A stretch of 64,000 bases of DNA, from positions 6,382,270 through 6,446,269 of the forward strand of contig JADJBV010000001.1 of assembly GCA_016703535.1 (NCBI GenBank), written 5' to 3'. The translations under genes were made by a program, and so were the position numbers. This stretch comes from Deltaproteobacteria bacterium (GTDB lineage: Bacteria > Myxococcota > Kuafuiibacteriia > Kuafuiibacteriales > Kuafuiibacteriaceae). Each line of letters starts with the position of its first letter. Position 1 is the stretch's first letter. Shown here one piece after another: positions 1 to 64,000 of the stretch. The notes beneath the pieces are model-generated. The model made no database searches and had not been told where the DNA came from. It was given only the letters and a program-made list of their open reading frames with translations.

Positions 1-2377
1 GGAGCTCCGGCTTCACCTCGCCCAGGGCACCGGCGATGTCCTTGGCCTTGCCGACCAACATCTTCTGCGCGAAGCCCGCACCTTCACTCGCCGCGGTCGG
101 GAACTCGAACTGCTGCTGGATCGCTCGGAGCAACACCTCGTAGGCGTAGGGACGTTCGGTCAAGGCCTCGAGGACTCGGCGAGCCTCCACCAGGGTCTCG
201 GCGTCGTTGACCCGCAGCTCCCGCAAGAAGCGGAACCAGTGATCGGCGAACTTCTCCAGGTAGAGGTCCCGGAAGTGTTCGGCCAACTTTCGATCGTCCT
301 CGTATTCGCCCAAAACCCAGGCGTCTACGCCCTCGGGCGTTTCGCCCAACTTGGAGCGCACCAACTTCCAACCCGCCCGTGAATACAGGCCCGGCACCGC
401 GTATCCGGCGGTCAAGGCGCCATGAGCCCGGCCCCCCAACAGCTCCCTCAAGGTCACCGGTTGTGAACCTTGGGCGGCCTCGGCCACCAGCCGGTGGTAT
501 TCGGCGTCCCGCTCCTTCAGCGACTTCCTGGCGCTTTCGATGATCCCGTCGTCCGGGTTGGCCCAGCGGGCCGCGCCGCTCTGCACCAACGACAAATAAC
601 GGGCGATCAACTTGGACAGGACGGCCTGCTCCTTGGCCACCTCGGGGTGCAGCTGCTTCTTCCACTGCTCCAACAAGACCGGGGTCGCGAAGGCCACCTC
701 CAGGTGTTCCCGTTGGGTGGTCAACATCAGGTAGGTCTTGAGCAGGTCGTAGTCGGCGACCACGTTTTGGGCACCGCCGGTGCTGACCATGTCGGTCAAC
801 GTCGCCTCCAGCTCCAAGGCGGTGGGGTCGACAAACACTCGCTTCAGCTGGGCGGCGTAGAAGCGGGACAAGGGCGGCAACAAGGTGGGCCCTACAAAAA
901 AGCCGGCGCCGTACCCGATCGGCAAGTTGGCTTGCAAAACCTCGAGCTGGGCGATCGAGTCACCGACCCCGGCCAAGGCGGTCAACCCAGCGATCACCTC
1001 GGTGGGCTGATCGCTGTCTTGGCCTTTGGTGGCTTCGGCCCGGGCCACAACCTCTTGGGTGAGGGCCTGGTTGTTGATGGTCCCGGCGATGGACAAGCCG
1101 AGCACCAAGAGGCCCACCGCGACCCCGGCGATCAATCCACCCACCTGGACCCGGGCCCGCCGTTGACGGCCCAAGACCGAAAGACCGCCGCGGCCAACGT
1201 CGGCGAAGGCGACCTTGCCGTAGAGATCGTGGAGGAAGTAGCCCTTGGTTTCGGCGGGCTTCTCGACCGGGACCTTGACCGGCACCAACCCAAAACCGCG
1301 CCGCACCTCGGCCAAGACCCGATCGATGGTCCGCCCGTCTTGGTGAGCGCTGGTGAAGTACACGCCCCCCAGCGGCGATCGTTCCCCGTAGCTGTTGGGT
1401 TGGAGCAAGACCCGCAGGAAACGCTGCAAGGGAACTTGCGTGGCGCGGAGCTGCGAAGGGAGTTGATAGGCCCGCCCCCGCTCCTTGGGCTGGCACTCCA
1501 CCAGCCGAGCCCGAACGTGTTCGTGGAGCCGTTGGTAGAGGTGTTGGTAGGCCTCGGGCAAGGTGGCCTCGGGATCTCCTTCGGGCACGGCGAAGCCCAA
1601 GGTCTGTCCTCGAGTGGCGCCGGCCAACCCCGAGAAGGCCTCGACGAAGCCCGGCAAGACGTCGCTCTTGCAAAAGACCAGATACACCGGCGGCAGGCGC
1701 TCCAACCCGGCGATGCTTTCGTGGAGCTGACGTCGCAGCCGGGTGGCCAAGGCATCGGCGGCCTCTGGCGCCCCCAACAGGTCCCCCAGCGGCACACACA
1801 ACAGGATGTTCTCCACCGGGACCGCGGCCTTGCGCAGGACGGTCAACACCTCCAACCACTCGTCGTGATCCGGGCCGTCCTCCCGTTGGCCGTAGCGACC
1901 GGCGGTGTCGACCACCACGCCGTTTTTGGCGAACCACCACTCGATGTCGGTGGTGGGATCTTCGGGCTTGGCTTCGCCCAAGGTGGTCAGCTGAAAGTCG
2001 AGGCGGGAGCGGCGCAGGATCGAGGTCTTGCCCACGCCGCTGGGGCCGATCATCAAGGTCCAAGGCAAACGGTGGAGGCCCGGGCCTTGGGCGCCGGCGG
2101 TTTTGGAGGAGGCCAAGGCCACGCCGACCTTTTGCAACTTGGCTTGCAAACGTGCCTTCACCTCGGGCGCCACCACCCGAGCCGACGAAGGTTGGTCGGC
2201 CCGTTTGGCCTTTTGGCTCTTGATGATCCGAAAAACGACGAAGCCGAGGTACGGCAACAGCAATAACGCCGCCACGCCAAGCTGCACGCCGGACGACAGC
2301 CCAAGGCCCGCGCCGAAGACGAACAACGCCGCCACCAGGGCCACCAACACCAACCCCACGATGATCAACAACACCAT
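1..2377 (-). CDS. tssM: Type VI secretion membrane-complex protein TssM/IcmF, N-terminal ~792 codons (3' end lies beyond window start)
   Basis: Absent from the ORF track because the frame has no stop inside the window. Manual minus-strand translation from ATG 2377 gives MVLLIIVGLVLVALVAALFVFGAGLGLSSGVQLGVAALLLLPYLGFVVF (two N-terminal TM helices). It then shows Walker A 'WTLMIGPSGVGKTS', 'VVVDTAGRY' and a third TM 'VGGLIAGVAVGLLVLGLSIAG'. The frame stays open to position 1. It lies 4 nt downstream of tssL. Confidence 0.85.
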   Translation of the reverse strand, partial: MVLLIIVGLVLVALVAALFVFGAGLGLSSGVQLGVAALLLLPYLGFVVFRIIKSQKAKRADQPSSARVVAPEVKARLQAKLQKVGVALASSKTAGAQGPGLHRLPWTLMIGPSGVGKTSILRRSRLDFQLTTLGEAKPEDPTTDIEWWFAKNGVVVDTAGRYGQREDGPDHDEWLEVLTVLRKAAVPVENILLCVPLGDLLGAPEAADALATRLRRQLHESIAGLERLPPVYLVFCKSDVLPGFVEAFSGLAGATRGQTLGFAVPEGDPEATLPEAYQHLYQRLHEHVRARLVECQPKERGRAYQLPSQLRATQVPLQRFLRVLLQPNSYGERSPLGGVYFTSAHQDGRTIDRVLAEVRRGFGLVPVKVPVEKPAETKGYFLHDLYGKVAFADVGRGGLSVLGRQRRARVQVGGLIAGVAVGLLVLGLSIAGTINNQALTQEVVARAEATKGQDSDQPTEVIAGLTALAGVGDSIAQLEVLQANLPIGYGAGFFVGPTLLPPLSRFYAAQLKRVFVDPTALELEATLTDMVSTGGAQNVVADYDLLKTYLMLTTQREHLEVAFATPVLLEQWKKQLHPEVAKEQAVLSKLIARYLSLVQSGAARWANPDDGIIESARKSLKERDAEYHRLVAEAAQGSQPVTLRELLGGRAHGALTAGYAVPGLYSRAGWKLVRSKLGETPEGVDAWVLGEYEDDRKLAEHFRDLYLEKFADHWFRFLRELRVNDAETLVEARRVLEALTERPYAYEVLLRAIQQQFEFPTAASEGAGFAQKMLVGKAKDIAGALGEVKPEL

Positions 2378-2381
2378 GGGT

Positions 2382-3038
2382 TCAGCTCCGCACCGCGCCG
2401 ATCCGCTCGGCAGCGTTGGCCGCGGACTGCCGGGTGTAGGCCAATAGGCCGAGGCCGATCAAAAGCGAAAGGCCCAACACCGACAGGCCGATCACCAGGC
2501 CCGGGAAGGGGCGCCGCCGCCCACCCCCTTGGAGCCGAGGCACCCCGTCGGGCGAAAGTTCCTCGCCCCCCGAGACCTCCAGGCCGGCCAAAGTTGCGGC
2601 CATGATCCGAGGCAACTCTTCGGACTTGCCGATCCGGTGGCGACCCAAAAACCCAAGGCCCAAGCAGAGGTGATAAACCTCCAACACGCCGGGGGATCGT
2701 TGGCGCACCACCTCCAGCCGTTCGTAGAAGCGTACGCCGGCCATCCGCTCGTTGTAGAGCTCGGCCTGAAGTGGCCTCGAGGCCCACTCCAACTTGCCGC
2801 TCCACTGGCTGAACTGGATCACCTCGTCGATGAGGGCGGTCAGCGCGTATCGCGCGTCGTCGATGTCCCCCGGGCTGTGGCCGGCTCGGCGCGCCTCCTG
2901 CTGAAACCGCTCCAGCGCCGCTTTGATCTTGAGGTTGGCGGTGGGGGCGTCGGGCAACTCACTGTGGCCCTCGGCGATCTGCGAGGCGCAGAGCAGGAGC
3001 TCTTGCGCCAGCTCGGCCAGCGGCACCGGCGCGTTCAT
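2382..3038 (-). CDS. tssL: Type VI secretion protein TssL/DotU
   Basis: 218 aa. DotU-type core 'DIDDARYALTALIDEVI', then a single C-terminal TM 'FPGLVIGLSVLGLSLLIGLGLLAY'. Located between tssK and tssM. Confidence 0.85.
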   Translation of the reverse strand: MNAPVPLAELAQELLLCASQIAEGHSELPDAPTANLKIKAALERFQQEARRAGHSPGDIDDARYALTALIDEVIQFSQWSGKLEWASRPLQAELYNERMAGVRFYERLEVVRQRSPGVLEVYHLCLGLGFLGRHRIGKSEELPRIMAATLAGLEVSGGEELSPDGVPRLQGGGRRRPFPGLVIGLSVLGLSLLIGLGLLAYTRQSAANAAERIGAVRS

Positions 3039-3039
3039 C

Positions 3040-4380
3040 TCAGAGCTCCACGGCCAACAGCTCCAGCTTCACCTGCTGGGGCTTGAGCGGCTGGAAGATG
3101 GCGATGGTCCCGCTCTTCAGGATGTCCTGCCAGTGGGAGCCCGCCTGGCCAAAACGCAGGTACACGTTGTCCGGCTTCACCGGGATGGCGGTCGGGGGCG
3201 AAAGATCCACCTGGAGCTCCAGGCCCGGCACCGCCGCGTGGACCACGTTGGTGATCTGCTCGTAGGAGCTGACCCGCACGTAAAGCGGCAACTCTTGGCG
3301 CAGCGTGTTCTCCGGGATCTCGCCGCTGGCCACCAGGTAGAGCTGGGACTTCTTCAACAAGGTCTGATCCAAACCCCGGGCCAAGAACAAACCGGGCTGA
3401 GGTTGTTCGAGGGGCAGCGACTTGTATTGCTGCGCGATCACCGTCGCCAACAACTCCGACAGCTGATCGAAGATCGGATAAAGGGACTCGGCCAGCTGCA
3501 GGTGTTCGTAGCGCGGCAGATCTTTGGGCTTACGTTGGGGCTCGAAGGTGGCCAGGCGCCCGACCAGCTCCGTCAACGTCAGGTACAAGCGCTCCGGGTG
3601 GGCCCGGCCGGTCGACGCCAAGTGCTGAAGCACCGGCACCGACGCGTTCAGCGTGTAGAGGTACCAAAACGTCACCATGTCGACCGAGCCGAACTCGACC
3701 AAGGAGGTGCTGCGGCCTCGATACCGTCCGGCCAAGGCGGTTTGTTTGGCGGCGGCCAAGGTCACCAACCCCGACAAACGCCGGGTCAAGGCTTGGCTGG
3801 CGGTGGTGGACAAACACGGCGGCACATAACGTTCCGACACCACCAAGGCGCCCGCTTCGTTGACCTCCAGCTCGGCCAACTTGAGGGTCACGTAGTTGGC
3901 CCGGTCTTCGGAGCCGAGGAGGAGCTGCACGTTGGGTCGCACCAGCTCCAGCTCCGCGTCTTCGGCGGTGCCGTACGCGTCGGGGGTGGGGTGAGTGACC
4001 CGCACCAAACGAGCGCCAGCGGCCCCGGGTTCACCGGCATAACTCGAGCTGCCTCGGGTCGCGTTGCTGGGCACCGCCAAATAAACTTCGGCCTTGGGAC
4101 CCCCACCACTCAAGGCGCCGTTGGCCATCACCACCGCCGCTTTGCTCGGGTGATCGGGGCCGATCTGCACCAAAAGACCGTCGGGCATCACCGCGGTCAA
4201 CCGCCGCACCTCGTAGAGCCCCCGGGTCAAGGCGTCGGGCGCGATCTCCAGCTCGGCCACTCCGAAGCCGTGAGGATGGAGCGCGCCCAGGCGTTGATCG
4301 ACCTCCTCCTCGAAGTGGCGTTCCAGCGCCTGAAAGTGTTGGGGCATCATGTAGAGCCCCTCTTTCCACATCGGCTTCAT
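3040..4380 (-). CDS. tssK: Type VI secretion baseplate protein TssK (ImpJ/VasE)
   Basis: 446 aa. The N-terminus 'MKPMWKEGLYMMPQHFQALERH' is the canonical TssK opening (W-x-EG-x-x-x-PQHFQ). Size and position in the tssJ-K-L-M order fit. Confidence 0.9.
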   Translation of the reverse strand: MKPMWKEGLYMMPQHFQALERHFEEEVDQRLGALHPHGFGVAELEIAPDALTRGLYEVRRLTAVMPDGLLVQIGPDHPSKAAVVMANGALSGGGPKAEVYLAVPSNATRGSSSYAGEPGAAGARLVRVTHPTPDAYGTAEDAELELVRPNVQLLLGSEDRANYVTLKLAELEVNEAGALVVSERYVPPCLSTTASQALTRRLSGLVTLAAAKQTALAGRYRGRSTSLVEFGSVDMVTFWYLYTLNASVPVLQHLASTGRAHPERLYLTLTELVGRLATFEPQRKPKDLPRYEHLQLAESLYPIFDQLSELLATVIAQQYKSLPLEQPQPGLFLARGLDQTLLKKSQLYLVASGEIPENTLRQELPLYVRVSSYEQITNVVHAAVPGLELQVDLSPPTAIPVKPDNVYLRFGQAGSHWQDILKSGTIAIFQPLKPQQVKLELLAVEL

Positions 4381-4390
4381 CGAGCGGCTC

Positions 4391-4906
4391 CTATTCGGCG
4401 GCGGGCTTGAGTGGCTCGGCGATCACTCGGTTGTCGGCGAGCTGAGCGCGGATCTGGGTGTGGAGTGACTCGGGCGTACAAGCGTCGACCGCCGGGCGCA
4501 CGTCCACCACCTTCTTCCACTGGTTGCCATCGTACTGACGGAAGATCCCGACGATCGCTACGAAGGCCAGCTCCGGAGAGCCGACCACGGTCTCGATCTT
4601 TTCTTCCGCCGGAAACACGGTGAAGGTCACCGTCTTGATCAAGGTCGGGCCCAGGGCTTCGGTGCCGCTGCGCCACAAGGTGTTGAAGTCGAGCTCGTCG
4701 AACTTGTCGGTGGACTTGAGCAAATAAGCCCGCACCTCGACCGGCAAAGACTGGCCCTCGGGGCTGAGGTTCAGCACTTCACCCGCTTTGACGAAGAGCT
4801 CGAGGGGGATCTCTTTACACTTCTCCGGCCCGGGGAAGAGCGAACGATACAGGCTGCAGCCCGGCAACAAGGCCAAGATCAGGAGCCAAACACTACGCGA
4901 CATCAT
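4391..4906 (-). CDS. tssJ: Type VI secretion lipoprotein TssJ (SciN/VasD-like)
   Basis: 171 aa. Lipoprotein signal 'VWLLILALLPGC'. Size and the 'LPVEVRAYLLKSTDKF' pattern fit TssJ. Its ATG overlaps the stop of the upstream FHA gene (ATGA at 4903-4906). Confidence 0.75.
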   Translation of the reverse strand: MMSRSVWLLILALLPGCSLYRSLFPGPEKCKEIPLELFVKAGEVLNLSPEGQSLPVEVRAYLLKSTDKFDELDFNTLWRSGTEALGPTLIKTVTFTVFPAEEKIETVVGSPELAFVAIVGIFRQYDGNQWKKVVDVRPAVDACTPESLHTQIRAQLADNRVIAEPLKPAAE

Positions 4907-7119
4907 GGTACCCGGAACACCAGTCGGACCGAGCCGACCCGAACCTCTTGCCCGTCGCGCAAGGTGGCGAGGCCCACCGGCTTACCGCCGAACTCGAGCC
5001 CGGCCTCGGCGCCCAGGTCGGCGATCTGACAGACCTGGCCATCCAGACGCGCCGCGGCGTGGATCCCGCCGACGCCCGGGCCCCGGACCATCACTTCGGC
5101 CCGAGGGTGAGCGCCGATCGAGCTGGTGACGCCGTTTTCCAGCGGCACGTGGGCGCCATCGTCAGGGCCACCGACCACCACCAGGTACGGTTGTCGCCCG
5201 GGGGAGTCCATGCGGAAGCGGGTCGCGATCTTCACCAAAAGTTCGGTGTCGCCCACGTGGATCCGTTCGTCATCCTTCAACACCCGCCGCCGCTCTTGGC
5301 CGTCGTCGCCGCGGGTGACCATCACCCACCGGCCCAGGCCGTCGAGATCAAAACGGGCCGACGAAGGACGGCTGGTGGCCGAACCGACGCGGAAGTCACC
5401 GCCATCGCCCACGACATAACCGGGCCGCAAGACCAAGGTGGTCCGTGGTCCGTCGTGGAGCGGCAACAACCAAGCGGCCACGTCCACCGACTCGACTTCG
5501 CTGGCGCTGAGGACCTGGGTCTTCTTCGACAGAGGGTCGACGGTGGACTGCTCCGAGCTCGGCGCCGAAAGAGGTGCGCCGCCCAAGTTGGGCAAGGCCA
5601 CCGGCGGCAACGAAGGCTTGGCGCTCAAGCTGCCCATGGTGCTGATCACGGGCTCGGGGGCTTTGGCGTCCCCTTTGGCGATCCGCAAAAACTGGGTTGG
5701 CGATGGCAAGGCCAGCTCGTTGTTGGCGTCGGGCGAACGAGGGCCCGGTGGCGGTCGGGTCTCGGCTTCACTCTCTTCCAGGGAGGGCTGCTCGAGGTGA
5801 GCGGGAGGCATCGACAAGGTCGGGATGATCTCGTCGTCGTCTTTGACTACCGGCTTGGGCGCGGGGGCTTTGACCTCGACCTTGGCGGCGGCTTTGGGGT
5901 CGGGCTTGGCGGCGTTGGGAGCCGGTTTTTTGGGGACCCCCCGCACCTCCACCTTGCCCTCGGCTCGCCCCTCCGCGGCTCGGGACGGGGTGATCTGCAT
6001 GCCCTTGATCATGCCCGTGTGCTCGAGGGAAGCGGGGGCCGCGCTTTTCATGTCTTGCAAGACAGCTTGCGCGCTGGCGACCTGACGGCGCCGGGCTTGG
6101 GTCATCAGCACCACGCCGCCCGCGAGGAACAAGAGGCCACCGGCGATGGCCAACACCAAACCCCAGTGAGCAAAGCCCGGCGGCTCCACCAAGGGCAGAT
6201 CGATCTGGACCGCGTCGGTGGCCAGATCGGCGCCGGCCTCGATCTGAAAATCGGTCACCTTGCCGGTGAAGAGTTGGGGCAGGTCGTACTCCAACACCCG
6301 CTGGTGCCGCAGCTCGTCGGCCAAGGCCACCAGGGCCGCCTTCATGTCGGGCACGTTGGTGCTGGGCCGCATGGTGCCGCCGCTGCGTTTGCTGAGTTCG
6401 GTCAAGGTGCGCAGCGGGGTGTCGTCGATGGGCGCGTAACCGACCGCGTGGATCCGGATGCCTCGGCTGGCCGCGTCGCCGCCCAACTTGGTGAAGGCCC
6501 CAAACTTGAGCTCGGCGGCCAGGCCATCGGAGACCACCACCAAAACCCGGCGTTCTGGCAAGTTGGCTTGCGAAAGTTGAGCGAGGCCGTCCCGGACCCC
6601 GTCGGGGAGCTCCAGCTCGATCGCATCTTCTTTGATCTGGAGCGCCTGCAGGGCGTCGCGGGCCGCCTTGACCGAGGTCGGCTTGAGTTCGCTGATCACG
6701 CCGTCGGCGTAGGCGATCAGGCCCACTTGGGAGCTGGGAGGCACCAGATCCAAGAGCTGCAGGAGCCCCGCCTTCAATTCGGCGAAGGCCGATCCAAAGA
6801 TCGGCGAACACTGGATCACCATGGTCAACGCCATGGGCTCCCCCAACTTGCCGAAGGTCTCGACCTGGGCGGCGTTGGGCAGGCGTTGGCCGTTGACCAA
6901 CAACTGATAGGGACGGGGAGTGGCCGGCGGGATCACCAAGCCGTTTTCATCGAGGTCGCTGAGGTAGATCCGAACCTTGGTCGGGGGTGAGGTCGCGATC
7001 CGCTCGATGCGCAGCGTGGGCTTTTGGGTCGAGGGACCGGCGGCCCCGACGGCGGGCCACAAGAGGCTCAACAAGAGGAGGCCGACCCCGAGGGTCGAGC
7101 GGCCGAGCGGGGCGCCCAT
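4903..7119 (-). CDS. Bitopic membrane protein: periplasmic vWA-like domain, TM, Pro/Ala/Lys-rich linker, two cytoplasmic FHA domains (T6SS Fha/TagH-like)
   Basis: The ORF track gives 4903..7338. I place the start at ATG 7119 ('MGAPLGRSTLGVGLLLLSLLWPAVGAAG', a signal/TM). The vWA-like core has a degenerate MIDAS ('ALTMVIQCSPIF', 'RVLVVVSDG', 'LTELSKRSGGTMR'). The TM is 'WGLVLAIAGGLLFLAGGVVLM'. The two FHA-like modules are 'LVLRPGYVVGDGGDFRVG...HVGDTELLV' and 'YLVVVGGPDDGAHVPLENGVTSSIGAH...VRVGSVRLVFR'. Confidence 0.75.
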   Translation of the reverse strand: MGAPLGRSTLGVGLLLLSLLWPAVGAAGPSTQKPTLRIERIATSPPTKVRIYLSDLDENGLVIPPATPRPYQLLVNGQRLPNAAQVETFGKLGEPMALTMVIQCSPIFGSAFAELKAGLLQLLDLVPPSSQVGLIAYADGVISELKPTSVKAARDALQALQIKEDAIELELPDGVRDGLAQLSQANLPERRVLVVVSDGLAAELKFGAFTKLGGDAASRGIRIHAVGYAPIDDTPLRTLTELSKRSGGTMRPSTNVPDMKAALVALADELRHQRVLEYDLPQLFTGKVTDFQIEAGADLATDAVQIDLPLVEPPGFAHWGLVLAIAGGLLFLAGGVVLMTQARRRQVASAQAVLQDMKSAAPASLEHTGMIKGMQITPSRAAEGRAEGKVEVRGVPKKPAPNAAKPDPKAAAKVEVKAPAPKPVVKDDDEIIPTLSMPPAHLEQPSLEESEAETRPPPGPRSPDANNELALPSPTQFLRIAKGDAKAPEPVISTMGSLSAKPSLPPVALPNLGGAPLSAPSSEQSTVDPLSKKTQVLSASEVESVDVAAWLLPLHDGPRTTLVLRPGYVVGDGGDFRVGSATSRPSSARFDLDGLGRWVMVTRGDDGQERRRVLKDDERIHVGDTELLVKIATRFRMDSPGRQPYLVVVGGPDDGAHVPLENGVTSSIGAHPRAEVMVRGPGVGGIHAAARLDGQVCQIADLGAEAGLEFGGKPVGLATLRDGQEVRVGSVRLVFRVP

Positions 7120-7255
7120 TCGGGCCCTTTTATCAGCCTCCTCGGTCCGCCGCACAACCCCGGTCCATCGCCCGGTCGGGGCCTGGACAATTCCTCCTGA
7201 AAGGCTAGACTTCCCGCACCGTTTGGGCCGGCTTTCGGCCCGACGCACCACGCGC
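7120..7255. promoter_or_regulatory. Divergent intergenic region between the vWA-FHA/tssJKLM operon and the PP2C-FHA operon; contains a perfect hairpin GGGCCG-gcttt-CGGCCC at 7225-7241
   Basis: 136 bp lie between two divergently oriented start codons. The 6-bp-stem hairpin sits about 15 nt upstream of ATG 7256. No promoter consensus could be assigned by eye. Confidence 0.3.
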
Positions 7256-8319
<1,064 letters not shown>

Positions 8320-8320
<1 letters not shown>

Positions 8321-9303
8321 TGCGCGCCGCCGTTTGGTTGCTTTTGGCTTGGCCTTCGGTCGCGGGGGCCGAACCCAGCCTACGTTTGTTGGCCGTGGAT
8401 CCGTCGGCCTGTGCGCGTGACGGCGTGGTGAAGGTGGAGCTGGAGGAGCTGGAGCTGGAGGGCGAGGTCCGAGACTTTCCCGCCAACACCTTCCGCTTGG
8501 TCCTCGACGAGTTGACCTTGGGGCAAGAGGCGGTGCACGCGCAGACCCTGGCCCAGTCGGAGGTGCCGCTGTCGATCGCGGTGGTGCTGCAGGCCGACCT
8601 TACTTATCGGCCTGACTTCGAGCGCCTGACCCAACTCACCCGTACTTTCTTGCGCGCCTTGCCCGCTCGAACTCAAGTGGGGGTGTGGACGTACGGCGAC
8701 GCGGTGATCGCCCGGGCCCAAGGCACCACGCCGGATCTGGCCGCCGACAGCATCGCCCAGATCTTTGCGGTGGATCGGGTGGGGAGTTCCGCGCTGCAAG
8801 CCTGGCAACAAGCCTTCACAGCCCTGCGAGCGGCGCCGGGCCGGCGCTTTTTGATCACGGTGGCCGACGGCAAAAACGAGGCCCCCGACCGAGCCGCGAT
8901 CCGCGCGTTCGGGGATCAGCTGGCCGCCGCCGGAATCTTGTTTCATCCCCTCGCCTACTCTCCCGCCGACGATCGGGAGCCGATGCTCCACCTGGGTGAG
9001 TTGGCCAAACGATCGGGCGGCACTTTTCGCTTAGGCACCAGCCTAAGTGATCTCGAGGCCCAGCTCGCCAACCTGAGCGCCCAGCTGGAGCGCCGCTGGA
9101 TCTTGAGTTTTTTGGTGCCGGATCGGTGTGCCCAGCCCCACCAACTCCAGGTTGGCCATGGCGCACTGCGCTCCGAGCCCCGGCCTTTGCCGGCGGTGGT
9201 GCCGCCGCCGCCGCCGGTGGGGATCTACGTGGGGGTCGGGGTGGGCGTGTTGGCGCTGGGAGCCGTGGGATTTTTGGTGCACCGGCGCAGGCGGATGGGG
9301 TGA
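8320..9303 (+). CDS. Secreted/membrane-anchored vWA-like protein, paralogous to the ectodomain of the 4903..7119 protein
   Basis: ATG 8320 overlaps the stop of the PP2C-FHA gene (TGATG). Signal peptide 'MRAAVWLLLAWPSVAGA'. The vWA-like core has a degenerate MIDAS ('LSIAVVLQADLTY', 'RFLITVADG', 'LGELAKRSGGTFR'). C-terminal TM 'IYVGVGVGVLALGAVGFLV' followed by HRRRR. Confidence 0.7.
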
Positions 9304-10562
9304 ACGTGGGAGCACCCCATCACCTCACCGATCGAGTCATCGCCGGCTACCGCACGGTGGCCATCGGGACCTTCAACTTCTTGCTGCTCTTTGGGCTGGT
9401 GAACGCCATCGCCCACGCGATCTTGGTCTCGCCGGCGCCCCATCCGGAGGGAGGTCACTTCCTGTCGGCGGGGGCGGCGCTGACGGAGCGCACGGAACTG
9501 TTGCGTGGACGTTATCCGGGGCGAAGTGACGCCGAAATCCGCACCTTGATCGAGACGCCCCAGGTGATGGCCCATCCCAAGCTTGAGTTTATCGGGAGGC
9601 CGGGCACCTCGGGCTTCTACACCGTCGGCGCCGACGGGGTGCGCAGCAACGGAGCGCAGGAGTCGTCCCGAGCCCTCGATGACGCGGTGTGGGTCTTCGG
9701 TGGGTCCACGGCCTTCGGGCACGGCGTGGCCAACGAGGACACCATCGCCGCGGCGCTGGAGCGGCTCGATCCTTCGCGCCGATACTTGAACCTGGGCGTT
9801 CAAGGTTACCACCTGAACCTTGAGTTGGATCGGCTGGTGCATTTGCTCAAGCAAGGCCACCGCCCCCGCCACGTCATCTTCATCGACGGCCTCAACGACG
9901 CCATCGCCTGCCGGGCGAGCAACTTCGCGCCCGAGGACCTGCCCTTCTTCGTCGCCAACGCCTACGGTCACCAGTACAACATCGCCCACGAGGTGCTGCC
10001 CAAGGGGTTGGGGTGGTTCCTGCGGCAGCTCCCGGTCACCAAGCTGATTCGGCGGGAGTGGGCCGCGGGGAAGGCACAAGAAGAACCCAGGGATCCCGGG
10101 TACACCGATCCCCACGATCCGTCGTCACTCTACGTGCGAGATCCGCTGCTCCACTACGAGCTCAACCAGGCGCGAGTTCGGGAGCCCAGCGCCACCCCAA
10201 GCGACGTCGAGAAGTTTCGACGCTACTATCGCGCCAACCTCGAGCTGCTGCGGGGGCTGGAGAAGGGCTTCGGCTTCCGAGGTGACGTCTTCTTTCAGCC
10301 CAACGGCCTGCTCAACCTGGAGACCGGCTTCGTCTTGGATCCCAGCCAGTACCAGACGAGTGAACTCTACCGGAGCCTCGAGGCCATGCAGGCGGCGATC
10401 AAAACCGACCTCGCCGCCGGCCGCTTGCCCGGCATGGTCGATCTGAGCGAGGCGGATCGGAGCTGCCGCGACTGCTACGTCGACGCGGTCCACTACGACC
10501 GGCGCCTGGCCGAGGTCCTGGCTCAACACATCCTCACCACCACCTCCTCGATCGGTCGCTGA
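9300..10562 (+). CDS. Membrane-anchored SGNH/GDSL-type hydrolase
   Basis: ORF 9126..10562. The probable start is GTG 9300 or 9306, overlapping the vWA stop codon. N-terminal TM 'VAIGTFNFLLLFGLVNAIAHAILV'. SGNH blocks are 'VWVFGGSTAFGHG' (nucleophile Ser), 'FIDGLNDA' (GxND) and 'DAVHYD' (DxxH). Confidence 0.65.
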   Translation: MNVGAPHHLTDRVIAGYRTVAIGTFNFLLLFGLVNAIAHAILVSPAPHPEGGHFLSAGAALTERTELLRGRYPGRSDAEIRTLIETPQVMAHPKLEFIGRPGTSGFYTVGADGVRSNGAQESSRALDDAVWVFGGSTAFGHGVANEDTIAAALERLDPSRRYLNLGVQGYHLNLELDRLVHLLKQGHRPRHVIFIDGLNDAIACRASNFAPEDLPFFVANAYGHQYNIAHEVLPKGLGWFLRQLPVTKLIRREWAAGKAQEEPRDPGYTDPHDPSSLYVRDPLLHYELNQARVREPSATPSDVEKFRRYYRANLELLRGLEKGFGFRGDVFFQPNGLLNLETGFVLDPSQYQTSELYRSLEAMQAAIKTDLAAGRLPGMVDLSEADRSCRDCYVDAVHYDRRLAEVLAQHILTTTSSIGR

Positions 10563-10662
10563 GGAGTTGGGCCCGGTGTCCCATGGGACTCGCCGGGATC
10601 AATCTCGCCTGATCGGCCCGCCCACCTTGACCCGCACTTCGAAGGCCCGTCAGCCTGGTGGG

Positions 10663-12033
10663 ATGGTGCGTCATGGTGTGGTGCTTGCGCTCCTCCTGAC
10701 CGCGGTGAATGCGGGGTGCGTCGCGCCGACGGAAGAACTTGGTCTTGGGGTCGGGATCGACGCCAACTTCGAGGCGAGGGACGCCGGCGACGATGGCGAT
10801 GATTCGTCCATTGCGCCTCGAGATGGCGGCGCCGACTTGGATGGGGCGGTGGGTCGGGACGCAGCCCCTCGAGATGTGGCGACGACCCCCATGGAGCGCA
10901 TGGCCTGCGGCTTGCCGCTCCCACCGGTGCAGTCGAACCCGACGTTTCCCGATCTGGCCGAGCTGAACATGGAGCTCCGCCCCGGCCTCGGCGCGACCTT
11001 TCGCGGACGACTCGTGGAGCCCGGGACCCTCTTCCGCATCTGGCTCGAGCTGGTGGACGAGTCGGGGAGGGTCGTCAAAGCCGAAGCGTCGGTGGAGCCT
11101 GATGAGTTCGAGCTCTTCGTTGGTGTCGACGCCTGCACCCAAAGCGGGGTGCGACGCCTCCAAGGCGTGATCCTCCGGGACTCCAACCAGCTCGAGACCA
11201 TGTTTCGGGATCTCGATGGGGATGGGGTCTTTGAAGTCATTCAGGACGGAGCCCCGCGCGGACAGCGGGATCTGGGCCGCTGGATCCTGAACTCTCCCAC
11301 GGCTTCGAGCGCTCACCCGATCCTGACGTCCATCACTTTGGCACCGTTGGACGCAGGCGAGGGCGTGGGTTTCGCCGCCAACGTCACCCTCTCGGGCGGG
11401 GAAGGTTGTGGCGCGGCTTCGGTCGTCTCCTTCGCCCGGGCCGTGAGCAACTATCCCTGCCAACCGGTGCTCCAGGGGGTCTCCAGCCTCGTCGGCGGTC
11501 GGGCCCGACCCGCCACGATGATGCGCCGCTGCATGGGCGGCGGCACCTGGACCATCGAGGGGCTGGCGCTCCGACCCAACTCCCATCCTTGGGATTTGGT
11601 GCCGATCGAAGATCCGAGTGGCTTGCTCCCAATCTCGATCGATCTGGGCGGGCCGGCTCCGTTCTCAGGTGTGCCTCAGGTCGAGGGCCTGACCTTCTCG
11701 AAGGAGTCGCGTTCGGACGGTACGGTCATCACGGTGGTCGGCGACTCCAACTTTCGCTGCCCCGCCTCCGGGAGCATCACCTTCAACCCTCTCGAGCCCA
11801 ACGCCCTCCCGGTCACCGGGATCGCCTCTTTGGGCGGCGGCGACTTCAGCGCCTGCCTCTTCATTCCGAAGAAGTGGTCGCCCAATCGCTTTGAGCTCTC
11901 CCAGATTCGGGTCCGCCCCGAGTACGGATGTGATCTGAACTTGGTGGCGCGTGGTGGGGTGCTGCAGGACCTCAGCCAACCCGGCTCCGGCTCCGAACTC
12001 CCGACGGCACTCCCGGTGATCACGACACCCTGA
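10663..12033 (+). CDS. Hypothetical lipoprotein
   Basis: ORF 10567..12033. ATG 10663 gives 'MVRHGVVLALLLTAVNAGC' (lipobox), followed by an Asp/Gly-rich linker. No recognisable domain. Confidence 0.6.
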   Translation: MVRHGVVLALLLTAVNAGCVAPTEELGLGVGIDANFEARDAGDDGDDSSIAPRDGGADLDGAVGRDAAPRDVATTPMERMACGLPLPPVQSNPTFPDLAELNMELRPGLGATFRGRLVEPGTLFRIWLELVDESGRVVKAEASVEPDEFELFVGVDACTQSGVRRLQGVILRDSNQLETMFRDLDGDGVFEVIQDGAPRGQRDLGRWILNSPTASSAHPILTSITLAPLDAGEGVGFAANVTLSGGEGCGAASVVSFARAVSNYPCQPVLQGVSSLVGGRARPATMMRRCMGGGTWTIEGLALRPNSHPWDLVPIEDPSGLLPISIDLGGPAPFSGVPQVEGLTFSKESRSDGTVITVVGDSNFRCPASGSITFNPLEPNALPVTGIASLGGGDFSACLFIPKKWSPNRFELSQIRVRPEYGCDLNLVARGGVLQDLSQPGSGSELPTALPVITTP

Positions 12034-12100
12034 AGGCCCGGGCGTCTTCGGCACAAACTATTCGGCGCCGACGACAACCCGAAGGGCGTATTGGTCAGTA

Positions 12101-12529
12101 GTGATGCCCCTTGCATGTCGGTCCAAAGCCGCGCCCGTCGCGGAAACACTCAGGATCCTTGGAGGTGCATGGCCTGAGCGCGCGGCGAGGTCCTGGCTGA
12201 GGGCCGGGTTGGTGGCGGTCGGCGTGTTCATCGGGGCCGCGGGATGCCAGGACGCGGCGAGCGAACTGGAGGGCGATGCGGATGTGGGGGCTGGACAATG
12301 TTCGGATCCGCAGCCGACCTGCCGCCGCGGCAACGACACGCCCTCCATCTACTGCTGTGTGCAATCCGATCCTTGTGGGGTGTGCTTTGGGGACGGGGTG
12401 ACCGCCACGACCTGCGAGGGCGGCGCCTGGATCTGCGGGCCCAGCTTCCGGCTCGAGTCCCAGTGCAGCGGATGGGCGTGGCAAGGGGACGCGTCCGGTG
12501 CACCTCCAGAGTGCGACGGCGGGATGTAG
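12101..12529 (+). CDS. Small cysteine-rich putative lipoprotein
   Basis: 142-aa ORF with a lipobox-like 'LVAVGVFIGAAGC'. The C-terminal ~90 aa are rich in Cys. The start codon is uncertain. Confidence 0.45.
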   Translation: MMPLACRSKAAPVAETLRILGGAWPERAARSWLRAGLVAVGVFIGAAGCQDAASELEGDADVGAGQCSDPQPTCRRGNDTPSIYCCVQSDPCGVCFGDGVTATTCEGGAWICGPSFRLESQCSGWAWQGDASGAPPECDGGM

Positions 12530-12579
12530 CCCGGGCTCAAGTTGTTCGCGTAGGGCCCGGGGCGCTCGTCCCGGGAGCC

Positions 12580-15500
12580 TCAGTACCAGTTGCCCGCCAC
12601 GGAGCCAGGACAGCTCCCGCCGGTGGTCACTTGGCCCGCGGCCCCCACACCCCCACCGTATGGGTTGTTGGTGCCGAAGTGCCACCGATACTCGGGCGAG
12701 TTGCAGGTGCAGGTGGCGCCGGGGGTCACGGTGGTGAAGGTCCCGCCGCAGGCGCGACCGCAGTTGGTCACGTTGTAGTGTCGATTGCAGGCGTCGAGGG
12801 CCCGCTGGTAGGAGCTCGTGTCGACCGGGCTCTCGTTGTAGAAGAGGGTCCCGAGGCCGGTGCTGTGTTCGTAACCTCGGAGGCCACATCCGCCGCTCGA
12901 GTCCACCGGAGCCTCACGACCGTCGGCAATGCCGTTGAAGCAACGACCCTCGATCTTCTGCACCAAAGCCACGCCGGAAGGTCCGATCGCTTGGGTGGCG
13001 TTGCCGCCGAAGAGGTACATCTTCCCGTGCAGCGTCGTGTGGGCGAAGCGATCCAGCGGCGACAGTAGGGCGCTGTCTGGGCCGATCGGGGTCAAGGCCG
13101 CGCCGCTGACGACCGCTTCACTCTCGATGACCTTGGTGGGCTGGTCGGCCCGCCGACCGGCGACCAGGCTCAATTGATCCCGCACCACGAAGGCGGCGCC
13201 ATGAGAGAAGGTAAAGCGCGCCGAGCTGCGGCTCGTCCAGTTGTTGCTGACGAAGCTGAGCATGGTGTTGTGGGGCGTGCCTTGATCGTTGAGGCCGCCG
13301 ACCACTCGCACCACCCCGGCGTGGGTGAAGGCCGAGGCCCCGGTGCGGGCGCTCGGGAGCACCGGCGCGCTGCTCCAGGTGTTGGCCACGGTGTCGTAGA
13401 CCTCGACCGTCTGGAGCGCACCGCCGTTGTAGCCGCCGATCACCCAGATCTGGGTGCCCTTGACCGTCACGGCCGCGTCCCGACGCGCCACCTGCATCGG
13501 CGTGCGCGGGATCCACTGGTTGAGGATCGGATCGTAGGCCCGGACGGTGGCCACTGAGTTGCCGAAGCTGTCGGCGCCGCCGATGGCGTACACCAGGTCC
13601 CCGACCGCGGCCGCCACCAGGCCACTTTGATGGGTGCCGAGGGGCGGGAGGATCCGATAGACCTCGGTCTCGGGATCGAACTCCCAGGCGGTGAGTTCTT
13701 CGGAGAAGTTGCGCCCTCCGAAGAGATAAACGCGGCCGTTGAGGGTGGCGGCGGCCTGCATGAAGCGCGCAGCCGGAAGTTCGGCCAAACGCCGCACGTA
13801 GTCCTGCGAGAAGTTGAACTGGACGCTGGTGTCCACCGGGCCGGCGCTGGTCTGGCCGCCGAGCACCCAAAGCGCAGCGCGTTGGGTGTCGACGTCGTCG
13901 GTGTCGACCACGATCAGGCCGGAGCCGCTGTGACGAGCGGCCGGCATCGGGGTGCGTTCGCGCCAGGCGTCGTCTTCGATGAGGTACTCCTCGACCTTGG
14001 CGGTGGCCGCACCACCGGCGACGCGACCGCCGGCGATCACCAGCCCGCGATGCCCACCATTCACTACCCCGGCGTTGATCAACTTACCGCCGGCCGCGAA
14101 GGAGCGCGGCGTCGGGAGCGCGGCCCCCAAGCTCCAGCTGTTGGCGCCGACGTCATAGATGTCGACCTCGGGGATCGGGTTGCCTTGGGCGTCTTCACCG
14201 CCGGCGACGATGATCCGGTTGCCCTCCACCACCGCGTTGAACGCATAACGCGGTCGCGGGAGTTGAGCGACCTGGTTGGTCCAGGCGCCGGTGCCGAGGT
14301 TCAGGACCTCGTGGTTCGGGAGCACCACGCCGCCGTTGGTCTTGCCACCCAGGACGTGGACCGAGTTGCCGACCACGACCGCGCTGAGGCCGAAGCGGGT
14401 GCTGGGCATGGGCGCCAAGTTCTCCCAGGTCGCTTGGGCGTTGCTGAGATCGAGCCGCTCGACCCGACCGAGGGGCGTGCCGTTGTTTTCGCCGCCGATG
14501 GCGTAGAGTTGGTTGCCCGAAGCCGCGATCGCCAGCTGGGCCCGGCCGCCGCTCATCGAGGCCAAGGCGGTCCAGGTCGCGGTCCCGAGGTCGTAGGCGA
14601 AGGCGCCCGCCTGGGGCGCGAGGCCGTCGGAGCCGCCGACCATGATCACCCGGGTGCCGACTTGGGTGGCCGCGGTGTGGATCAGGCTCTCCGAGAGCAT
14701 GGGCGCTGGGCGCCAGCCATTGCCATGGCCGGTGATCTCGTAGCTGGCGTCCACCACGTTGGCTTGCCAGTTGCCGGCCCGGTCCCGGGCCCGAAGGCGC
14801 AGGGTCGTGTCGTCGAAGACCCGGATGTCCTTCACCGACTCGAAGCTCTCCGAGTCTTCGGTGGGCGTCGAACCGTCGGTGGTGAAGTACACGGTGGCCG
14901 GTTCATCGCTGGCCAGGCGCACGGTGACGCCATTCAGGAAGGTGCCGCCCGAGGGGCTGAGAGAGGTGTTGGGAGGCGTGATGTCGTAGACGATCCGGGC
15001 CTCGATGGTGGCGCTCCCCTGGCCCTGGTCCACACTCCGCACCACGTAGACGTTTTCGCCAGGGACCAGGTTCAAGGCCACAGTCCAGGTGGTGTCGGGG
15101 CTCTGGGGCACGGCCTCCAGGCCGTTGATCTCCACCGAGGCGCCGGCCGGTTTGGTGCCGCCGAGGCTCAACACGCCGACGTTGGTCGGGGTGGTGTACG
15201 GGTTGAGGGTCGGCGGCTCGATGCACCCGCCGATGGGGCTCACCTGGCAGGTGCCGGCCTGGCAGACGTCGTTGGTGCAGGCATTGCCGTCGCTGCAGCT
15301 CGCGACCTGGGGCTCTTGGGCGCAGCGGTTCCGCGAGAAGTCGAAGTAGTCTCGGGTGCAGGGGTTGCGGTCGTTGCAGAGCGCGGCGTCATCGATGGCC
15401 TCACACACGCCGGCGTTGCAGATCTGCCCGATCGGACAGGCGCCGGTCTGATTGTTTTGGGAGCAGCCGATGCCGGCGTCGGTGCAGACCCCGGCGACGC

Positions 15501-16632
15501 AGTCGAAGCCGGTGGCGCAGAGGCCGTTGGGGTTGGTCGTGGAGCACAAGGTCGAGTCGGGTCGGCAGCGGCCCTCCAGGCAGGTCTCCTGGGTGCCGCA
15601 GACCGGGCATCCCGTCGGGGCTTCACACACGCCGTTGGTGCAGATCTCCCCGGCCGGGCACAGGCCCGTAGGCTCGGCCACCGAGCAGAGATCGGCGGTC
15701 GGGACACACAACCCTTCCAAGCAGCTGTTGCCGCTTGGGCACAGGCCGGTGGGGCGGGTGCTCGAGCACAAGAGCGTGGCGTCGACACATTGGGCGTCGA
15801 GACAGGTCTGTCCGGTCACACATCGTCCGCTGGGGTTGGTGGCGCTGCAGAGGTCGGCGTTTTCGACGCAGGCACCCTCGAGGCAGGTTTCGCTCATCGG
15901 GCAAAGACCCGCGGGCAACGCCGGCGCGCAGAGCAAGGTGTCGTTGGTGCAGTTGCCGTCGAGGCAGGTGCGACCGGTGGCGCAGAGGCCGCCTGGGTTC
16001 GCGGCGCTGCAGAGATCGCCCATGGCCACGCAGGTGCCGTCGAGGCAACGTTCACCGCCGGCGCAGAAGCCCATCGGCTCCGCGGGCGAACAGGGATTGG
16101 GCGTGGCGCAGGCGCCGTTGGTGCAGCTGAGGCCGCCGCCACACAACCCGGTCGGGTTGGTGGTGCTGCACAGGTTGGCCTCGGGGACGCAGTTCCCTTC
16201 GAGGCAGGCTTCGGTGGTGAGCAGGCACAAGCCCTCTTGGTTGGTGCCGGAGCACAACAACGCGTCGCTGATGCACTGGCCGGCGCGGCAGCTGGTCCCA
16301 GCGTCACAACGCCCGGTCGGGTTGGCGACGCTGCACAGGGCGGTCGCGCTTTCGCAGACGCCCCCGCGGCAGGTCTCGTTCGGCGGGCAGAGGCCCGTGG
16401 TGTTGCTCGCGCTACAGAAGGCCGCGTCCTCGAAGCACTGGCCGCCGTAACACTGGTATCCGGCCGCGCAGAGCCCGGTGGGGGCGAGGGGGCCGCAGAG
16501 TTCAGGGCCCACGCCGCTGTCGGCCGGCGGAGTGCCCGAGTCGGCGGGACTTGGCCCGGGCCGCTCGCTTTCGCCGCAGGCGGCGAAAAAGACCAAGGCG
16601 AGTCCGGGGACCAAATGGCGAGCGCTGAGCAT
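12580..16632 (-). CDS. Large secreted lipoprotein: ~13 Myxococcus-type cysteine-rich repeats, Ig/FN3-like region, multiple Kelch repeats, Cys-rich C-terminal domain
   Basis: 1350 aa. Signal/lipobox 'LALVFFAAC'. A 27-aa repeat 'C-S-x-x-N-P-T-G-L-C-x-x-G-x-x-C-x-x-G-x-C' covers aa 46-410. The Kelch-like units include 'LYAIGGENNG', 'VHVLGGKTNG', 'IIVAGGEDAQG', 'VYLFGGRNF', 'VYAIGGADSFG' and 'IWVIGGYNGG'. Confidence 0.85.
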   Translation of the reverse strand: MLSARHLVPGLALVFFAACGESERPGPSPADSGTPPADSGVGPELCGPLAPTGLCAAGYQCYGGQCFEDAAFCSASNTTGLCPPNETCRGGVCESATALCSVANPTGRCDAGTSCRAGQCISDALLCSGTNQEGLCLLTTEACLEGNCVPEANLCSTTNPTGLCGGGLSCTNGACATPNPCSPAEPMGFCAGGERCLDGTCVAMGDLCSAANPGGLCATGRTCLDGNCTNDTLLCAPALPAGLCPMSETCLEGACVENADLCSATNPSGRCVTGQTCLDAQCVDATLLCSSTRPTGLCPSGNSCLEGLCVPTADLCSVAEPTGLCPAGEICTNGVCEAPTGCPVCGTQETCLEGRCRPDSTLCSTTNPNGLCATGFDCVAGVCTDAGIGCSQNNQTGACPIGQICNAGVCEAIDDAALCNDRNPCTRDYFDFSRNRCAQEPQVASCSDGNACTNDVCQAGTCQVSPIGGCIEPPTLNPYTTPTNVGVLSLGGTKPAGASVEINGLEAVPQSPDTTWTVALNLVPGENVYVVRSVDQGQGSATIEARIVYDITPPNTSLSPSGGTFLNGVTVRLASDEPATVYFTTDGSTPTEDSESFESVKDIRVFDDTTLRLRARDRAGNWQANVVDASYEITGHGNGWRPAPMLSESLIHTAATQVGTRVIMVGGSDGLAPQAGAFAYDLGTATWTALASMSGGRAQLAIAASGNQLYAIGGENNGTPLGRVERLDLSNAQATWENLAPMPSTRFGLSAVVVGNSVHVLGGKTNGGVVLPNHEVLNLGTGAWTNQVAQLPRPRYAFNAVVEGNRIIVAGGEDAQGNPIPEVDIYDVGANSWSLGAALPTPRSFAAGGKLINAGVVNGGHRGLVIAGGRVAGGAATAKVEEYLIEDDAWRERTPMPAARHSGSGLIVVDTDDVDTQRAALWVLGGQTSAGPVDTSVQFNFSQDYVRRLAELPAARFMQAAATLNGRVYLFGGRNFSEELTAWEFDPETEVYRILPPLGTHQSGLVAAAVGDLVYAIGGADSFGNSVATVRAYDPILNQWIPRTPMQVARRDAAVTVKGTQIWVIGGYNGGALQTVEVYDTVANTWSSAPVLPSARTGASAFTHAGVVRVVGGLNDQGTPHNTMLSFVSNNWTSRSSARFTFSHGAAFVVRDQLSLVAGRRADQPTKVIESEAVVSGAALTPIGPDSALLSPLDRFAHTTLHGKMYLFGGNATQAIGPSGVALVQKIEGRCFNGIADGREAPVDSSGGCGLRGYEHSTGLGTLFYNESPVDTSSYQRALDACNRHYNVTNCGRACGGTFTTVTPGATCTCNSPEYRWHFGTNNPYGGGVGAAGQVTTGGSCPGSVAGNWY
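15403..16497 (-). repeat. Array of ~13 tandem 81-nt (27-codon) cysteine-rich repeat units inside the 12580..16632 CDS
   Basis: Repeat units start at protein Cys 46, 73, 100, 127, 155, 181, 208, 235, 262, 289, 316, 363 and 390 (counted by hand). There is one degenerate unit near 342. Confidence 0.8.
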
Positions 16633-16968
16633 GGAGCCTCCGGTACGAGCTTACGTTGGGACCCGCGGAACCTTCCCACCCGGTGGTCCAGGTGAGCCCA
16701 AAGATCGCGCTGTTGGCCCGAGTTCTCGGGTCCCCTGGAGCACGACAGGGGCAGACCGGGGGGCTCCTCCCACCTGGTGCGAGTGAAGGCGCGGGACCAA
16801 ACGTGGAGCGAGGCGCGGACCGTCGGCCCAGCCCCCGGATGACAGGGCCGCCGCGCAAGGTGAAAACGGGAGTCCTCACCTTGGACGGAATGGCGCCTAC
16901 CCCGCCCGCGGCTTTGGCGCCTGCGGTGCGGGCGCGGTGGAGTCCGTGTACGGTCCGCGAACCAGCCA

Positions 16969-18006
16969 ATGTCCAAGCCAAGGTTTTTGGGGTGGGTACC
17001 CCTGGTCTACTTGCTGAGTTCGGGCGGTTTCGCCCACGCCGAGTTCAACTCGTCGATCGGCAAACACAGCGACTGCAAGAAGCTCAAAGGCGCCGACCGA
17101 ACGCGCTGCACCCAGTGCCTCAACAGCGGCGAAGGCTTCTTCAACAAGGAACCCAAGACGGGCAAGTGGGTCTGCGGGATGACCAGCGACATGACGTCGG
17201 TCGCCGATCGGGAGCGGGGAGATCCTCCGCCGCCCCCCTTGAAGGCGATGCCGCCGCAGCAAAAGCAGTACGCCAAAATCGCCGCGGGCACGTTCCGGAT
17301 CGGCACGCCCGCGCCGGCGGATGGCTCGTACCGCTCGTCCTCGGAGTTGGACTCGGAGGTGACCATCACCCGGCCGTTCTTGATGAAGACCACCGAGGTG
17401 ACCAACGGCGAGTGGTACTTCGTGATGAAGAAGATGCCCAAGCGCTTCAAGGCGGGCTGCATGGACTGCCCGGCCACCCACATGTCCTGGCTCGACGCGG
17501 CCGCTTACCTCAACGCGCTCTCCAAGCTCGAGAAGCTCGAGACCTGTTACGTGATCCGCGGCGAAACCGTCGAGTGGAGGGGCCTCGACTGCAAAGGTTA
17601 TCGCCTGCCCACCGAAGCCGAGTGGGAGTACGCGGCCCGGGGCGGGACCACCGGTCCCACCCACGGAGAGATGGACGCCATCGCCTGGCACGCCGGCAAC
17701 AGCGACTCGAAGAAACACCCGGTCGGAGGCAAAGCGGCGAACGCGTACGGGCTCCACGACATGATGGGGAACGCCTCCGAGTGGACCTGGGATGTGTACA
17801 AAGAGGCCGCCTTCGAAAATCCTCAGACGGATCCGATCATCGGTGGCCTGAAGATGACCGACATCTACGAGGACCGAGTGGTCCGCGGCGTCGATTTTAT
17901 GGCGGCCCCCGCGAGCGCCAGCGTCGCCTTCCGCAACACCCAGCTGGACGCGAACCAGGCCGGCGAGACGATCGGGTTCCGGCCGGTGCGAACCGTCAAG
18001 CCCTAG
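16969..18006 (+). CDS. FGE-sulfatase (SUMF1/formylglycine-generating-enzyme-like) domain protein, secreted
   Basis: 345 aa. Signal 'WVPLVYLLSSGGFAHA'. Family hallmarks are 'GYRLPTEAEWEYAARGG', 'NAYGLHDMMGNASEWTWD' and 'GFRPVR'. Confidence 0.85.
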   Translation: MSKPRFLGWVPLVYLLSSGGFAHAEFNSSIGKHSDCKKLKGADRTRCTQCLNSGEGFFNKEPKTGKWVCGMTSDMTSVADRERGDPPPPPLKAMPPQQKQYAKIAAGTFRIGTPAPADGSYRSSSELDSEVTITRPFLMKTTEVTNGEWYFVMKKMPKRFKAGCMDCPATHMSWLDAAAYLNALSKLEKLETCYVIRGETVEWRGLDCKGYRLPTEAEWEYAARGGTTGPTHGEMDAIAWHAGNSDSKKHPVGGKAANAYGLHDMMGNASEWTWDVYKEAAFENPQTDPIIGGLKMTDIYEDRVVRGVDFMAAPASASVAFRNTQLDANQAGETIGFRPVRTVKP

Positions 18007-18056
18007 GCCGCCGCGCCGGGCCCGCCTTGCGTGACGCGGGTTCGGGTCTTAAGGTC

Positions 18057-18815
18057 GTGACGGTGACGCGAAGGCTGGCACCGCTGGTGATCTTTACCTT
18101 GGCCTTGGCTTGTGAAGACGCCGCCCAGCTGAGCGGCGTGGACGGCGGGCCCAACTTCGACGCCGCGCCTCGAGACCTGGGGAGCCTCCCGAGCGACGCC
18201 GCTTGGCCTGATGCAGCGCCAGCCCTCGACGACGCAGCGGCTTCGCAAGACGCCGAGCCGACGGACGCCGGGATCTCCGACACGGGTCCCGAACCCGACG
18301 CGGGCTCCAAGCTCGACGCCGGCCCGGGGGCGTGCCCAGACGGTCTCAACCAACTCCAGGCCCGGGACGAAAACTGCAACTTGGGAGGGCGCTTCGTCGC
18401 CTACGAATACACGCCGCAGCTGAGCTTCACCCTCGACCGGATCGAAGTGCCGACGGGCCTGAGCCGCTGGAACCTTCCGGCTCCACCTCCGGTCGCGCCT
18501 CCGGACATCGTCCCAGGTCAGCTGCTCGCCGAGGTCCGGGCCGACAGCAACGGCCTCCCCTCCTCGGTGGCCCTCACCTCCGGGCTGATCTCCATCGCGC
18601 CCGGGTATCAGTGGCAGTCGGTGCCCCTTTCGCCGCCGGTCGCGCTGGTCGCAGGGACTCGCTATTGGGTCGTCGTGAAGGCCCCCGAGGCCGACTGTTG
18701 GCTGGCGCTCACCGGAGTCCAGGTCCACTCCACGAGTTCGGATGCCCCGGACGGGCCCTGGAGCCAGCCGGGCTTCGAGAACTTTTGGCAGTTCAACTTC
18801 TGCGGCCGCCCGTGA
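18057..18815 (+). CDS. Hypothetical lipoprotein
   Basis: Only the 3' third of track ORF 16656..18815 looks real. GTG 18057 (or 18063) gives 'VTVTRRLAPLVIFTLALAC' (lipobox), followed by an Asp/Ala/Pro-rich linker. No recognisable domain. Confidence 0.55.
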   Translation: MTVTRRLAPLVIFTLALACEDAAQLSGVDGGPNFDAAPRDLGSLPSDAAWPDAAPALDDAAASQDAEPTDAGISDTGPEPDAGSKLDAGPGACPDGLNQLQARDENCNLGGRFVAYEYTPQLSFTLDRIEVPTGLSRWNLPAPPPVAPPDIVPGQLLAEVRADSNGLPSSVALTSGLISIAPGYQWQSVPLSPPVALVAGTRYWVVVKAPEADCWLALTGVQVHSTSSDAPDGPWSQPGFENFWQFNFCGRP

Positions 18816-18846
18816 AGGGTCGAGGGCAACGAGTGAGCCACCGGGA

Positions 18847-20205
18847 TCAGCGCGGACAAGGTACGGCGTCGTAGACCTCGGTCCCGTGAGACAAGGACAG
18901 CAGCAGGTGACGGCAGTCGGGGGTCTCGACGAAGCCGATGCCTTCGAAGTCTCCCGGCAAGAAGGTGGTCCCATCGTCCCGCCGCGCCTCGAGGATGGAG
19001 TGCAACTCCAGCGGGTTGAACCGGGAGAAGGCCGCGATGGTCAGGGCATATGGCTGAGGCACGGTGGTGAGGAAGATCAGCGATTGTCGATCGCAGCCAA
19101 GGTTCAGCCAGAACGCGCCTTGGCCGGGGGTGAGCGGAAAACCGACGCCTTCGCCGAGGAAGCCGGTGTCACCCGCCACCGTTGAGCTTCGCACCACCGC
19201 CACCGCGGCGAGGGTGTCGGAGCGGAAGATGAGGGTGCGGAGGTCGCCGAGCAGCACCGGGAAACGAAGGTGATCGGTGGCCTTGGAAAGGACCACCCGA
19301 GGGCGCACAAAAGGCGCGCCGAGCCGCGGGCGGGACGCGACCCAGATCTCGTTGATGGCGATACTCCCGGTGCGGACCTGAAAGAACAGCTCCAGGCCAT
19401 CGGCCCGGACCTGAGGGCGCTCCTGGGCGTAGTCGGCGGGGAGGCCCAGGTCGATCGGCTCGATGCTCCCCGGACGGATCGCGAGGTTCGGTTCGAGCTC
19501 CGCCCGGGCCAACTTCAGGTCCCCTGGGGGGCCGTAGCGATCCGTCGAGAAGTACAAGATCCACCGCCCGTCTTCGACCCCCACCGAAGTGACGGTGTCG
19601 TTGGCGCCCGGGGCAGCGAGGCCGAGCAGCGGGCCTCGGGAGCGATAACAAGCCTCGGCCCGCGGATCGGGCAGCAGGCAATCGTTGTGGGGATAAGGCT
19701 CCTTCAGCAGCGACGTTCGGGCGCAAGGGCAAGGCAACTTGCATTCCTCGGGGTTGGGGCTGAGCCCGTAACAACCGCCCGCGCCGAGGCAGGCGCCGCG
19801 TTCCGGCGCGGCGATGCGCACCGCCGCCAGCCGCAGTTCGGCGTCCGTGGCGTCGACGGGTGACCAGCGGGTGTCGACCTTCTCGAAGGTGGCCAGCCCC
19901 TCTGGGAGTGGTCGCCCATCGCCGCGAGGAAGTTGACCTTCCGGGAGGGCCAACTCACTCAAGGGTGCGCCCAGGTATCGCAAGTAGAGGGGGCCCGGCG
20001 GCGCGGCGAAAGGCGCCGGCCCTACCCCCTGATGCGCGATGACCACTGGGCCGTCCTCCGCCAGGACCACGATCAACATCGATCGGGCACCCGCGGGCGG
20101 GACGGGCCACTGTAGACCCTCGGCGGGGCTGCAGGCCGTGAAGCAAGCGGCGACGAGGGCCGAGACCCGCCGAGCGAGGCCCGGGAATGGACGAGGCCCG
20201 GTCAC
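18847..20205 (-). CDS. Hypothetical lipoprotein
   Basis: 452 aa. 'VSALVAACFTAC' lipobox and a Cys-rich middle ('CYGLSPNPEECKLPCPC'). No domain recognised. Confidence 0.55.
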   Translation of the reverse strand: MTGPRPFPGLARRVSALVAACFTACSPAEGLQWPVPPAGARSMLIVVLAEDGPVVIAHQGVGPAPFAAPPGPLYLRYLGAPLSELALPEGQLPRGDGRPLPEGLATFEKVDTRWSPVDATDAELRLAAVRIAAPERGACLGAGGCYGLSPNPEECKLPCPCARTSLLKEPYPHNDCLLPDPRAEACYRSRGPLLGLAAPGANDTVTSVGVEDGRWILYFSTDRYGPPGDLKLARAELEPNLAIRPGSIEPIDLGLPADYAQERPQVRADGLELFFQVRTGSIAINEIWVASRPRLGAPFVRPRVVLSKATDHLRFPVLLGDLRTLIFRSDTLAAVAVVRSSTVAGDTGFLGEGVGFPLTPGQGAFWLNLGCDRQSLIFLTTVPQPYALTIAAFSRFNPLELHSILEARRDDGTTFLPGDFEGIGFVETPDCRHLLLSLSHGTEVYDAVPCPR

Positions 20206-20325
20206 CCTCGGAAGCTACGTCGCCCCCTCGACCCCTGTCGAGGAGGTCGGTTCAGCGCGGGCCGGCGGAGCTCACGCATTCGCCGCTAGCGAGGGGCGAG
20301 CGATCGTGGTTAGGCAACTTCCTTC

Positions 20326-20727
20326 ATGAACGCGATCTACATGGCCCACTCCGGACTCCGCTACCTCGTCCTCCTGTCGGGGTTCATCACCCTGGCCCTG
20401 CTGTTGATCGGCCAACTCCAAGGCAAGGCCTTCGCGCCCATTCATCGGATCTCCAGCACCGCCTACGCGGGCCTGCTCCACCTGCAGGTCGTCCTGGGCA
20501 TCGTCTTGGTCGGGATGGGCCGCTTCTACCCGGCGCTGATCGGCCACCTGGCGATGATGTTGGCCGCCGCGGTCGGGCTCCAGTTCGCCCTCACCTTCAA
20601 CAAGAAGCGCGGGACCCCCAACCTCAAGCTCCCGCTGATCGCGGTCGCGGTGTCGCTGGTGTTGATCGCCGCGGGCGTGATGGCGATCGGCCGGGGCCTC
20701 TTTCAGAGCATCGCCTTCTCTTCTTGA
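20326..20727 (+). CDS. Small integral membrane protein (4 predicted TM helices)
   Basis: 133 aa with four hydrophobic stretches ('YLVLLSGFITLALLLI', 'AYAGLLHLQVVLGIVLVGM', 'LIGHLAMMLAAAVGLQFAL', 'LIAVAVSLVLIAAGVMAI'). Confidence 0.6.
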   Translation: MNAIYMAHSGLRYLVLLSGFITLALLLIGQLQGKAFAPIHRISSTAYAGLLHLQVVLGIVLVGMGRFYPALIGHLAMMLAAAVGLQFALTFNKKRGTPNLKLPLIAVAVSLVLIAAGVMAIGRGLFQSIAFSS

Positions 20728-20771
20728 GGCCCGTGGGCTGCATTGACTCCGCCCAGGTAGTCCCTCAAGAA

Positions 20772-21890
20772 GTGGGGGTGCCCTCCCGCACCCTGCTGCT
20801 CCTCATCGTGTTGACGGTCGCCGGGCTGGCGGCGTGCGAAGACCCGGCCAGCGACGCGGGGCCTGACGCCGGCTTCGTCGACGCGGCACCGCTGGACGCC
20901 ACACCCGCGGATCGGGGGGTCCAGGACGCGGCGCCCGACTCAGGCGCGGACTCGGGGCCCAGTGACTCGGGGATCTTGGACGCCGATCCGGCCGACGCCG
21001 ATCCGGCCGACGCAGATCAGGCCGACGCCGATCCGACCGACGTTGATCCGGCCGACGTTGATCCCACGGACGCCGACCCTCCGGACACCGGCGCCCCCGA
21101 CACCGGCCTCAGGGACGACGCGGGTTGTCCGTTCCCCAGCGGCGCGATCGACGATCCCACGGCCGTCGGTCTGCCCTCGGGTGTGGTGTTGTGGCTCCGA
21201 GGCGAACGTGGCGTCGCTACCTTGCCCGACGGGATCTCAGTGTGTCGCTGGGAGGACGTCAGCGGCAACGGCCGACACTTCTTGCCCGCCACCGCCACCT
21301 TGCCCAGCTACCAAGCGGCCGCGGTCGGCGGCCGCCCGGCGGTGGTCTTCGTGACCAACTCGCGGCTCGAGCGGCCCGACGTGCTCGGCCTGGGCGCGAC
21401 CCAAGGCCGGGCCATCGCCGTTCGCTCCCAGATCGTGGACACCACCCGTCGTTTTGGATCGCTGCTGCAAGGCAACCGTGGCAACAACTGGGAGTACCTG
21501 GAGCTGGAGCAGAACACCTTCAACACCGTCGGCAGTCGGGTCGGCGTCTACTTGACGGCCAACGCCTACGACTCGGACGTGGCCACCTCCACCGCCGCCC
21601 GCACCCACGTCTACTCGATCACCACCATGGTCACCGGCACCACCCTCCCCGGCGCCTTGTCCTACGCGGTCGACGGCGTGGAGCGCACCTTGACCCGCAC
21701 CCCCGGCGGCAACGGCCCCAGCGGCCCGGGCAACAACCTGGTCTGGGACTTCAGCGGCGCCAACTTCACCTCGATCGGTGAGACTGCAACCCCCGGCTTC
21801 ACCGGCGGCGCCATCGGCGAAGTGTTGGTGTTCGACCACCCGCTGACCCCGCAGGAGCGAGCGGCCGTCGAAGCCCACCTGGGCCGCTGA
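20772..21890 (+). CDS. Lipoprotein with Asp/Pro/Ala pentapeptide-repeat linker and LamG/concanavalin-like C-terminal domain
   Basis: This is the 3' part of track ORF 20187..21890. GTG 20772 or 20778 gives 'VPSRTLLLLIVLTVAGLAAC' (lipobox). The C-terminal 'FTGGAIGEVLVFDHPLTPQERAAVEAHL' resembles the end of LamG-type domains. Confidence 0.55.
   Translation: MGVPSRTLLLLIVLTVAGLAACEDPASDAGPDAGFVDAAPLDATPADRGVQDAAPDSGADSGPSDSGILDADPADADPADADQADADPTDVDPADVDPTDADPPDTGAPDTGLRDDAGCPFPSGAIDDPTAVGLPSGVVLWLRGERGVATLPDGISVCRWEDVSGNGRHFLPATATLPSYQAAAVGGRPAVVFVTNSRLERPDVLGLGATQGRAIAVRSQIVDTTRRFGSLLQGNRGNNWEYLELEQNTFNTVGSRVGVYLTANAYDSDVATSTAARTHVYSITTMVTGTTLPGALSYAVDGVERTLTRTPGGNGPSGPGNNLVWDFSGANFTSIGETATPGFTGGAIGEVLVFDHPLTPQERAAVEAHLGR
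20985..21104 (+). repeat. 15-bp tandem repeat (gatccggccgacgcc and variants, ~7-8 copies) encoding (D-P/A-A/T-D-A/V)n
   Basis: Read directly: gatccggccgacgcc gatccggccgacgca gatcaggccgacgcc gatccgaccgacgtt gatccggccgacgtt gatcccacggacgcc gaccctccggacacc ggcgcccccgacacc. Confidence 0.8.
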
Positions 21891-21962
21891 GCGCATCCGC
21901 TGGATCGACTGACGCGTGGGCCGGGAAATCTGCGCCTGGGCCGAGGCCGGACACGTAGAGCC

Positions 21963-23120
21963 ATGGGCCCGATGCTGTCGAACTTCAAAGGCGCTTGGTC
22001 CCTGCTTCCCCTGTTTTGGGCGGCCTGCACCGCGGACGCGGGCCTGCTCCAGGGCGGTGAGTCCCCAGACCAGGGGGCGGGGCGCGGCGGGGGTACCCAA
22101 GGGACCGATGGCGGCGCCGATCCGGACCTCGGGATCCCCTTCGACGCGGGCCTCGTGGTGGACGCCGGCGCGATAGCGGACGCCGGCTCACCCGCGGAGG
22201 TGGAGCAGGCCTTGGTGCGCGCCGAGTGCCGCTACGCCGCGAGGTGCCTTCGGCGCTTCTACTTCGACGCCTTCGGCGCCGATCCCGGCTGCCTCGAGTC
22301 GGGCGCTTACGGGTTGGGCCGAAGCGCCCGGGCGCGGATCGAGGCGGGTCGAGCGGTGGTCGATCCCGAGCAGCTGGCCGCCTGCCTCGCGGCGATGGAG
22401 TCCAGCGGCTGCGAAGAGACCACTCGAGCCCAAGCCTGCGATCGAGCCCTGGTGGGGACCGTGGCCCAAGGTGAAGGTTGCCTGAACTCGGCCGAGTGCG
22501 GCCCGGGCCTGCGGTGCTTCGGGATCAACTGCGGGACCTGCCAGCCGATGCTCCCCACCGGCGCTTCCTGCGACGCCAACGCGGGCGGCTGTGAAGGTTA
22601 TTGTTTCACCCAGATCGCGGGCACCCCCGGCTCCTGTCTGCCCAACCACCTGCTCGAGGGTGAGTTGTGCAGCGGGTCGTTCTCGGACTGCGAACCCCCG
22701 CTCCGCTGCGTTCGGATCAACGAAGACGAACGTCGTTGTCAGGCCGCGCCCGTGCCCGGAGCCGCCTGCAGCGACCTGGGCGGCGGCGCGAGCTGCGACT
22801 ACGGCCACGCCACCTGCAACAACGGCGTCTGCGAATGGCTGGTCTTCGTCGATCCCGGCGAACCCTGTGACCAGGATCGGCTCTGCCGCGGCAGCTGCTT
22901 CCAGGGCCTGTGCCGCGCCTACCCTCAGCTCGGTGAGGCATGCCCGGCCTTCTCCGGTGCCTGCGCGGGCGCCCTGGGCCGGTGCGGCAGCGACGGGATC
23001 TGCCGCCCCCGCCCCAAGGATGGCGAGCCCTGCCAAGGTTACGACAGCTGCGAACGTGGCCTGCTATGCGGCATCGACCCGCCCGTCTGCACTTCTCGCC
23101 CGTGGGAGACCTGCAACTGA
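21963..23120 (+). CDS. Cysteine-rich putative lipoprotein
   Basis: 385 aa. 'WSLLPLFWAAC' lipobox. More than 30 Cys occur in repeated 'G-x-x-C-x-x-x-x-x-C' contexts. Confidence 0.55.
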   Translation: MGPMLSNFKGAWSLLPLFWAACTADAGLLQGGESPDQGAGRGGGTQGTDGGADPDLGIPFDAGLVVDAGAIADAGSPAEVEQALVRAECRYAARCLRRFYFDAFGADPGCLESGAYGLGRSARARIEAGRAVVDPEQLAACLAAMESSGCEETTRAQACDRALVGTVAQGEGCLNSAECGPGLRCFGINCGTCQPMLPTGASCDANAGGCEGYCFTQIAGTPGSCLPNHLLEGELCSGSFSDCEPPLRCVRINEDERRCQAAPVPGAACSDLGGGASCDYGHATCNNGVCEWLVFVDPGEPCDQDRLCRGSCFQGLCRAYPQLGEACPAFSGACAGALGRCGSDGICRPRPKDGEPCQGYDSCERGLLCGIDPPVCTSRPWETCN

Positions 23121-23143
23121 ACTTGCACTCCCTCGGACGCGCA

Positions 23144-23794
23144 TCAGCGTAGCGCCGGTCCTTGACCTTCCGCGCCCTCCGGGCCCTGCTTCTTGCGGTC
23201 GCCGAACAACATGGCTCGGATGCCGGTGTGAGGCTCGGAGACCGTGATGGCCAGGTACACGTGGACGATGAGGAACATCGTGAAGACATAGGCCGTCACC
23301 GAGTGCCCGATCGCGACCGGGAGGAGCCCCGGCAGGCTGGCGACCTTCTCGGGAACCGATAACGGAAAGAGCAAGAGCAGGCCCGTGCCGATCTGCACCG
23401 GGAACATGAGGAAAACCGCCCCGATGTAAGAGACCTGCTGCAGCGGGTTGAAGCGACTGACGACCGTCGCCGGAAATGGGTGGTGCCCGCCCTGGAAGAT
23501 GTCCGAGAGATAATAACGAACCTGCCTGGCCGCGCGCCGAAAGAACGGGCGCCGGGGGACGTACTGCCTCCAGTGTCCCGTCCAGACCATACTCGCCAGG
23601 TAGAAGACATAGGCGAGTGTGCAGGCCACCCCCGTGGCGTTGTGACCCAGGACCGCCCAGCGAAAGTAGCCGCCGGCCCCGGCCTCGCCGTAGTGCAGCG
23701 CGAAGCCCGTCGCTACCAGGGCCAGAAACAGGAACGCGTTCACCCAGTGCCAGGCCCGCAGCCATCCTGGGAACATCGGCGTCGGCTTCTTCAT
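23144..23794 (-). CDS. Membrane di-heme cytochrome b (PhsC / Ni-Fe-hydrogenase-type cytochrome b-like)
   Basis: 216 aa with about 4 TM helices carrying conserved His ('WHWVNAFLFLALVATGFALHY', 'LGHNATG', 'IGHSVTAYVFTMFLIVHVY'). The start overlaps the stop of the upstream 7-heme gene. Confidence 0.7.
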   Translation of the reverse strand: MKKPTPMFPGWLRAWHWVNAFLFLALVATGFALHYGEAGAGGYFRWAVLGHNATGVACTLAYVFYLASMVWTGHWRQYVPRRPFFRRAARQVRYYLSDIFQGGHHPFPATVVSRFNPLQQVSYIGAVFLMFPVQIGTGLLLLFPLSVPEKVASLPGLLPVAIGHSVTAYVFTMFLIVHVYLAITVSEPHTGIRAMLFGDRKKQGPEGAEGQGPALR

Positions 23795-24762
23795 GGGTGA
23801 GGACCTCCCGGGCCGATTCCGCGCTTCCTACGCACCAAGGCGGCCGCGGTGCGCAACAGCGCGTGACCCAAGATGCCCAGGAAGGTCAGCGTGGCGAGCG
23901 ACATGCCTATCAAGTCGAGGGTCTGATTTCGTGTCGCGCCGATGACATAGGCCTCGTTCAAGATCGCCGCGTTCATGAACCCATACTTCTCTTGCTCGAC
24001 CGCGTGCGCGTAGCGATAGGTCTTGAACTTCAGCACCGACGCCTCTTGATGGCAGGACTCGCACTTCGAGAGCGCTTGGGCCTTGGGCAGGATACGATGG
24101 CTCCCCACGACGCCCTCGGAGTTCGTGTGGCAGTCGACGCAGCGGACCGAACGCCAGTGGAGGTCGCGGTTGGGCAGCCACTGATGGGCCGCGTCAAGAT
24201 CGGGGGGCGCGCGATGGGCGAAGGTCCGGAACTCGAGCTCAGAGCCGTGGCAGCGCAGGCATGCCTGGTTGTGCTCGAGGGACTCGTCGGGAGTCATGCC
24301 GAAACGGATCCGGTGGGGATCGTGGCACCGGGCGCAGGTGAACTGCACGCTCTTGGTGGAGTGTACGCTCTGATCGAACTCACGGATGATCCGGACGAGG
24401 TCGACCTTGTGGCCCCGTTCGGAGCCGGCGGGTGCGGGGGCCCGAGCCTCGAACTCAGCGAGCACGCGCTCGTCCAGGTGACAGTGCGCGCAGTCCACGG
24501 GACGAAGGTCCTCGTCCTCCTTGTCATGCGCGATGCTGACGTCCTCCACGTCGCCGTGACACGAGATGCAGCCATGGAGGGCATGGACGGAGGCCCGGTA
24601 GGCGACCAGATCGATCTTGGGCGCCCGCGCGTCGCCCGTGCCCGCGTGGCAGATGAAGCACTCGGAATCGCGCGCCGTCCTCGGGATCGGGTTGTCCGCG
24701 ACCGCAGAGGTGGGCCACCCCAGCCCGGCCGCGAGCAGCCCGAGGATCGTTATGGTTCTCAT
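23791..24762 (-). CDS. Heptaheme c-type cytochrome with C-terminal membrane anchor
   Basis: The ORF track gives 23791..24846. ATG 24762 ('MRTITILGLLAAGLGW', a signal) overlaps the upstream stop (ATGA). Seven CxxCH motifs are present: CFICH, CISCH, CAHCH, CARCH, CLRCH, CVDCH, CESCH. The C-terminal TM is 'LATLTFLGILGHALL'. Confidence 0.85.
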   Translation of the reverse strand: MRTITILGLLAAGLGWPTSAVADNPIPRTARDSECFICHAGTGDARAPKIDLVAYRASVHALHGCISCHGDVEDVSIAHDKEDEDLRPVDCAHCHLDERVLAEFEARAPAPAGSERGHKVDLVRIIREFDQSVHSTKSVQFTCARCHDPHRIRFGMTPDESLEHNQACLRCHGSELEFRTFAHRAPPDLDAAHQWLPNRDLHWRSVRCVDCHTNSEGVVGSHRILPKAQALSKCESCHQEASVLKFKTYRYAHAVEQEKYGFMNAAILNEAYVIGATRNQTLDLIGMSLATLTFLGILGHALLRTAAALVRRKRGIGPGGPHP

Positions 24763-26270
24763 CGACCGCCTCCGCCGCTCGTGAAGGGGTGGCAGCCGTG
24801 ACAGGTCTGCGCCCCTGGCTCGTGCGTCCGTTGCGGCTCGTGGCACGCCCCCACGCAGCTGGCGCGGTCAAAGGCCGTAGCCTGGTCGTGGAAGCGATGG
24901 CAGTCCGCACAGACCCCGTGCTTAGGGATCATGTGGAGGGACGGCAGTGGCGGAGCATGACACTTCGTGCAGGGCTGCGGAGCCGCCGGGCCCTTGGGGC
25001 CGTGCGCTCGATGGCAGTCCGCGCAGGCCCGGGCGGGCTCGCTGTGTGGCCCAAGGCCCTGCTGAGCGTGGCATTCGACGCAGGTCTTCTTTAGCGCACC
25101 GTCGTGGGTCTGGTGGCAGTCCGCGCAGACGTCGTGGCCACGAGGCGCGCTGGTGTGTTCGGTCGGATGACACTTGGCGCAGGCTGGCGGCCGCAGGGCC
25201 GGGTCGTGGGCCTGGAGGTGGCAGGTGGTGCAGCGCTCGTGCCCCTTCACCGTCTTCACGTGCACGGGGTCGAGGACCGAAGGCGCAGCCGAAAGTGCAT
25301 GGCAGCGAACACACAGATCCTCAGGGGGCACCGGAGTCCGGATCTTTCCCGGCGCGTGGCAGCTCGCGCAGGCGACACGACGGCCATGGAACGCGGTGTC
25401 TGAAGCGGCTTGGAGGTGGCAACTCGAGCAGGGCGCTGATCGTACGGTGCCGCCGCCCAGATGGATATTCTGGTGGGCGTCGTGGCAGTCCTTGCACGTC
25501 CCCGGCTGGGTGGCGCTGAGCACCTCCCGGGCGTGCCCAACCTGGTGGCAGCTTTCGCACGGACGAACCCCGGAGCCGGCCCCGTGGGGCTCGTGGCAGC
25601 TCACGCAGCGCGTGTGCCCGGGCAGCCTGAGCTTCTGCGCTTCGTGGCAGCCCTGGCAGCGCTCGGCCGCGTCCTCCTTCGTTCGGTGGCCGACGTGGCA
25701 CTCGATACACTGCGCCGGACCTTTCAACGCCGAGTTGTGCGCAGTGAAGCTGCTCTCGTGGCACCCGGCGCAGTCCCCGGGGCGCACCGCGGATTCGCCG
25801 TGCGGCGTATGGCACGCCTTGCAGGCCTCGGCCGCATGAACCGTGATGAGCGGCGCCTTGCTCGCCCAATCTTGTGCGGGAGCGCCCCGAGTCTGCTGCC
25901 CCTCTGCGGTGTGACAGCGAAGACAGCCCCACGGTGCCGCGGTCGTCGCGAGGAAGTCATGGCAGGTCAGACACTCTTTTGCGTCATCGCTGGCGGCGGC
26001 CCGGTGGACCGCCGACGCGCTCTTCTCGTGACAGCCGAGGCAACGCTGAGTCTTGGAGAGCACCTTGGCGCCCTCGATCCGGTGGCAGTCCGCGCAGACC
26101 GCCGGCTTCTCGGCGTTCAGGTGAGCCAGGTGGAGCGCACTCTGCAGGGCCTTGGCTTGCTCGGGGGTCGGCTCTTGGCCGGCGTCAGGGCTCGTCGCCG
26201 GGCGTTCCTGTGGGGTGCAGCTCCAGCCGAGACCCGCGAACAGGCAAGCGACGGCGAGCGATCTCAGCAT
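24759..26270 (-). CDS. Multiheme c-type cytochrome (22 CxxCH + 1 CxxxCH motifs in 503 aa)
   Basis: Signal peptide 'MLRSLAVACLFAGLGWSC'. Hand count of heme motifs gives CADCH, CLGCH, CLTCH, CLRCH, CKACH, CAGCH, CIECH, CQGCH, CVSCH, CESCH, CKDCH, CSSCH, CASCH, CVRCH, CTTCH, CAKCH, CADCH, CVECH, CADCH, CTKCH, CADCH, CVGACH, CHGCH. Confidence 0.9.
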   Translation of the reverse strand: MLRSLAVACLFAGLGWSCTPQERPATSPDAGQEPTPEQAKALQSALHLAHLNAEKPAVCADCHRIEGAKVLSKTQRCLGCHEKSASAVHRAAASDDAKECLTCHDFLATTAAPWGCLRCHTAEGQQTRGAPAQDWASKAPLITVHAAEACKACHTPHGESAVRPGDCAGCHESSFTAHNSALKGPAQCIECHVGHRTKEDAAERCQGCHEAQKLRLPGHTRCVSCHEPHGAGSGVRPCESCHQVGHAREVLSATQPGTCKDCHDAHQNIHLGGGTVRSAPCSSCHLQAASDTAFHGRRVACASCHAPGKIRTPVPPEDLCVRCHALSAAPSVLDPVHVKTVKGHERCTTCHLQAHDPALRPPACAKCHPTEHTSAPRGHDVCADCHQTHDGALKKTCVECHAQQGLGPHSEPARACADCHRAHGPKGPAAPQPCTKCHAPPLPSLHMIPKHGVCADCHRFHDQATAFDRASCVGACHEPQRTHEPGAQTCHGCHPFTSGGGGR

Positions 26271-26438
26271 CGGCTGACGGCGACGCTACTTCGGCGCAGA
26301 GGGAATTCAAAACGCGGTCGTCGTGACCGCGGAGTAACCTACCAAGAGGTAACAATTTGCGGGGCTGCGCCTGTGGGGGTCGAGCGGAAGTATAGGGTCC
26401 AAACCCTACAGCAGACGAACCTGGGCATTTAGGGCAGC

Positions 26439-26636
26439 CTACTGGCGCGGGCGACGTCCGAGCAGCAGAGCAAACACGTCGGCCGAGCCGCCTTCGCTGA
26501 GGCCCGCCCGACCCCTCCACGCCGTCGGGTTCTCAAACGTCCCGAAGATCAGATCCCAAAGCGCGATGTCGCCGAAGTTGAGCGGCGCCCGATCACGATC
26601 GTGATGCAGCGCGTGGCTCTCGAGCGGATGGGTCAT
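26439..26636 (-). pseudogene. 3'-terminal remnant of a fatty-acid hydroxylase / sterol desaturase-family gene
   Basis: The 65-aa ORF 'HPLESHALHHDRDRAPLNFGDIALWDLIFGTF' matches the last His box (HxxHH) and the 'NFG...WDxxFGT' tail of the family. The frame hits a stop 3 codons upstream of the Met, about 25 nt from the stop of the HD-Pnk gene. The roughly 200 N-terminal codons expected for this family are missing. Confidence 0.6.
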
Positions 26637-26667
26637 GAATCGCAGCTATCGCTACCATCGACCCGGC

Positions 26668-27969
26668 CTATGGCCGAGCAGGCGCCCAGGCGAGGCCGTA
26701 AGGCAGGGCACCGTGGACCCCAAAGGCCGCCCGCACCCGCTGGTTGCCGTCCAAAAACAGGACCCGGTGGGCCTCGTCGAGCTCGGGCCACTCCATGCGT
26801 TCGAGCTGGTTGTCCAACACGTTCGGCGGAACGGCGTCGGTCCGAGCCCGGTTGCGTCGGTGGTAGTCGGCGAGGTCCAGGTGAAAGACCACCAAGGTGA
26901 CCAAAGTGCCGTAGTCGAAGCCCAAACCAGCGACCCGGGTCCGGAAGTCCTGGCGCAAGCTGGTGGCGTCCCACACCACCGGCCGTTGTTTTCGCAAGCT
27001 GGCTTTCAATCGCTCTCTGCCTTCGGCGAGGACCCGATCGTTGGCGCCCTGATCACCTCGGTCCGAGCCGAGTTCTTCCCGCAGATCGTCGAGAGAGAGG
27101 TGATCGAAGCCGGCCAGGTGTTTTTGCGCGAAGGTGGTCTTGCCCGAGCCGCTGGGGCCAACGGTGATCACCAGATCCGAACGGGCCTCTCGGGCCTGAA
27201 AACTCCGGGCCACCGCCTCTTCTAGGCTGTGGATCTCACCCCGCTCTAAGCTGCGCCGGGCCTCGGACAGCGCAAAATCGATCACTTGATCGCCGTGACC
27301 CGCGAGGGACTCCACCAGCCGCGCCCGCCAGCTCGGGTCCTGCTCGCCGTGCCGAACGAACGCGCCGTAGTCTTCGGCGAAGAGCCGATACAGATCGATC
27401 TTCTCGATGGCCTCGGCCCGATCCCGGCAGGTCCGGCCCCGCATGTCCGCCTGCTCGACCCAATAGAGGAGCTCCGGATCGGCCAGGCGGCTGACCCGCT
27501 GATAGGCCCCGGCGCTCCGCTCCTTCACCACCAAAAACTTGGGCTCGTGGTGATGGCCGACCAAACCCAACAACACCTCCAGGGACGGATACGGCAACTC
27601 CTCCAACAACCGCGGCGCCAAATAGGAACGCCCCGCGGCCTCGTGACCCCGGGCGACGATGCGCTCCACCCCCTTCAGCTCCTGGGGTCGGGTGCAGATC
27701 GGCTTGGCGATGTCGTGGAGCAGGGCCCCCAACACCAAGAGCAATCGGCCCTCCCCTTCCAGGTGGGCGGCCGGCCCCGCGAGGAGTTGGTAGGCCTCGT
27801 CCATCACCATCTGGGTGTGGATGTGCACGTCGCCTTCGGCGTGCCACTCCGGATCTTGCGGCGTCTCTCGAAAGCGCCGCAACAACGGCAGCCGATCGCC
27901 CAGGGCCTCGACGCACTCGTCGAGGTTCGGAGACGCACCCCGACGAATCTCATCAAAGAAGGTCTTCAT
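26668..27969 (-). CDS. HD-Pnk-type RNA/DNA end-healing enzyme (N-terminal HD phosphoesterase + C-terminal P-loop polynucleotide kinase)
   Basis: The ORF track gives 26668..28059. ATG 27969 ('MKTFFDEIRRG') overlaps the RNA ligase stop (ATGA). HD motif 'LGALLHDIAKP' plus 'GHHHEPK'. Walker A 'ITVGPSGSGKTTFAQ' sits in the C-terminal third. Confidence 0.8.
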   Translation of the reverse strand: MKTFFDEIRRGASPNLDECVEALGDRLPLLRRFRETPQDPEWHAEGDVHIHTQMVMDEAYQLLAGPAAHLEGEGRLLLVLGALLHDIAKPICTRPQELKGVERIVARGHEAAGRSYLAPRLLEELPYPSLEVLLGLVGHHHEPKFLVVKERSAGAYQRVSRLADPELLYWVEQADMRGRTCRDRAEAIEKIDLYRLFAEDYGAFVRHGEQDPSWRARLVESLAGHGDQVIDFALSEARRSLERGEIHSLEEAVARSFQAREARSDLVITVGPSGSGKTTFAQKHLAGFDHLSLDDLREELGSDRGDQGANDRVLAEGRERLKASLRKQRPVVWDATSLRQDFRTRVAGLGFDYGTLVTLVVFHLDLADYHRRNRARTDAVPPNVLDNQLERMEWPELDEAHRVLFLDGNQRVRAAFGVHGALPYGLAWAPARP

Positions 27970-28610
27970 GACTTCTTCCCGGGTTCTCGCAGGCCGTTGG
28001 GCGTCACCACCCCGTGCATCCAATGATCGTCGGTCTGAACGTGACCGCGCCGCACCCACTTGGCCACGTGCTCCGAAAAGCGCGCGTACGGGAAGGCGCC
28101 GGCGCTGCGCACCACGTACCCTTCACAACGTTGGAGATCGAGCTTGAGGCTCCGGAGCCGGGCGTCGTCGTAGGGCCCTTCGTAGAGCGTCGGCACCAAC
28201 TCGAGGCCCAGCCGCATGGCCCAAGCCTTGGTCTCGGCCCACGACAAACAAGTGTTGGTCTCATCCCAGATCGAAAAGACAAAGAAGTAGCTGGCCAGAT
28301 CTTCGTACGCCACCGAATGCCGCGCGTAGAGATTTTCGCCGCAGACCCGAAACCCCGCCGGGATCTGGTAGCCGATCTCGCCCTGCAGCCGCTTCAGCCA
28401 ATCCCGGGACGGGTGGTGACGGCCATCCAGCGAGCGGGCGTGGAGCCCATCTTGGTAGAGGGTCGAGTTTTCGCCGTCGAGCTTTTCGGTGACCACCACC
28501 GGGGCCGACGACAAAGCCGCCGGGACCTCGGTGACCAGATCGTCGCTGCTGACCCCGGGAGACCAGGGCAGATGGGGCGTCCTAGGATACTTGAAGCGTT
28601 GGGTCGCCAT
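27966..28610 (-). CDS. ATP-dependent RNA ligase family protein
   Basis: The ORF track gives 27966..28643. The likely start is 'MATQRFKYPRTPHLPWSPG' at 28610. Covalent nucleotidyltransferase motif I is 'TEKLDGEN' (KxDG). Further motifs are 'VCGENLY', 'CEGYVVR' and 'VAKWVR'. Confidence 0.75.
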   Translation of the reverse strand: MATQRFKYPRTPHLPWSPGVSSDDLVTEVPAALSSAPVVVTEKLDGENSTLYQDGLHARSLDGRHHPSRDWLKRLQGEIGYQIPAGFRVCGENLYARHSVAYEDLASYFFVFSIWDETNTCLSWAETKAWAMRLGLELVPTLYEGPYDDARLRSLKLDLQRCEGYVVRSAGAFPYARFSEHVAKWVRRGHVQTDDHWMHGVVTPNGLREPGKKS

Positions 28611-28889
28611 GACCCACCTCCTTTGGCGGAGCCCAAGGCCCACGCCATCCCGCGATAGAGCATCGAGCGCAGAGCGGCTCGAAGGAACCGGGACCGAGGA
28701 GATTACATGGCGGAGGCTCGGAGAGATAAATAGGCTAAGCCAAGGCTCCGAAGGAGGTCAACCAGAGTTGCAGGACTTCAAGCTTCAGCGGACCAGAGAC
28801 CAACGACGACGATGGGATAGCAACCGGGTGGACCAGATCCGAGCGCTGGAAACGGCCAAACCCCCGCAGATCCCGGTGGCCACCAACAC

Positions 28890-29411
28890 CCGCCCTTCGA
28901 CCGGGCAAGGAGCCGCGCCTGCTGCCCGCGGAAGATGGCTTCCACGAAGACCCGCGCCATCGCCGCCAGGCCGTCTGCACGGACCGCCAACAACCCGACC
29001 AACTCCGAAGGCGGAGACAGAACGTACTGCCGAATCGGAACATCGGGGAACACACGCTCCACGAAGTGCGTCGCGACGTCGTCCATCCACCGCGCGCCGC
29101 AGCTCGGGCAGAGGCCGCGCCCTTTGGTCGCTCCGGCCATCCTGGCCTCTCGCGACACTTCCCGCGTCCTGTGGGTCGCACGAAAACGCCAGCGCCCGCT
29201 CCACTTGGCAGTCCGGGCAGCGCAGCCTGACGAAGCCCGCCTCGGGGACACCGCACACCAGGAACCGCTCCACTGCCCGGCCCACGAACTTGGGGATGGG
29301 GACCCCGGCCTCCTTGCTCTGCGCCACTAGCGCCGGCCACCAGCGCGTCACCAGTCGGTGCAGCACGCCCGAGCGCGGATCGCGAGCGGAGTAGCGCCGA
29401 GGACGATCCAC
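28890..29411 (-). mobile_element. IS91-family (rolling-circle Y2) transposase, 5' fragment only, frameshifted
   Basis: Two overlapping track ORFs (28785..29411 and 28778..29251) together read 'RYSARDPRSGVLHRLVTRWWPALV...FLVCGVPEAGFVRLRCPDCQVERALAFSC', then a frameshift, then 'KGRGLCPSCGARWMDDVATHFVERVFPDVPIRQYVLSPPSELVGLLAVRA...FRGQQARLLARSKGG'. This is the IS91 N-terminal zinc-binding domain. Family-like sequence stops at about 28890. Confidence 0.75.
28891..29039. repeat. Direct repeat copy 1 (~149 bp) shared by the two IS91 fragments
   Basis: Hand alignment: 'cgcccttcgaccgggcaaggagccgcgcctgctgcccgcggaagatggcttccacgaagacccgcgccatcgcc...caacaacccgaccaactccgaaggcggagacagaacgtactgccgaatcgga' against 39545..39692. 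They are near-identical except for about 15 substitutions and a 2-nt indel. Confidence 0.8.
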
Positions 29412-29465
29412 GCCAGGCCCGTAGGCCAGCCGCGTGCCCAGCCCCGGTGCTCATGGTTCGGACGA

Positions 29466-29503
29466 GATTCGTCCGGATTTCGCAGGACGTCCGGAATCCG
29501 GAC
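29466..29503. repeat. TCCGGA-rich motif block (gattcgtccggattt ... gtccggaAtccggac palindrome)
   Basis: Read directly. 'gtccggaatccggac' (29489-29503) is a perfect palindrome around a central base. It shares 'gattcgtccgga' with the array at 40312-40380. Confidence 0.6.
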
Positions 29504-29803
29504 GGACGCGGGTTACCGGTCGCGTGTGCAAGGGCGCGGCCTGCGGGCTCGGGAAGACCTGGGTCGGCCCACCGGCCCGCATCGAAAACGCGTGGCGCTG
29601 GCCGCTGATCGACGCGTCGCAGACCGCGCAAACCCACGCTTCGTCTGGGTCGTCGAAGCTGAGGGCCCCGGGCCGCTGCACCGCAGTGCCTCGCCCTGTG
29701 TTCGGCTGCGGCTCGAGGGCGAACATCGCTCGCCCTCGAGTCTACTCGGTTACTCGATCCCGGACAGCGCGCGCTGCGCCCGAGCCATGGCGAAGGGTAG
29801 CCC

Positions 29804-30148
29804 TTAGGGGACGAAGACCTCGACCCGATCGACCGCGCCGAAGGCCATCACCGAGGCTCCGCCCGGCACGTAGATCCGATCACCAATCGCCGCGGCGCCT
29901 GTCCCGTGCCGGCCGGTGGTCATCGGGCTCAAGCTTGACCACCGCTCGGTCTCAAAGCTCCAAGCCTCGACCGCGTCAAAGACCGCGCTGGCGGCGCCGG
30001 TGTTGCCTTCGCCGCCGAAGACGTAGAGCGCCTCGTTGAGGATCGCGGCGGCGGCGCCTCCTCGAGAGGTCGGCATCGGGGGCCCGGCGCTCCAGGTACC
30101 GGCGGTGGGATCGTAGAGGTCGAGCTGAGCGGTGTGCCCCGTGATGGG
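29804..30148 (-). pseudogene. Kelch-repeat protein gene, 3' fragment (5' end deleted at the island junction)
   Basis: Track ORF 29804..30076 reads 'LYVFGGEGNTGAASAVFDAVEAWSFETERWSSLSPMTTGRHGTGAAAIGDRIYVPGGAS'. Manual upstream extension keeps Kelch-like sequence ('GHTAQLDLYDPTAGTWSAGPPMPTSRGG') to about 30145, then 'FRRRPIT' and a stop. No start or N-terminal blades are present. Confidence 0.7.
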
Positions 30149-30217
30149 TCTCCTTCGGAAAAGGTTTCAAACACTTCGCCCGTGACATCGGCCGTCCGCC
30201 TCCTTGAAGTTGGGCTC

Positions 30218-31222
30218 ATGGATCTCAATCCGACTCGCCCCACTTTCGACTTCATCCCGATGGGGCCGGGCGCAGGCCCCTTGACGAGTCCCTCGACTTT
30301 CGACGACTCAAGAAGCATGTACATCGAAATGGTGCGGCAGGTCGTCGAGGAGGCGGTTGCTGTTCATGCGGCCGCGGAGAAGAAGACCATCTCCGATGTT
30401 CTGAAGGAAGTTCGCGAGCACATCGACGCAACAGCGAGGGAACATCAGAAGGACGAACCGGCAATCGACTATCAGAATGCGCTGTGTCGGCTTGGCTACC
30501 TCTACCGCCACGCTCCCGCAAACGCGACGTTGTTCGAGCGCGTCCTTCGTGATTGTCCAGACTTCCTGCTCAAGATTAAAGAACGCAACGGAGCGCGGTT
30601 GCACGTGTGCTCGGTTGGCGGGGGACCTGGCACCGAACTCCTTGGGCTCTCGAAGTTCTTACTCAGGCGGCCCGAGCTTGCGCCGAGCAAGATACAGTTC
30701 ACGGTGTTGGATCGGATCCCGCAATGGGCAGAGACCTGGCAGCGCCTGGCCGATGCCGTCGAGGACCAGTTCAAAAAAGCGCCGACGGGCGCCAAGCCGA
30801 GCATTGCTCCCTCGTTCCTGCCCATGGATGTGTGCGATCCGACCTCATACAAGAGCTACGCCTATCATTTCAGCACGGTCGACATTGTGGTCTTCAACTA
30901 CTTGTTCTCGGAGAACAAGACTCGCTTGGCGGCGGCAGCGGAAGCGGCCCGCCACTTGCTCAACTCCAGCCCGGTGGGTGCTTTGTTCCTATTCATCGAT
31001 CGCCACGAAGCAGACGGACAGCTCACAGAGGCCGTGAGAGCAATGATCCCGACGACTCCTCCTTGCACGGCCAACCTGTTTGGAGGGACGATCGATCGGG
31101 ACGAAGACCGGAAGGCGATGGGCGACATGTTGATGGGAGCTTTGGGCAACCCACGAGTGAAGTTCTTCACGGACAACTACCGTGACCCAACGGCTTTTTG
31201 GACGGCGATTCGGCGCACATGA
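30218..31222 (+). CDS. Class I SAM-dependent methyltransferase-like protein
   Basis: The ORF track gives 30134..31222. The start is placed at ATG 30218 ('MDLNPTRPTF'), just past the Kelch remnant. Motif I is 'LHVCSVGGGPGTELLGL', the post-I acidic residue is in 'FTVLDRI', and 'VDIVVFNYLFSE' follows. GC is lower and A/T-ending codons are more frequent than in the flanks. Confidence 0.65.
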   Translation: MDLNPTRPTFDFIPMGPGAGPLTSPSTFDDSRSMYIEMVRQVVEEAVAVHAAAEKKTISDVLKEVREHIDATAREHQKDEPAIDYQNALCRLGYLYRHAPANATLFERVLRDCPDFLLKIKERNGARLHVCSVGGGPGTELLGLSKFLLRRPELAPSKIQFTVLDRIPQWAETWQRLADAVEDQFKKAPTGAKPSIAPSFLPMDVCDPTSYKSYAYHFSTVDIVVFNYLFSENKTRLAAAAEAARHLLNSSPVGALFLFIDRHEADGQLTEAVRAMIPTTPPCTANLFGGTIDRDEDRKAMGDMLMGALGNPRVKFFTDNYRDPTAFWTAIRRT

Positions 31223-32142
31223 TCATCTCCGCCAGCTACAAGACTGACATCCCTGCGTTCTACGGAACGTGGTTTCGAAATCGCCTTCGTGCCGGGTTTT
31301 GCAAGACCGTCAATCCGCTCAATCGCGATCAGCACTCCACGATTTCACTGAAGCGGTCTGACGTCGAAAGCTACGTCTTCTGGACGAAGGGTCAGGGACC
31401 GTTCTTGCCGGTGCTCGATGAGCTGCATGAGGCTGGCTTCCCGTTCATCGTTCAGTACACGATAAACGGCTACCCTCGGGCTCTTGAAACGCGAGTTAGC
31501 GACTCGGATCGGGCCGTCGAACAAATGCAGGTGGTCTCACGTAGGTTCGGTCCCCGAGTAGCTGTCTGGCGCTACGACACCATCGTGCTCTCGTCATTGA
31601 CCGATTTCGCATTCCATCGAAGGAACTTCGAACGGCTTGCTGAAGCTCTCTCCGGAACAACGGACGAAGTCGTCGTCTCGTTTCTTCAGCTCTACCAGAA
31701 GACGAAGCGCAATCTCGACGAAGCCGGACGCGTGGAAGCGTTTGAATGGTGGGATCCAACGGTGGAAGAGAAGAGGGACCTGCTTTCTGCCCTGGCGCAG
31801 ATCGCTGCTTCAAATCGAATGCGACTCACCATTTGCACGCAACCGGACCTTGTCGTGGCCGGTGTCGGGGAGTCTCGCTGCATTGACGGTGAGCGCCTGA
31901 TGGACTTGGCCGGTGGACGATTCCCGGCGAAGGTCAAAGGCATGCGGGAGGGCTGCGGCTGCTACGAGTCGAAGGACATCGGCGACTACGACACGTGCCC
32001 ACATGGATGTGTCTACTGCTACGCCGTTCGCGATCGAGACCTCGCGCTGAATCGGTTTAAGGCTCACGATCCGGAAGGCGAGTACCTGTTTCCCGTTCAG
32101 CCCCCGAAGCCGGCGAGGCAGCTGCGGTTGTTCGGAGAGTAG
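31219..32142 (+). CDS. DUF1848-family protein (C-terminal Cys cluster, putative Fe-S)
   Basis: ATG 31219 ('MIISASYKTDIPAFYGTWFRNRL', the typical DUF1848 opening) overlaps the methyltransferase stop (ATGA). The C-terminal cluster is 'EGCGCYESKDIGDYDTCPHGCVYCYA'. Confidence 0.7.
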   Translation: MIISASYKTDIPAFYGTWFRNRLRAGFCKTVNPLNRDQHSTISLKRSDVESYVFWTKGQGPFLPVLDELHEAGFPFIVQYTINGYPRALETRVSDSDRAVEQMQVVSRRFGPRVAVWRYDTIVLSSLTDFAFHRRNFERLAEALSGTTDEVVVSFLQLYQKTKRNLDEAGRVEAFEWWDPTVEEKRDLLSALAQIAASNRMRLTICTQPDLVVAGVGESRCIDGERLMDLAGGRFPAKVKGMREGCGCYESKDIGDYDTCPHGCVYCYAVRDRDLALNRFKAHDPEGEYLFPVQPPKPARQLRLFGE

Positions 32143-32217
32143 TGCGGTCGCCCCCACGACCACTCAAGCTGGGTCGAACGCGAGGAGCGTCCTCAGGTGT
32201 GACCGCGGCTGTTACCG

Positions 32218-32307
32218 CCAGGGCGACTTCGAGCGACTTGGGTGGACAGCGTGAGACGCTCACCCTCAATGTTTGCGCGTATTTCCAAGTCGCTTCGGTC
32301 GCCCTGG
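32218..32307. other. Long imperfect inverted repeat in the 530-bp noncoding spacer between convergent DUF1848 and ThiC-like genes (possible bidirectional terminator or structured RNA)
   Basis: Left arm 'ccagggcgacttcgagcgacttgg' (32218-32241). Right arm 'ccaagtcgcttcggtcgccctgg' (32285-32307). The loop contains a nested hairpin 'agcgt-gag-acgct'. Confidence 0.3.
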
Positions 32308-32670
32308 CGCCTTTCCCAAGGTTGAAGTCGCGAGTTCGGTTCTCGTGTCCCGCTCTCGTATACCCCCGAAATCTTAGGTGGTTCGAACGACGCGCAGTCG
32401 CTTCGATCCCCCCATTTCGGTAGCTCCGAACCTCCGAACCCGGTCCTCCAGCGATGGAGCGGGGAGCGGGCGCGCTCCACGCTCGAGAAGTACAAGGGGT
32501 GGCGAGAACGGGATCGGGGAGGCGCAGACGATCGTCGCGGTGGGTGGTGCAAGCTACGTTGCGGCGCGGTTGTCGGCGCAGATTGGTGGGCCGGAGGGCA
32601 AGACGATCCTCGGCATCCGTCTACCCAAGCCCAGAACCTGTCGAGTTTTCGCAGGCCGTCCCGACTCAGA

Positions 32671-33726
32671 CTAAAGCGGACAGGTCGTCCCGCACCGAGA
32701 GCAGCCGGCCGTCTGCTTTCCGTCTACACAGGTTCGGTGTTCTGCTCGCCACTGCACAGCGGCCTCATCGGCCGCCGTCTCGTCTAGATTGTGCAGGTCA
32801 ATAATGTGGGCAGCGACCCGGGCCGCGCGAACCGCCTCCAGCGTGGATTCGAGGCTCGGGATGCCTCCTGTATGCTCCTCGCGCGTCACGGCCGCAAGCA
32901 CGTGGGCTGCTCCGTGAACACCCATCAGAGTGGCGCCGATAGCGGCCGACACATGGTCCTGTCCGTCCGCCGCGTCGGTAGGAATGGGGCCCAAGGGCAT
33001 GACTGGGAAGCCAGCAGGAGCTAGGATCGAAGCCACTCTCAGGATGTCCCGCGGTCGAGCATGACCAGGTGACTCAACAATCACGCTTGTTCCGCTTCGC
33101 ACGAGCTGTGAAGCGAGGTCCAACTGGGCCGCGATCTCTCCTAGTTGCGCTTCATCCAGCGAGTCAAAGATGTTCGCCGAGCGAAAGGACGCCCCGAGGC
33201 TCAGCGTCACGCCCCGGCGAGCTGCCTCCTCTGCCAGCTTCGGCATGATGTCCTGGTAAGCGTTGCCTCCGTCTCCGCGAAGTAGGAGGTCGTTGATGAC
33301 CAATCCGCCCCCTCGGGAAGTCCACGGAACACGTCGCCGACGCGCTAGGCGAACCAGCTCACGAGTCGGGGTCGGATGAATCGTCAGGAGGCCGGCACCT
33401 CGTTCCATCTGCTCGATGGCTCTATTGAGTAAGGCAGAACGATCAATCTGGCCCGATGTCGAGACAGCGGAATACACGGGCAACGTCGCGGCGACAAAGC
33501 CATATGAAACTATGCACTCCAGGAGCGGTTCGTTCGACGCAACAATCGATAGATCGGATACGATATCGGGACCGACTTCCATCTGTGCAAGCGCGTCAAT
33601 TTTTGCTCGCTGGGATCCGAAGTCGCGAATGTGGCTAGAGCCGACCAGGGCCATCACTGACGTTCGAATCCCAGGACCTACCGCGACGCTCGGGAGCGCT
33701 CGCCGCCCTAGCAAGGCAACAGTCAT
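32671..33726 (-). CDS. Minimal ThiC-like radical-SAM enzyme (HMP-P synthase/BzaF superfamily), 351 aa
   Basis: ATG 33726 ('MTVALLGRR') overlaps the stop of the SIR2-SLOG gene (ATGA). ThiC-core motifs occur in order: 'ATLPVYSA', 'GAGLLTIHPT', 'VPWTSRGGG', 'VTLSLGASFRSA', 'VIVESPGHARP', 'PVMPLGPIPTDAADGQDHVSAAIGATL' and 'LAAVTREEHTGGIP'. The C-terminal cluster 'CSRCGTTC' is CX2CX3C, against CX2CX4C in canonical ThiC. Confidence 0.8.
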   Translation of the reverse strand: MTVALLGRRALPSVAVGPGIRTSVMALVGSSHIRDFGSQRAKIDALAQMEVGPDIVSDLSIVASNEPLLECIVSYGFVAATLPVYSAVSTSGQIDRSALLNRAIEQMERGAGLLTIHPTPTRELVRLARRRRVPWTSRGGGLVINDLLLRGDGGNAYQDIMPKLAEEAARRGVTLSLGASFRSANIFDSLDEAQLGEIAAQLDLASQLVRSGTSVIVESPGHARPRDILRVASILAPAGFPVMPLGPIPTDAADGQDHVSAAIGATLMGVHGAAHVLAAVTREEHTGGIPSLESTLEAVRAARVAAHIIDLHNLDETAADEAAVQWRAEHRTCVDGKQTAGCSRCGTTCPL

Positions 33727-35096
33727 TTGAGGCTCGCTTCCACGCACCGAACCACGTCGGCAGCGCTGACACGGCCACTTCTCGCCTTTTCTAAGTAGGC
33801 TGGATCGATTTTCTGGAGCAGCCCGGCTACGCCCGGCTCATCGAGTTGCAGCGCGGCCAGACCCTTGCGTTGGATTGGCACAGGAACGATTTGGCACCGA
33901 TGGGCGCGCGCAACCTCCAGTTCCGCGGCCGTGCCCATGCCTCCATCAAACACAACCATCGTCCTGGCGGCGGCAAAGAGGCCTCCACGGTATCGCTTGA
34001 GATCGTCGAGGAGTGACCTGTCGTTTGAAAATGCAGGCCTTATTGCATAAGGATTCGGAAAAATCCTAATGCGCTGACGCAGGTCGGTTTGTCTTCGAAG
34101 GCAAGCATCGCCGAAAGCGTTGACGGCATGGCGGCCAATACCCTCGGACTGGCCGTCCAGAAGCACAATCGCCGGATCGATTTCGGAGAGCTTTGCTCCC
34201 ACCAGTGCCGCAAGGTCAGTCGCACGACGAGCAGCCTTATGCCCACCACTTACGAACACGGCCCGGTCCCGAGCTCGGAGGGCTAGATTGTCGAATACGT
34301 GCTGGATTTCATCGTATCCTTGGACGATCGCACAACGAATTCCAACCCGCATGAGATCCTCGGTCCAGAGTGCCTGGCGCTTCGCGTCTTCAGCACTGCT
34401 GGCTACCTTAAGCAGCATAAAATGTTCGCGAGTCGCGCGTTTGGCCAACCTCCTTGCTTGAACCAGCGCGGTTGAGATGCTGGAATCCCGATAGCCATAG
34501 CCAGCAAACAGGAAAGTTTTGTGGAGCAAGTCGTGCTGGAGGCGCTGCACAAAACTGGGCCGACGAGCCGCAAATTCCTCATAGTCGTCGGTCGTGATGA
34601 TGAGGTCGTTGGGCGAGCTTCGCTCGATGCATCCATGCACCTTCAGTATTTCAAAGTCATCAGCGAGGACATCCTGCGTAAAGTCTTGATCGTCAATCCG
34701 CACGACAACCCTCCGGTGTGCCATCGAGTCCTCAAGAAGACGATCGAAATTTGTGGTCCAGACGGTATCAATCGGAGTGAGCCGCAGGGCGGCGTGGTAG
34801 GAGTTTGGAAGAAGTCCGCGATTTAGCTTCGCTCTAAATGCCGCGACCAGGGGACCACGATTGCCCTTGTCGGCATTTACCAAATGCTGTGCGATCAACG
34901 GTAAGTCGTCGGTCTCCTTCAGGTCCAACCCGATCCGCCTCGCGTGCGGCTTCAATAGACCAAGCCAACTTGGCGCATTCGACTTGGCGGATATCCCGGA
35001 TCCCAAAAAGTACGCGCCCACACCGGCCGCGATTGCCTGAGCCATCCCATCAACCACGTAGGAGAGATCGACTCCAACCGACTTTGGTTCAGCCAT
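33723..35096 (-). CDS. ThsA-type SIR2-SLOG protein (Thoeris effector-like NADase architecture)
   Basis: The ORF track gives 33723..35132. ATG 35096 has a GGGAGA Shine-Dalgarno-like element about 10 nt upstream. SIR2_2-type motifs are 'AYFLGSGISAKSNAPSWLGLL', 'VWTTNFDRLLE' (catalytic Asn position) and 'EILKVHGC' (catalytic His position). The C-terminal SLOG/LOG-like Rossmann shows 'AVFVSGGHKAARR' and 'MVVFDGGMGTAAELEVA' (GGxGTxxE). Confidence 0.8.
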   Translation of the reverse strand: MAEPKSVGVDLSYVVDGMAQAIAAGVGAYFLGSGISAKSNAPSWLGLLKPHARRIGLDLKETDDLPLIAQHLVNADKGNRGPLVAAFRAKLNRGLLPNSYHAALRLTPIDTVWTTNFDRLLEDSMAHRRVVVRIDDQDFTQDVLADDFEILKVHGCIERSSPNDLIITTDDYEEFAARRPSFVQRLQHDLLHKTFLFAGYGYRDSSISTALVQARRLAKRATREHFMLLKVASSAEDAKRQALWTEDLMRVGIRCAIVQGYDEIQHVFDNLALRARDRAVFVSGGHKAARRATDLAALVGAKLSEIDPAIVLLDGQSEGIGRHAVNAFGDACLRRQTDLRQRIRIFPNPYAIRPAFSNDRSLLDDLKRYRGGLFAAARTMVVFDGGMGTAAELEVARAHRCQIVPVPIQRKGLAALQLDEPGVAGLLQKIDPAYLEKARSGRVSAADVVRCVEASLK

Positions 35097-35216
35097 TCCG
35101 TTTCGTCTCCCTCGCTGTTTGCGCCGGCTCATTGAACGTGACCGCCGTCTCCGTCCGCCCCATGCCTCTTCTGTTCAAACAGGCGCGACGAAATCTTAAA
35201 AGCAAGCGGTCACACA

Positions 35217-36050
35217 TCAAGTCGCAGTGCCAAAAAGCCCCAGTTGTTTCTCGGGAGGAATCGGGAGGACGCCGACGATCACCCACGGGTTGGGAGCGAC
35301 GAAATGGAACTGCTGCGTTGTTCCGAGGAAAAAGTGGAGATCGGTCTGCAGGAACTCGTCGAAGTACTTCTTGTGCACCTTGGCCAAGGCCGTTGGCTCG
35401 TCACCATTTGCGCGCCTGAGGCAGTTCCAGTAGAGCGCCCCTGCCTCCCAATCGAGCACTTGAAGATCGCTCTGCCGCCCTGCAGCGTCTTCGAACCGGT
35501 ACGTGAAACTATAGGGCAGCTTGTCGATGACCTTGAATGTCTCGCGCCAAGTGTTGTCCGCAAAGAGGTCATACTGCTTTGTCGCCTCGCGCATCTGCTT
35601 GACCCGCTCGGGGTCCCAAACACGCTCTTCGACTTCGGAGTAGAAATCCAGAATCTTTGATGGCCTGAACACTGCGAGTGACGCCGTGTTCGCTTTCGCA
35701 CTTGCGATCAAATCGTCTAAACGGTCGTAGACGCGAGCGGTTTCCAACAGGATACGCCTCCGTGCACCCCAATTGTTGCTAGTGTCGATGTGATCGACCG
35801 CGATCAGCTCGTGCTCATCAATTGGACGGAAGGTCTCCGGTCTCGGGTCGGATGGATTGCGAGCAAGGCGACACTCGAGCCAATCATACTTGTGGTACTG
35901 CTCTTTCTGATCCAGGCGCCGGAACGGAACCGGGTAGATGCGGACCCACGACCCATCTTCGCGGACTCCAGCAGTGCACACGGTCTCCCCGTACTTCCGG
36001 GACAGCGTTGGGTAGGTCTTGACCGTGATCAGGACACGCTCTTTGTTCAT
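35217..36050 (-). CDS. Hypothetical protein, 277 aa (no family recognised)
   Basis: Clean ORF with non-repetitive, balanced composition ('MNKERVLITVKTYPTLSRKYGETVCTAGVREDGSWVRIYPVPF...'). A GAGG sits 4-7 nt upstream of the ATG, inside the end of the preceding gene. The gap to the DUF488 gene is 6 nt. Confidence 0.65.
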   Translation of the reverse strand: MNKERVLITVKTYPTLSRKYGETVCTAGVREDGSWVRIYPVPFRRLDQKEQYHKYDWLECRLARNPSDPRPETFRPIDEHELIAVDHIDTSNNWGARRRILLETARVYDRLDDLIASAKANTASLAVFRPSKILDFYSEVEERVWDPERVKQMREATKQYDLFADNTWRETFKVIDKLPYSFTYRFEDAAGRQSDLQVLDWEAGALYWNCLRRANGDEPTALAKVHKKYFDEFLQTDLHFFLGTTQQFHFVAPNPWVIVGVLPIPPEKQLGLFGTAT

Positions 36051-36056
36051 CTCGCC

Positions 36057-36989
36057 TCAAAGGTCCGTCGCGTGAAGGTCCTTTCCGAATTGTCGTTCCA
36101 GCGCCTCGGCGACGCAATGTCGGTGACACTGGGCCGGTAGGTGTTCGTAGCAAGTAAGGGCGACGCGGTCACCCGCACGGAACCAATCGCGCAGCTTCTT
36201 CAGGGCGCTGGTCTGCTTCGGTAACCAGTCGCGCACATACTCCCTGAAGAGCGCGTCGTAATCGGCTTGGGTATCAAGACTCTGGCGCTTCTCGGACGCG
36301 ATGCCGAGTTCGGGAAGGTGCTCGTAGCGAATCCCGACCGCGTCGCAACCTCGTGCGAGGCTGTTCTTGGAGAAGCCATATTTGCGGCTGATCGGGTTGC
36401 GGCGGACATCGCACAAAATCGTGGTGCCGTTCTTCAGGAGGAGGTTGAGGTAGGTATCAAGCGAATGACCTTCGTAGCCAATCGTCTGAACTGACGCCCG
36501 TTTTTGATCGACTCGAAGGGCAGCTATCTGCTTGAGCGCTATCGCGTCCCCTTTCAGGACGCGGGCAGCGATCTCACTTCGGGTGGCGAAGTACGGAAAT
36601 CTCCGATACGTGTCGGCAACGAGCTCGTCACCTCGCAATTTTTGGTATCGACGCGCAAACGCCGCCATCTGCATGTCGATCGTGCGACCGATGACGCCGC
36701 GGCCTTCGTCAGTGAGCTGCCAGGTGCTCTCGTCGTTCACTAGCAGGCCGCGCTCAACGAGCTTTCGTCGATCGGCGTACGACATGAACGAGAAGGCTCC
36801 GAACTTGTGCGGGACAAAGTCGTAGGGCGCTTCGGACGGGGACTCTTGGCAGTACAGGAAGAGCAGCTTTTGGAAGTCCAGCTTGCTCGCTTGGCCACCG
36901 AGAGCGTCGAGCAGCTGCAAGAGCTGCCGCTGACGAGCGGGCAGCGTCGTCGCGGTCTTCTCCAATGGTCGGGCCCGAGCAGCGGTCAT
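36057..36989 (-). CDS. Two-domain protein: N-terminal helical/wHTH-like domain + C-terminal DUF488 (YeaO-like) domain
   Basis: The ORF track gives 36057..37304. The start is placed at ATG 36989 ('MTAARARPLEK'). The DUF488 part reads 'VQTIGYEGHSLDTYLNLLLKNGTTILCDVRRNPISRKYGFSK...IRYEHLPELG...VALTCYEHLPAQCHRHCVAEAL'. The N-terminal part reads 'KLDFQKLLFLYCQE...YDFVPHKFGAFSF...LVERGLLVNDESTWQLTDEG'. Confidence 0.7.
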   Translation of the reverse strand: MTAARARPLEKTATTLPARQRQLLQLLDALGGQASKLDFQKLLFLYCQESPSEAPYDFVPHKFGAFSFMSYADRRKLVERGLLVNDESTWQLTDEGRGVIGRTIDMQMAAFARRYQKLRGDELVADTYRRFPYFATRSEIAARVLKGDAIALKQIAALRVDQKRASVQTIGYEGHSLDTYLNLLLKNGTTILCDVRRNPISRKYGFSKNSLARGCDAVGIRYEHLPELGIASEKRQSLDTQADYDALFREYVRDWLPKQTSALKKLRDWFRAGDRVALTCYEHLPAQCHRHCVAEALERQFGKDLHATDL

Positions 36990-37150
36990 CAACGTTTCCC
37001 TTGGCGCTTGAGTTTGGGGGAAGCGGTGCGAGATGCTCGGCGATCTCGGGCATCTCGGTCGACCCTCACCCTGCCGAACCCTACCAGCGCGATCCGCTGG
37101 AAACAACTGGGCAATCGAGACGGGAGACACAGGCCAAGCTTCGATCGCAA

Positions 37151-37804
37151 TCAATCTGCAGCGTGAGGCGGTGGGTTCGCAGCGACTTGCCGGTGCTGTG
37201 CCTCGCGGATGCTCACCAGGCTCCGCCGGATGCAGGCGACCTCGCGCTCCCGGACGATTCGCGTCAGTTCGTCCGCGCGGTCGGGAAACTGTTGCGCTAT
37301 CCAAACAGCCCCATTCTCCCAGGCCCCGAGCTCCCGTGCCAGATCGATGGGAGCCGTGCGCACCGCTTCCCGTAGGTCGACGAAGCTTGCAGCAAGGTCT
37401 GGATGAACTCGTTCAAGCTCAGACCAGGCGGCGTCAAAGGTCCGCGCGCCTTGATGTGCCGGCTTGAATCCTTGAAGGAGGTGGCCAAACTCGTGGAGCA
37501 GGTCCGCGATGATCTCCTGTGCACCTGAGGGCGGGGCGGCGTGAAGGTAGATCTTGCTCTGGTCCCACGACACCTTGCTCGTGGCACGAGGGTCCTTGAA
37601 AGGCCGCATCGACCAAACTTGTGCTCGCCAGCTCCGAGGATCCCAGATTCCAGCTGCCGCAAGCTCCGCGTCGCTGACATCCGCAGATTTCCGTTCTCCG
37701 ACGACTTCGATTTCACGTTGGAGGGTGGTTAGCTCAGCCTCGAAGCGCTGGAGGTCGGGGACGTTCTCGAACAGCCTGTTTCGAATCTCGGCGGACGTGG
37801 CCAT
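37151..37804 (-). CDS. Hypothetical protein with HExxH zinc-metallopeptidase-like motif
   Basis: 217 aa. 'IIADLLHEFGHLLQG' contains HEFGH. No signal peptide is present. Its GC is closer to the host than the rest of the island. Confidence 0.5.
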   Translation of the reverse strand: MATSAEIRNRLFENVPDLQRFEAELTTLQREIEVVGERKSADVSDAELAAAGIWDPRSWRAQVWSMRPFKDPRATSKVSWDQSKIYLHAAPPSGAQEIIADLLHEFGHLLQGFKPAHQGARTFDAAWSELERVHPDLAASFVDLREAVRTAPIDLARELGAWENGAVWIAQQFPDRADELTRIVREREVACIRRSLVSIREAQHRQVAANPPPHAAD

Positions 37805-37871
37805 TGGAGCATTCTAGAGCCCCTAAGGCGGTGGTGCCCAGGCCGGAATCGAATCGCTTGTCCGGTTTGGG

Positions 37872-38438
37872 TCACCTGCAAGCGCGAGCGGTAGCTGGTT
37901 CCTTGAGAAGATCGTCGCGCCGCTGCTTGGCGATCGGCGTCCATTTCGCCAAAAAGCCGGGTAGGTCTTCGTCAAGAAGGACATCAATGCCGACTGAGGA
38001 TGCTCCAATCCCGGCCAACTCGTTCGTGACGCGCGCTGACGCCGAATTTAAAGCCGCTCGCTTGGTTGAGTTCATCTTCGTGACAGTCTTTCCCCACGGT
38101 TCTCCGTTCGGTCCGACCTGGAACAACACAGTCGCCAACACTGGAGCGCCGAGTCGCGCCATGACCGACAGGCTAGCCGCGTCTTTCACAAGACTCGTCG
38201 TCACACCAACCCCTTCAACCTCGAATGCGGCAACCGGGATCCACAACGGAGATTCGGCAGTCGCGCCTCTCAACGCCCAGATCACGTCAATCGCGTAGTT
38301 CCTATCAGTCCCGAACACGTTGAACTCAGGGACGGCATGAAGGTCAAGGTCGACGCCTGCCTGGCAGAGTCGAGCGCAAACCTCGTGCTTCGACATCGCA
38401 AGTTCGCTCAATCCCGCATGTTGACCGAGCGCGTTCAT
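37872..38438 (-). CDS. Hypothetical protein, 188 aa, possible PD-(D/E)xK nuclease-like core
   Basis: Only the 3' 188 codons of track ORF 37872..39263 look protein-like ('MNALGQHAGLSELAMSKHEV...YAIDVIWALRG...PVAAFEVEGVGVTTSLVKD...'). The upstream part of the ORF is Arg/Pro/Ser junk overlapping the IS91 fragment. The D...E-x-E pattern is only suggestive. Confidence 0.45.
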   Translation of the reverse strand: MNALGQHAGLSELAMSKHEVCARLCQAGVDLDLHAVPEFNVFGTDRNYAIDVIWALRGATAESPLWIPVAAFEVEGVGVTTSLVKDAASLSVMARLGAPVLATVLFQVGPNGEPWGKTVTKMNSTKRAALNSASARVTNELAGIGASSVGIDVLLDEDLPGFLAKWTPIAKQRRDDLLKEPATARACR

Positions 38439-38715
38439 CGCTAATGAAGGAGAGCATCCCTCGACCGGTGCAGAGGAAGCAACGGGCCAGAGGCTGGGGC
38501 GAATAGGAAACTCAAGGGTGGTTGCCGGGGCCACCTCCGCTTGGATCGAGCCGCCATATAGGGATACCTCCCCTGGATGGCAGGACCTACTTGAACGCCG
38601 GTGAGGGGTCGAATGGGGGTCTGTGGTGGGGTTGAGGGGCGCTTCCTGGGGCGCAGGACGAGCCTCGGCCTCGCGAGGATGCTCGCCTTCAAGGCCCGGG
38701 GCGGAGCTGTGGTGC

Positions 38716-39692
38716 TCAGTTCGCGAGTGGGAGAGCTTGTTGCGGCCCGGGCGGGCCGGTGCTCTCCACCGGCACGAACTGGTTTCGACGCAAGGTCCTG
38801 GGGCAGCGGGGGCAGGAATGGCCGTTGACCTCGTAGACGCGGGCCAAGAGCTTCGCCCACGCTTCGCGATACGGCACTGGCGTTGCCGGCTCGAACTTCC
38901 GAGCCCCGAACCACGCGCCTTGCACCGCCACCCAGCCTGCTGGCACCACCTGCGGTCGAAGCCGCGCGGCCGGCGCCAGCACCCCGAAGGCGCGGATCTG
39001 ATGCTGCCGCGGGGGAGGCACCAGCCAGGCCAGGCGCCGGAGCAACGAGAGCGGATGCAGCAGCAGCTCCTGCTGCGTGGTGCGCGTCGGGCGGCGGAGC
39101 GTGAACCGCGCCTGCGCCTCGTCGATGAGCTCGAGCTGGGCCTCCGCGAACGGCGGCCGGGCGGCGTAGCGCACGAGCTGGGCGCGACCGGCGCGGTCGT
39201 CGGCGCCGACCCGCACGCTCGCGTTGACCTCGAAGCGACCTCGGAGCTTCTTCGGCTCCACACTGACGATCCCTACGGCGCACGGGCCGCCGTTGGCCAC
39301 CACGGGTCGTCGGGCCGGCCCTCGGCGCCCTCCTCGAGATACCCATGGCGACGCAGCCACCCCAAAAACCGAAGCTCCACCTCGTCCTCGAGGGCCCCAC
39401 GCTCTCCGGCCGAGGGGCCTTGGTCCTGGCGGAATTCTAGCGTGCCGACGTCCTCCTCCAAGTAGCCGCCGTCGAGCACCCGCACGTGCAGGTGCGGATA
39501 GACCGAAAGCGTCTTCGTGAACCGCTGCACGAACGCCACCGCCCCGCCCTTCGACCGGGCAAGGGGCCGCGCTGCTGCCCGCGGAAGATGGCTTCTACGA
39601 AGACCCGCGCCATCGCCTCCTGGGCGTCGGCACGGGCCGCCAACAACCCGACCAACTCCGAAGGCGGCGACAGAACGTACTACCGAATCGGA
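38716..39692 (-). mobile_element. IS91-family transposase, 3' fragment (catalytic/C-terminal part), multiply frameshifted and lacking the N-terminal zinc-binding domain
   Basis: The pieces from track ORFs 39437..39655, 39273..39743 and 38716..39360 read 'LVGLLAARADAQEAMARVFVEAIFRGQQ', 'ARSKGGAVAFVQRFTKTLSVYPHLHVRVLDGGY...' and 'VRYAARPPFAEAQLELIDE...LLHPLSLLRRLAWLVPPPRQHQIRAFGVLAPAA...WAKLLARVYEVNGHSCPRCP...'. At 39692 the fragment is fused to an unrelated 54-codon ORF start (39693-39852, 'MSKTKRIKRDRPPV...'). Confidence 0.75.
39545..39692. repeat. Direct repeat copy 2 (~148 bp) matching 28891..29039
   Basis: See copy 1. Same orientation, roughly 90 percent identity by hand alignment. Confidence 0.8.
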
Positions 39693-39940
39693 GGTAGGCG
39701 TCGATCTCGCCCGCCAGATCCTGGAGCGATCGGCAGGTGCCACGGCGGAGCAGCCGGTCGAGGTGAAAGACGCCGTCCATCAGGCGTCGCCTGCCGGCGA
39801 CTCGGGCGGATACCGGGGGGCGGTCCCGCTTGATTCGCTTCGTCTTGCTCACGCCAAGCTCCCAGCCATCCCTTGGGGGAAGCTCTTGTCATGAGACCCT
39901 GGGGCAGGAGCAATGTCGGGAACCCAGTTCGGTGGCCGAG

Positions 39941-40284
39941 TTGGGTCCAGGTACTCAGGATAGTTGGGCGGGCGCAGGTCCGCGGATCCAAGCGACCCAC
40001 TCCGTAGTGCCTTCGGCGGGTCCGGGGACCTCGACAAAGCGGTCTCGAGTCGGTGCGGGGACCTGCCTCGACCCGAGCTCGGCGTCTATCGACTGGGTTT
40101 TTGGGTCCGCCCAGGCGGCCGAGCCACTGTGGAGTCTGGGTGGAGGATAAAAGTGGAGGGCCGAGGACCCGTCGCGGCGTCTGAATTGAGTCCCGGGACC
40201 CGAAGAAGGCACTGCGGAGTGGCTTCGTTGGGTCCCGGGACCCAGGCCGGATCACCTCGACCCAACCGGGTTGGGTCCGGGGAC
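39941..40284. repeat. Cluster of at least 6 copies of a TTGGGTCC(C/G)GGGAC-like motif, including a perfect 14-bp palindrome gggtcccgggaccc (40230-40243) and cccaaccGggttggg (40261-40275)
   Basis: Motif instances read at about 39941, 40018, 40101, 40188, 40230 and 40271. 'ggggacct(gc)ctcgac' also occurs twice (40024, 40057). No convincing ORF covers the region. Confidence 0.55.
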
Positions 40285-40311
40285 TGCTTAAAACGCTGTG
40301 AGTCGACGGGT

Positions 40312-40380
40312 GTCCGGATTCGTCCGGATTCGTCCGGATTCGTCCGGACGATTTGTCCGGCCGGACGAACGCCGGACGCC
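40312..40380. repeat. Helically phased TCCGGA array: 3 perfect tandem 10-bp units (gtccggattc) followed by the gtccggccggac palindrome and further ccggacg units
   Basis: Read directly: gtccggattc gtccggattc gtccggattc gtccggacgatttgtccggccggacgaacgccggacgcc. The 12-bp perfect palindrome lies at 40355-40366. Confidence 0.75.
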
Positions 40381-40414
40381 GCGGATCCCGAAGGTGCAGT
40401 GATTCCGCAGGAGG

Positions 40415-41359
40415 ATGTCCGGCACGCGGCTTGAAGATGGGTTCGGCATGACCTCGGACACGGAGTCCGAGCTCCAACCTATGAGGAGATTGACCATGTC
40501 GAACGAACTGGTGTCGCCCAGGTACTTCCAACTTCCGCCACTGGACGCCCCGGGGACCGTGGCGATGGCGACGAGCACCTTGGCATCGGCGCCGAAGGCA
40601 GCGCCGCCCGCGGTAAAGAAGGCCCTCAAGAAGGTGGCGTCAACGCTGGCCGAGATGAAGGAGGTGCTGGCGGGCGAGCCGATCGCGATGCCCGACGTGA
40701 GCCGGGCCGCCGACCTGTCCCTCGATCGTTCCTGGGGTGGCCTGAGCGGTCGGATCAGCAGCTACACTTTCCTGCCCGAAGACCTGTACCCCAAGGTGTC
40801 CACCGCGAATGAGTTGATGCGGACCCTGTTCCCCGATGGCTTGAGCTTCCTCAAGTTGCCCTACCGGCAGGAGTGGGCCGAGAGCGAAAGGCGCCTGGAG
40901 CGGATCGAGATGATGGGCTTGGAGGCCAAAATCCACGAGGTCGCTGGGCGTGATCACCTGGAGGAGGTGCGTCGGGCCCACCGGGTGTACGGCGAGGTCT
41001 TGGGCATCACCCGACCGAACCCTCTGGCTCAGGCCCCCGAACGCGCCGAGAAGCTGCGGGCGCTGCGCAAGGCTCTGAACCACTACGTGTTGAATCTGCT
41101 CGCTTGCCTGGACGAGGAAGATCCAGAGACCGAGGAGATGGTCCGGCGCGCCCTCCAGCCCATCGACGAGTTTCGCGCGGCGGCGCCCGGGCGGCGGTCG
41201 GCGAGTGACGACGACGGCCCGGAGACCGAAGTGCCCCCCGTCGCTTCACCCGTGGTGGCTTCACCGCCGCCTGTCGCGGTCGGCGGCGGCGCTGCGCCGA
41301 TCGCTCCCAGCCCGGCTCCGATCCCGGTGCGCTCGACCCCTACGGATGCCCCGAGCTGA
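40415..41359 (+). CDS. Hypothetical protein with Pro/Ala-rich C-terminus
   Basis: 314-aa ORF. The central part is non-repetitive ('LYPKVSTANELMRTLFPDGLSFLKLPYRQEWAESERRLERIEMMGLEAKIHEV'). The true start is uncertain, with internal Met at 'MSNELV'. Confidence 0.5.
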   Translation: MSGTRLEDGFGMTSDTESELQPMRRLTMSNELVSPRYFQLPPLDAPGTVAMATSTLASAPKAAPPAVKKALKKVASTLAEMKEVLAGEPIAMPDVSRAADLSLDRSWGGLSGRISSYTFLPEDLYPKVSTANELMRTLFPDGLSFLKLPYRQEWAESERRLERIEMMGLEAKIHEVAGRDHLEEVRRAHRVYGEVLGITRPNPLAQAPERAEKLRALRKALNHYVLNLLACLDEEDPETEEMVRRALQPIDEFRAAAPGRRSASDDDGPETEVPPVASPVVASPPPVAVGGGAAPIAPSPAPIPVRSTPTDAPS

Positions 41360-41394
41360 GCACGGTGCGAAGCTCCCACCGGGCCGACGTAACT

Positions 41395-42075
41395 TCAGGG
41401 CTTACAGGCCTTCTGGCGGAGCGCTACCACCTTGGCCCCCGCTTCCTTGAGGGCCTGACGCCGCCCCTGCGCCGACTGCAGCAGCGCCTTGTCCTGGGTG
41501 TCGATGGCCTTCTGCAGATCCCGGAGCAGCTCGGCGTTGTCGTCGAGGAAGTCGGCGGTCGCCCGGTGCAACTCATCGCACGCTCTTGGCGAGGACAGCC
41601 CCTGGATCAGGCTCTTCAATCGCTCGGCTTCGTCGATCGCCGGCTGCATGCTCTGGCTGGCCTTCACGTCGGCGAAGGTGGCCGCCTCGCTCTTGCCGGT
41701 GTCCGCGGCGTCGTAGGCCTTGAGGTACTCGGCGATGGCCTTGGCCTCTTCTTCCGGTGAGAGGGGCGGCGGCGTCACGACCACCTGGGGCGGCGGCGGC
41801 GCGGCCTTCTGCTTGGCCATGGCGGCCCGGATGGTGTTCGCCGTGGCCTGAGCCTCCGCGTGTTGTTTGCACTCGGGGCCCACCGCCTCCAGGGCCGTCA
41901 ACACCGGCCCGAAGCGCGGGTCGCCCAAAGTCGGATCCAGGCTCGCTTGGCTGACTTCGTCGAGCTGGGCCATGGCGGCCTCGAACTCTTCGCAGTTTTT
42001 GGTGGGCGCGGGTTTGTTGCAGGCGAGCGCACCGGCAAGGGCCAGCGCGAGATACCTTGTGAGGTGCCGGGACAT
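41395..42075 (-). CDS. Hypothetical helical lipoprotein
   Basis: 226 aa. 'YLALALAGALAC' lipobox. The mature part is Ala/Glu/Lys-rich and helical. Confidence 0.6.
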   Translation of the reverse strand: MSRHLTRYLALALAGALACNKPAPTKNCEEFEAAMAQLDEVSQASLDPTLGDPRFGPVLTALEAVGPECKQHAEAQATANTIRAAMAKQKAAPPPPQVVVTPPPLSPEEEAKAIAEYLKAYDAADTGKSEAATFADVKASQSMQPAIDEAERLKSLIQGLSSPRACDELHRATADFLDDNAELLRDLQKAIDTQDKALLQSAQGRRQALKEAGAKVVALRQKACKP

Positions 42076-42224
42076 GAACCGTTCCTACCCGACGTCCGAG
42101 GGCTGCACCAGTGGCGGGGGCGGGCGACATGTTCGTCCCTTGGACCGATTTGCGGTTGAAGAACCTGTGACAAAGGTCTGGGCTGCCTTGACCGGAACTC
42201 TGAGCCGGACGAGCGTGCCCCACC

Positions 42225-43226
42225 ATGAAAGCGGTTCAGATCTCCAAAGCCAACGGCCCCTTCGAGTTTGTCGAGCGGCCCATCCCCGAAGTTCGTCCTG
42301 GGACGGTGCGGGTGAAGGTCGAAGCCTGCGGCATTTGCCACAGCGATGCCTTCGTAAAATTTGCGGCCTTTCCGGGCATCACCTTGCCGCGGGTCCCGGG
42401 CCACGAGATCGCCGGGCGGGTCGATGCCGTGGGCGAAGGGGTCGTGCCCTGGAACGTGGGTGACCGCGTGGGGGTGGGTTGGCACGGGGGACATTGTTCG
42501 GTGTGCGAGCCGTGTCGGCGAGGGGACTTCGTCAACTGCAACAATGAGAAGATCACCGGGATCAGCCACGACGGCGGATATGCCGAGTATGTGGTGGTCC
42601 CCGCGGAGTCTCTTGCTCGGATCCCCGACGGCCTCAGCGCCGAAGAAGCCGCGCCGCTTTTGTGCGCGGGCGTCACCACCTACAACTCACTGCGCCAGAC
42701 CGGGGCGAGGGCCGGTGACACGGTCGCGGTCTTGGGCCTGGGCGGCCTCGGTCACCTCGGTGTCCAGTACGCGCACCACATGGGGTTCAGGACTGTGGCG
42801 TTGTCCCGAGGCGCCGACAAGGCGAAGCTTGCCCAGGAGCTCGGTGCGTCGATCTACATCGACACCGCCGCCGGGGATCCAGCCAAGGCGCTCCAGGACA
42901 TCGGCGGCGCCGACGTGATCCTCGCGACCGCCCCCAACGCCGACGCGATCAGCGCCATGTTCGGTGGGCTCAAAAAACGGGGCACCTTGATGGTGGTGGG
43001 CGCGACGATGGAGCCGCTCAAGATCCCGGCCTTGGGGCTCCTCAGCGGCAAAACGGTGCGAGGTTGGCCGAGCGGGAGCGCGATCGACTCGGAAGACACG
43101 ATGCGGTTCAGCGCGCTCGCGAAGATCAAGCCGTACCTCGAGCGCTTTCCGCTGGCGAAGGCCGAGGATGCCTTCAACAAGATGATGTCGAACCAGGTTC
43201 GCTTCCGCGCCGTCCTCGTCCCCTGA
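42225..43226 (+). CDS. adh: Zinc-dependent alcohol dehydrogenase (MDR family)
   Basis: 333 aa. Catalytic Zn 'EACGICHSD' and 'GHEIAGRV'. Structural Zn 'CSVCEPCRRGDFVNC'. Rossmann 'VAVLGLGGLGHLGVQ'. Confidence 0.9.
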   Translation: MKAVQISKANGPFEFVERPIPEVRPGTVRVKVEACGICHSDAFVKFAAFPGITLPRVPGHEIAGRVDAVGEGVVPWNVGDRVGVGWHGGHCSVCEPCRRGDFVNCNNEKITGISHDGGYAEYVVVPAESLARIPDGLSAEEAAPLLCAGVTTYNSLRQTGARAGDTVAVLGLGGLGHLGVQYAHHMGFRTVALSRGADKAKLAQELGASIYIDTAAGDPAKALQDIGGADVILATAPNADAISAMFGGLKKRGTLMVVGATMEPLKIPALGLLSGKTVRGWPSGSAIDSEDTMRFSALAKIKPYLERFPLAKAEDAFNKMMSNQVRFRAVLVP

Positions 43227-43435
43227 TCTCCGCCGAATGAGCGCCGCACCCACGTCGTGCGCGCCGATCGGGACCCACGGACAGTCAATTCGGTCACTGA
43301 GTCCAGAGACTTGCACGGGCTCTTGCGTGCCGCGCAATAGCCTCGTGCGCCCAGGCTGACATCGTTTGTCGCCGGACCGCGAAAACCTCTTTGCCTTCGC
43401 GGAACCAAACGCCGGGGCAGAAAAGAGAAGAACCG

Positions 43436-44014
43436 ATGAACACCAACAAGAGCCTCGTCCACGCCTTTGTCCTTCAGCCCAATGGGCTCCGGGTCGGTCC
43501 CCGCCAAGAGGAGCGGATCGTCAAAGCGGCGGACCTCAACAACGACGGCCAGGTCAGCTACGCCACCGAAGTCGGCGGCGCCGGCTCCTACGTTCGAAAC
43601 CAGTACGTCCGCCCCGGTGCCAACCCCTGCCAGGGGCCTCGGCTCCAACAAGGCGTCAGCCCCGAAGACGTGGTTCGCGCCCTCGAGGCTCGAAAGGCCG
43701 TCATCACCACCATCGTCAGCCAGTTCGCGGATCAGACCTTCGATCAGGGACGGGCCACCGGGACCCCCGCCAACTACTTCGGAGGTTTCTTCAGCGCCTC
43801 GAAGCGGACCATCAAGGACGAGATCGAAGAGGTCGCGGGCAAGATGGGAACCGCGGGCAAGTTGAATCAACTGGCGAAGATGATCGAAGCCACCCCTCGC
43901 AACGCCGACGGGAAGATCGACTTCAAGATCTGGGACGCCGTGCTCTTTGGGAAACTCCAAGCCGAACTCGGCGTGCAGAAGTGGAACCTCTACGGGCGGA
44001 TGTCGGATTGCTGA
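43436..44014 (+). CDS. Hypothetical protein with two EF-hand-like loops
   Basis: The ORF track gives 43391..44014. ATG 43436 is preceded by a purine-rich 'agaaaagagaag'. The loops are 'DLNNDGQVSYATE' and 'NADGKIDFKIWD'. Confidence 0.5.
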   Translation: MNTNKSLVHAFVLQPNGLRVGPRQEERIVKAADLNNDGQVSYATEVGGAGSYVRNQYVRPGANPCQGPRLQQGVSPEDVVRALEARKAVITTIVSQFADQTFDQGRATGTPANYFGGFFSASKRTIKDEIEEVAGKMGTAGKLNQLAKMIEATPRNADGKIDFKIWDAVLFGKLQAELGVQKWNLYGRMSDC

Positions 44015-44037
44015 CTCGACCCACCGCCCCGCCGAAA

Positions 44038-44967
44038 TCAGAAGTCGGGGCGCAGGCGGATGGTGGCCAACTCTTTGGTGAGCATGCGCTTGAAGATCAT
44101 CGGGCCGATCCAGGTGTACGCGACGATCGCCAGCCAACCGTATTCGACGATCGGCACGTAGGCGGCGTCTTCGGCCAAGATGGTGACGGTGCGGTAGAGG
44201 GCGAAGCCGCCGAGCAACACCAACATGGAGCGGGCGTCGGGCAAGGTCTGCATCCAGGTGTTCCAGCGCCACCAAACGCCGATCACCGGGCTTTGGTGGG
44301 CCTTGATGGCGGCCAAGAGGTGGAGGGCGCCCCGATGGTTGGGGTAGTCGCGGAGGACCCAGGCGGCGTGGTCTTTGGCGCTTTCGGAGTCCTTCTTGCG
44401 CAGGTGCACGTGACCGAGGACCACCAAAGCGGCGGCGTGATCAGGCGATTGTTCGAGGGCCTCACGGCTGCGGGCCTCGGCGTCGGCCAAGTTGCCTTCG
44501 GCCAGATCGAGCTCTCCCAGGTCGGCGAGCACGTCGGGATCGTTGGGCTCGAGGTTGCGGGCCTTCTCCAAGGTGGCCCGGGCTTCGGCCCGGCGGCCTT
44601 GGGCCACGTAGATCTCGGCCAAGCTGCAGAGGTTGCCGGCGTCGATCGGATCCAGGCTGATGGCCCGCATGAGGTGCTCTTCGGCGGGGGCCCATCGGCG
44701 TCGATAGAACTCGGCCAGGCCGAGGGCCCGGTGGGCCAAGCTGGCTTCGGGGTCCAACTCGACCGCCCGCTGAGCCTCGACGGTGGCGGCGTGGACCCGG
44801 TTGCCGACGAGTAAGTTGAGGGCCAAGAGGGCGTGGGCCGCGGCGTGCTCCGGATCCAAAGCCAGGGCCTGCTTGAGCAACAAGATGGCGCCGTGGTGAT
44901 CGCCCATGGCCATCCGCTGGCCGGCCTGCAGGTACAGGCGATGAAAGTCCGGCGAAAGGAAGGTCAT
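44038..44967 (-). CDS. TPR-repeat protein with C-terminal transmembrane segments
   Basis: 309 aa. It has about 6 TPR-like units ('AILLLKQALALDPEHAAAHALLA', 'EARATLEKARNLEPNDPDVLADLG', ...), then hydrophobic 'MLVLLGGFALY' and 'GWLAIVAYTWIGPMIF'. The start overlaps the upstream stop (ATGA). Confidence 0.7.
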   Translation of the reverse strand: MTFLSPDFHRLYLQAGQRMAMGDHHGAILLLKQALALDPEHAAAHALLALNLLVGNRVHAATVEAQRAVELDPEASLAHRALGLAEFYRRRWAPAEEHLMRAISLDPIDAGNLCSLAEIYVAQGRRAEARATLEKARNLEPNDPDVLADLGELDLAEGNLADAEARSREALEQSPDHAAALVVLGHVHLRKKDSESAKDHAAWVLRDYPNHRGALHLLAAIKAHQSPVIGVWWRWNTWMQTLPDARSMLVLLGGFALYRTVTILAEDAAYVPIVEYGWLAIVAYTWIGPMIFKRMLTKELATIRLRPDF

Positions 44968-45449
44968 GACAACACCATCCGCAAGATCGGCGCGAAGGGC
45001 GCGAGGACATAACCTTTGACGAAGGTCGCGCCGATGGCCACCAAGGCTCCGTTCCGCACCAACCCACCGAAGTATTCATAGAGCTGAAAACTCCGGCTCT
45101 GCTGGTTGTGAAGCAGATAGTAGATCGCCAACTTGGTCAGCTGTACGGCCAACACCCCAAAGCGGACCACCCGCAAGTCCCAACCTTGTTCATCGACCCG
45201 CCAGGCCAGGTGGTTGACCAACACCAGCCCCGCCAACAACGCCAAGACGCCGTAGAACAACCACTCGAGCTCCTTGCGTCGGGTGGCGCTGCCGATGGCG
45301 ATGCTGTTGAGCACGAACCAAGGCCCGGCCAACCAGAAGCCGCCCAACATGCCGCCGAGCAAGATCCAGAAGGGGTTGACCGCCAGGTGCGAAAGTTTGC
45401 TCGGCTGGGGTTCGTCGATGATCCGGTAGTCGTGGGTGGCGCCGCTCAT
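44964..45449 (-). CDS. Integral membrane protein (about 4 TM), unknown function
   Basis: 161 aa. 'FWILLGGMLGGFWLAGPWFVL', 'LFYGVLALLAGLVLV', 'FGVLAVQLTKLAIYYL', 'ALVAIGATFVKGYVLAPF'. The start overlaps the AAA gene stop. Confidence 0.6.
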   Translation of the reverse strand: MSGATHDYRIIDEPQPSKLSHLAVNPFWILLGGMLGGFWLAGPWFVLNSIAIGSATRRKELEWLFYGVLALLAGLVLVNHLAWRVDEQGWDLRVVRFGVLAVQLTKLAIYYLLHNQQSRSFQLYEYFGGLVRNGALVAIGATFVKGYVLAPFAPILRMVLS

Positions 45450-46831
45450 GCCTTGCCGTGTTTCGCGAGGAACTCCAGCACCTCATCGTATTGGCCCGAC
45501 TCGTTGGCGTAACGGGCGTGGTTGCGGGCGGTGGTCAACCACTCGAGGGTGGTCGGCTTGACCTCGGCGGCGGCCTGCTTGAGTTGCTCCGTGCCGATGG
45601 GCACCTCTTTCCCGGCCTGAATCGTCGCCTCGATGGCCAGGTCGGCGGCGGTGTCGATCAGGTGTTCGAGATCTGCGCCGGAAAAGCCGCTGGTGCTCTT
45701 GGCCACCCAGTCGAGCTCGATCCCTGGCGCCACCGGGCGGCCCGCCAACTTGAGGGCCAAGATCGCCGCCCGGGCCGGGCGATCGGGCGGGGGCACGAAG
45801 AAGGTCCGATCGAAGCGGCCCGGGCGACGGAAGGCGGCGTCGACGGCCCAGGGGGTGTTGGTGGCGCCCAAGATCAAGACGCCGGTGTTCTGGCTGGCGA
45901 AGCCGTCCATCTCCGACAAAAACTGGGAGACCAACTTGGCGGTGTGGCCATCCCGGGCGAACTGACGTTTGCCGCCCAGGGCCTCGACCTCGTCGAAGAA
46001 GAGCACCGCCGGCTTGGCGGCCCGAGCCTTCTCGAAGAGGGCGTGGAGTTTCTGCTCCGACTCACCGATGTACATGTCGAGGACGTCGGAGATGGCCACG
46101 TTGAAGAACTTGGCCTGACACTCGCCGGCGGTGGCCCGGGCCAACATGGTCTTGCCGACGCCCGGGGGGCCGAACAACAAAATGCCGCCGCCGCTCTTAC
46201 GCTTGAAGCGTTCGAACAAGGAGGGCTTCTGAAAAGGGAGGATGATTCGCCGCCGGATCTGCTCCTTCAAAGGCTCGAGGCCTCCGACGTCGGCGAAGGT
46301 GACCTTTTGAGCCTCAGGTTGAAAGAGGGGCTTGAGTTCGGCCTCGGCGATCGCTTCATCTCGAGCCGAAACTTGGTACCGGGGACGACCGGCGCCGACG
46401 TCGTTGGTGACCCGCTCCCGGGCCCCCAGGGCTTTGGCCAACTCGGGATCGGCGAGCAAGGGGCTCTCGACGGTCGCGCCTTCGTAGGCCTCGCGCCCCT
46501 CGGTGATCCGATCCAGGGCCAGCAGGGCCATGGCCCGGGCCAGACGTTCGCCGGGGGAGCCGCCGCTGGCGACCTGGAGGGCCCGTTCGGGGGCCCCACC
46601 TTTGGCCAACGCTTCGCCGAGGACCCGGCGATCGCCCGGGAGCAGGCCATCCATCGGGAGTTCGGCGGGGATCAGCCGGGCCGCCTTCTCGAACTCACCG
46701 CGCTTCAGCCGTTCCCGGACGACCGTAAGCAACAAGGTGGTGTTGTGGGGCGTCGCGGCCAGGGCGGCCTCGAGTGACTCCAGGGTGACTTCGTCCACCC
46801 GCACATCCTGCCACCCCTTGGGACCGACCAA
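45446..46831 (-). CDS. AAA+ ATPase (classic clade, CDC48/FtsH/Vps4-like single AAA module) with helical N-terminal domain
   Basis: 461 aa. Walker A 'LLFGPPGVGKTMLA', Walker B 'AVLFFDEVEAL', second region of homology 'ATNTPWAVDAAFRRPGRFDR'. Confidence 0.85.
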   Translation of the reverse strand: MVGPKGWQDVRVDEVTLESLEAALAATPHNTTLLLTVVRERLKRGEFEKAARLIPAELPMDGLLPGDRRVLGEALAKGGAPERALQVASGGSPGERLARAMALLALDRITEGREAYEGATVESPLLADPELAKALGARERVTNDVGAGRPRYQVSARDEAIAEAELKPLFQPEAQKVTFADVGGLEPLKEQIRRRIILPFQKPSLFERFKRKSGGGILLFGPPGVGKTMLARATAGECQAKFFNVAISDVLDMYIGESEQKLHALFEKARAAKPAVLFFDEVEALGGKRQFARDGHTAKLVSQFLSEMDGFASQNTGVLILGATNTPWAVDAAFRRPGRFDRTFFVPPPDRPARAAILALKLAGRPVAPGIELDWVAKSTSGFSGADLEHLIDTAADLAIEATIQAGKEVPIGTEQLKQAAAEVKPTTLEWLTTARNHARYANESGQYDEVLEFLAKHGKA

Positions 46832-46905
46832 AACCCCGGGGTTCTTCGTTTGAGCGTCGAGGGATCGCCTTGCTCCGAACGAAGGATGTGCCGTAGCGTG
46901 GAGCG

Positions 46906-48270
46906 GTGACGACCCGCGTGTACGCCCCAGCGGCGTGCCTTTGCCTCGCCCTCCTCTCGGCGTGTGGCCGTAAGCCCTGCGACGATCCCGACGTCAACAA
47001 AGGTCCCGTGGTGCGCTTGGACGTCTCCTTGGAGACCTGCAACTTTACGCCGGTGGCGGTGCCCACCGGACCGGACCGGGTCAAAAAGCGCGAGGTGGTC
47101 CAGCTGAACGGCAAGGCCAGCACCGATCGGAACGGGGACTCGCTCGGCTTCGAGTGGACCATGATCGACAAGCCGGACCGCAGCCAAGCCGAGCTCGACG
47201 ATCCGAAGAGCGCCACGCCCCGCTTCGTGCCCGATCGGGCCGGGCGGTATGAGATCGATCTGCGGGTCAGCGACGGCGAACTCACCAGCGCGGTGGCCAC
47301 CTTCACGATGCGGGTCACCAACGAGGTGCCGATCGCCAACGCCGGCCTCGACTTCCCCTCGCCTTTGGGTGCACCCGCGACCCTCGATGGCAACGCCAGC
47401 ACCGACGCCGACGGCGACCCCTTGACCTATACCTGGACGGTGAAGTCGCGACCGGCGGGCAGCGCCGCCCGGCTGAGTGATCCCAACAGCGCCACACCCC
47501 AGCTGACCCCGGACCTCTACGGCGTCTATTTGCTCGGGCTGGTGGTCAACGACGGTGACGTGGACAGCGCCGAAGACCTGGTGCGGGTGGGGGGTGGCGT
47601 GGTGGGTCAACCGCCGGTGGCCAACGCCGGCGCCGATCTGACCGCTGTCTTGGGCAAGTGGACCCCGTTGAACGGCTCGGCCAGCTACGATCCCGAGGGG
47701 ACCCCGCTCCTCTACCAGTGGAGCATCGCCGAACAGCCGCTCCGCAGCTTGGAGATGGGCAGCTTCTCCGACCCAAAACTCGCAACGCCCAACTTCTTGC
47801 CCGCCAAAGAAGGCCGCTACCAAGTGGAGTTGGTCGTCGAAGATGACTTCTTCGGCAGCGCGCCCGATCGGGTGCAGGTCGACGTGGTGGTGGGCACCGG
47901 GGTGCTGAACGGCCCCTGTGAGCCCGATGGGTGCCCGATGTTCTCGATCTGCCAAAACGCGATCTGCGTGCCCCGGGGCGGCTGCGGCACCAAAACCGCC
48001 GCCGGCAGCGACATGCCCGAGACCCATCAGTTCGATCTGGGGCAGACCTCGGGGACCTTCGAGCTGATCTACGACACCTACTTTCAAGAAGACCTGATCC
48101 GGGTGCTCTACGAAGGGACCGAGATCTTCAGCAGTGGTTGTGTCGGCGAATCCAAGATGATCCGCATCCCCTACTCGGGGAGCACCACCACCGTGACCGT
48201 GGAGGTCGAGCCCAACTGCAACGGCGGCTCGGGGACCGCTTGGGAGTTTCAGGTCAACTGCCCGATGTAG
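46906..48270 (+). CDS. Lipoprotein with three PKD/K319L-like Ig repeats and a Cys-rich C-terminal domain
   Basis: 454 aa. 'CLALLSAC' lipobox. A threefold repeat 'LxGxxSxDxxGDxLxYxWxxxxxPxxSxAxLSDPxSATPxxxPDxxGxYxxxLxVxDG' is present. Confidence 0.75.
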   Translation: MTTRVYAPAACLCLALLSACGRKPCDDPDVNKGPVVRLDVSLETCNFTPVAVPTGPDRVKKREVVQLNGKASTDRNGDSLGFEWTMIDKPDRSQAELDDPKSATPRFVPDRAGRYEIDLRVSDGELTSAVATFTMRVTNEVPIANAGLDFPSPLGAPATLDGNASTDADGDPLTYTWTVKSRPAGSAARLSDPNSATPQLTPDLYGVYLLGLVVNDGDVDSAEDLVRVGGGVVGQPPVANAGADLTAVLGKWTPLNGSASYDPEGTPLLYQWSIAEQPLRSLEMGSFSDPKLATPNFLPAKEGRYQVELVVEDDFFGSAPDRVQVDVVVGTGVLNGPCEPDGCPMFSICQNAICVPRGGCGTKTAAGSDMPETHQFDLGQTSGTFELIYDTYFQEDLIRVLYEGTEIFSSGCVGESKMIRIPYSGSTTTVTVEVEPNCNGGSGTAWEFQVNCPM

Positions 48271-48293
48271 GGGGCGAGGGACTGGTGCCTCAA

Positions 48294-49217
48294 CTAGAAG
48301 TCGAAGTCTCGTTCGGTCTCTTCGACGTCCAGGATGTCGACGCTGGTGGGGTTCTCTCGATCTCTGGACTTTGAGGTGGGCCGCAGGGCGCTGGCGAGAT
48401 CGAGGCCGAAGAGCAAGGCGTCGGGGGCGACGAAGTTGAAGCTGACGAAGATCGCCGGCTGAAAGGCGTCCAGGAGGTTGAGCCGCAGCCCGGGCGTCAT
48501 TTGGACGGGCGGCGCCACGTCGCCGATCCCACCGAGGGCGGTCGCGCCGCTGAACTCCAAGTAAGGTTCGGCGACGCCCAAGTTGATCCCGGCCCGGGCC
48601 GCGCCGCCGAACAACATCACCAGGCCCTGATCGCCTCGGGGGAGAGAGATGGCCGGCACCAACCCCAGCTCTCCGCCCAGGGTCACCGCCCCGATGCTGG
48701 CCTCGACGTGGAGGCGGCCCCGAAAGGAGAGGGTCTGGGGGAGATAGAGTTGGACCTCATAACCTCGAAAAGCGCCGAACAAGAGGAGCGCAGCTTGGGT
48801 GGTCTCGCTGGAAGGTGCGGTCGGGAGATACGCGTCCAGACCTCCGCCGACCCGCAACACCAGCTCGGGGGTCTCGACCACCACGCCGCCGAAGGATGCG
48901 CCCAGGGCCAAATTGCCGATCACCAAACGAGCGTCGGACTCATAGCCGTTGGTGATCCCCAGAGGCAGCGCTCCGCTGAACACCAAGCCGGGCCGCGCCC
49001 TGACTTGAGCCCGGATCTCGGTCGACCAGGCAGAGGAAGAAGAAAAAGGGCCTTGGCCGTCGGCGAAGGTGGCCCGGGTGACCAGGTTGAAGCGCGTCAG
49101 CCCCGAGGGATCGAGCTGCTCGGTGGACCAAGGCGGCAGCGGCGGAAGGGGCGGCGCGTCGATCTGAGCCTGGATGTCGGCTTGAGCGGCGAGGAGCAGG
49201 GCAAAGGAGAACCACAT
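48294..49217 (-). CDS. Hypothetical secreted protein, possible outer-membrane beta-barrel
   Basis: 307 aa. Signal 'MWFSFALLLAAQA'. Gly/Ala-rich alternating pattern and a C-terminal '...ERDFDF' aromatic end. Confidence 0.45.
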   Translation of the reverse strand: MWFSFALLLAAQADIQAQIDAPPLPPLPPWSTEQLDPSGLTRFNLVTRATFADGQGPFSSSSAWSTEIRAQVRARPGLVFSGALPLGITNGYESDARLVIGNLALGASFGGVVVETPELVLRVGGGLDAYLPTAPSSETTQAALLLFGAFRGYEVQLYLPQTLSFRGRLHVEASIGAVTLGGELGLVPAISLPRGDQGLVMLFGGAARAGINLGVAEPYLEFSGATALGGIGDVAPPVQMTPGLRLNLLDAFQPAIFVSFNFVAPDALLFGLDLASALRPTSKSRDRENPTSVDILDVEETERDFDF

Positions 49218-49323
49218 CGAGGAGGCCTCACAGGCTCCCCAAATCCGGGCGGGGGGTCAAGAGCTCCAGCCCCAGGGCGACCGAACGTCACCGGCCGGTG
49301 GCCGAGTCCGTATGGGCGGGCCC

Positions 49324-50226
49324 TCAGGCCCGGACGTCTTTGGCTTTGCCCAAGGTCTTGAGCCGCTTCAGGCGCATCGGATCTTGTTGGGACAAGAGCG
49401 GATCGGCCGAGTGGAGCTCGTAAGCCTTGGCGAAATAACGTTCGGCTTCGTCGGTCTTCTTGAGGGCCTGCAGGCACTCGGCGATCTCTTCGTTGATCAA
49501 GGCGTCGCTGAGCCGCAGCCGATCGAGTTCGGTCAGGAGGCCCTTTTGAAGCTCGAGGGCCTCGGGGATCTTGTTCATCAGGCGCAACACCCGGCCGCCG
49601 TAGGAGCGGGCCAGGACCACGTGCACCGCCAACCCCTGTTCCTTGAAGGCGCTTTCGGCTTGAGCGAAGGCGTCCATCGCTTTTTGAAGCTGGAGCAGCT
49701 CTAGGAAGTGCCACCCGAGGCGCACGTAGAGCACACCCCGCCAGTTGCGAGCCCGGGTGATGGTGGTGCGCTCCGCCGCCTCCAGCGCCTTGTTGGTCCA
49801 TTCGTGACGTTTTTTGGGGGTCTCGATCCGGGCCATCATGTCGGCGGCGTCGATCAAGAACGGGAGGTCGGCCTCTTCGGTGGCCAAGCGGAGCACCTCC
49901 ATGAAGCGCTCCCGAGCCTGGGCGGGTGACTTGGCCACCACCAGGGCCCGACCCCGCTCCAACAAGACTCGGAGCTTGGGCGCCAACGACTTGGCCGCCG
50001 GCAGGAGCTTTTCGGCCTCCAGCAAGGTGCGATCCGCCTCCCGCAACTTGCCTTGCAGCGACTCGGCCCGGGCGACCTGGGTCAAGATCTCGATGGCCCA
50101 CGACGGATCGCTGTGACCGGCGGCCCGCTCACTCTCCAGGATCCGCCGGAGCTCGACCTCGGCTTCTTTGGGATGGTGCAGGTCCCAAGGCAGAGCAACG
50201 TCGACAACTTCGCAGGGCAAGTCCAC
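49324..50226 (-). CDS. Hypothetical helical (TPR-like) protein
   Basis: 300 aa, all-helical composition, TPR-like 'AMDAFAQAESAFKEQG' and 'AERYFAKAYELHSADP'. Confidence 0.5.
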   Translation of the reverse strand: MDLPCEVVDVALPWDLHHPKEAEVELRRILESERAAGHSDPSWAIEILTQVARAESLQGKLREADRTLLEAEKLLPAAKSLAPKLRVLLERGRALVVAKSPAQARERFMEVLRLATEEADLPFLIDAADMMARIETPKKRHEWTNKALEAAERTTITRARNWRGVLYVRLGWHFLELLQLQKAMDAFAQAESAFKEQGLAVHVVLARSYGGRVLRLMNKIPEALELQKGLLTELDRLRLSDALINEEIAECLQALKKTDEAERYFAKAYELHSADPLLSQQDPMRLKRLKTLGKAKDVRA

Positions 50227-50319
50227 GGCCCAACTTCAGCCGTCGGGCCGTCAGAATGCAAGCGCTACGCGCACCGGGGGGGGGCGCCAGGTCCCGGCCT
50301 AGGGAAAAGCGGACACCCC

Positions 50320-52080
50320 TCAAGCGTCCAGGACGTCCCGGATCTTTCGGAACAACAGCTCCGGCGTCAGCGGCTTCTGCACGAAGGCCACTCCGGCCTC
50401 CAGGACGCCGTGGTGCAAGATCACGTCGTCGGTGTAGCCCGACATGAACAACACCGGCAACTTCGGGCGTTGGGTGCGGACCCGATCCGCCAGCTCCCGA
50501 CCGTTGAGGCCCGGCATGATCACGTCGGTCAGCAGCAGATCGAAGTTGCGCGCCGGATCGGCCACCAGACGCAGCGCCTCGTTGGGCCCGTTGACCGCTT
50601 GGACCTGGTAGCCGGCCTTGCCCAACATCGCCACCACCAGCCGACGCACCATCTCGTCGTCTTCGACCAAGAGGATCACCTCGTGGCCCCGGGCCTTGGG
50701 CAGGTCCCGGGTGGGCGAGGCGGCCGCGTCCGGCTGCCCCAAGGTGGCGGGCAAGTAGATCCGAATGGAGGTGCCGGTGCCGACCTCGCTGTAGAGCCAG
50801 ACGTTGCCGCCCAGCTGCTTGACGATTCCGAACACCGTGGAGAGGCCAAGCCCAGTGCCTTTGCCCCGGGCCTTGGTGGTGAAAAACGGCTCAAAGGCCC
50901 GAGCCTGGGTGGCCTTGTCCATGCCAAGGCCGGTGTCGCTCACCGCCAACATCACGTAGTCGCCAGGGGTCACGCCCAAGTGTTCCTTGGCGTACTCCTC
51001 GTCGAGGTACACGTTTTTGGTCTCGATGGTCAGGCGCCCGCCTTTGGGCATCGCGTCTCGGGCGTTGACCACCAGGTTCATCAACACCTGCTCCAGGTGG
51101 CCTTGATCCGCCTTGATCCGGGACAAGGGGCGCCCGAGCTGGAGTCGCAGCTCGATGTCTTCACCCAAAGTGCGCTCCAGGATCTGAGCGATGTTGTTCA
51201 CCACCACGTTCGGTTCGAGGACCTTCAGATCCAAGAGCTGCCGGCGGCTGAAGGCCAGCAGTTGTTTGGTCAGGTCAGCGGCCCGGAGCGCGGCCTTCTT
51301 CACCTGCTCCAGCTCGTTGCGGTAGGGCAACGCGGGCGGCGACTCCTCCAAGATCATCTCGCTGTAGCTGAGGATCACCGACAGCAAGTTGTTGAAGTCG
51401 TGGGAGACGCCACCCGCCAGGCGGCCGATCGCCTCGAGGCGTTGAGATTGTCGGAGTTGTTCTTCGGTGTTCTCCAGCGTCTCCATGGCATGGCGGAGCT
51501 CGGCGGTGCGGGCTTCGACCCGCTGCTCCAGCTCTTCCTTCAGCGTCATCAACTCCCGATTGACGACCTGGACCTCATGGGCTCGCCGGAGGATCTCGGC
51601 CTCCATCCGGCCGGCTTCGCTGCGCAGGGCTTCGGTGTCCCGGGCCGCCTCCACCCCTTCTGCCTTGAGTCGCACGAAGGTGGTGACGTCCTCGACCGCG
51701 TGGATCACGTAGGCCAACTCGTTGCTGGGGCCGTAGACCGGCGTGTTGATCGGGCTCCAGTACCGCACCTCGAAGCCGCCGCCTTCGGAGTCGGGCTTGC
51801 GGATGTCATACTTCTGCACGGGCATCGGGTCCGGCTTACGCAGGCGGATGGCCCGATCGATGGAAGCGCGAAGGTTGGCGACGCCCTCGGCCCCGACATC
51901 GTCCGGGTTGTCGGGGAATACTTCGAACAACTTTCGGCCGACGATCTCGCTTCGGTTGGTCATCGTCGCCTTCAGGTAAGCGTTGGTGACGGCGATGATG
52001 CGAAGTTCGGGATCCAAGATCAGGTAGCAGCCCGGGACGGCGTCGAGGATCTGGAGATAGTTGGGGCTTCCTTCCTGCAC
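50320..52080 (-). CDS. Hybrid sensor histidine kinase (PAS - HisKA - HATPase_c - receiver)
   Basis: 586 aa. H-box 'LAGGVSHDFNNLLSVI'. N/G boxes 'LMNLVVNARDAMP', 'VSDTGLGMD' and 'GTGLGLSTV'. Receiver 'ILLVEDDEMVR...LLLTDVIMPGLNG...LFMSGY'. Confidence 0.9.
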   Translation of the reverse strand: MQEGSPNYLQILDAVPGCYLILDPELRIIAVTNAYLKATMTNRSEIVGRKLFEVFPDNPDDVGAEGVANLRASIDRAIRLRKPDPMPVQKYDIRKPDSEGGGFEVRYWSPINTPVYGPSNELAYVIHAVEDVTTFVRLKAEGVEAARDTEALRSEAGRMEAEILRRAHEVQVVNRELMTLKEELEQRVEARTAELRHAMETLENTEEQLRQSQRLEAIGRLAGGVSHDFNNLLSVILSYSEMILEESPPALPYRNELEQVKKAALRAADLTKQLLAFSRRQLLDLKVLEPNVVVNNIAQILERTLGEDIELRLQLGRPLSRIKADQGHLEQVLMNLVVNARDAMPKGGRLTIETKNVYLDEEYAKEHLGVTPGDYVMLAVSDTGLGMDKATQARAFEPFFTTKARGKGTGLGLSTVFGIVKQLGGNVWLYSEVGTGTSIRIYLPATLGQPDAAASPTRDLPKARGHEVILLVEDDEMVRRLVVAMLGKAGYQVQAVNGPNEALRLVADPARNFDLLLTDVIMPGLNGRELADRVRTQRPKLPVLFMSGYTDDVILHHGVLEAGVAFVQKPLTPELLFRKIRDVLDA

Positions 52081-52139
52081 TACACCCCGACCCTAGGGGG
52101 TGGCTGGAATAATGGAAAGGCCCTCAATTCACCTTCTTT

Positions 52140-55100
52140 TCAGCGACGCCGACGCAGCAGGAACAGGAGCCCGCAGAGGCCCACTCCGATGCCGCCGGTC
52201 GGACCCGAGGGGTGGGCGGTACATCCGCACCCTTCTTCGGTGGGCGGCCCCCCGCCCGCGTCGACGGGGGTGCCTTGATCGGCCGCGCCCGCGTCGGGCC
52301 CACCCGAGTCGGCCGTGGGTTGGGCGTCCGGGTTCGGTAGGCCCGCGTCGGTCGGCCCCATCGCAGCGATGCACTCATTGGGGCCTTGCTCGCAAGGCGC
52401 CTCGGGCGGAAGTGAGTCGTTATCCAACGACAACAGATAGGACAACAGCTCGGCTCGTTCTGAAACAGCCAAAGCCGGGATCGGGCCGTGTCGATCCAAC
52501 ACCTGCTCCAAGGTGGCCGCCGATCCGTCGTGCAGATAAGGCGCCCCATCCCACAAACCGCGTAGGGTCGGGGTGTCGAAGCCCACGCCGATCAAAGGTT
52601 GGCCCAGGCCTTGGCCGCTGCTGGGACGGATGGTCCCGACGTCGTGGCGCAGGTGATCGCTGAAGGTGGGGCCGCCGTGGCAGACCGCGCACCCGGCGTT
52701 GTTGAAGACCACCCGGCCCCGGCGAGCGTCGGCGCTGAGGCTCCCGTCTGCTTCCCGATGGGGGCTGGGCTCGAACGTCGTCAGGGTCGCGACGTAGGCG
52801 GCCAAGGCGTCGAGCTCAGCGGAGCGCCCCGCTTTGGGAGCCCCGAGGGGATCTTGGGTCGCGGCGAAGTCGGCGTCGCTCAAGTAGCCCTGGCCCCCGA
52901 AGGCCCCTCGGATGTCGTGCTCAAAATCCTGGAGTTCGTCGAAGTTGGCGGTCCAATGGACCCGGCCGTGGCCCACGCCCGCTCGGCCGTTGAGGCTGAT
53001 GGTGTTGCGGAGGCCTTCGCCCGCCTGCGTGAAGTCCCAGGTGCGCCCGTCGTGGCCCCCTTCGAAGTGGCAGGTGGCGCAAGAGAGGTAGCTGTCCCGG
53101 CTCATCCGGTGATCGGCGGCGTCGTGGAAGATGCGCTTGCCGGCCAAAACCACGGGGCTCAAGGGTTCGCTGGCGACGGTGGTGATGGTGGCGAGCTCAG
53201 GGGCGGCGTTGCGGGTGCCCCGGAGCAACCCGGCCACGTCGTAATAACTCACCGACCGGGACAAGAAGTTGAAGACCGCCAGCCGTTCACCGGCCGGATC
53301 GAGGGCCATCGCCTGGGGCCCGAGGCCCACGTCGAACTGAGAGACCCGTTCGTCTTTGGCCAGATCGAAGACGTCGATCCGGTGCACGCCGTGAGAGGCC
53401 ACGAACAAAAGATCGGCCAGGGGGCTGATCAAGGTCGTGAGGACCAGCTCTCGATCGTTGATGTCCAGGCGCCGATGGACCGCCGCCGACGCCGTCGCGA
53501 TCTCAAAGCGCGAGACCACGGTGCGGGCCCGGCTTTCGAAGGTCAGGGGGCGTCCATCCCGCACCAGGCCCCGGGCGATGTTGTCCTTTTTGCTGGCCAC
53601 GAAGCCGGTCACGCCGTCGGGGGCGATCTGGACCTCGGCCACGTAGTTGGGCACGCCGCGGCCGGTGGCCTCGGTGTCGGGCCCCGGGTCGAAGGGCAAA
53701 TGGACCACTTCACGCTGGGCCAAGTTCGAAGCGTCCAAGACGTGGACCTCTCCTTCGGTGTCGCCCGAGATGAAGCGGGTCACGTACAACTTGCCGTCGA
53801 ACCAGGTCAGGCCTCGGGCGGTCGGCGTGATCACCGAACTTGGTCCCAGGGATCCGTCGGCCTCGATCACCTGGACCTCGCCGGTGGCGTAGAGGCTGAC
53901 GTAACCTCGGCCATCGGGGGCAAAGACGATGGCGGTCGGGGCCGAGGCCCGGCGCAGCGGGATCGTGCGCAGCTCCGACCCGGTGTCGAGGTCGAGGATC
54001 ACCAAACGCGCGCCGCTGCGATCCACCACCCAAAGTTCGTCGCCCTTTTGCGCCAGACCTTCGGGCCGGCCGCCGATCGCCCGCTCCCAGATCACGCCGC
54101 CGTTCGGGTCCACCCGGCTGACCGAGCCGTGGTCCGGGTTGACGTTGAGGGTGTGGCCTTCCACCCAGATCAACTTGGAGGCGGTCCGGGCCGGGACGTT
54201 GACCAAAGGCCGGTGCACGATCTTCAGGCCGCTGCAGCTGGCAGCTCGGACCCCGTCATCGACGTTGAGGGTGATCGGGTGGCGCCCGGGCGGGAGGAAC
54301 ACGCTGGGGTTGGGCCCGCTCAAGGTGCGGCCGGCGACCCGCCACTGATAGTTGCCGCTTTGGGGGCCGGTGCCGCTCAAGGTGATGGTGCCGGTCAGGG
54401 CCGGGCTGAGATCCACCTCGCAGGGCAAGGGTTCGGGGACGATCACCACCGAATACATGCTCTGGGCCCCACTGGCGCCCAAGGCCGAGTTGCCACCCAG
54501 GTTGACCGGGCCGGCGGGGAAGTCGCGCCGATAGACGTCCAAGGTGGTGTCGGTGGTGACCACGGTTTCGCCGGTGGGCGTGAAGGTGCCGAGCCAGTTG
54601 GGGATCGACGAGGCCCGAGCGTCGTAGAGCACCGCAACCTCGGCGGGCGCCAACAGCTCGAAGGAGAGGAAGTTGGAGAGGAAGTTGATCCGGTCGACGT
54701 TGGCGGTTTGCAAGTAGGCTTGCCGTTCGTAGCGGGCCGGATATTGGGCCGTGAAGGTGTAGTCCCGATCGCTGTAAACCAACTTGCCTTCGCTGAAGAT
54801 CCCCAAGGCGTAGCTGCCCAAGGCCACGTTGACGTCGACGTTGATCACCGCCGCGGTCGGCGACTGGGCCACCGATCCATCGCCGGTGGTGATGGTGCCT
54901 TCGAAGCGAGGCGACGGGTTGCCGACCACGTCCCGCACCCCCACCGCCACGATCCGATAGGTGCGGTTGAGGCCGAGTTCGCTGACCGGCGCCAGGTTGA
55001 CCAACCCTTGTTGGACCGACAACCACGCGGGCACTGGGTTGCCGCCGTCGTCCTCCAACCAGAGGGTGCTGGGGTTCAAGCTGGCGGCGTCGATCTGATC

Positions 55101-56267
55101 CGAAAAGCTGAGGCCGATCCGGGTGCTCAAGGCCACCTCGGTGCTGCCGCTGGGCGGGTGCATCCACTCGACCACCGGCGGGTTGGTGTCGGGGGCCTCT
55201 TGGTGCGGGATGATCGCGGTGCCGACGCCGTGATCATCGCCGGCGATCACCAGGTTGCCGAGGACTGAGGCGAAGTCTTCGTCTCGATCGGTGCGGCCCG
55301 AGCTTCCATCGCCGATCTGGGTCGGTGGGTTGATCTGAAACTTCACATAGTTGTTGGAGAAGCCCGAGTGAAAGAACCCATCTTGGTAAGATCCGTAGCC
55401 GCCCGAGTTGAAGAAGAAGCCCACCGTGTCGAGATAGTTTATCCCGCCGTCGGGGGTGAGCTGATAGAAGTGGGCCCGGGGTGGGATGTTGCCCGAGATC
55501 AGGATCTTCCCGTCGCCGGCCAGGAGGTGGCTGTAGCCGGCCCGGGCGTTCACCTGTTGGAGCAGGCGCGGCTGATCGGGGATCGCCACGTCCAAGGTGG
55601 CCATCGCGCTGGACTGGCTCTCCATCACCACCGCCAGGTTGCCCAGCACGAACACTTGGGCCGGGCTGACGCCGCCGAGATCACCGGTGGGCACTTGGGC
55701 CAACAACGCCGGCGCCGCTGGATCTCGGACGTCGACCACGTAGAGGCCTTGATCGACGCCGGCCACGTAAAGATAGGGCGCCTGCCAGAACAACCACCAG
55801 TCGCCGCTGTAGTCGCCGAGGGCGATCCCGGGCAGCGGCGTGTAGCTCAGGCGTTGGATCGCGCGAGGGTTGGTGACGTCGTAGATCAGGACCCCAAGTT
55901 CACCTTGGGCGGCGAGCAAAAGTTGGTTGCCGTACCAGGCCAAAGAGAAGCCGTGGGCCTCCCGCAGGGCGTGGGTCTCAGGGTCGTCGTATTGGGCCAC
56001 CATCACCGGCGCCCGGGGGTTGGAGAGATCCCAAAACTCGAGGCCACCGTCGCTTTCGTCGCCGCCGCCATCGCTTGAATAGATGACCAGCAAGTAGCCC
56101 TGCACCAGGGCGACGTTGCCGTGGCCGTGGGGGCTTTCGATGTAGCCGATGGGGTTGAAGACCTCGCCCGAGCTGTAGTTGAGGTTGCCCAAGCCCGGGC
56201 CGACCTGGGCCTGGGCGGTGAGGCTCAAGGCGAGGAGCGGCAAGGCCAAACCAACGCGGGCGAACAT
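52140..56267 (-). CDS. Large secreted protein: LVIVD-type beta-propeller repeats, Ig-like domains, beta-propeller region, di-heme cytochrome c peroxidase-like domain, MYXO-CTERM-like sorting tail
   Basis: 1375 aa. Signal 'LALPLLALSLTAQAQ'. LVIVD-like 'GYLLVIYS' and 'LYVVDVRDP'. Heme motifs 'CATCH' and 'CAVCH' lie in the C-terminal third. The tail is 'GCGCTAHPSGPTGGIGVGLCGLLFLLRRRR'. Confidence 0.8.
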   Translation of the reverse strand: MFARVGLALPLLALSLTAQAQVGPGLGNLNYSSGEVFNPIGYIESPHGHGNVALVQGYLLVIYSSDGGGDESDGGLEFWDLSNPRAPVMVAQYDDPETHALREAHGFSLAWYGNQLLLAAQGELGVLIYDVTNPRAIQRLSYTPLPGIALGDYSGDWWLFWQAPYLYVAGVDQGLYVVDVRDPAAPALLAQVPTGDLGGVSPAQVFVLGNLAVVMESQSSAMATLDVAIPDQPRLLQQVNARAGYSHLLAGDGKILISGNIPPRAHFYQLTPDGGINYLDTVGFFFNSGGYGSYQDGFFHSGFSNNYVKFQINPPTQIGDGSSGRTDRDEDFASVLGNLVIAGDDHGVGTAIIPHQEAPDTNPPVVEWMHPPSGSTEVALSTRIGLSFSDQIDAASLNPSTLWLEDDGGNPVPAWLSVQQGLVNLAPVSELGLNRTYRIVAVGVRDVVGNPSPRFEGTITTGDGSVAQSPTAAVINVDVNVALGSYALGIFSEGKLVYSDRDYTFTAQYPARYERQAYLQTANVDRINFLSNFLSFELLAPAEVAVLYDARASSIPNWLGTFTPTGETVVTTDTTLDVYRRDFPAGPVNLGGNSALGASGAQSMYSVVIVPEPLPCEVDLSPALTGTITLSGTGPQSGNYQWRVAGRTLSGPNPSVFLPPGRHPITLNVDDGVRAASCSGLKIVHRPLVNVPARTASKLIWVEGHTLNVNPDHGSVSRVDPNGGVIWERAIGGRPEGLAQKGDELWVVDRSGARLVILDLDTGSELRTIPLRRASAPTAIVFAPDGRGYVSLYATGEVQVIEADGSLGPSSVITPTARGLTWFDGKLYVTRFISGDTEGEVHVLDASNLAQREVVHLPFDPGPDTEATGRGVPNYVAEVQIAPDGVTGFVASKKDNIARGLVRDGRPLTFESRARTVVSRFEIATASAAVHRRLDINDRELVLTTLISPLADLLFVASHGVHRIDVFDLAKDERVSQFDVGLGPQAMALDPAGERLAVFNFLSRSVSYYDVAGLLRGTRNAAPELATITTVASEPLSPVVLAGKRIFHDAADHRMSRDSYLSCATCHFEGGHDGRTWDFTQAGEGLRNTISLNGRAGVGHGRVHWTANFDELQDFEHDIRGAFGGQGYLSDADFAATQDPLGAPKAGRSAELDALAAYVATLTTFEPSPHREADGSLSADARRGRVVFNNAGCAVCHGGPTFSDHLRHDVGTIRPSSGQGLGQPLIGVGFDTPTLRGLWDGAPYLHDGSAATLEQVLDRHGPIPALAVSERAELLSYLLSLDNDSLPPEAPCEQGPNECIAAMGPTDAGLPNPDAQPTADSGGPDAGAADQGTPVDAGGGPPTEEGCGCTAHPSGPTGGIGVGLCGLLFLLRRRR

Positions 56268-56334
56268 GGCGAGCCTGTAGCCCGATCCCCCAGCCCGGGG
56301 GAACCGGGAGGCCGACGTATCCGCCGAAGCGGGT

Positions 56335-57096
56335 TCAGCGGCTCGGGGCTTGTCTCGACCACCAGGCTCGATAAGCGGCGACGGTGGGGAACTTCTGCTT
56401 GGTCAGGGCCCGCAGGGTGGGCAGGTACTCCTCACTCGTACCTCGGGCGCTTGCGCCTTCCGCGGCCCGCAACAGGCCTTCGGTCAACTTCGGCTCCGGG
56501 TGTTTGGCCAAGATCTGGAGCGCCCGGCTCTCCAACACCGGATCACCGGCCTCGAGGGCCTGGAGCAGGGCCGGGCCCGCCTTCACCTCGAGCCGGGGCA
56601 CCTCGAGGAGCCCGGTGGCCGCGGTCCGGGCCACCTCTTCGTCGGGGTAGGCCACCAACACCACCAGCCCCTCTTGGGCTTCTTTGGTTTGGGGACGGGC
56701 GGCCAAAAGCCGAGCGGCGAGTTGGAAGCTGCGGTCCTTGGGGCCCCTCTCGGAGAGGCGGGGCAACACGCCCGGGCTCAAGGTGGGGGCCGGGTTCAAG
56801 ACCTTGACCACCCAGGCGCCGGTCGCCGCCGCCGTCGCGCCGTAAGGTCGGGCCAACCACCATCCCAACAGGGCGTCGGTTTCGGCTTGGCCAGGCTCGA
56901 GGCCCGCCAGCTGAGGGATCAACTTCGGGGTCTGGGGGGCCGAGTCGAGTTCGGTCAGGCGCCGCAGGGCCGAGATCCGTTCGCCCCCCAACTCACCTTG
57001 GGCTTTTTGCAAGAGAACTTGCACTTCGGCGTCGGGGGCGGCCGAGGTTGGCGGGGAGGTGCCCATCAGGATCAGGAAAACCGGCCAAGGGCGCAT
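56335..57096 (-). CDS. Secreted HEAT/ARM-like repeat protein (hypothetical)
   Basis: 253 aa. N-terminal hydrophobic 'WPVFLILMG'. Repeated helical 'ALRRLTELD' and 'LLQALEAGDPVLESRALQILA' units. Confidence 0.45.
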   Translation of the reverse strand: MRPWPVFLILMGTSPPTSAAPDAEVQVLLQKAQGELGGERISALRRLTELDSAPQTPKLIPQLAGLEPGQAETDALLGWWLARPYGATAAATGAWVVKVLNPAPTLSPGVLPRLSERGPKDRSFQLAARLLAARPQTKEAQEGLVVLVAYPDEEVARTAATGLLEVPRLEVKAGPALLQALEAGDPVLESRALQILAKHPEPKLTEGLLRAAEGASARGTSEEYLPTLRALTKQKFPTVAAYRAWWSRQAPSR

Positions 57097-57129
57097 CTTG
57101 CGTCTCTACCACACCGCCATGGGTTCCGT

Positions 57130-60100
57130 TCAGGGACCCACGCCGACCCCCACCCGCTGAGGCGGACGCGCCACGACCGGCGGGTCAGGCAACCGCGTGC
57201 GGAGCTGTTCGGTGATCTTGTCCTCGAGTGGCCCGAGGGTGAAGGTCATGAAGCTCCGGCCCGCCCGCCACTGGGTGGCGCCGGTGACCGTGCCGTCGTT
57301 GGTGATCGCCGAAAGCCCGGGTGTTCCCGCCAAGGCCGAGCGGTGGGTCAAGGTCGACTCGATCCCCGCCACGTAGCGGTTCATCAACAGCGCCTCGTTG
57401 GAGTCGGCGCCCAACTCGGTTACCACCCGATCGCGCCGGGCCCGTAGTTCGGTCAAGGCCGGGCTGCCGTCTCCCCCTTGCAGAGCCCGGGATCCCAAGC
57501 GGGCCAGGCCTTCGGCGTTGGGCATCGGTGAACGGGGGCGCATGTCGCTCAAGCGCGAGAGCACCGTGTGTTGTTCCCGGAGCCCCTCCCGCAGGCCTTG
57601 CAGGTGTTGGGTCTCGACCGGCAGTTGTCCGGCCGCGCTCAGCGCCTGTTGGTCGAGGCTCCGGGCCTGATCCACAAACTCACCACCTCGGCAGGCGTCG
57701 ATCACCCAGACCAAGTTGACGCCGTGATCCCGGGCGGTGCGGTTCAGCTGCTCGAGCTGCTCGGGGGTGATGTCGACCCGTTGCCCTCGTTCGTCGGTCA
57801 ACATCAGGCCCGAGACCTCGCGATCGCCGCGGGAGCCGAAGCTGCCGGTGTGGCCCGCGAAGTGGACCACCACGGTGCGCGGCCTGGTGCGACCTTCGGC
57901 GTCGAGCCGGGCCGCGGGGTCCCTCGGATCTCGGAGGATCTCGCCCTCGATGGCCCGCATCATGGTCTCGGGTGTGGGTCGGTGATGGACCTCGACCTGG
58001 CCCTCGGGGACGCCACCGTAACGACGGAACATGTCCGCGACCCGCTCGGAGCTGCGCTGAAACGAGGCCCGATCGCTGGCCGAACCCCGGCCCGAAAACG
58101 AAAGGACCTGGAGATCTCGACCTTCGGCCCGCGCCCCGGTCCGGGGATCGACCAAAAAGTCCTCGGTCTGGCCGTGGGCGACGCCGTTTTCCCGGGTGCG
58201 TTCGCCGCTGCGCAACAAGGTGGTCGCTCGGTAGTCGTCGATCTGGAACAAGGCGTTGAGCGGGATGGCGGGATCGGGCTGGTTGCCGGCGGCCCGATAG
58301 GCCTGCCGTGCCCGAGTGGAGGCCCGTTCACTCGCTTGGTATCCCGTGTCGAAGAAGACGCCGTATTGGTACCACTGGTTGCTGCTGGTCGCGCCGAGCC
58401 GTGCGTCGCTGATCAGATCTTGGGTGTTGGCCCGATCGCTGGTGGTCACCGCCCCCAGCTGGAAGGTGATGGCGGCGGAGCGGGTGTTGTTGGCCCGACC
58501 GTCCACCAAGGTGCGACGCACCGCCTCCAGATCCCGGTTGCGTTGACCCCGGGTGAAGTCGATGGGCCCTTCGCTGCTGGGCAAGCTCCCGTTTCGATCG
58601 AGTTGATCGAGGCGAGAGAAGGCCCGGACCGTCTCGTCAAAGTCGAGGCCTGGGTATCGTTCCCCAAAGGCCCGGCGGGCGGCGTCCAGATCTCCCGACG
58701 CCGGGATCAGGCCGGCCAGATCCGCCCGATCGATCGTGTATTCAGGGCCGGGACGACGACCGGTGCCGGGAGCCCGGAGGCGCACCGAATAGTCGCCACC
58801 ACCGTCCCGCACCGACTCGGCCGCCAACTGCAGTTCGGCGTGACGGGCTCCGCCGGGTCCACTCAGATCGAAGAGCTGGTGAATGCGCGAGCCAGCCCGG
58901 ATGTCGAGCTCGATGTTGGTCGGGGCCTGAAACACCTCGAGCTGTTGATCGATCTGCTGGAGGCGGTGGGTGAGCCGCTCCCGTTCGGGCAAGGAGGTGG
59001 CCGGATCCAGGAGTTGTCGCCGCACGCCCGTCCGTTCGCCCTGGAGTTGAGCCGCGGTGCCGCTGTCATCCCGCCGGACCCCGTCGCTGACGTTGGTCAA
59101 CAACCCCTCGAAGGAGGCCCGGGTCATGCCGGTTCGGCGCAACACGTCGTCGCGATAGGTTCGGTCCGAAAAGTAGCGCTGCAGCGAGATCTCGTTGGCG
59201 CCGGTGCCTCGGGCGGTGATCACCAAGGGCTCGCCGGTGCCCGTGTCTTGGGCCCGCAGGCGTAGGTTGTGGGCGTCGAAGGCCCGAACCACCGTCGCCT
59301 GATCCGCCTCTCGGGTGATGGTGCCCGCGGTGGGCTGGGGCAGGCTGATCTCCGCGCCGTTGGCGCCGAGCAGACGCTGGAGATCGTGGGTCGAGCTCAG
59401 GCGGGCCTCAAAGTCGGTGAGCAGCCGCTGGGCGTGGGCCGGGCTGGAGGCGTGCTGCAGCTGCTGAAACAGGCCGGTGCCGCCCAGCAAGTGAGCCCGC
59501 TCGGGCCCCAGCTGGCCGACCAAGGCGTAGGCCCGGGGCCTCAACTCGGCCGGCAGGTTCTCCACGGCCCGGGCGCTCTGCACCACGTCGACGGCGGAAT
59601 CAGCGGTGGCGGGCGTACGAAATCCGTCCCGAGCGAAGGCCTGGAAGATCGCGGTGCGGGTTTCGGCGTTGCCGGCCTCGTAGCCACTGCGCACCATGTC
59701 GGCGTTGTATTCGGCGTCGGTCGCTTCGCCCTCAGGCGGCACCGAGGGCGTAAACAAGGTCAACAGGTTGGCCCGTTCGGCGTCGGGGAGCTCGTTGAGC
59801 ATCCGCATCGCCTCGCCCCGGACCGCCGGCGGCTGGGCCAAGACGGTGCGGACCTCGGCCTGGGCCTGCTGCGAATAACCGTGGGCCCGCAAATACAACG
59901 CGGCCTCTTGGCCTTCGGCGGCGTTCATCGCCGGCAAGGTCCCGGCCCGGGTCTGTTCGGCCAACGCACCCCGGGCACCCTGCAGGTAGTCGTTTACCGC
60001 CCGGTTCCACTGGGTTTCGGTGGCCCGAGGAGGACGTTGGGCCTCCAACTGGCGCCGCAGTTCGGCCTCCCCCCGAGGCGAGGACAAGACCGACTGCATC

Positions 60101-61026
60101 ACCAACGCTTGATCGCCCGTCGCCGCCCGGCGCCCGACGTCTCGGAAGTGGGCGTCGTCGACTCGGCCGTTGAAGGTGACGGTGTCTGGGTTCCACGAGC
60201 TGCCAAAGGCCCGGGCGATCGCCGCCGCAGCTTCGGCCAAGGCCTCGCCGATCATCTCGAAGAAACCTGGGCCCTCGACCCGCTCCCCACGCAGGCCCTG
60301 GCGATCGCCGACGGTGGCCTCTCGGGCCGCGGCCGCTTCGGTGCCGCTGCGATCGAGGTGGCTGTCGACCACCTCACCGCCGGGTCCACCCAGGTGATAG
60401 GCCCGGGCGATCTCGCTGCCCGGGCGCAGGTCGATCTCGGTGCCGGGCGCTACGGTGCCGGAGTTGAGATCGTCGAGGAGCTCGTTGAGTTCGGCCGGAG
60501 CGATGCCGTGGCTGCGCAAGAAGTCTCGAAAACGGGCCGGGTCTTGATCGATCGCTTGACGGAGTTGTCCGGCGGTCAAGGTCTCATCGCCGATCCGAAA
60601 GCGCAGCTGCTGAGCCGCGCCGTTGCCGCTCTGCTCGAGGGAACGGCTGAGCAAGTCGCGGGTCAGGCCCAGTTGGCCGATGCTGCCGGTGTCGCCGCCC
60701 ACGCTCTGGATGCCAGCCCGTCGGCGCGCACCGACCCCGAGGTCCTCCCGCACGGCCACGTCGCCGGTGTGGGCCGGAGGTGGGGCTGGGGGGACCACCC
60801 CGCTGGCGCCGATCCCGCGGATCGGATCCCGGTTGCCCAGGGCGCAACCTTCACCCTCGGGGACCGCCTGGCCGATGGAGGCGCCGTTTTCGACCCGGTC
60901 GGCGTAGGCGTTCGGCCGGGGATCGGCCTCGGCCACCGGTTCACCACCCCCCACCTCGGACAACGGGGAAGGCCCGTCCGGGTTGGCCACGGGAAGGAGA
61001 TCACGGCGTCGTTCGACTGCACCCAC
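57130..61026 (-). CDS. Very large protein (1298 aa) with C-terminal caspase-fold (peptidase C14/CHAT-like) domain
   Basis: His-Cys dyad context 'TVVVHFAGHTGSFG' ... 'VNLVWVIDACRGGEF'. The first ~1000 aa have no recognisable domain. No signal peptide is seen. The start codon is uncertain. Confidence 0.65.
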   Translation of the reverse strand: MGAVERRRDLLPVANPDGPSPLSEVGGGEPVAEADPRPNAYADRVENGASIGQAVPEGEGCALGNRDPIRGIGASGVVPPAPPPAHTGDVAVREDLGVGARRRAGIQSVGGDTGSIGQLGLTRDLLSRSLEQSGNGAAQQLRFRIGDETLTAGQLRQAIDQDPARFRDFLRSHGIAPAELNELLDDLNSGTVAPGTEIDLRPGSEIARAYHLGGPGGEVVDSHLDRSGTEAAAAREATVGDRQGLRGERVEGPGFFEMIGEALAEAAAAIARAFGSSWNPDTVTFNGRVDDAHFRDVGRRAATGDQALVMQSVLSSPRGEAELRRQLEAQRPPRATETQWNRAVNDYLQGARGALAEQTRAGTLPAMNAAEGQEAALYLRAHGYSQQAQAEVRTVLAQPPAVRGEAMRMLNELPDAERANLLTLFTPSVPPEGEATDAEYNADMVRSGYEAGNAETRTAIFQAFARDGFRTPATADSAVDVVQSARAVENLPAELRPRAYALVGQLGPERAHLLGGTGLFQQLQHASSPAHAQRLLTDFEARLSSTHDLQRLLGANGAEISLPQPTAGTITREADQATVVRAFDAHNLRLRAQDTGTGEPLVITARGTGANEISLQRYFSDRTYRDDVLRRTGMTRASFEGLLTNVSDGVRRDDSGTAAQLQGERTGVRRQLLDPATSLPERERLTHRLQQIDQQLEVFQAPTNIELDIRAGSRIHQLFDLSGPGGARHAELQLAAESVRDGGGDYSVRLRAPGTGRRPGPEYTIDRADLAGLIPASGDLDAARRAFGERYPGLDFDETVRAFSRLDQLDRNGSLPSSEGPIDFTRGQRNRDLEAVRRTLVDGRANNTRSAAITFQLGAVTTSDRANTQDLISDARLGATSSNQWYQYGVFFDTGYQASERASTRARQAYRAAGNQPDPAIPLNALFQIDDYRATTLLRSGERTRENGVAHGQTEDFLVDPRTGARAEGRDLQVLSFSGRGSASDRASFQRSSERVADMFRRYGGVPEGQVEVHHRPTPETMMRAIEGEILRDPRDPAARLDAEGRTRPRTVVVHFAGHTGSFGSRGDREVSGLMLTDERGQRVDITPEQLEQLNRTARDHGVNLVWVIDACRGGEFVDQARSLDQQALSAAGQLPVETQHLQGLREGLREQHTVLSRLSDMRPRSPMPNAEGLARLGSRALQGGDGSPALTELRARRDRVVTELGADSNEALLMNRYVAGIESTLTHRSALAGTPGLSAITNDGTVTGATQWRAGRSFMTFTLGPLEDKITEQLRTRLPDPPVVARPPQRVGVGVGP

Positions 61027-61244
61027 CCTTCAAGGGATTGCACCGGTCATGCCAGGCCCAGTCCGGCCTTTCTGCCCTCGAAACGCGGCTCGGAGGGCTC
61101 GGCCGGGGCGTGACCAAGCAAGAGCTGCAGGTCAGGCGCGCAAGGTTGGCGGTGCTCCGGCGCACATGCCTCGCCGAGGGCCTTCGGGCACGATCCGGCC
61201 GCACCGTTGACGCCCAGCCTGGGATGAGCGAAACGCCGTCTCTC

Positions 61245-63167
61245 ATGTGCGGCATCGTCGGAGCGGTCGGCGCCATCGACGAGCGGGTGATCGCCGCCGT
61301 CAAGGCTGCGAACCAACGCATGGCCCACCGGGGCCCCGACGCCGAAGGGATCTGGAGCGACATCGGACCAGACGGGCGAGGGGTGGTCTTTGGCCACCGC
61401 CGTCTGGCGATCATCGATCTACGACCCGAGTCCAACCAGCCGATGGTCGAAGGCCGACAGGCCTTGGTCTTCAACGGCGAGATCTACAACTACCAAAGCC
61501 TTCGCAAGTCACTGCTGGAGCGGGGCCAGACCTTACGCACCGAAGGGGACACCGAGGTCTTGCTCCGTTCGGTCGAGCTCGACGGGCCGGCGGCTTTGGA
61601 TCGGCTCCGGGGCATGTTCGCCTTCGCCCAGTGGGATCGAGATCGCCGCCGGCTGCTCTTGGCCCGGGATCGGATCGGCGAAAAGCCCCTTTACCTGACG
61701 ACCATCGACGGTCCGGCGGGGCCGCTCCTCTTGTTCGCCTCCGAGGTGCGGGCCTTGTTGGCCACCGAGTTGGTGCCGCGGCGTTTGGACCCGGTGGGGC
61801 TCTCGGGCTTTTTGTGGAACGGCTTCGTGCCCGGCCCCAACACCTTGGTGCAGGGCATCCGTCGCTTGAGCGCCGGCACCTACGCCCAGGTGGAGTTGGC
61901 CGACGTGGGCCTCGAGGTCAGCGACCACCGCTACTGGCGTCTCCCGGCGGCCTCACCTCGGCCCGACGGTGATCGCTTGCTCGGGGAAGAGCTGCGGCGA
62001 GCGGTGGATCTGCAGCTGATGGCCGACGTGCCCTTGGGCGTGTTCCTCTCGGGCGGCATCGACTCGAGTTCGGTCGCGGCGTTGGCGGTGGCGGCCGGCC
62101 GGGGCCCGGTGCGGACCTTCAACCTCTCCTTCCCCGACGATCCGCTGGACGAGTCCCGCTACGCCAAGGCGGTGGCCCAAGGCCTCGGCACCGATCACAT
62201 CACCGTGCCCCTCGACGAAGGCGGGTTTGCAAGTCAACTTGACGCCGCCCTTTCGGCCCTGGATCAGCCGACCTTCGACGGCATCAATACTTACTTCGTC
62301 AGCCGAGCTGCTCGCGAAGCCGGAGTGACGGTGGCCTTGGCCGGCACCGGCGGCGACGAACTCTTCGGCGGCTACGCCAGCTTCGCCGATCTGCCCAAGC
62401 TGCGGCAGGCCTCGACCGCCACCCAGTTGTTGCCCAAACCTCTGCTGAAGTTGGCGGGGCAAGCGGTGGCCCGGGCCAAACTGGGGCCTTTTGGCGAGGT
62501 CCCGCCTCAGACCCGTTGGGGCAAGTTGGGTGAAGCCTTGGGCGCGGGCGGAGATCTGGTCGCCCTCTACCAACTCGCCTACGGGCTATTTTTGCCGGAC
62601 TTTTTGGCCGAACTTTCGGATCACGCGGGCCGCTTGCCGATCGGCCTGCCGCCGGCCCTCGAATCCCACGCCCGGGGTTTGGTCGAGGGTGCGCCCATCC
62701 TCCACGCGATCTCCTTGCTCGAGTTGACCTCCTTCACCGGCGAACGGCTCTTGCCCGACGGCGACGCGGCCAGCATGGCGGTGTCTTTGGAGGTGCGGGT
62801 GCCCCTCCTCGATCACCGGGTCATCGAGTCGGTGGCGGCGGTCGATCCCGAGCGGCGTTTTTTGCCGTCTCGCAAGAAGGCCCTCCTGCGGGAGTTGGCC
62901 TTGGGTAAGTTGGACCCGGCGATCTTCGATCGACCCAAGTCGGGCTTCGTGTTGCCGATCGAAGGTTGGTGCAAAAAGGGCCTGGCCCTCGAGGTCGGGC
63001 AGACCCTCTCGGATCCCCAGTTGGCCCAAAACGCCGGCCTACACCCCGAAACCGTGGGCCGACTGTGGCGGGCCTTTTCGGCGAACGCGCCCGGCCTCTA
63101 TTGGTCGCGAATCTGGGCCTTGTACGTCTTGCTCCGCTGGGTGCGCGAGCACAAGATGTCCGCATGA
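61245..63167 (+). CDS. asnB: Asparagine synthase (glutamine-hydrolysing), AsnB family
   Basis: Within track ORF 60780..63167. The start is at ATG 61245, giving the obligatory 'MCGIVG' Ntn-amidotransferase N-terminus. 'HRGPD' and the PP-loop 'FLSGGIDSS' are present. Confidence 0.9.
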   Translation: MCGIVGAVGAIDERVIAAVKAANQRMAHRGPDAEGIWSDIGPDGRGVVFGHRRLAIIDLRPESNQPMVEGRQALVFNGEIYNYQSLRKSLLERGQTLRTEGDTEVLLRSVELDGPAALDRLRGMFAFAQWDRDRRRLLLARDRIGEKPLYLTTIDGPAGPLLLFASEVRALLATELVPRRLDPVGLSGFLWNGFVPGPNTLVQGIRRLSAGTYAQVELADVGLEVSDHRYWRLPAASPRPDGDRLLGEELRRAVDLQLMADVPLGVFLSGGIDSSSVAALAVAAGRGPVRTFNLSFPDDPLDESRYAKAVAQGLGTDHITVPLDEGGFASQLDAALSALDQPTFDGINTYFVSRAAREAGVTVALAGTGGDELFGGYASFADLPKLRQASTATQLLPKPLLKLAGQAVARAKLGPFGEVPPQTRWGKLGEALGAGGDLVALYQLAYGLFLPDFLAELSDHAGRLPIGLPPALESHARGLVEGAPILHAISLLELTSFTGERLLPDGDAASMAVSLEVRVPLLDHRVIESVAAVDPERRFLPSRKKALLRELALGKLDPAIFDRPKSGFVLPIEGWCKKGLALEVGQTLSDPQLAQNAGLHPETVGRLWRAFSANAPGLYWSRIWALYVLLRWVREHKMSA

Positions 63168-64000
63168 GCGCCGCGCCGTCCCGCCGGTACTGCTTGATCA
63201 CCCCTTGCCGCGACGAGGCCGCTTACGCCCGTCGCTCCTTGGACAGCGTGGTCCGTCAGAGTGTGCCGCCGACCAAGTGGATCATCGTCGACGACGGCTC
63301 CACCGACGACACGCCCCAGATCTTGGCCGAATACGCGGCCCGTTTCCCGTTCATCCAGATCGTGACCCGCAAAGATCGCGGCAAACGGGCGGTGGGCCCG
63401 GGGGTGATCGACGCCTTCTACGCGGGTTGGGACCAGATCCGGCCCGCCGACTACGACTACGTCTGCAAGCTGGACCTCGATCTCGATCTACCGCCCCGAT
63501 ATTTCGAACGGCTGATGGAGTTGATGGAGGCCGATCCGCGCTTGGGTACGGTCAGCGGCAAGCCGTATTTTGAAGAGAACGGCGGCCTGGTCAGCGAAAA
63601 GTGCGGCGACGAGATGTCGGTCGGGATGACCAAGTTTTATCGAACTCGCTGCTTCGAGCAGATCGGCGGCTTCGTGCGCCAGGTGATGTGGGACGGCATC
63701 GACTGTCACCGGGCCCGGATGTTGGGCTGGAAGGCCGCTTCACTCGACGAATTGGAGCTCCGCTTCATCCACCTCCGGCCGATGGGTTCCTCCCAAAAGG
63801 GCATCTACACCGGCCGCATGCGCCACGGGTACGGCCAGTATTTTATGGGCACCGGCCTGCTCTACATGACGGCGAGTTCGGTCTTCCGCTTGACCCACCC
63901 GCCGGCCGTCACCGGCGCCGCCGCCATGTGGTGGGGCTACGCCAAGAGCCGCCTCAAAGGTGAGGCCCGCTACGACGACGAGGCCTTCCGTAAGTTTTTG
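63164..64000 (+). CDS. Family 2 glycosyltransferase (5' 279 codons; runs off window end)
   Basis: Absent from the ORF track because it has no stop in the window. ATG 63164 overlaps the asnB stop (ATGA). Manual translation gives 'MSAAPSRRYCLITPCRDEAAYARRSLDSVVRQSVPPTKWIIVDDGSTDDTPQIL...DYDYVCKLDLDLDL', the GT-A DxD-type signature. Confidence 0.8.
   Translation, partial: MSAAPSRRYCLITPCRDEAAYARRSLDSVVRQSVPPTKWIIVDDGSTDDTPQILAEYAARFPFIQIVTRKDRGKRAVGPGVIDAFYAGWDQIRPADYDYVCKLDLDLDLPPRYFERLMELMEADPRLGTVSGKPYFEENGGLVSEKCGDEMSVGMTKFYRTRCFEQIGGFVRQVMWDGIDCHRARMLGWKAASLDELELRFIHLRPMGSSQKGIYTGRMRHGYGQYFMGTGLLYMTASSVFRLTHPPAVTGAAAMWWGYAKSRLKGEARYDDEAFRKFL

What the first reader, a model, noticed from the sequence alone, without database searches (positions are those of the whole stretch)
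23144..26270. Compact cytochrome b / 7-heme / 23-heme-motif operon, a candidate quinol-linked electron conduit
Seen in sequence: three genes have overlapping stop/start codons (ATGA at 24759-24762; overlap at 23791-23794). The first is a 503-aa secreted protein with 22 CxxCH plus one CxxxCH, about one heme motif per 22 residues. The second is a 7-CxxCH protein with a C-terminal TM. The third is a 4-TM cytochrome b with conserved His.

Established knowledge: cytochrome b plus multiheme c modules, such as the Cbc-type complexes of Geobacter, connect the quinone pool to periplasmic or extracellular acceptors.

Inference: this could be a respiratory module for metal or extracellular electron transfer, or for an unknown periplasmic reductase. 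That would be notable in a genome otherwise looking like an aerobic predator-type myxobacterium.
Basis: partly seen in the sequence, partly recalled or inferred. Interest (0 to 1): 0.5.

Follow-up and report, generated by a model that had tools for sequence, protein, structure and literature searches.

The report
CbcBA-type quinol oxidase with 23-haem partner
Three tightly coupled genes in an uncultured myxobacterial genome encode a membrane cytochrome b, a seven-haem partner and a 23-haem protein, a relative of the Geobacter CbcBA system that moves respiratory electrons out of the cell membrane; only the very haem-dense third protein is new.

Summary
On the minus strand there are three genes with ATGA stop/start overlaps. 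A (26270-24759) has 503 aa, 22 CxxCH and one CxxxCH. B (24762-23791) has 323 aa, 7 CxxCH and a C-terminal TM helix. C (23794-23144) has 216 aa and is a 4-TM dihaem cytochrome b.

B and C match the published description of Geobacter CbcA/CbcB. B's family profile hits PDB 28pb_A, probably CbcA, at 2e-21. C keeps the four FdnI/HyaC haem histidines. In 73 of 76 loci from many phyla this cytochrome b is directly preceded by, or fused to, a 7- or 13-haem protein.

A belongs to an unnamed family of 21-34-haem proteins (about 22 aa per haem). The named members are all Myxococcota. Its genes sit beside four different kinds of quinol dehydrogenase, often inside porin-cytochrome-like clusters.

Most likely function: menaquinol is oxidised by C, and electrons pass through two b haems and seven c haems in B to a membrane-tethered 23-haem periplasmic wire or store. 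The final acceptor is not encoded in the window, so extracellular respiration is not shown.

Verdict: a new variant of a known kind, of moderate interest.

The parts
24759..26270 (-). Gene A: 503-aa, 23-haem c-type cytochrome. It is probably a lipoprotein (Cys18) and is built of about 11 dihaem repeats of 34-46 aa. It is the likely periplasmic wire or electron store.
   Evidence: Searches give the motifs: 26 non-motif His, one internal Met, and alternate haems carrying CxxCHxxH. One search gives the repeat period. Pfam matches Cytochrom_c3_2, Cytochrome_C7 and Cytochrom_CIII above their cut-offs. The family has 407 clusters and its motifs are conserved. The AF2 model has pLDDT 77 and pTM 0.49.
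23791..24762 (-). Gene B: 323-aa CbcA-like seven-haem cytochrome. It has a cleavable signal peptide, a periplasmic haem domain, a conserved amphipathic segment (AYVIGATRN) and a C-terminal TM helix with invariant His300 followed by Arg304.
   Evidence: The family profile hits PDB 28pb_A at E = 2e-21, and the single sequence hits it at 8.7e-9. The two share the WLPN/QxDLH signature. In the AF2 model the TM helix 280-313 reaches pLDDT 94-96.
23144..23794 (-). Gene C: 216-aa CbcB-like 4-TM dihaem cytochrome b of the FdnI/HyaC/PhsC superfamily. It is the likely quinol site and transmembrane electron path.
   Evidence: Pfam PF01292 matches at 1.1e-21. NCBIfam PhsC-type NF011582 scores 123.8 bits, below its cut-off of 204. 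His16, His51, His164 and His178 are invariant and align with FdnI His18, His57, His155 and His169. Topology is N-in and C-in, with the K/R-rich loop 73-116 in the cytoplasm.
26271..26295 (-). Short 5' leader. It is the only upstream DNA conserved with the 88%-identical relative L001 and marks the upstream edge of the conserved three-gene block.
   Evidence: The upstream regions were aligned. tblastx similarity to L001, L085 and L002 is confined to about 23177-26322.
26313..26331 (-). G+C-rich stem-loop followed by TTTTGAATTC, 42 nt upstream of A's ATG. It could be the terminator of the upstream gene remnant or a leader element. Its role is unresolved.
   Evidence: Found in the scan; the sequence is shown. 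It is not conserved in L001, L085 or L002.

Best explanation
The three genes encode one translationally coupled respiratory module, a CbcBA-type quinol:cytochrome c oxidoreductase with its own polyhaem partner.

C is a four-helix cytochrome b with two bis-His b haems stacked across the inner membrane: His51/His164 on the periplasmic side and His16/His178 on the cytoplasmic side. B is a periplasmic seven-haem cytochrome. Its C-terminal helix, with invariant His300 close to the cytoplasmic face, packs against C. A is a membrane-tethered 23-haem protein with almost no hydrophobic core and enough extra His for every haem to be bis-His, and therefore low-potential.

Inferred electron path: menaquinol is oxidised at C, electrons cross the membrane through the two b haems into B's seven c haems, and then pass into the haem chain of A. 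A serves as a long periplasmic wire and/or electron store. It feeds acceptors encoded elsewhere, such as an outer-membrane porin-cytochrome conduit or soluble oxidants.

By analogy with FdnI and PhsC, and with the measured low potential of Geobacter CbcA (-279 mV), the step is probably helped by the membrane potential rather than conserving energy.

Shown here: gene structure, haem motifs, ligands, topology, homology, and conservation of the B-C pair and of the A-B-C trio. Inferred: direction of electron flow, position of the quinol site, the wire geometry of A, and the final acceptor.
For: 1. Anatomy.

2. C is a dihaem cytochrome b. Pfam PF01292 matches at 1e-21. Four His are invariant. They align with the haem ligands of FdnI and HyaC and keep the 14-residue spacing in TM4.

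3. B and C fit the published CbcA/CbcB description point by point: a seven-haem cytochrome c with a C-terminal TM His, and a 4-TM 'thiosulfate reductase-like' cytochrome b. C's best NCBIfam match is PhsC-type.

4. B's family profile hits PDB 28pb_A, a seven-haem 278-aa 'Cytochrome c', at 2e-21. That is ten orders of magnitude better than any other solved multihaem protein. A 2026 review cites a new CbcA crystal structure.

5. The family of C includes Caldithrix and Marinilabiliales genomes (Carboxylicivirga, Ancylomarina, Saccharicrinis). These are the taxa Joshi et al. list as carrying cbcBA homologues.

6. The pairing is conserved. In 76 loci from many phyla the cytochrome b is directly preceded by, or fused to, a 7-haem ORF (52 loci) or a 13-haem ORF (21 loci).

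7. The A-B-C trio is conserved in relatives at 88%, 78% and 56% B identity although the flanks are unrelated.

8. Relatives of A lie beside four kinds of quinol dehydrogenase:
- CbcBA-like (window, L001, L002/L003, L085, L004);
- an 11-haem plus 5-6-TM fusion (L086, L090-L092);
- NapC/NirT (L087, L088, L004);
- 4-haem plus FeS plus NrfD (L089).
They often sit next to a haem-free, roughly 415-aa signal-peptide protein, a 13-haem lipoprotein and MtrC-like cytochromes.

9. In Geobacter, CbcA reduces the cluster-encoded dodecahaem CbcC and the PpcA family, and its Eapp is -279 mV. CbcBA barely contributes to the proton-motive force.
Against: - No G. sulfurreducens CbcA or CbcB sequence could be obtained for direct comparison. 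That 28pb_A is CbcA is inferred: the review prints the entry code as '2BPB'.
- The sigma-54/BccR-type regulation described for Geobacter cbcBA is absent. There is no -24/-12 match upstream and no enhancer-binding-protein signature anywhere in the window.
- No outer-membrane conduit, other cytochrome or terminal reductase lies within 64 kb, so the acceptor is unknown.
- C has all four haem ligands itself. The role of B's invariant TM His is therefore not b-haem ligation in the simple sense proposed for CbcA.
The linear-wire geometry of A is therefore unverified.
- Homologous B-C pairs occur in purple sulfur bacteria, Achromatium and Magnetococcales, where inward electron flow is at least as plausible.
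Confidence: 0.62

Rival explanations
1. Same hardware, opposite direction. The module takes electrons from low-potential periplasmic or extracellular donors, collects them on A, and reduces menaquinone at a cytoplasm-side site on C. This would be an energy-conserving redox-loop half, as in formate dehydrogenase-N or the Hmc complex of Desulfovibrio.
For: C is of the FdnI/HyaC type, whose characterised members reduce quinone. The best PDB matches of A's family profile are the 16-haem HmcA cytochromes at 1.2e-22; by my own knowledge, Hmc carries electrons inward. One relative of A sits in an Hmc-like arrangement with FeS and NrfD subunits (L089). Homologues of B-C occur in phototrophic and lithotrophic sulfur oxidisers such as Thiocapsa, Thiobaca, Thermochromatium and Achromatium.
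Against: The only characterised homologue, CbcBA, works outward. No hydrogenase, formate dehydrogenase or other donor enzyme is nearby. Where relatives of A lie in fuller clusters, those clusters resemble outward porin-cytochrome EET systems with MtrC-like surface cytochromes.
Confidence: 0.14
2. The module is mainly an electron sink and low-coupling overflow valve, not a respiratory pathway to a defined acceptor. A would act as a 23-electron capacitor that lets a largely aerobic bacterium keep oxidising quinol during short anoxic phases, then discharges to O2 or other oxidants later.
For: No downstream acceptor is encoded in the window or in the four other minimal trio loci. CbcBA is reported as a dissipative, barely pmf-coupled gate. 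Polyhaem cytochromes have been proposed as capacitors. The best hit to the source is a MAG protein with an IPG45 locus tag; I recall these tags as coming from Danish activated-sludge MAGs, and sludge cycles between oxic and anoxic conditions.
Against: Many relatives of A are embedded in clusters with porin-like and MtrC-like genes, which points to through-conduction rather than storage alone. Storage and conduction are not mutually exclusive.
Confidence: 0.14
3. B and C are the membrane anchor and electron donor of a specific periplasmic reductase (thiosulfate/polysulfide, nitrite, nitrate or similar), and A is an accessory.
For: C's best curated match is the thiosulfate reductase cytochrome b subunit. 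B shows weak similarity to NrfH and NrfB, and some homologues are annotated 'nitrate reductase'.
Against: All those matches are far below the curated cut-offs: 123.8 against 204 bits, and 28.6 against 134.2 bits. No molybdopterin, NrfA or other catalytic gene is adjacent here or in any trio locus. B is anchored at its C-terminus, unlike NapC/NirT/NrfH proteins. The 'nitrate reductase' names are source labels on proteins whose only precomputed domains are generic multihaem-cytochrome families.
Confidence: 0.06
4. The cassette is a recently acquired, unexpressed passenger.
For: Homology with relatives ends within about 30 nt of the three genes and the flanks are unrelated in every relative. A truncated fatty-acid-hydroxylase-like remnant lies directly upstream. 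No recognisable promoter was found, and a terminator-like hairpin sits 42 nt before the start codon.
Against: All three ORFs are intact and keep their overlapping start and stop codons. Every haem motif and ligand is conserved. G+C content (0.676) matches the surroundings. The consensus promoter scan does not cover myxobacterial promoter types.
Confidence: 0.04

Closest known systems
CbcBA (GSU0593/GSU0594) with CbcC (the downstream dodecahaem) of Geobacter sulfurreducens
   Same: Both have a seven-haem periplasmic cytochrome anchored by a C-terminal TM helix bearing a conserved His. Both have a 4-TM 'thiosulfate-reductase-like' dihaem cytochrome b, with the cytochrome c gene directly upstream of the cytochrome b gene. 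Both clusters encode an additional periplasmic polyhaem cytochrome. B is sequence-related to the probable CbcA structure 28pb_A.
   Different: The partner has 23 haems rather than 12. It is encoded first rather than last, is probably lipid-anchored, and is related only at profile level (E = 4e-16) to the solved Geobacter dodecahaem GSU1996; I recall CbcC as belonging to that same c7-polymer type. There is no sigma-54/BccR regulator. Relative to the window's B protein, the 28pb chain has about 80 extra residues between haems 6 and 7. C carries all four b-haem ligands itself.
FdnI / HyaC / PhsC dihaem cytochrome b membrane anchors (Pfam PF01292)
   Same: Four TM helices. The four His ligands sit on TM1, TM2 and TM4 with the same 14-residue spacing. 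A partner subunit contributes one additional TM helix.
   Different: The partner is a multihaem cytochrome c, not an FeS subunit of a dehydrogenase or reductase. Scores are below the equivalog cut-offs. No catalytic subunit genes are nearby.
HmcA (16-haem high-molecular-weight cytochrome of Desulfovibrio) and GSU1996 (the solved Geobacter dodecahaem)
   Same: Single polypeptides made of many class III (c3/c7-like) bis-His haem units. These are the best PDB matches of A's family profile (1z1n_X at 1.2e-22, 3ov0_A at 4e-16).
   Different: A packs more haems (23; relatives up to 34) at about 19-22 aa per haem. It is built on a dihaem repeat. The single sequence finds no PDB homologue and the model has no global structural match. 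Its relatives are linked to four different quinol dehydrogenase types.
Predicted single-chain 'nanowire-like' multihaem cytochromes of Desulfuromonadia (Soares et al. 2024)
   Same: Proteins with about 27 haem motifs, predicted to form long haem chains and proposed for long-distance transfer or electron storage.
   Different: The named members of A's family are all Myxococcota, and no Desulfuromonadia name appears among the 120 best hits. Homology between the two groups was not tested.

Membership tests
CbcBA-type quinol:cytochrome c oxidoreductase (Geobacter CbcB + CbcA) | Four-TM dihaem b-type cytochrome of the PF01292 / 'thiosulfate reductase-like' type | tested here: met
   PF01292 matches at 1.1e-21. 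The best NCBIfam match is PhsC-type at 8e-36. There are four hydrophobic helices. Four His are invariant and aligned with the FdnI/HyaC haem ligands.
CbcBA-type quinol:cytochrome c oxidoreductase (Geobacter CbcB + CbcA) | Seven-haem c-type cytochrome, periplasmic, anchored by a C-terminal TM helix that carries a conserved His, and encoded directly upstream of the cytochrome b | tested here: met
   B has 7 CxxCH, a signal peptide, a TM helix at 281-303 and an ATGA overlap with C. His300 is invariant in 38 homologues.
CbcBA-type quinol:cytochrome c oxidoreductase (Geobacter CbcB + CbcA) | Sequence homology of the seven-haem subunit to G. sulfurreducens CbcA | tested here: inconclusive
   B hits PDB 28pb_A ('Cytochrome c', 278 aa, seven CxxCH visible in the alignments) at 8.7e-9. 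Its family profile hits the same chain at 2e-21, well ahead of all other multihaem proteins. That this chain is CbcA is inferred from a review that cites a 2026 CbcA structure under the printed code '2BPB'. The primary paper is not held.
CbcBA-type quinol:cytochrome c oxidoreductase (Geobacter CbcB + CbcA) | Same homologous family as the cbcBA clusters reported in Caldithrix and Marinilabiliales | tested here: met
   The genome scan with C's family returned Caldithrix, Carboxylicivirga, Ancylomarina and Saccharicrinis loci at 32-36% identity, each with a 7-haem gene directly upstream. The taxa are those named.
CbcBA-type quinol:cytochrome c oxidoreductase (Geobacter CbcB + CbcA) | Accessory feature: a sigma-54 promoter and a BccR-like RpoN-dependent regulator in the operon | tested here: not met
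   There is no -24/-12 match upstream of A with up to two mismatches. No GAFTGA-type enhancer-binding-protein signature occurs anywhere in the window, and only 2 of 76 related loci have one. This describes the Geobacter operon and is not a property of the proteins themselves.
CbcBA-type quinol:cytochrome c oxidoreductase (Geobacter CbcB + CbcA) | Needed for respiration of acceptors below about -0.21 V; low-potential haems | not testable with these tools
   This requires genetics and electrochemistry.
PhsC, thiosulfate reductase cytochrome b subunit (NCBIfam NF011582) | Score above the curated cut-off, and adjacent phsA/phsB genes | tested here: not met
   The score is 123.8 bits against a cut-off of 204. 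The neighbouring genes are RNA-repair genes and Cys-rich secreted proteins, with no molybdoenzyme or FeS subunit.
NapC/NirT/NrfH quinol dehydrogenases (considered for B) | Tetrahaem protein with an N-terminal TM anchor; family score above the cut-off | tested here: not met
   TIGR03153 scores 28.6 bits against a cut-off of 134.2. B has seven haems, a cleavable signal peptide and a C-terminal anchor.
Class III polyhaem cytochromes (c3/c7 polymers: HmcA, GSU1996) for A | Tandem c3/c7-type bis-His haem domains | tested here: inconclusive
MtrA/DmsE and MtrC/OmcA decahaem families | Family score above the curated cut-off | tested here: not met
   TIGR03508 scores 16.7 bits for A and 29.3 bits for B against a cut-off of 192.2. 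TIGR03507 scores 23.8 bits for B against 209.3.

The most novel reading that the evidence does not exclude
Gene A would represent a large, uncharacterised Myxococcota family of single-polypeptide, membrane-tethered haem wires of 21-34 haems at about 20 aa per haem. Such a chain would be roughly 20 nm long if linear. These wires would physically bridge the periplasm, plugging interchangeably into four unrelated kinds of inner-membrane quinol dehydrogenase on one side and porin-cytochrome complexes on the other. They would replace the diffusible carriers used by Geobacter and Shewanella. This would also imply that many supposedly aerobic Polyangia-type myxobacteria are electroactive.
Probability: 0.25. 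Interest if true: 0.7.

Novelty: new variant of a known kind. Interest (0 to 1): 0.45.

Why it matters
How electrons cross the periplasm between inner-membrane quinol dehydrogenases and outer-membrane conduits is still debated; the candidates are diffusing small cytochromes and static wires.

Here a minimal three-gene cassette pairs a CbcBA-type quinol oxidase with a dedicated 23-haem protein. Relatives of that protein sit between quinol dehydrogenase genes and porin-cytochrome-like genes in many Myxococcota. That makes it a compact and tractable candidate for testing the static-wire idea.

The finding also extends CbcBA-type modules to Myxococcota beyond the Anaeromyxobacter case already reported. 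CbcBA has been proposed as a marker of low-potential extracellular respiration. This bears on iron and humic cycling in soils and in wastewater sludge.

If the module is only a CbcBA homologue with a capacitor, it is a useful annotation but not a surprise.

Tried and rejected
1. Direct comparison with G. sulfurreducens CbcA/CbcB. No Geobacter sequence could be retrieved. The word-indexed searches with B and C returned no Geobacter hit. The primary CbcA structure paper is not held.

2. Look-up of the window's own B protein in the contig index found nothing on record.

4. Promoter search. There is no sigma-70-like site and no sigma-54 -24/-12 site upstream. Aligning the upstream regions of four relatives showed conservation only in the last 25 nt or so.

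5. Neighbouring genes as outer-membrane partners. The three adjacent ORFs (18847-20205, 20187-21890, 21963-23120) have no Pfam or NCBIfam match. They look like Cys-rich or low-complexity secreted proteins, and they are not conserved next to the cassette in relatives. They were rejected as parts of the system.

6. Cluster-member look-ups for organism names of A's relatives mostly returned unnamed metagenome proteins.

7. Readings as a thiosulfate reductase, nitrite reductase or hydrogenase anchor were rejected. Curated scores are too low and catalytic genes are absent.

Full report
**Observation**

- Gene A (26270..24759) encodes 503 aa with 22 CxxCH and one CxxxCH.
- Gene B is best started at the ATG at 24762. 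That ATG forms ATGA with A's stop and gives 323 aa, beginning with a signal peptide. B has 7 CxxCH and a single C-terminal hydrophobic helix followed by RRKRG.
- Gene C (23794..23144) encodes 216 aa. Its start again overlaps B's stop as ATGA. It has four hydrophobic helices.

The haem motifs are not chance. The six-frame translation of the whole window holds 33 CxxCH, and 29 of them are in A and B. All of the motifs are conserved in homologues. The best database hit to B is identical to it and is a MAG protein labelled 'Deltaproteobacteria bacterium', with an IPG45 locus tag, on a 6.9-Mb contig.

**The cytochrome b (C)**

Pfam PF01292 matches at 1.1e-21. The best curated NCBIfam model is the thiosulfate-reductase cytochrome b subunit, but the score is below its cut-off (123.8 against 204 bits).

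In 24 diverse homologues, His16, His51, His164 and His178 are invariant. A profile of the family hits FdnI (1kqf_C) and HyaC (4gd3_A) at about 3e-9. These His align with the known haem ligands, including the 14-residue spacing in the last helix.

The K/R-rich loop 73-116 and both termini are predicted to be cytoplasmic. This places His51/His164 near the periplasm and His16/His178 near the cytoplasm, a transmembrane dihaem wire.

**The seven-haem protein (B)**

Across 38 homologues the following are invariant:

- the seven CxxCH motifs;
- seven further His;
- most of a WLPNxxxH signature (Leu, Pro and His invariant, Trp nearly so);
- His300 inside the C-terminal helix.

Arg304 just after His300 is nearly invariant.

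B alone hits PDB chain 28pb_A ('Cytochrome c', 278 aa) at 8.7e-9. The family profile hits it at 2e-21, and the next best solved protein is at 9e-12. A 2026 review reports a new crystal structure of the Geobacter CbcA soluble domain, with the entry code printed as '2BPB'. I infer that 28pb is that entry but could not confirm it.

**Match to CbcBA**

Joshi, Chan and Bond describe CbcA as a seven-haem cytochrome anchored by a C-terminal helix with a His. They describe CbcB as a 4-TM dihaem cytochrome usually annotated 'thiosulfate reductase-like'. They report homologous clusters in Anaeromyxobacter, Caldithrix and Marinilabiliales.

The genome scan with C's family returned exactly such taxa (Caldithrix, Carboxylicivirga, Ancylomarina, Saccharicrinis), among 80 loci from many phyla. 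In 76 loci with enough upstream sequence, the cytochrome b is directly preceded by, or fused to, a 7-haem ORF in 52 and a 13-haem ORF in 21.

B and C therefore belong to the CbcA/CbcB family.

The sigma-54/BccR regulation of the Geobacter operon is absent here and in nearly all the other loci. I treat this as a lineage-specific regulatory feature rather than a failure of membership.

**The 23-haem protein (A)**

A has 26 His outside the haem motifs, one internal Met, no Tyr and very few hydrophobic residues. There is one haem per 19-22 residues. Alternate haems carry CxxCHxxH, which gives a dihaem repeat of 34-46 aa.

An exhaustive HMMER search found 407 clusters at 50% identity, 119 of them below 1e-30. 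The 150 best-scoring of these have a median of 25 haems and about 21.8 aa per haem, and some reach 33-36 haems.

All names attached to family members are Myxococcota or unclassified 'Deltaproteobacteria': Haliangium, Labilithrix and Polyangiaceae. Annotations read 'hypothetical' or 'cytochrome c3 family'.

All 23 motifs, the odd CxxxCH and the distal His are conserved. Most relatives carry two extra haems.

N-termini are lipobox-like in 91 of 237 members. In a further 103 they are plain hydrophobic anchors. The family is therefore membrane-tethered.

Sequence and structure comparisons gave the following:

- The single sequence has no PDB homologue.
- The family profile best matches the 16-haem HmcA (1.2e-22), then the dodecahaem GSU1996 (4e-16) and MtrA.
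- The AF2 model (pLDDT 77, pTM 0.49) has no global structural match.

**Genomic context**

Relatives at 88%, 78% and 56% B identity (L001, L085, L002/L003) keep the A-B-C order. Similarity stops within about 30 nt of the three genes and the flanks are unrelated. The trio therefore behaves as a self-contained cassette. Its G+C content (0.676) matches the neighbourhood.

More distant relatives of A are encoded next to other quinol dehydrogenases:

- An overlapping downstream gene for an 11-haem plus 5-6-TM fusion, resembling the published description of CbcL (L086, L090-L092). In L090-L092 this gene set is preceded by a haem-free signal-peptide protein of about 415 aa that looks porin-like and by a 13-haem lipoprotein; L091 and L092 also carry GSu_C4xC and MtrC-like cytochromes upstream.
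- NapC/NirT (L087, L088, L004).
- A 4-haem plus FeS plus NrfD set (L089).

The repeated association supports A as the immediate periplasmic partner of inner-membrane quinol dehydrogenases.

None of the 76 cytochrome b loci from other phyla has an ORF with more than 19 haems.

**Mechanism**

Shown: the parts, their ligands, their topology and their genetic coupling.

Inferred: menaquinol is oxidised at C, electrons cross the membrane through the two b haems to B's seven c haems, and then enter A.

In Geobacter, reduced CbcA passes electrons to the cluster-encoded dodecahaem CbcC and to the PpcA family. Its Eapp is -279 mV. CbcBA supports the lowest growth yields and barely contributes to the proton-motive force.

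As I recall, the midpoint of menaquinol is about -74 mV. A membrane-potential-assisted 'reverse redox loop', with the quinol site near the cytoplasmic haem as in FdnI and PhsC, is a reasonable reading. B's invariant His300 lies at that face. This step is inference only.

If A's haems form a line at about 1 nm per haem, as in the 12-nm GSU1996 (title cited), A could span roughly 20 nm. That is about the width of a periplasm. This could not be checked, because model coordinates are not exposed.

**What is not there**

There is no outer-membrane conduit, no other multihaem gene and no catalytic reductase in the 64 kb. The neighbours are RNA-repair genes upstream and Cys-rich secreted proteins downstream.

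Extracellular respiration therefore remains a hypothesis. Reverse electron flow and a capacitor or overflow role are live alternatives.

**Verdict**

B and C are new members of the CbcBA kind. The trio with a 23-haem partner from an unnamed Myxococcota family is a new variant of a known kind.

Interest is moderate (0.45). It rests mainly on A's family as a candidate static periplasmic wire.

Noticed in passing
window 26668-28059 (-) and 27966-28643 (-): Directly upstream on the same strand are two overlapping genes. One is an HD-domain plus AAA_33 kinase protein with weak similarity to polynucleotide kinase-phosphatase. The other is an RNA ligase (PF09414). Together they look like an RNA-repair pair unrelated to the cytochromes.
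   Followed up: partly
window 26430-26633 (-): A short ORF (MTHPLESHALHHDRDR...NFGDIALWDLIFGTF...) resembles only the C-terminal end of a fatty acid hydroxylase (PF04116, E = 8.5e-4). It is probably a truncated gene remnant abutting the cassette, which hints at a past rearrangement or insertion.
   Followed up: partly
window about 30000-38000: G+C content drops to 0.565-0.62 against about 0.66-0.69 elsewhere. The region holds a DUF1848 protein (31186-32142) and a methyltransferase-like ORF (29939-31222), and coding signal is otherwise poor. It may be an acquired island.
   Followed up: partly
window 12580-16650 (-): A 1356-aa protein made largely of Kelch repeats, with a CHB_HEX_C/Fn3-associated domain. 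Next to it, at 16864-18006 (+), is an FGE-sulfatase-domain protein.
   Followed up: no
window 26313-26331 (-): A G+C-rich hairpin followed by a T-run lies only 42 nt upstream of gene A's start, and no recognisable promoter sits between them. How the operon is transcribed is unexplained.
   Followed up: partly
L079, L078, L076, L061, L055, L025, L023, L005 and others: the ORF just downstream of the cytochrome b: In at least 12 loci from Thiobaca, Achromatium, Magnetococcales, Caldithrix, Turneriella, Poribacteria and Armatimonadota, the 7-haem/cytochrome b pair is followed by a conserved 8-haem protein of about 730 aa. Pfam gives only generic matches. It may be a lineage-spanning partner or enzyme of unknown function.
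   Followed up: partly
L083 10670-13480 and similar ORFs in L037, L064, L068, L072, L073: In Bacteroidota the pair is followed by a 19-haem protein of about 940 aa. In L083 this protein also carries a weak PF01292 cytochrome b match at residues 602-735, which would make it a very large fused cytochrome b/c protein.
   Followed up: partly
L010, L013, L019, L021, L024, L029 (Ignavibacteria, Kapaibacterium and MAGs labelled Hyphomicrobiales): A variant architecture: a 13-haem protein of about 500 aa sits upstream, and the cytochrome b domain is fused to a 7-haem domain in one ORF of about 740 aa.
   Followed up: no
L086 9758-12040; L090 7419-9584; L091 7665-9737; L092 7740-9869: Directly downstream of relatives of A is a fusion protein of about 700 aa with 11 haems and 5-6 TM helices. 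It ends in a conserved '...LIIHGF' helix and resembles the description of Geobacter CbcL. The N-terminal part of the L086 copy is about 60% identical to B over 69 aa.
   Followed up: partly
window 52140-56402 (-): A 1420-aa ORF with two CxxCH motifs. It is the only other ORF in the window with more than one such motif. It was not examined, and two motifs in a protein this long may be chance.
   Followed up: no

What the first reader, a model, noticed from the sequence alone, without database searches (positions are those of the whole stretch)
28778..39852. Two complementary, overlapping IS91-family transposase fragments in direct orientation but permuted order flank the island
Seen in sequence:
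- Fragment 1 (28890-29411) carries only the N-terminal zinc-binding part through '...FRGQQARLLARSKGG'.
- Fragment 2 (38716-39692) starts at '...IRQYVLSPPSELVGLLA' and carries the rest of the transposase to its C-terminus.
- The two fragments share a ~149-bp direct repeat of roughly 90 percent identity (28891-29039 and 39545-39692).
- Both are on the minus strand, yet the N-terminal piece lies downstream of the C-terminal piece. They are therefore not a single gene split by an insertion.
- Both fragments are frameshifted.
- Fragment 2 is fused at 39692 to an unrelated 54-codon ORF start.

Established knowledge: IS91/ISCR elements transpose by rolling-circle replication and can co-mobilise adjacent DNA when termination fails.

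Inference: this is the scar of tandem or one-ended IS91 transposition followed by deletions. It would have delivered or reshuffled the ~9-kb segment between the copies. The 149-bp repeat could still support recombinational excision of the whole segment.
Basis: partly seen in the sequence, partly recalled or inferred. Interest (0 to 1): 0.5.

Follow-up and report, generated by a model that had tools for sequence, protein, structure and literature searches.

The report
Dead IS91-like copies bracket defence island
Two broken, long-dead copies of one rolling-circle insertion sequence flank a 9-kb block of anti-phage genes, and sister strains suggest that one copy carried the block in and landed exactly at the end of the other, which is an ordinary but well-documented case of IS91/ISCR-type gene capture.

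Summary
Two minus-strand pseudogene fragments of one IS91/ISCR-like transposase share a 151-bp direct repeat at 92% identity (28889-29039 and 39543-39692). They lie in permuted order around a low-GC block. Both map collinearly onto intact or near-intact relatives, so they are two separate copies of one IS lineage.

Copy 2 (38497-39692) keeps an intact oriIS-type right end, '...TTTCCTATTCGCCC', at 38497. Copy 1 (28889-~29508) keeps the 5' side and has lost about 1.05 kb of its 3' part, including its oriIS.

Two related metagenome contigs are 99-100% identical in the neighbouring gene. They carry copy 2 with the same 5' junction, but a type I restriction-modification system replaces everything from 38496 down to 28893. 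So copy 1, a Kelch gene remnant and the 8.35-kb defence island (ThsA-like, PDC-M19, DUF1848) form one indel unit. That unit starts exactly at copy 2's oriIS terminus.

This geometry fits one-ended rolling-circle delivery by copy 1, followed by a microhomology deletion. It does not fit one tandem event that made both copies. The N/C complementarity is incidental. The repeat is a poor recombination substrate, with a longest identical run of 31 bp. This is a known kind of element and of modest interest.

The parts
28878..28892 (-). Junction of copy 1 with the conserved flank. On the minus strand the flank begins CGGGTGTTGGTGGCC, which resembles the IS-internal sequence CGGGGCGGTGGCG (39546-39534). 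This is the inferred microhomology used to delete copy 1's 3' part.
   Evidence: Homology between L012 nt 3-32 and window 28863-28892 (29/30) stops here. Sequence comparison.
28889..29508 (-). IS copy 1. It has the 5' (terIS-side) region, the Zn_Tnp_IS91 domain and the inter-domain linker, and is truncated at 28889. About 1.05 kb of 3' sequence, including the oriIS end, is missing.
   Evidence: Pfam 6e-15. Collinear with L001 (92%), L005 (78%) and L011 (93%). No right-end sequence lies downstream.
28889..29039 (-). Direct repeat 'O', the copy inside fragment 1. It encodes the linker between the Zn-binding and Y2 catalytic domains.
29126..29177 (-). 52-nt insertion that disrupts the zinc-binding motif of copy 1. 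Its last ~17 nt are shared with the upstream junction of the copy in L011.
29466..29508 (-). Palindrome GTCCGGATTCCGGAC plus TCCGGACGAATC, just upstream of copy 1. It is either a terIS-type subterminal palindrome or co-mobilised flank; this is unresolved.
   Evidence: The same motif lies upstream of homologues of gene 40496-41359 that have no IS nearby.
29804..30140 (-). High-GC remnant (C-terminal ~112 aa) of a Kelch-repeat gene, cut off at the island border. It is annotated as IPG45_25840.
   Evidence: Pfam Kelch_1 1e-12; translation; P0131 is 100% identical
30146..38496 (.). 8.35-kb low-GC (0.595) defence island. It contains a methyltransferase-like gene, DUF1848, a ThiC-like radical SAM gene, a ThsA-like SIR2-STALD gene, PDC-M19B, PDC-M19A (DUF488) and two unknown genes.
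   Evidence: Absent from L012/L013.
38497..39692 (-). IS copy 2. It has the linker, the Y2_Tnp catalytic domain (stop codon 38718-38716) and a 220-bp tail that ends in the oriIS-type terminus TTTCCTATTCGCCC (38510-38497). It is 5'-truncated at 39692.
   Evidence: Pfam 4e-23. Homology with L002, L011 and L013 all ends at 38497/8. A plasmid-borne IS91-family element (pW2; its closest named relatives among the hits are ISPps1) has the same terminal motif ~190 bp after its stop codon.
39543..39692 (-). Direct repeat 'O', the copy inside fragment 2. It contains a TAG codon at 39682-39680 and a 1-nt deletion.
39693..40316 (.). 624 bp of non-IS, host-like DNA (GC 0.667) with clustered GGTCCC(C/G)GGACCC palindromes. 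It also holds the start of the spurious 85-codon ORF 39595-39852. The junction with copy 2 is shared with L012/L013.
40317..40371 (.). Three tandem TCCGGACGAA units plus the palindrome GTCCGGCCGGAC. This is most likely the upstream activator region of the neighbouring gene, which has a sigma-54-like GGCAC-N5-TTGA at 40421. It is not an IS left end.
40496..41359 (+). Conserved neighbouring gene (287 aa, IPG45_25895, no Pfam family). It anchors the comparison with L006 and L012-L015.

Best explanation
These are two separate, long-inactive copies of one IS91/ISCR-like rolling-circle element.

**Copy 2** is an old resident next to gene 40496-41359. It lost its first ~470 bp at a GTTC site but kept an intact oriIS terminus at 38497.

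**The block 28893-38496** arrived as a single unit. It consists of an 8.35-kb defence island, a Kelch gene remnant and copy 1. It begins at the last base of copy 2's oriIS end and finishes with copy 1. Copy 1 is oriented with its terIS side towards the cargo and its (now missing) oriIS side towards the conserved flank.

**Inferred mechanism**
1. One-ended rolling-circle transposition started at copy 1's oriIS and failed to stop at terIS.
2. It carried about 9 kb of upstream DNA.
3. It inserted at the cleavage site beside a resident oriIS.
4. Copy 1's 3' 1.05 kb was then deleted between CGGGGCGGTGGC (inside the IS) and CGGGTGTTGGTGGC (in the flank). If the R-M haplotype is ancestral, the R-M genes were lost in the same deletion.

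**Shown:** the anatomy, the ends and the strain comparison. **Inferred:** the transposition and deletion steps. The N/C complementarity and the 150-bp overlap are accidental by-products.
For: - **Same lineage.** The copies are 92% identical and share derived states against L001 and L005. Both are collinear with intact L005 and near-intact L001 and L011.
- **oriIS end defined.** Three independent comparisons (L002, L011, L013) all lose homology at 38497/8. A plasmid-borne IS91-family element (pW2) carries the same TTTCCTAT(T/C)C terminus about 190 bp after its stop codon.
- **GC step.** GC drops from 0.70 to 0.595 at that base.
- **Strain comparison.** L012 and L013 are 99-100% identical in the neighbouring gene and share copy 2's 5' junction. 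They hold a type I R-M system with no IS91 sequence in place of 28893-38496.
- **Other boundary.** L012 homology resumes at 28863-28892, exactly at copy 1's break, where the flank resembles the IS-internal sequence.
- **Position of copy 1.** It sits at the very edge of the unit in the one orientation that one-ended transposition predicts.
- **Literature.** IS91-family termination fails in 1-14% of events. Whole donor plasmids and up to 40 kb can be moved, and insertion places oriIS beside the target site (PMC13181058).
Against: - Copy 1's oriIS end is gone, so the predicted RE1|flank junction cannot be seen.
- The bases next to the oriIS ends (CAGC, CGCG, TCGA, GCGC) are not the canonical CTTG/GTTC target.
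- It is not known which haplotype (R-M or ThsA island) is ancestral.
- The flank match in L012 is only 30 nt, because the locus was cut at the flank limit.
- The copy 2 alleles of the window and L013 differ by 7% while adjacent genes are 99-100% identical. The cassettes have therefore been swapped between strains by homologous recombination, which could account for the pattern without any IS activity.
- No intact transposase above 90% identity exists among the roughly 5.8 billion searched proteins.
- The left end is not precisely defined.
Confidence: 0.55

Rival explanations
1. Passive passengers in a defence hot spot. The two copies inserted independently into a variable region where insertions are tolerated, and each decayed through unrelated deletions. 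The island and the R-M system are alternative cassettes exchanged between strains by homologous recombination through the conserved flanks. The IS played no part in delivery.
For: - There is a clear recombination signature. Gene 40496-41359 is 99-100% identical between the window and L013, but the adjacent copy 2 remnant is only 92.8% identical. That is as far apart as copies at other loci.
- Remnants of this IS lineage sit inside lower-GC accessory DNA in other contigs too (L002, next to a DUF7226/AAA ATPase gene, and L011).
- The copies form a star phylogeny, with no shared derived change uniting the two window copies.
- A second variable boundary lies at about 42050-42139.
Against: - It does not explain why the cargo starts at the exact terminal base of the oriIS end.
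- It does not explain why copy 1 lies at the extreme edge of the indel unit in the single orientation expected for one-ended transposition. A rough estimate of this arising by chance is 5-10%.
- It needs two insertions and two deletions.
Confidence: 0.3
2. One event made both copies. In it, longer-than-unit rolling-circle replication of a circular donor, or a tandem duplication, produced IS-cargo-IS. It ended prematurely at an internal GTTC, which created the 5'-truncated left copy, and the right copy was later truncated at its 3' end.
For: - One-ended transposition of a whole donor plasmid is documented (PMC13181058).
- Fragment 2's 5' break lies at GATGTTC|CGATTCGG. The tetranucleotide there is GTTC in this lineage and GTCC in relatives, and both are known IS91-family cleavage or target sites.
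- 5'-truncated copies with intact right ends recur: the window's copy 2, L002 and L011.
- Another MAG (L003) has two direct copies 4.4 kb apart plus a solo right end.
Against: - L012 and L013 have copy 2 with the same 5' junction but neither copy 1 nor the island. Either copy 2 predates the cargo, or an extra exact replacement must be assumed.
- The two copies share no derived change that excludes L011.
Confidence: 0.1
3. Campbell-type integration. A circle carrying an intact transposase gene plus the island recombined through the 150-bp stretch with a resident 150-bp remnant. This would give O-C...cargo...N-O without any deletions.
For: The permuted order with a flanking direct repeat is formally what this produces.
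Against: - It needs a pre-existing isolated 150-bp remnant.
- L012/L013 instead show a resident copy that extends from O through the C-part to the oriIS end.
- The derived substitutions are interleaved along the repeat rather than falling into two blocks.
- The right boundary of the repeat coincides with a flank microhomology.
Confidence: 0.03

Closest known systems
IS91 / IS801 / IS1294 (IS91 family, HUH Y2 rolling-circle transposases)
   Same: - Zn_Tnp_IS91 plus Y2_Tnp domain architecture with an HLH (HUH) motif.
- Two different ends instead of inverted repeats.
- A right end about 200 bp after the stop codon with a conserved ...TTTCCTAT(T/C)C terminus.
- No target-site duplication visible.
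- Cargo on the terIS side of copy 1, as in one-ended transposition.
   Different: - Only about 34% amino-acid identity to plasmid-borne family members.
- Scores fall below the NCBIfam IS91 cut-off, at 87 against 125 bits.
- The bases flanking oriIS are not CTTG/GTTC.
- No orf121.
- Both copies are dead.
- The host is an uncultured 'Deltaproteobacteria bacterium' MAG with 66% GC.
ISCR elements (for example ISCR1 in complex class 1 integrons, or ISCR2 units)
   Same: - The best NCBIfam hit is ISCR clade Ia, at 2e-58.
- Variable cargo lies immediately beyond the oriIS end of a resident, 5'-defective copy.
- Different cargos sit at the same oriIS boundary in different strains, as with the variable regions next to ISCR1.
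   Different: - The score is far below the clade cut-off, at 198 against 925 bits.
- The cargo is anti-phage defence genes in a chromosome, not resistance genes on plasmids or integrons.
- No duplicated 3'-CS-type segment is present. The only duplication is the 150-bp piece of the transposase gene itself.
Defence-island hot spots with cassette exchange between strains
   Same: Alternative defence systems (a ThsA-like gene with PDC-M19 versus a type I R-M system) sit between the same conserved flanks in strains that are 99-100% identical nearby.
   Different: One border of the hot spot is the exact terminus of an IS91-like oriIS end, and one cassette carries a second copy of that IS at its other edge.

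Membership tests
IS91/ISCR superfamily (rolling-circle IS) | N-terminal zinc-binding domain (PF14319) | tested here: met
   Fragment 1 scores 6e-15 and 55 bits against a cut-off of 26.3. The domain is interrupted by a 52-nt insertion.
IS91/ISCR superfamily (rolling-circle IS) | Y2_Tnp HUH catalytic domain (PF04986) | tested here: met
   Fragment 2 scores 4e-23 and 83 bits against a cut-off of 20.9. The motif YPHLHVRVLDGG is present.
IS91/ISCR superfamily (rolling-circle IS) | Passes the curated NCBIfam family thresholds (transpos_IS91 equivalog; ISCR clade Ia) | tested here: not met
   87 bits against a cut-off of 125, and 198 bits against a cut-off of 925. The intact relative P0003 also fails. 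This is a distant branch of the superfamily, not a member of either curated family.
IS91/ISCR superfamily (rolling-circle IS) | oriIS-type right end, meaning a conserved terminus downstream of the transposase gene | tested here: met
   Copy 2 ends ...CCCTTGAGTTTCCTATTCGCCC at 38497. Homology to L002, L011 and L013 stops there. L003 (three ends), L005 and the IS91-family element on plasmid pW2 share the CCTAT(T/C)C terminus. Copy 1 lacks it.
IS91/ISCR superfamily (rolling-circle IS) | terIS-type left end with a subterminal palindrome | tested here: inconclusive
   The palindrome GTCCGGATTCCGGAC at 29489-29503 lies upstream of copy 1. The same motif family also occurs upstream of homologues of gene 40496-41359 where no IS91 is present (L009).
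IS91/ISCR superfamily (rolling-circle IS) | Target tetranucleotide (CTTG/GTTC/GTCC) abutting oriIS, and no target-site duplication | tested here: not met
   The flanks are CAGC (window), CGCG (L013), TCGA (L002) and GCGC (L011). No duplication is seen at the ends, which is consistent with the family but not diagnostic.
IS91/ISCR superfamily (rolling-circle IS) | Demonstrated rolling-circle transposition activity | not testable with these tools
   Both copies are pseudogenes. No intact copy above 90% identity was found.
One-ended-transposition (ISCR-type capture) unit | Cargo contiguous with the terIS side of an IS copy, with the whole unit present or absent as one block | tested here: met
   28893-38496 (copy 1 + Kelch remnant + island) is one indel relative to L012/L013.
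One-ended-transposition (ISCR-type capture) unit | The unit ends in a functional oriIS abutting target DNA | tested here: not met
   Copy 1's 3' part and its oriIS are absent. Their loss through the CGGG...GGTGGC microhomology is inferred, not shown.
One-ended-transposition (ISCR-type capture) unit | The same IS-plus-cargo unit found in a second, unrelated context | not tested
There was no plasmid match.

The most novel reading that the evidence does not exclude
The oriIS end of a dead ISCR-like element acts, or once acted, as a docking point for defence-gene cassettes. Otherwise near-identical strains carry either a ThsA-like/PDC-M19 island or a type I R-M system, each starting at the same terminal base. 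One cassette still carries the IS copy that brought it. If so, ISCR-type rolling-circle capture would be a route for building and exchanging anti-phage islands in Myxococcota-like bacteria, comparable to the role of ISCR1 'common regions' for resistance genes.
Probability: 0.3. Interest if true: 0.55.

Novelty: new member of a known kind. Interest (0 to 1): 0.33.

Why it matters
IS91/ISCR elements are known mainly as capturers of antibiotic-resistance genes on proteobacterial plasmids. In this case a distant member, in the chromosome of an uncultured deltaproteobacterial MAG, is linked to anti-phage defence genes. A natural comparison shows different cargo at the same oriIS base in sister strains. 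If the delivery model holds, rolling-circle capture also applies to defence-island turnover. The case also shows that 'complementary' IS fragments can arise from independent breakpoints. The elements are long dead, so there is no ongoing mobility to exploit.

Tried and rejected
- **Collection scans.** Scans of genome contigs and metagenome contigs with the reconstructed transposase returned only 50-55% relatives.
- **Exact look-ups.** Look-ups of window proteins (the 277-aa PDC-M19B protein and P0131) found no indexed contig.
- **A natural HTH-Y2_Tnp variant for fragment 2?** Rejected. P0043 and P0047 are chimeric ORFs created by IS21 insertions.
- **The 40317-40371 motif as copy 2's left end?** Rejected after the same repeats were found upstream of homologues of the neighbouring gene in L007, L009 and L010. 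L009 has no IS91 within 8 kb.
- **att-like repeats at the island borders.** None of 10 bp or longer.
- **A right end hidden downstream of fragment 1.** None found.
- **A pseudo-oriIS at the start of the repeat (GTTCCGATTCGGC, 3 mismatches).** Not above chance: 14 hits against 10 expected.
- **Rfam on 26-42 kb.** No hit.
- **tRNA genes.** None in the window.
- **Plasmid megablast of 28600-40500.** No match.
- **Kelch-remnant homologues as an empty-site probe.** These gave only the source protein and relatives at 61% identity or lower on short contigs.

Full report

Yes. The repeat finder reports a direct repeat split by a 1-nt indel: 28889-28918 / 39543-39572 at 97% and 28919-29039 / 39572-39692 at 93%. 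blastn gives 148/161 identities, E = 3e-61.

Three-frame translation and Pfam show what each fragment carries:
- The minus-strand stretch 29393-28889 encodes the Zn_Tnp_IS91 domain (6e-15).
- The minus-strand stretch 39691-38719 encodes the Y2_Tnp catalytic domain (4e-23), including YPHLHVRVLDGG.

Both are pseudogenes:
- Fragment 1 carries a 52-nt insertion (29126-29177) inside the zinc-binding motif.
- Fragment 2 carries an in-frame TAG (39682-39680), a 1-nt deletion inside the repeat, further indels and a 15-codon deletion.

The '54-codon ORF' (39595-39852) crosses the junction out of frame and matches nothing. The shared 150 bp encodes the linker between the two Pfam domains.

**2. What family is it, and are these one lineage?**

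The reconstructed protein hits NCBIfam ISCR clade Ia (2e-58) and transpos_IS91 (1e-24). Both scores are below the curated cut-offs. Plasmid-borne relatives annotated as IS91 family (some named ISPps1) are about 34% identical. It is therefore a distant IS91/ISCR-superfamily element.

The best intact relatives among the roughly 5.8 billion searched proteins are about 70% identical (P0001-3). No intact copy above 90% identity exists.

Both window fragments map collinearly, with an overlap, onto three references:
- intact L005;
- L001, which is contiguous N-O-C and then interrupted by IS21;
- L011, which holds a 356-aa ORF.

In the shared 157 nt, the two window fragments are 92.4% identical. They share derived states against L001 and L005, so the 'different subfamilies' refutation fails. 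However, each is at least as close to L011 from another metagenome (93.7% and 94.9%), and no derived change unites the two against L011.

Their differences are 3 synonymous changes, 6 non-synonymous or nonsense changes and 1 indel. That pattern is what neutral decay gives.

**3. The ends of the element**

*Right end.* Homology of copy 2 to L002, L011 and L013 stops at the same base in all three. The element ends ...CCCTTGAGTTTCCTATTCGCCC at 38497. The same CCTAT(T/C)C terminus closes three ends in L003 and one in L005. It also lies about 190 bp after the stop codon of the IS91-family element on plasmid pW2. This is an oriIS-type right end. GC falls from 0.70 to 0.595 at that base.

*Copy 1.* It has no right end. 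Nothing downstream of 28889 resembles it.

*Left side of copy 1.* Homology to L001 and L005 reaches 29460-29474. A palindrome, GTCCGGATTCCGGAC, plus TCCGGACGAATC lies at 29466-29508.

*A rejected left end for copy 2.* I first took a similar motif at 40317-40371 to be copy 2's left end. The same tandem repeats and palindrome occur about 120-150 bp upstream of homologues of gene 40496-41359 in L007, L009 and L010, each followed by a conserved TGGCAC-N5-TTGAA. L009 has no IS91 within 8 kb. At 40317 the motif is therefore that gene's upstream region. Why a related motif sits beside copy 1, and at the start of the L001 contig, is unexplained.

**4. What lies between the copies**

Reading along the minus strand:
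1. copy 2's oriIS end (38497);
2. an 8.35-kb low-GC island (38496-30146);
3. a high-GC stretch holding the last ~112 codons of a Kelch-repeat gene (30140-29804), cut off at the island border;
4. copy 1.

The island encodes:
- a ThsA-like SIR2-STALD protein (PADLOC 5e-66);
- PDC-M19A and PDC-M19B (1e-100 and 1e-108);
- DUF1848;
- a ThiC-like radical-SAM protein;
- a methyltransferase-like protein;
- two proteins of unknown function.

There are no att-like repeats at the island borders and no tRNA gene in the window. None of the island ORFs matched an integrase or recombinase family, although two of them remain without any family assignment.

**5. The decisive comparison**

The window comes from an NCBI MAG labelled 'Deltaproteobacteria bacterium' with IPG45_ locus tags. 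The identical 287-aa neighbour protein occurs on two long JGI contigs, L012 and L013.

Against the window:
- 39671-42139 is 97.5% identical overall, and 99-100% across the genes.
- This block includes copy 2's 5' junction (...CC|GATTCGG), so that truncation is ancestral.
- Copy 2's C-part is only 92.8% identical. That is as divergent as copies at other loci.
- L013 has its own 351-bp internal deletion.
- Homology ends exactly at the oriIS terminus. The window reads ...GAGGCTG|GGGCGAATAGG and L013 reads ...CATCGCG|GGGGCGAATAGG.
- Beyond that point, L012 and L013 carry a type I R-M system (HsdM/S/R and a YgjP-like gene, GC 0.64-0.65) with no IS91 sequence at all.
- L012 homology to the window resumes at 28863-28892 (29/30). 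That is exactly where fragment 1 breaks off.

So 28893-38496, comprising copy 1, the Kelch remnant and the island, is a single indel unit. On the minus strand the flank begins CGGGTGTTGGTGGCC, which resembles the IS-internal sequence CGGGGCGGTGGCG at the same point of the gene (39546-39534).

**6. Most likely mechanism (inferred)**

IS91-family elements start transfer at oriIS and stop at terIS. Termination fails in 1-14% of events, and DNA beyond terIS is then carried along. This can include whole donor plasmids and up to 40 kb. Insertion places oriIS next to the target site (PMC13181058).

A one-ended product of copy 1, inserted at the cleavage site beside resident copy 2's oriIS, would give: copy 2 oriIS | cargo - terIS - copy 1 - oriIS | flank. 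The observed structure matches this, apart from copy 1's missing 3' part. The imperfect repeat CGGG..GGTGGC offers a simple deletion path for that loss. If the R-M haplotype is ancestral, the same deletion removed the R-M genes.

Two features support this. Copy 1 sits at the very edge of the unit in the one predicted orientation. The cargo also begins at the exact oriIS base. I put this explanation at about 0.55.

**7. Rival explanations**

(a) *Passive passengers in a recombination-driven hot spot* (0.3). The jump from 99-100% to 93% identity shows that cassettes have moved between strains by homologous recombination. This IS lineage also sits in low-GC accessory DNA elsewhere. This rival does not explain the exact oriIS boundary or the position of copy 1.

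(b) *One event made both copies* (0.1). In its favour, fragment 2's break lies at a GTTC/GTCC site. In addition, 5'-truncated copies with intact right ends recur. Against it, copy 2 exists without copy 1 in L012 and L013.

(c) *Campbell-type integration through the 150 bp* (0.03). This is disfavoured by the resident copy seen in L012/L013 and by the interleaved substitutions.

**8. Recombination potential of the repeat**

The repeat is 151 bp at 92% identity. Its longest perfect run is 31 bp. From general knowledge of RecA-dependent recombination, that is close to the shortest usable length. Excision is conceivable but should be rare. No solo-repeat allele was seen among the contigs retrieved.

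**9. Verdict**

This is a distant, extinct member of a known kind of element (IS91/ISCR rolling-circle IS with one-ended capture). It is of modest interest because the cargo is a defence island and because a natural strain comparison shows alternative cargos docked at the same oriIS base.

Noticed in passing
window 30146-38496: The low-GC island is a defence island. It holds a ThsA-like SIR2-STALD gene (33723-35132) with no recognisable TIR ThsB partner. That gene overlaps a ThiC-like radical-SAM gene (32671-33747) by 25 nt. The island also holds a DUF1848 gene (PADLOC RT-associated model) without a reverse transcriptase, a Methyltransf_34-like gene, PDC-M19A/B, and two proteins (37151-37804 and 37872-38441) with no family. 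The ThsA/ThiC-like pairing may be worth its own study.
   Followed up: partly
L012 33-8463; L013 1-8320: Related strains that are 99-100% identical in the neighbouring gene carry a type I restriction-modification system (HsdR/S/M and a YgjP-like gene) at the same position, beside the same oriIS end, in place of the ThsA/PDC-M19 island. In L012 the last ~150 bp of the IS tail are also replaced.
   Followed up: partly
window 40317-40440; L007 1-110; L009 1240-1350; L010 1-100: Homologues of the hypothetical gene 40496-41359 are rare: only 10 proteins at E <= 1e-5. All have tandem 10-bp TCCGGACGAA units plus a GTCCGG(N)CCGGAC palindrome upstream, followed by a conserved TGGCAC-N5-TTGAA. This looks like a sigma-54 promoter with an activator site. 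The repeat block is inverted relative to the gene in L009 and L010. A 64% paralogue (IPG45_28650) is in the same MAG. Several assemblies break at this motif.
   Followed up: partly
window 40018-40285: A cluster of GGTCCC(C/G)GGACCC palindromes and ~55-68-nt inverted and direct repeats. There are 7 matches against 1.2 expected, and nearly all fall in this 270-bp stretch. Function unknown.
   Followed up: partly
L003 3453-3564, 5513-7235, 9898-11561: Another Deltaproteobacteria MAG has two directly oriented IS91-family copies 4.4 kb apart at 85-89% identity, plus a solo oriIS-type end. This suggests that direct clusters are common for this group.
   Followed up: partly
window 29126-29177; L011 ~640-662: The last ~17 nt of the 52-nt insertion that disrupts copy 1 (GGAT..CCGGAGCGACC) are shared with the upstream junction of the L011 copy. 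The two copies may therefore descend from an already damaged ancestor, or a small element once sat at this site.
   Followed up: partly
window 28889-29039 / 39543-39692: Both breakpoints fall within 0-7 residues of Pfam domain borders, so the 150-bp overlap equals the inter-domain linker. This is probably coincidence, given that both fragments are otherwise damaged.
   Followed up: partly
window 26668-28643: An RNA ligase (PF09414) gene overlaps an HD-domain plus AAA_33 kinase gene. The pair has slightly lower GC3 than the surrounding genes, lies directly beside the variable region, and may itself be accessory.
   Followed up: no
L001 918-3371; proteins P0043, P0047: IS21 (IstA/IstB) has inserted into IS91-type copies at the ...RPDD(P/G)WW position in other metagenomes. 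This created chimeric ORFs that look like HTH-Y2_Tnp fusions.
   Followed up: partly
window ~42050-42139: Identity to L012/L013 collapses here as well. The two-gene block 40496-42084 is therefore a conserved islet between two variable regions.
   Followed up: no
L002 2539-4209: Another 5'-truncated copy of this IS lineage has its oriIS end abutting lower-GC DNA that encodes a DUF7226 + AAA_21/AAA_15 ATPase, a type of gene associated with defence.
   Followed up: no

What the first reader, a model, noticed from the sequence alone, without database searches (positions are those of the whole stretch)
30150..38450. About 8.3-kb lower-GC island inserted into a Kelch gene and bracketed by IS91 remnants
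Seen in sequence:
- Sampled 60-nt lines inside 30.2-36.7 kb give roughly 50-65 percent GC, against about 65-73 percent in flanking genes. These are hand counts of a few lines, not a full computation.
- A/T-ending codons (AAA, GAA, TTT, ATT) become common inside the island.
- The left edge coincides with the point where a Kelch-repeat reading frame loses homology (about 30145-30165).
- The right side abuts an IS91 transposase fragment.
- All eight island ORFs lack housekeeping identities. They are a methyltransferase, DUF1848, a ThiC-like enzyme, SIR2-SLOG, a 277-aa unknown, wHTH-DUF488, an HExxH protein and a nuclease-like protein.

Inference: this is a horizontally acquired conflict/defence-type island. 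No integrase, tRNA gene or clear target-site duplication is visible, so IS91-type rolling-circle mobilisation is the most economical delivery route.
Basis: partly seen in the sequence, partly recalled or inferred. Interest (0 to 1): 0.75.

Follow-up and report, generated by a model that had tools for sequence, protein, structure and literature searches.

The report
Defence island with TIR-less Thoeris-like pair
The lower-GC stretch is a real, horizontally acquired island of four small anti-phage-type gene pairs, and one pair joins a Thoeris-type NAD-destroying protein to a rewired ThiC-like radical-SAM enzyme instead of the usual TIR partner, a combination found in seven bacterial phyla that I could not find described anywhere.

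Summary
Bases 30150-38497 are 59.4% GC against 67.2% elsewhere, the lowest 8.3-kb stretch in the window. GC3 of the eight island genes is 0.61-0.73 against 0.80-0.88 in twelve flanking genes. The left edge truncates a minus-strand Kelch gene. The right edge abuts an IS91 remnant.

The island is a mosaic of four two-gene modules:
- a methyltransferase with DUF1848;
- a ThsA-like SIR2-SLOG protein with a short ThiC-like radical-SAM enzyme;
- PADLOC candidate system PDC-M19 A and B;
- an orphan HExxH protein with a PD-(D/E)xK-fold protein.

The ThsA-like/ThiC-like pair is the notable part. In all 28 genomic loci carrying this ThiC subfamily with upstream DNA available, from seven phyla, a ThsA-like gene lies immediately upstream. 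The two genes co-evolve (Mantel r = 0.89). No third gene and no TIR gene is conserved with them. The ThiC-like enzyme keeps the fold, metal ligands and cysteine cluster of ThiC but replaces residues needed to make the thiamin pyrimidine.

I read it as a Thoeris-like abortive-infection system in which a radical-SAM enzyme replaces the TIR signal maker. This is inferred, not shown. IS91 delivery and insertion into an intact Kelch gene remain unproven, because no empty site was recovered.

The parts
28785..29511 (-). Left IS91 remnant: N-terminal zinc-binding part of the transposase (residues 1 to about 164, then out of frame) plus the upstream end motif GATTCGTCCGGA.
   Evidence: Zn_Tnp_IS91, E = 1.8e-5. 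Bases 28889-29039 are 93% identical to 39543-39692. No catalytic domain is present.
29804..30150 (-). C-terminal fragment of a Kelch-repeat gene, truncated at the island edge, with host-like GC3 of 0.84.
   Evidence: Kelch_1, E = 2.2e-16. Frame translation. No second half in the window. GC3.
30134..31222 (+). Class I SAM-dependent methyltransferase. The likely true start is at about 30215. It overlaps the next gene by 25 nt.
   Evidence: Methyltransf_34, E = 6e-7, 29.4 bits against a cut-off of 26. In 2 of 4 metagenome loci a DUF1848 gene follows its homologue directly.
31198..32142 (+). DUF1848 protein with a C-terminal cysteine cluster.
   Evidence: DUF1848, E = 1.5e-88. PADLOC model RTasDUF1848, E = 3e-43.
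32671..33747 (-). Short ThiC-like radical-SAM enzyme of 358 aa. It lacks the ThiC N-terminal domain and ends in the motif GCxRCxxxCPL. It is the downstream gene of the pair.
   Evidence: ThiC_Rad_SAM, E = 1.8e-44. NCBIfam ThiC score 153.6 bits against a cut-off of 410. AF2 model pLDDT 91, TM-score 0.85 to AtThiC 4S27. Active-site substitutions.
33723..35132 (-). ThsA-like SIR2-SLOG NADase, the upstream gene of the pair. It overlaps the ThiC-like gene by 25 nt.
   Evidence: SIR2_2, E = 1.4e-24. PADLOC ThsA1, E = 5.5e-66. Matches PDB ThsA structures 7UXT, 6LHX and 8BTO. The catalytic Asn and His are invariant.
35217..36050 (-).
   Evidence: PADLOC PDLC04508, E = 1.1e-108. Homologues sit on 23 plasmids; the annotation under the match also names a DUF488 protein in four of the fifteen listed.
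36057..36989 (-). PDC-M19A, a winged-helix plus DUF488 protein. The mechanical ORF extends to 37304, but homology begins at residue 123 and the likely start is the Met at 36989.
   Evidence: PADLOC PDLC04505, E = 7e-100 over residues 123-410. DUF488, E = 1.5e-27.
37151..37804 (-). 217-aa HExxH protein, an orphan.
   Evidence: Only itself among 5.8 billion proteins. No Pfam hit. Coding-like GC by codon position, 0.72/0.48/0.68.
37872..38438 (-). 188-aa PD-(D/E)xK-fold (restriction-endonuclease-like) protein.
38498..40350 (-). Right IS91 remnant: frameshifted catalytic and C-terminal part of the transposase, the downstream IS end abutting the island, and a degenerate upstream part ending at the GATTCGTCCGGA motif.
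   Evidence: Y2_Tnp, E = 1.7e-16 and 1e-4. L089 8672-9180 matches window 38947-38498 at 76% nt identity. Motif at 40314-40350. Contigs of relatives break at 40338.

Best explanation
Bases about 30150-38497 are a horizontally acquired mosaic defence island made of four independent two-gene modules. It lies between a truncated Kelch gene and an IS91 remnant.

Its most informative module is an operon encoding a ThsA-like SIR2-SLOG protein followed by a neofunctionalised ThiC-like radical-SAM enzyme. I propose that this pair is a self-contained, mobile, Thoeris-like abortive-infection system:
1. On infection, the ThiC-like enzyme uses its [4Fe-4S] cluster and SAM to convert a ribotide-type substrate into a small molecule that is not the thiamin pyrimidine.
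2. That molecule binds the LOG-type pocket of the SLOG domain.
3. Binding switches on the SIR2 NADase, which depletes NAD+ and stops phage replication.

Shown here:
- the compositional island and its edges;
- the domain identities;
- strict, cross-phylum, translationally coupled linkage and co-evolution of the two genes;
- absence of a conserved TIR or any third partner;
- retention of the catalytic residues of SIR2, and of the fold, metal ligands and cysteine cluster of ThiC;
- loss of ThiC residues needed for HMP-P formation.

Inferred:
- the immune role, which I put at about 0.75;
- the ThiC-like enzyme as the signal maker and ThsA as the effector, about 0.4;
- the nature of the substrate and the trigger, which are unknown.

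The overall confidence of 0.6 is for the island plus the pair being an immune module of this general design.
For: Island: GC 59.4% against 67.2%, the minimum of the window. GC3 is 0.61-0.73 against 0.80-0.88, p = 8e-6. PADLOC hits: ThsA1 5.5e-66, PDC-M19A 7e-100, PDC-M19B 1e-108, RTasDUF1848 3e-43.

Linkage of the pair:
- All 28 genome loci with a subfamily member and upstream DNA carry a ThsA-like gene directly upstream on the same strand. They come from Planctomycetota, Myxococcota, Actinomycetota, Pseudomonadota, Bacillota, Acidobacteriota and Bacteroidota.
- The gene junction is -28 to +68 nt in 25 loci. Pairwise identities of the two proteins correlate (Mantel r = 0.89, 0 of 2000 permutations reach it).
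- No third gene is conserved. The largest cross-locus neighbour cluster spans 3 loci, and 127 neighbours fall into 91 Pfam families.

Genomic contexts:
- Bradyrhizobium: Type ISP restriction enzyme, resolvases and RepB/ParB.
- Methylicorpusculum: Type I restriction-modification genes, a PIN toxin and four integrases.
- Myxococcus: a STAND NTPase and an HNH protein.
- This window: PDC-M19.

ThsA-like protein: the SIR2 residues equivalent to BcThsA N112 and H152 are invariant, as N128 and H166.

ThiC-like enzyme:
- H313, S333, R334, G335, R377, E413, H417, H455 and H481 (CcThiC numbering) are kept in 29 of 29 sequences.
- Three C-terminal Cys residues plus C340 are invariant in the 24-sequence alignment A1.
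- N219 is replaced by Leu, D374 by Ala or Thr, Y440 by Met, and C474 by Ala, Ser or Thr in 29 of 29 (N219: 27 of the 27 that cover the site). Canonical ThiC sequences keep N, D, Y and C.
- CcThiC C474S makes no HMP-P, and the residue equivalent to N219 hydrogen-bonds the 3'-OH of AIR (PMC11117688).

Partner swapping: a second ThiC-like clade is coupled in the same way to an unrelated 430-aa partner. This fits a common small-molecule maker paired with interchangeable effectors.
Against: - No experiment was done. The immune role rests on guilt by association.
- Neighbourhoods are only moderately enriched for defence genes. Some loci sit among housekeeping genes such as thyA/folA and SpoU methylases.
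- The pair was not found on any plasmid, and the only phage-collection matches were canonical ThiC.
- Neither protein has an obvious phage-sensing domain.
- ThiC-type radical-SAM enzymes are, from my own knowledge, slow and oxygen-sensitive, which is awkward for an alarm signal in aerobes.
- Tight 1:1 translational coupling could equally mean a stable enzyme complex or a metabolic channel.
- One locus (Azotobacter, L087) has a TIR gene 1.5 kb upstream.
- The literature check covered only the open-access and bioRxiv library. Subscription papers could already describe this pair.
Confidence: 0.6

Rival explanations
1. Viperin-like reading. The ThiC-like radical-SAM enzyme is itself the antiviral effector and makes a toxic or chain-terminating nucleotide analogue. 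The SIR2-SLOG protein supplies substrate (for example ADP-ribose from NAD+) or regulates the enzyme.
For: - Radical-SAM enzymes that make antiviral nucleotides exist in prokaryotes (the viperins; my own knowledge).
- The ThiC-like enzyme keeps the ribotide-phosphate-binding SRGG motif and the metal ligands but has a remodelled pocket.
- The two genes are co-translated at 1:1.
- The SLOG domain keeps a LOG-type GGxGTxxE motif that in LOG enzymes belongs to the active site (my own knowledge; motif).
Against: - The SIR2 catalytic Asn and His are invariant, and whole-protein similarity to effector ThsA structures is strong (E = 1e-74). An NADase effector is therefore present in any case.
- A second ThiC-like clade pairs with an unrelated partner. 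That is easier to explain if the partner is the variable output.
Confidence: 0.15
2. Not immunity. The pair is a sporadically distributed metabolic or salvage module. For example, the ThiC-like enzyme makes a heterocyclic base, and the Sir2-type domain transfers ADP-ribose or phosphoribose to it, by analogy with CobB/CobT and BzaF in cobamide lower-ligand synthesis.
For: - ThiC paralogues (BzaA, BzaB, BzaF) make benzimidazoles from AIR, and the protein scores 118 bits against the BzaB model.
- Some loci sit among housekeeping genes.
- The pair is absent from the plasmid collection, and the only phage-collection matches were canonical ThiC.
Against: - The BzaB score is far below the cut-off of 700.
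- No cobamide or thiamin genes are conserved nearby.
- The distribution across seven phyla is patchy and the flanks vary.
- Several loci lie next to restriction-modification genes, toxin-antitoxin genes or integrases. Here the pair sits inside a lower-GC island beside PDC-M19.
- The closest structural relatives of the partner are anti-phage ThsA proteins.
Confidence: 0.1
3. The whole 8.3-kb island arrived in one step, by IS91-type rolling-circle (one-ended) transposition, into an intact Kelch gene.
For: - IS91 remnants in direct orientation bracket the Kelch fragment plus the island.
- The downstream end of the right copy abuts the island at about 38498.
- The Kelch frame ends exactly at the GC step.
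- No integrase or tRNA gene is present.
Against: - Both IS91 copies are defective. The left lacks the catalytic domain. The right lacks a recognisable N-terminus and is frameshifted.
- The two copies are only 93% identical over 151 nt.
- The missing half of the Kelch gene is not on the other side of the island.
- The four modules occur independently elsewhere and differ in GC3 (0.61-0.64 against 0.69-0.73). This suggests stepwise accretion or a composite origin.
- From my recollection of the IS91 model, only DNA on the ter side, upstream of tnpA, is co-mobilised. That fits the left copy but not the right one.
Confidence: 0.25
4. The ThsA-like protein is an ordinary type I Thoeris effector that still depends on a TIR ThsB encoded elsewhere. 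The ThiC-like gene is then an accessory or regulator.
For: - PADLOC ThsA1, E = 5.5e-66.
- The Arg and Glu equivalent to BcThsA R371 and E403 appear to be kept, as R382 and E404.
- One locus has a TIR gene 1.5 kb away.
Against: - No TIR gene is found in the island or in four other Pfam-annotated loci.
- No homologue of the Azotobacter TIR proteins occurs in any other locus.
- The SLOG pocket motifs differ from the 3'cADPR-binding ThsA proteins: GSH against GSA, GQSxG against GFGLG, and GGMGT where Ef/BcThsA have GNK...G.
- The SLOG profile scores no better against ThsA than against the molybdenum cofactor carrier protein.
Confidence: 0.1

Closest known systems
Type I Thoeris (ThsA SIR2-SLOG with TIR-domain ThsB)
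   Same: The effector architecture is the same. The catalytic Asn and His are kept. It matches PADLOC ThsA1 at 5.5e-66 and PDB ThsA structures at 1e-74 with a family profile. It is a compact mobile operon found in defence-rich contexts.
   Different: There is no TIR partner. A ThiC-like radical-SAM gene is the invariable, translationally coupled neighbour. The SLOG pocket carries LOG-type and family-specific motifs instead of those that contact 3'cADPR.
ThiC (HMP-P synthase) and its paralogues BzaA, BzaB and BzaF
   Same: It shares the TIM-barrel radical-SAM fold (TM-score 0.85 to AtThiC). It keeps the SRGG motif, E413 and the metal histidines, and has a C-terminal three-cysteine cluster motif.
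   Different: It is about 350 aa and lacks the N-terminal domain. The cysteine spacing is CX2CX3C. The equivalents of N219, D374, Y440 and the essential C474 are all replaced. It scores far below the NCBIfam cut-offs for ThiC and BzaB. It is never found in a thiamin or cobamide gene context in the loci examined.
Prokaryotic viperins (radical-SAM antiviral nucleotide synthases)
   Same: Both are radical-SAM enzymes acting on a nucleotide-like substrate inside a defence locus. This comparison rests on my own knowledge.
   Different: The radical-SAM superfamily branch is different (ThiC-type, with a C-terminal cluster). It is obligately paired with a NADase, whereas viperins act alone.
PADLOC candidate system PDC-M19 (winged-helix plus DUF488 protein with a 270-aa partner)
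   Same: Both components match over their full length at E = 7e-100 and 1e-108, and the genes are adjacent.
   Different: Nothing distinguishes it structurally. The system itself is only a bioinformatic candidate, and no paper in the searched library mentions it.
IS91/ISCR-associated gene capture
   Same: IS91-family remnants flank foreign cargo, with no integrase and no tRNA gene.
   Different: Both copies are inactive fragments. The ori and ter ends and the GTTC/CTTG target signature were not identified. The cargo is a mosaic of modules that move independently elsewhere.

Membership tests
Genomic (defence) island | Composition and codon usage differ from the flanks. | tested here: met
   GC 59.4% against 67.2%. 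GC3 0.61-0.73 against 0.80-0.88, p = 8e-6.
Genomic (defence) island | Absent from the same site in related genomes (an empty site exists). | tested here: inconclusive
   Only short contigs of relatives were found, and they break at window position about 40338. The source genome's own genes are not on record in the contig index.
Genomic (defence) island | Carries known or candidate defence genes and mobility genes. | tested here: met
   PADLOC hits to ThsA1, PDC-M19A, PDC-M19B and RTasDUF1848. IS91 remnants on both sides. No integrase was noted among the ORFs examined, and no tRNA gene is present.
Type I Thoeris | A ThsA protein with an N-terminal SIR2 domain and a C-terminal SLOG domain, with the catalytic Asn and His. 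| tested here: met
   SIR2_2 at 1.4e-24 and STALD at 1e-3 (below threshold). PADLOC ThsA1 at 5.5e-66. N128 and H166 are invariant in 20 partner sequences.
Type I Thoeris | An adjacent TIR-domain ThsB gene. | tested here: not met
   No TIR domain in any island ORF. None within 8-10 kb in four other annotated loci. One locus has a TIR gene 1.5 kb away. No conserved third gene.
Type I Thoeris | The SLOG pocket residues that bind 3'cADPR (BcThsA G289, S290, L326, Q359, R371, K388, G399, E403). | tested here: inconclusive
   Equivalents of G289, R371 and E403 appear to be kept. The regions around L326 and K388 read GQSxG and GGMGT instead. HMMER does not align the second half of the BcThsA SLOG domain.
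Type I Thoeris | Demonstrated phage protection through NAD+ depletion. | not testable with these tools
   This needs an experiment.
ThiC (phosphomethylpyrimidine synthase) | The ThiC radical-SAM fold with the metal-binding histidines and the substrate-phosphate motif. | tested here: met
   PF01964 at 1.8e-44. TM-score 0.85 to 4S27. H313, S333, R334, G335, R377, E413, H417, H455 and H481 are kept in 29 of 29 sequences.
ThiC (phosphomethylpyrimidine synthase) | Reaches the curated equivalog score. | tested here: not met
   153.6 bits against 410 (NF009895). 135 bits against 460 (TIGR00190).
ThiC (phosphomethylpyrimidine synthase) | The essential catalytic Cys474 and the AIR 3'-OH ligand Asn219 (CcThiC numbering). 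| tested here: not met
   C474 is Ala, Ser or Thr in 29 of 29 sequences. N219 is Leu in all 27 sequences that cover the site. Canonical sequences have Cys (19 of 19) and Asn (37 of 41). The roles of these residues are from PMC11117688.
ThiC (phosphomethylpyrimidine synthase) | A C-terminal CX2CX4C [4Fe-4S] motif. The canonical spacing is from my own knowledge. | tested here: inconclusive
   Three invariant C-terminal cysteines are present, but they are spaced CX2CX3C (C349, C352, C356), and there is an additional invariant C340.
BzaA/BzaB/BzaF (5-hydroxybenzimidazole synthase) | Reaches the curated score of TIGR04386, and sits in a cobamide gene context. | tested here: not met
   118 bits against a cut-off of 700. 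No cobamide genes appear among the listed neighbour families.
PDC-M19 (PADLOC candidate) | Both components are present and adjacent. | tested here: met
   M19A at 7e-100 and M19B at 1e-108. The genes lie at 36057-36989 and 35217-36050 on the same strand, 6 nt apart.
IS91 family insertion sequence | An intact HUH-Y2 transposase with its N-terminal zinc-binding domain. | tested here: not met
   The domains are split between two distant remnants, and the right remnant is frameshifted.
IS91 family insertion sequence | oriIS and terIS ends and a GTTC/CTTG target. | not tested
   Only a shared end motif (GATTCGTCCGGA) and a hairpin near 38520 were noted. No reference ends were available for comparison.
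PD-(D/E)xK nuclease superfamily (the 188-aa protein) | An alpha-beta-beta-beta-alpha-beta core with conserved acidic and lysine residues. | tested here: met

The most novel reading that the evidence does not exclude
The ThiC-like enzyme is the first radical-SAM synthase of an immune second messenger. On infection it rearranges a ribotide, such as AIR or a related nucleotide, into a new small molecule. The LOG-type SLOG domain reads that molecule and fires the SIR2 NADase. Related ThiC-like clades would feed other, unrelated effectors. Together these would form a new signalling family parallel to TIR, CD-NTase and Pycsar cyclase systems.
Probability: 0.3. Interest if true: 0.85.

Novelty: new variant of a known kind. 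Interest (0 to 1): 0.65.

Why it matters
The island itself is an ordinary kind of object. The ThsA-like/ThiC-like operon inside it is not.

- **Immune signalling chemistry.** Every characterised Thoeris system uses a TIR enzyme to make an ADP-ribose-derived signal. A widespread version in which a rewired thiamin-pathway radical-SAM enzyme takes that place would add a new chemistry to bacterial immune signalling. It would also give a function to a ThiC paralogue family.
- **Annotation.** Public annotation names this family 'phosphomethylpyrimidine synthase ThiC'. The family fails the curated ThiC score and lacks residues essential for that reaction. This probable misannotation could distort vitamin B1 auxotrophy predictions from genomes and metagenomes.
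- **Testability.** The hypothesis can be tested directly with a two-gene construct.

Tried and rejected
- **Source contig.** Exact-sequence look-ups of the window's ThsA-like protein and of P0001 found nothing on record.
- **Empty site.** Homologues of the right-flank gene (40415-41359) were found at 99%, 64% and 52% identity. Their contigs end or diverge at the same point, window position about 40338, so they reveal no alternative junction.
- **Other half of the Kelch gene.** tblastn finds only a paralogue at 12580-16632.
- **One IS91 split by the island.** Rejected. The N-terminal piece lies on the wrong side for a minus-strand gene, and the two pieces overlap by 41 codons.
- **TIR partner.** None found by Pfam in the island, in four other annotated loci, or by phmmer with the Azotobacter TIR proteins.
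- **Plasmid or phage carriage of the ThiC-like gene.** None. Only canonical ThiC genes turned up, in records of the phage collection.
- **Rfam scan of 27-42 kb.** No RNA family. The small ORFs in the 530-nt gap 32143-32670 have no Pfam hit.
- **Plus-strand ORF 37804-38298 as the real gene instead of the 188-aa minus-strand ORF.** Rejected. The minus-strand product has 23 homologous families and folds with high confidence.
- **HExxH protein.** No homologue and no family hit, apart from a sub-threshold mod_HExxH match at E = 0.0018.
- **Literature.** The combinations ThiC with SLOG and SIR2; ThiC with SIR2; ThiC with antiphage or anti-phage; Thoeris with radical SAM and ThsA; Thoeris with phosphomethylpyrimidine or ThiC-like; and PDC-M19 returned nothing relevant. 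The Burroughs 2015 SLOG paper is not held.

Full report
**1. Observation**

Bases 30150-38450 are 59.4% GC against 67.2% for the rest of the window. The lowest 8.3-kb window of the whole 64 kb begins at 30201. 500-nt windows run 0.546-0.658 inside the island and about 0.64-0.73 outside.

GC3 of the eight island genes is 0.61-0.73. GC3 of twelve flanking genes is 0.80-0.88. The two sets do not overlap (Mann-Whitney p = 8e-6).

A/T-ending codons are enriched only in part. ATT/(ATT+ATC) is 0.35 against 0.04 and TTT is 0.34 against 0.20. GAA (0.42 against 0.30) and AAA (0.22 against 0.18) change much less. The window has no tRNA gene. The region 27-42 kb has no Rfam match.

**2. Edges**

*Left edge.* A minus-strand frame at 29804-30166 encodes 120 residues of Kelch repeats (Kelch_1, E = 2e-16) with host-like GC3 of 0.84. 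It is the C-terminal end of a gene whose N-terminal part should lie to the right. Recognisable Kelch sequence stops at about 30150, where the GC falls. The missing part is not on the far side of the island or anywhere else in the window. Only a paralogue at 12580-16632 is found.

*Right edge.* The 188-aa gene starts at 38438. IS91-derived DNA begins at about 38498. An unrelated metagenome contig (L089) matches window 38947-38498 at 76% nucleotide identity across the end of an IS91 transposase gene and the sequence after it.

*The IS91 remnants.* The right remnant holds the Y2_Tnp catalytic and C-terminal parts in two frames. It probably extends to about 40350, for two reasons:
- A GATTCGTCCGGA motif there recurs upstream of the left remnant.
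- Contigs from relatives, at 99% and 64% protein identity for gene 40415-41359, both break at 40338.

The left remnant (28785-29511) holds only the zinc-binding N-terminus. The two remnants lie in direct orientation and share one 151-nt segment at 93% identity. They cannot be halves of one split copy, because the order is wrong for a minus-strand gene. The IS91 bracket therefore encloses the Kelch fragment plus the island.

No empty site could be recovered. 'Inserted into a Kelch gene' and 'delivered by IS91' remain plausible but are not shown.

**3. Content: four two-gene modules**

*(a) Methyltransferase and DUF1848.* A class I methyltransferase (30134-31222; Methyltransf_34, E = 6e-7) overlaps a DUF1848 gene by 25 nt (31198-32142; E = 1.5e-88; PADLOC RTasDUF1848, E = 3e-43). 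In two of the four closest metagenomic loci, DUF1848 again follows the methyltransferase directly. On a Nostoc plasmid the methyltransferase homologue is followed by AlkB instead.

*(b) ThsA-like and ThiC-like.* A ThsA-like SIR2-SLOG gene (33723-35132) overlaps a 358-aa ThiC-like gene by 25 nt (32671-33747). See sections 4 to 8.

*(c) PDC-M19.* PDC-M19A (36057-36989; winged helix plus DUF488; E = 7e-100) and PDC-M19B (35217-36050; E = 1e-108) are adjacent. M19B homologues sit on 23 plasmids of diverse taxa; in four of the fifteen listed, the annotated features under the match also include a DUF488 protein. No paper in the searched library mentions PDC-M19.

None of the modules travels with module (b) in other genomes. 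GC3 also differs between modules: 0.61-0.64 for (b) against 0.69-0.73 for (a) and (c). The island is therefore a mosaic.

**4. The ThsA-like/ThiC-like pair is a conserved unit**

The ThiC-like protein belongs to a subfamily about 350 aa long. A search returned 352 hits below 1e-5, and the top 120 were all at least 52% identical.

A scan of one genome per species returned 33 loci with the query's closest relatives (34-66% identity). In all 28 that carry a subfamily member with upstream DNA available, a ThsA-like gene (36-50% identical to the window's) lies directly upstream on the same strand. These loci come from Planctomycetota, Myxococcota, Actinomycetota, Alpha-, Beta- and Gammaproteobacteria, Bacillota, Acidobacteriota and Bacteroidota.

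In 25 loci the junction is -28 to +68 nt, most often a 4-nt ATGA-type overlap. Pairwise identities of the two proteins are tightly correlated (Mantel r = 0.89, 0 of 2000 permutations reach it).

Nothing else is conserved. The largest neighbour cluster shared between loci spans three loci. The 127 nearest neighbours fall into 91 Pfam families.

The contexts found were:
- a Type ISP restriction enzyme, resolvases and RepB/ParB in Bradyrhizobium;
- Type I restriction-modification genes, SLFN_AlbA_2, PIN/RHH and four integrases in Methylicorpusculum;
- a STAND NTPase and an HNH protein in Myxococcus;
- a TIR protein and an integrase in Azotobacter;
- ordinary housekeeping neighbours in other loci.

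Only the Azotobacter locus has a TIR gene nearby. Its TIR proteins have no relative in any other locus.

**5. The ThsA-like partner**

A profile of 20 partner sequences matches solved ThsA structures (7UXT at 1.5e-74, 6LHX at 1.9e-73). The SIR2 residues equivalent to BcThsA N112 and H152 are invariant, as N128 and H166. Their catalytic role is taken from bioRxiv 10.1101/2022.05.07.491051.

The SLOG domain differs. BcThsA contacts 3'cADPR through G289, S290, L326, Q359, R371, K388, G399 and E403. The ThiC-linked proteins have:
- an invariant G-x-H motif (usually GSH) where Bc and EfThsA have GSA;
- GQSxG where the canonical proteins have GFGLG;
- an invariant NPY;
- an invariant Arg (R382);
- a LOG-type GGxGTxxE motif where EfThsA has GNK...GVMDE.

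A profile of the SLOG domain alone scores EfThsA (E = 1.2e-3) no better than the molybdenum cofactor carrier protein (E = 1.3e-3). It also weakly finds plant LOG and a CMP N-glycosidase. The pocket is thus a generic ribotide-binding LOG-type site and is probably tuned to a different ligand. This is an inference.

**6. The ThiC-like partner**

It aligns to CcThiC residues 203-524 only, so it has no N-terminal domain. The AF2 model (pLDDT 91) superposes on AtThiC at TM-score 0.85 and 27% identity. Three C-terminal cysteines (CX2CX3C) and C340 are invariant.

I compared 29 family members with 41 canonical ThiC sequences from the same scan.
- Kept in every family member: H313, S333, R334, G335, R377, E413, H417, H455 and H481.
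- Replaced: N219 by Leu (27 of 27 covering the site), D374 by Ala or Thr, Y440 by Met, and C474 by Ala, Ser or Thr (29 of 29).
- Canonical sequences keep Asn, Asp, Tyr and Cys at these sites.

PMC11117688 reports that CcThiC C474S consumes AIR but makes no HMP-P. It also reports that AtThiC N228 (equivalent to CcThiC N219) and E422 (equivalent to E413) hold the 3'- and 2'-hydroxyls of AIR.

The protein scores 153.6 bits against the NCBIfam ThiC cut-off of 410, and 118 bits against 700 for BzaB. It is therefore a likely active radical-SAM enzyme of the ThiC fold that should not make the thiamin pyrimidine. The public name 'phosphomethylpyrimidine synthase ThiC' is probably wrong for this family.

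**7. A second clade**

Two more distant ThiC-like genes (34-37% identity; equivalent residues Ser, Thr, Met and Asn at the four replaced sites) occur in a Lachnoclostridium genome and a Heteroscytonema genome. Each is coupled by a 4-nt overlap to an upstream gene of about 430 aa.
- These partners have no Pfam hit.
- They are 30% identical to each other.
- They are unrelated to ThsA (hhalign probability 0.4%).

The same enzyme type paired with different upstream proteins resembles the signal-maker/effector modularity of Thoeris, CBASS and Pycsar. This is an inference.

**8. Mechanism proposed**

The pair is a TIR-less, Thoeris-like abortive-infection system. The ThiC-like enzyme converts a ribotide-type substrate into a small molecule. 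The SLOG domain senses that molecule, and the SIR2 NADase then depletes NAD+.

My estimates are about 0.75 that the pair is an immune module and about 0.4 that the roles are divided this way.

The rivals are:
- a viperin-like reading, in which the radical-SAM product is itself the antiviral agent;
- a non-immune metabolic pair;
- a ThsA that depends on a TIR protein encoded elsewhere.

The points against my reading are:
- no sensor domain is evident in either protein;
- from my own knowledge, ThiC-type enzymes are slow and oxygen-sensitive;
- defence enrichment of the neighbourhoods is moderate rather than overwhelming;
- the pair is absent from the plasmid collection, and the phage collection yielded only canonical ThiC.

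**9. Novelty**

PADLOC-DB v2 has no model that matches the ThiC-like protein. Searches of 7.7 million open-access papers and 0.34 million preprints returned nothing relevant for these combinations:
- ThiC with SLOG and SIR2;
- ThiC with SIR2;
- ThiC with antiphage or anti-phage;
- Thoeris with radical SAM and ThsA;
- Thoeris with phosphomethylpyrimidine or ThiC-like.

The 2015 paper that defined SLOG and STALD is not held, so earlier mention in subscription literature cannot be excluded.

**10. Verdict**

- The defence-island interpretation is supported.
- The delivery route and the Kelch-insertion claim are unproven.
- The island as such is ordinary.
- The ThsA-like/ThiC-like operon is a new variant of a known kind of system and is directly testable.

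Noticed in passing
L030:8634-11059 and L031:8634-11113: A second, more distant ThiC-like clade is translationally coupled (4-nt overlap) to an upstream gene of about 430 aa. That partner has no Pfam hit and no similarity to ThsA. The two partners are 30% identical to each other. An IS630 transposase or a ParB_N gene lies nearby.
   Followed up: partly
window 26668-28643 (-): An HD plus AAA_33 (kinase/phosphatase-like) gene overlaps an RNA ligase gene. This looks like an RNA-repair cassette. It sits immediately left of the left IS91 remnant. Its GC3 is 0.80-0.81, at the low end of the flanking-gene range.
   Followed up: no
window 29466-29511 and 40314-40350: A shared GATTCGTCCGGA-type direct and inverted motif lies upstream of both IS91 remnants. 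Metagenome contigs of relatives (L088, L090) end at window position 40338, which suggests a repeat boundary there.
   Followed up: partly
window 32143-32670: A 530-nt gap lies between the convergent DUF1848 and ThiC-like genes. GC rises there to 0.62-0.66. The small ORFs in it have no Pfam hit and the region has no Rfam match.
   Followed up: partly
L091 (Nostoc plasmid pNLP4) 3911-5509; L092 5001-6864; L093 1048-2334: Homologues of the island methyltransferase are followed by DUF1848 in two metagenome loci, but by the dealkylating dioxygenase AlkB on a Nostoc plasmid. This hints that DUF1848 may act on the product of the methyltransferase.
   Followed up: partly
L087 (Azotobacter beijerinckii) 1557-9077: This is the only locus where a TIR_2 protein and a CAP12-PCTIR_TIR protein lie near the ThsA-like/ThiC-like pair, 1.5 kb and 4.3 kb upstream, together with an integrase fragment.
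   Followed up: partly
P0001-P0120: Public records name the ThsA-linked ThiC-like family 'phosphomethylpyrimidine synthase ThiC'. The family fails the NCBIfam cut-off and lacks the equivalents of Cys474 and Asn219. This is a probable systematic misannotation and is relevant to thiamin-auxotrophy predictions.
   Followed up: yes
window 23791-26270 (-) and 12580-16632 (-): Two multihaem c-type cytochrome genes and a 1350-aa Kelch-repeat protein are normal high-GC host genes. The Kelch protein is a paralogue of the truncated fragment, at 30-39% identity.
   Followed up: no
L004, L024, L025: The ThsA-like genes in these three loci appear as several tblastn pieces in different frames. This could be decay of the pair in some genomes, or assembly errors.
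   Followed up: no
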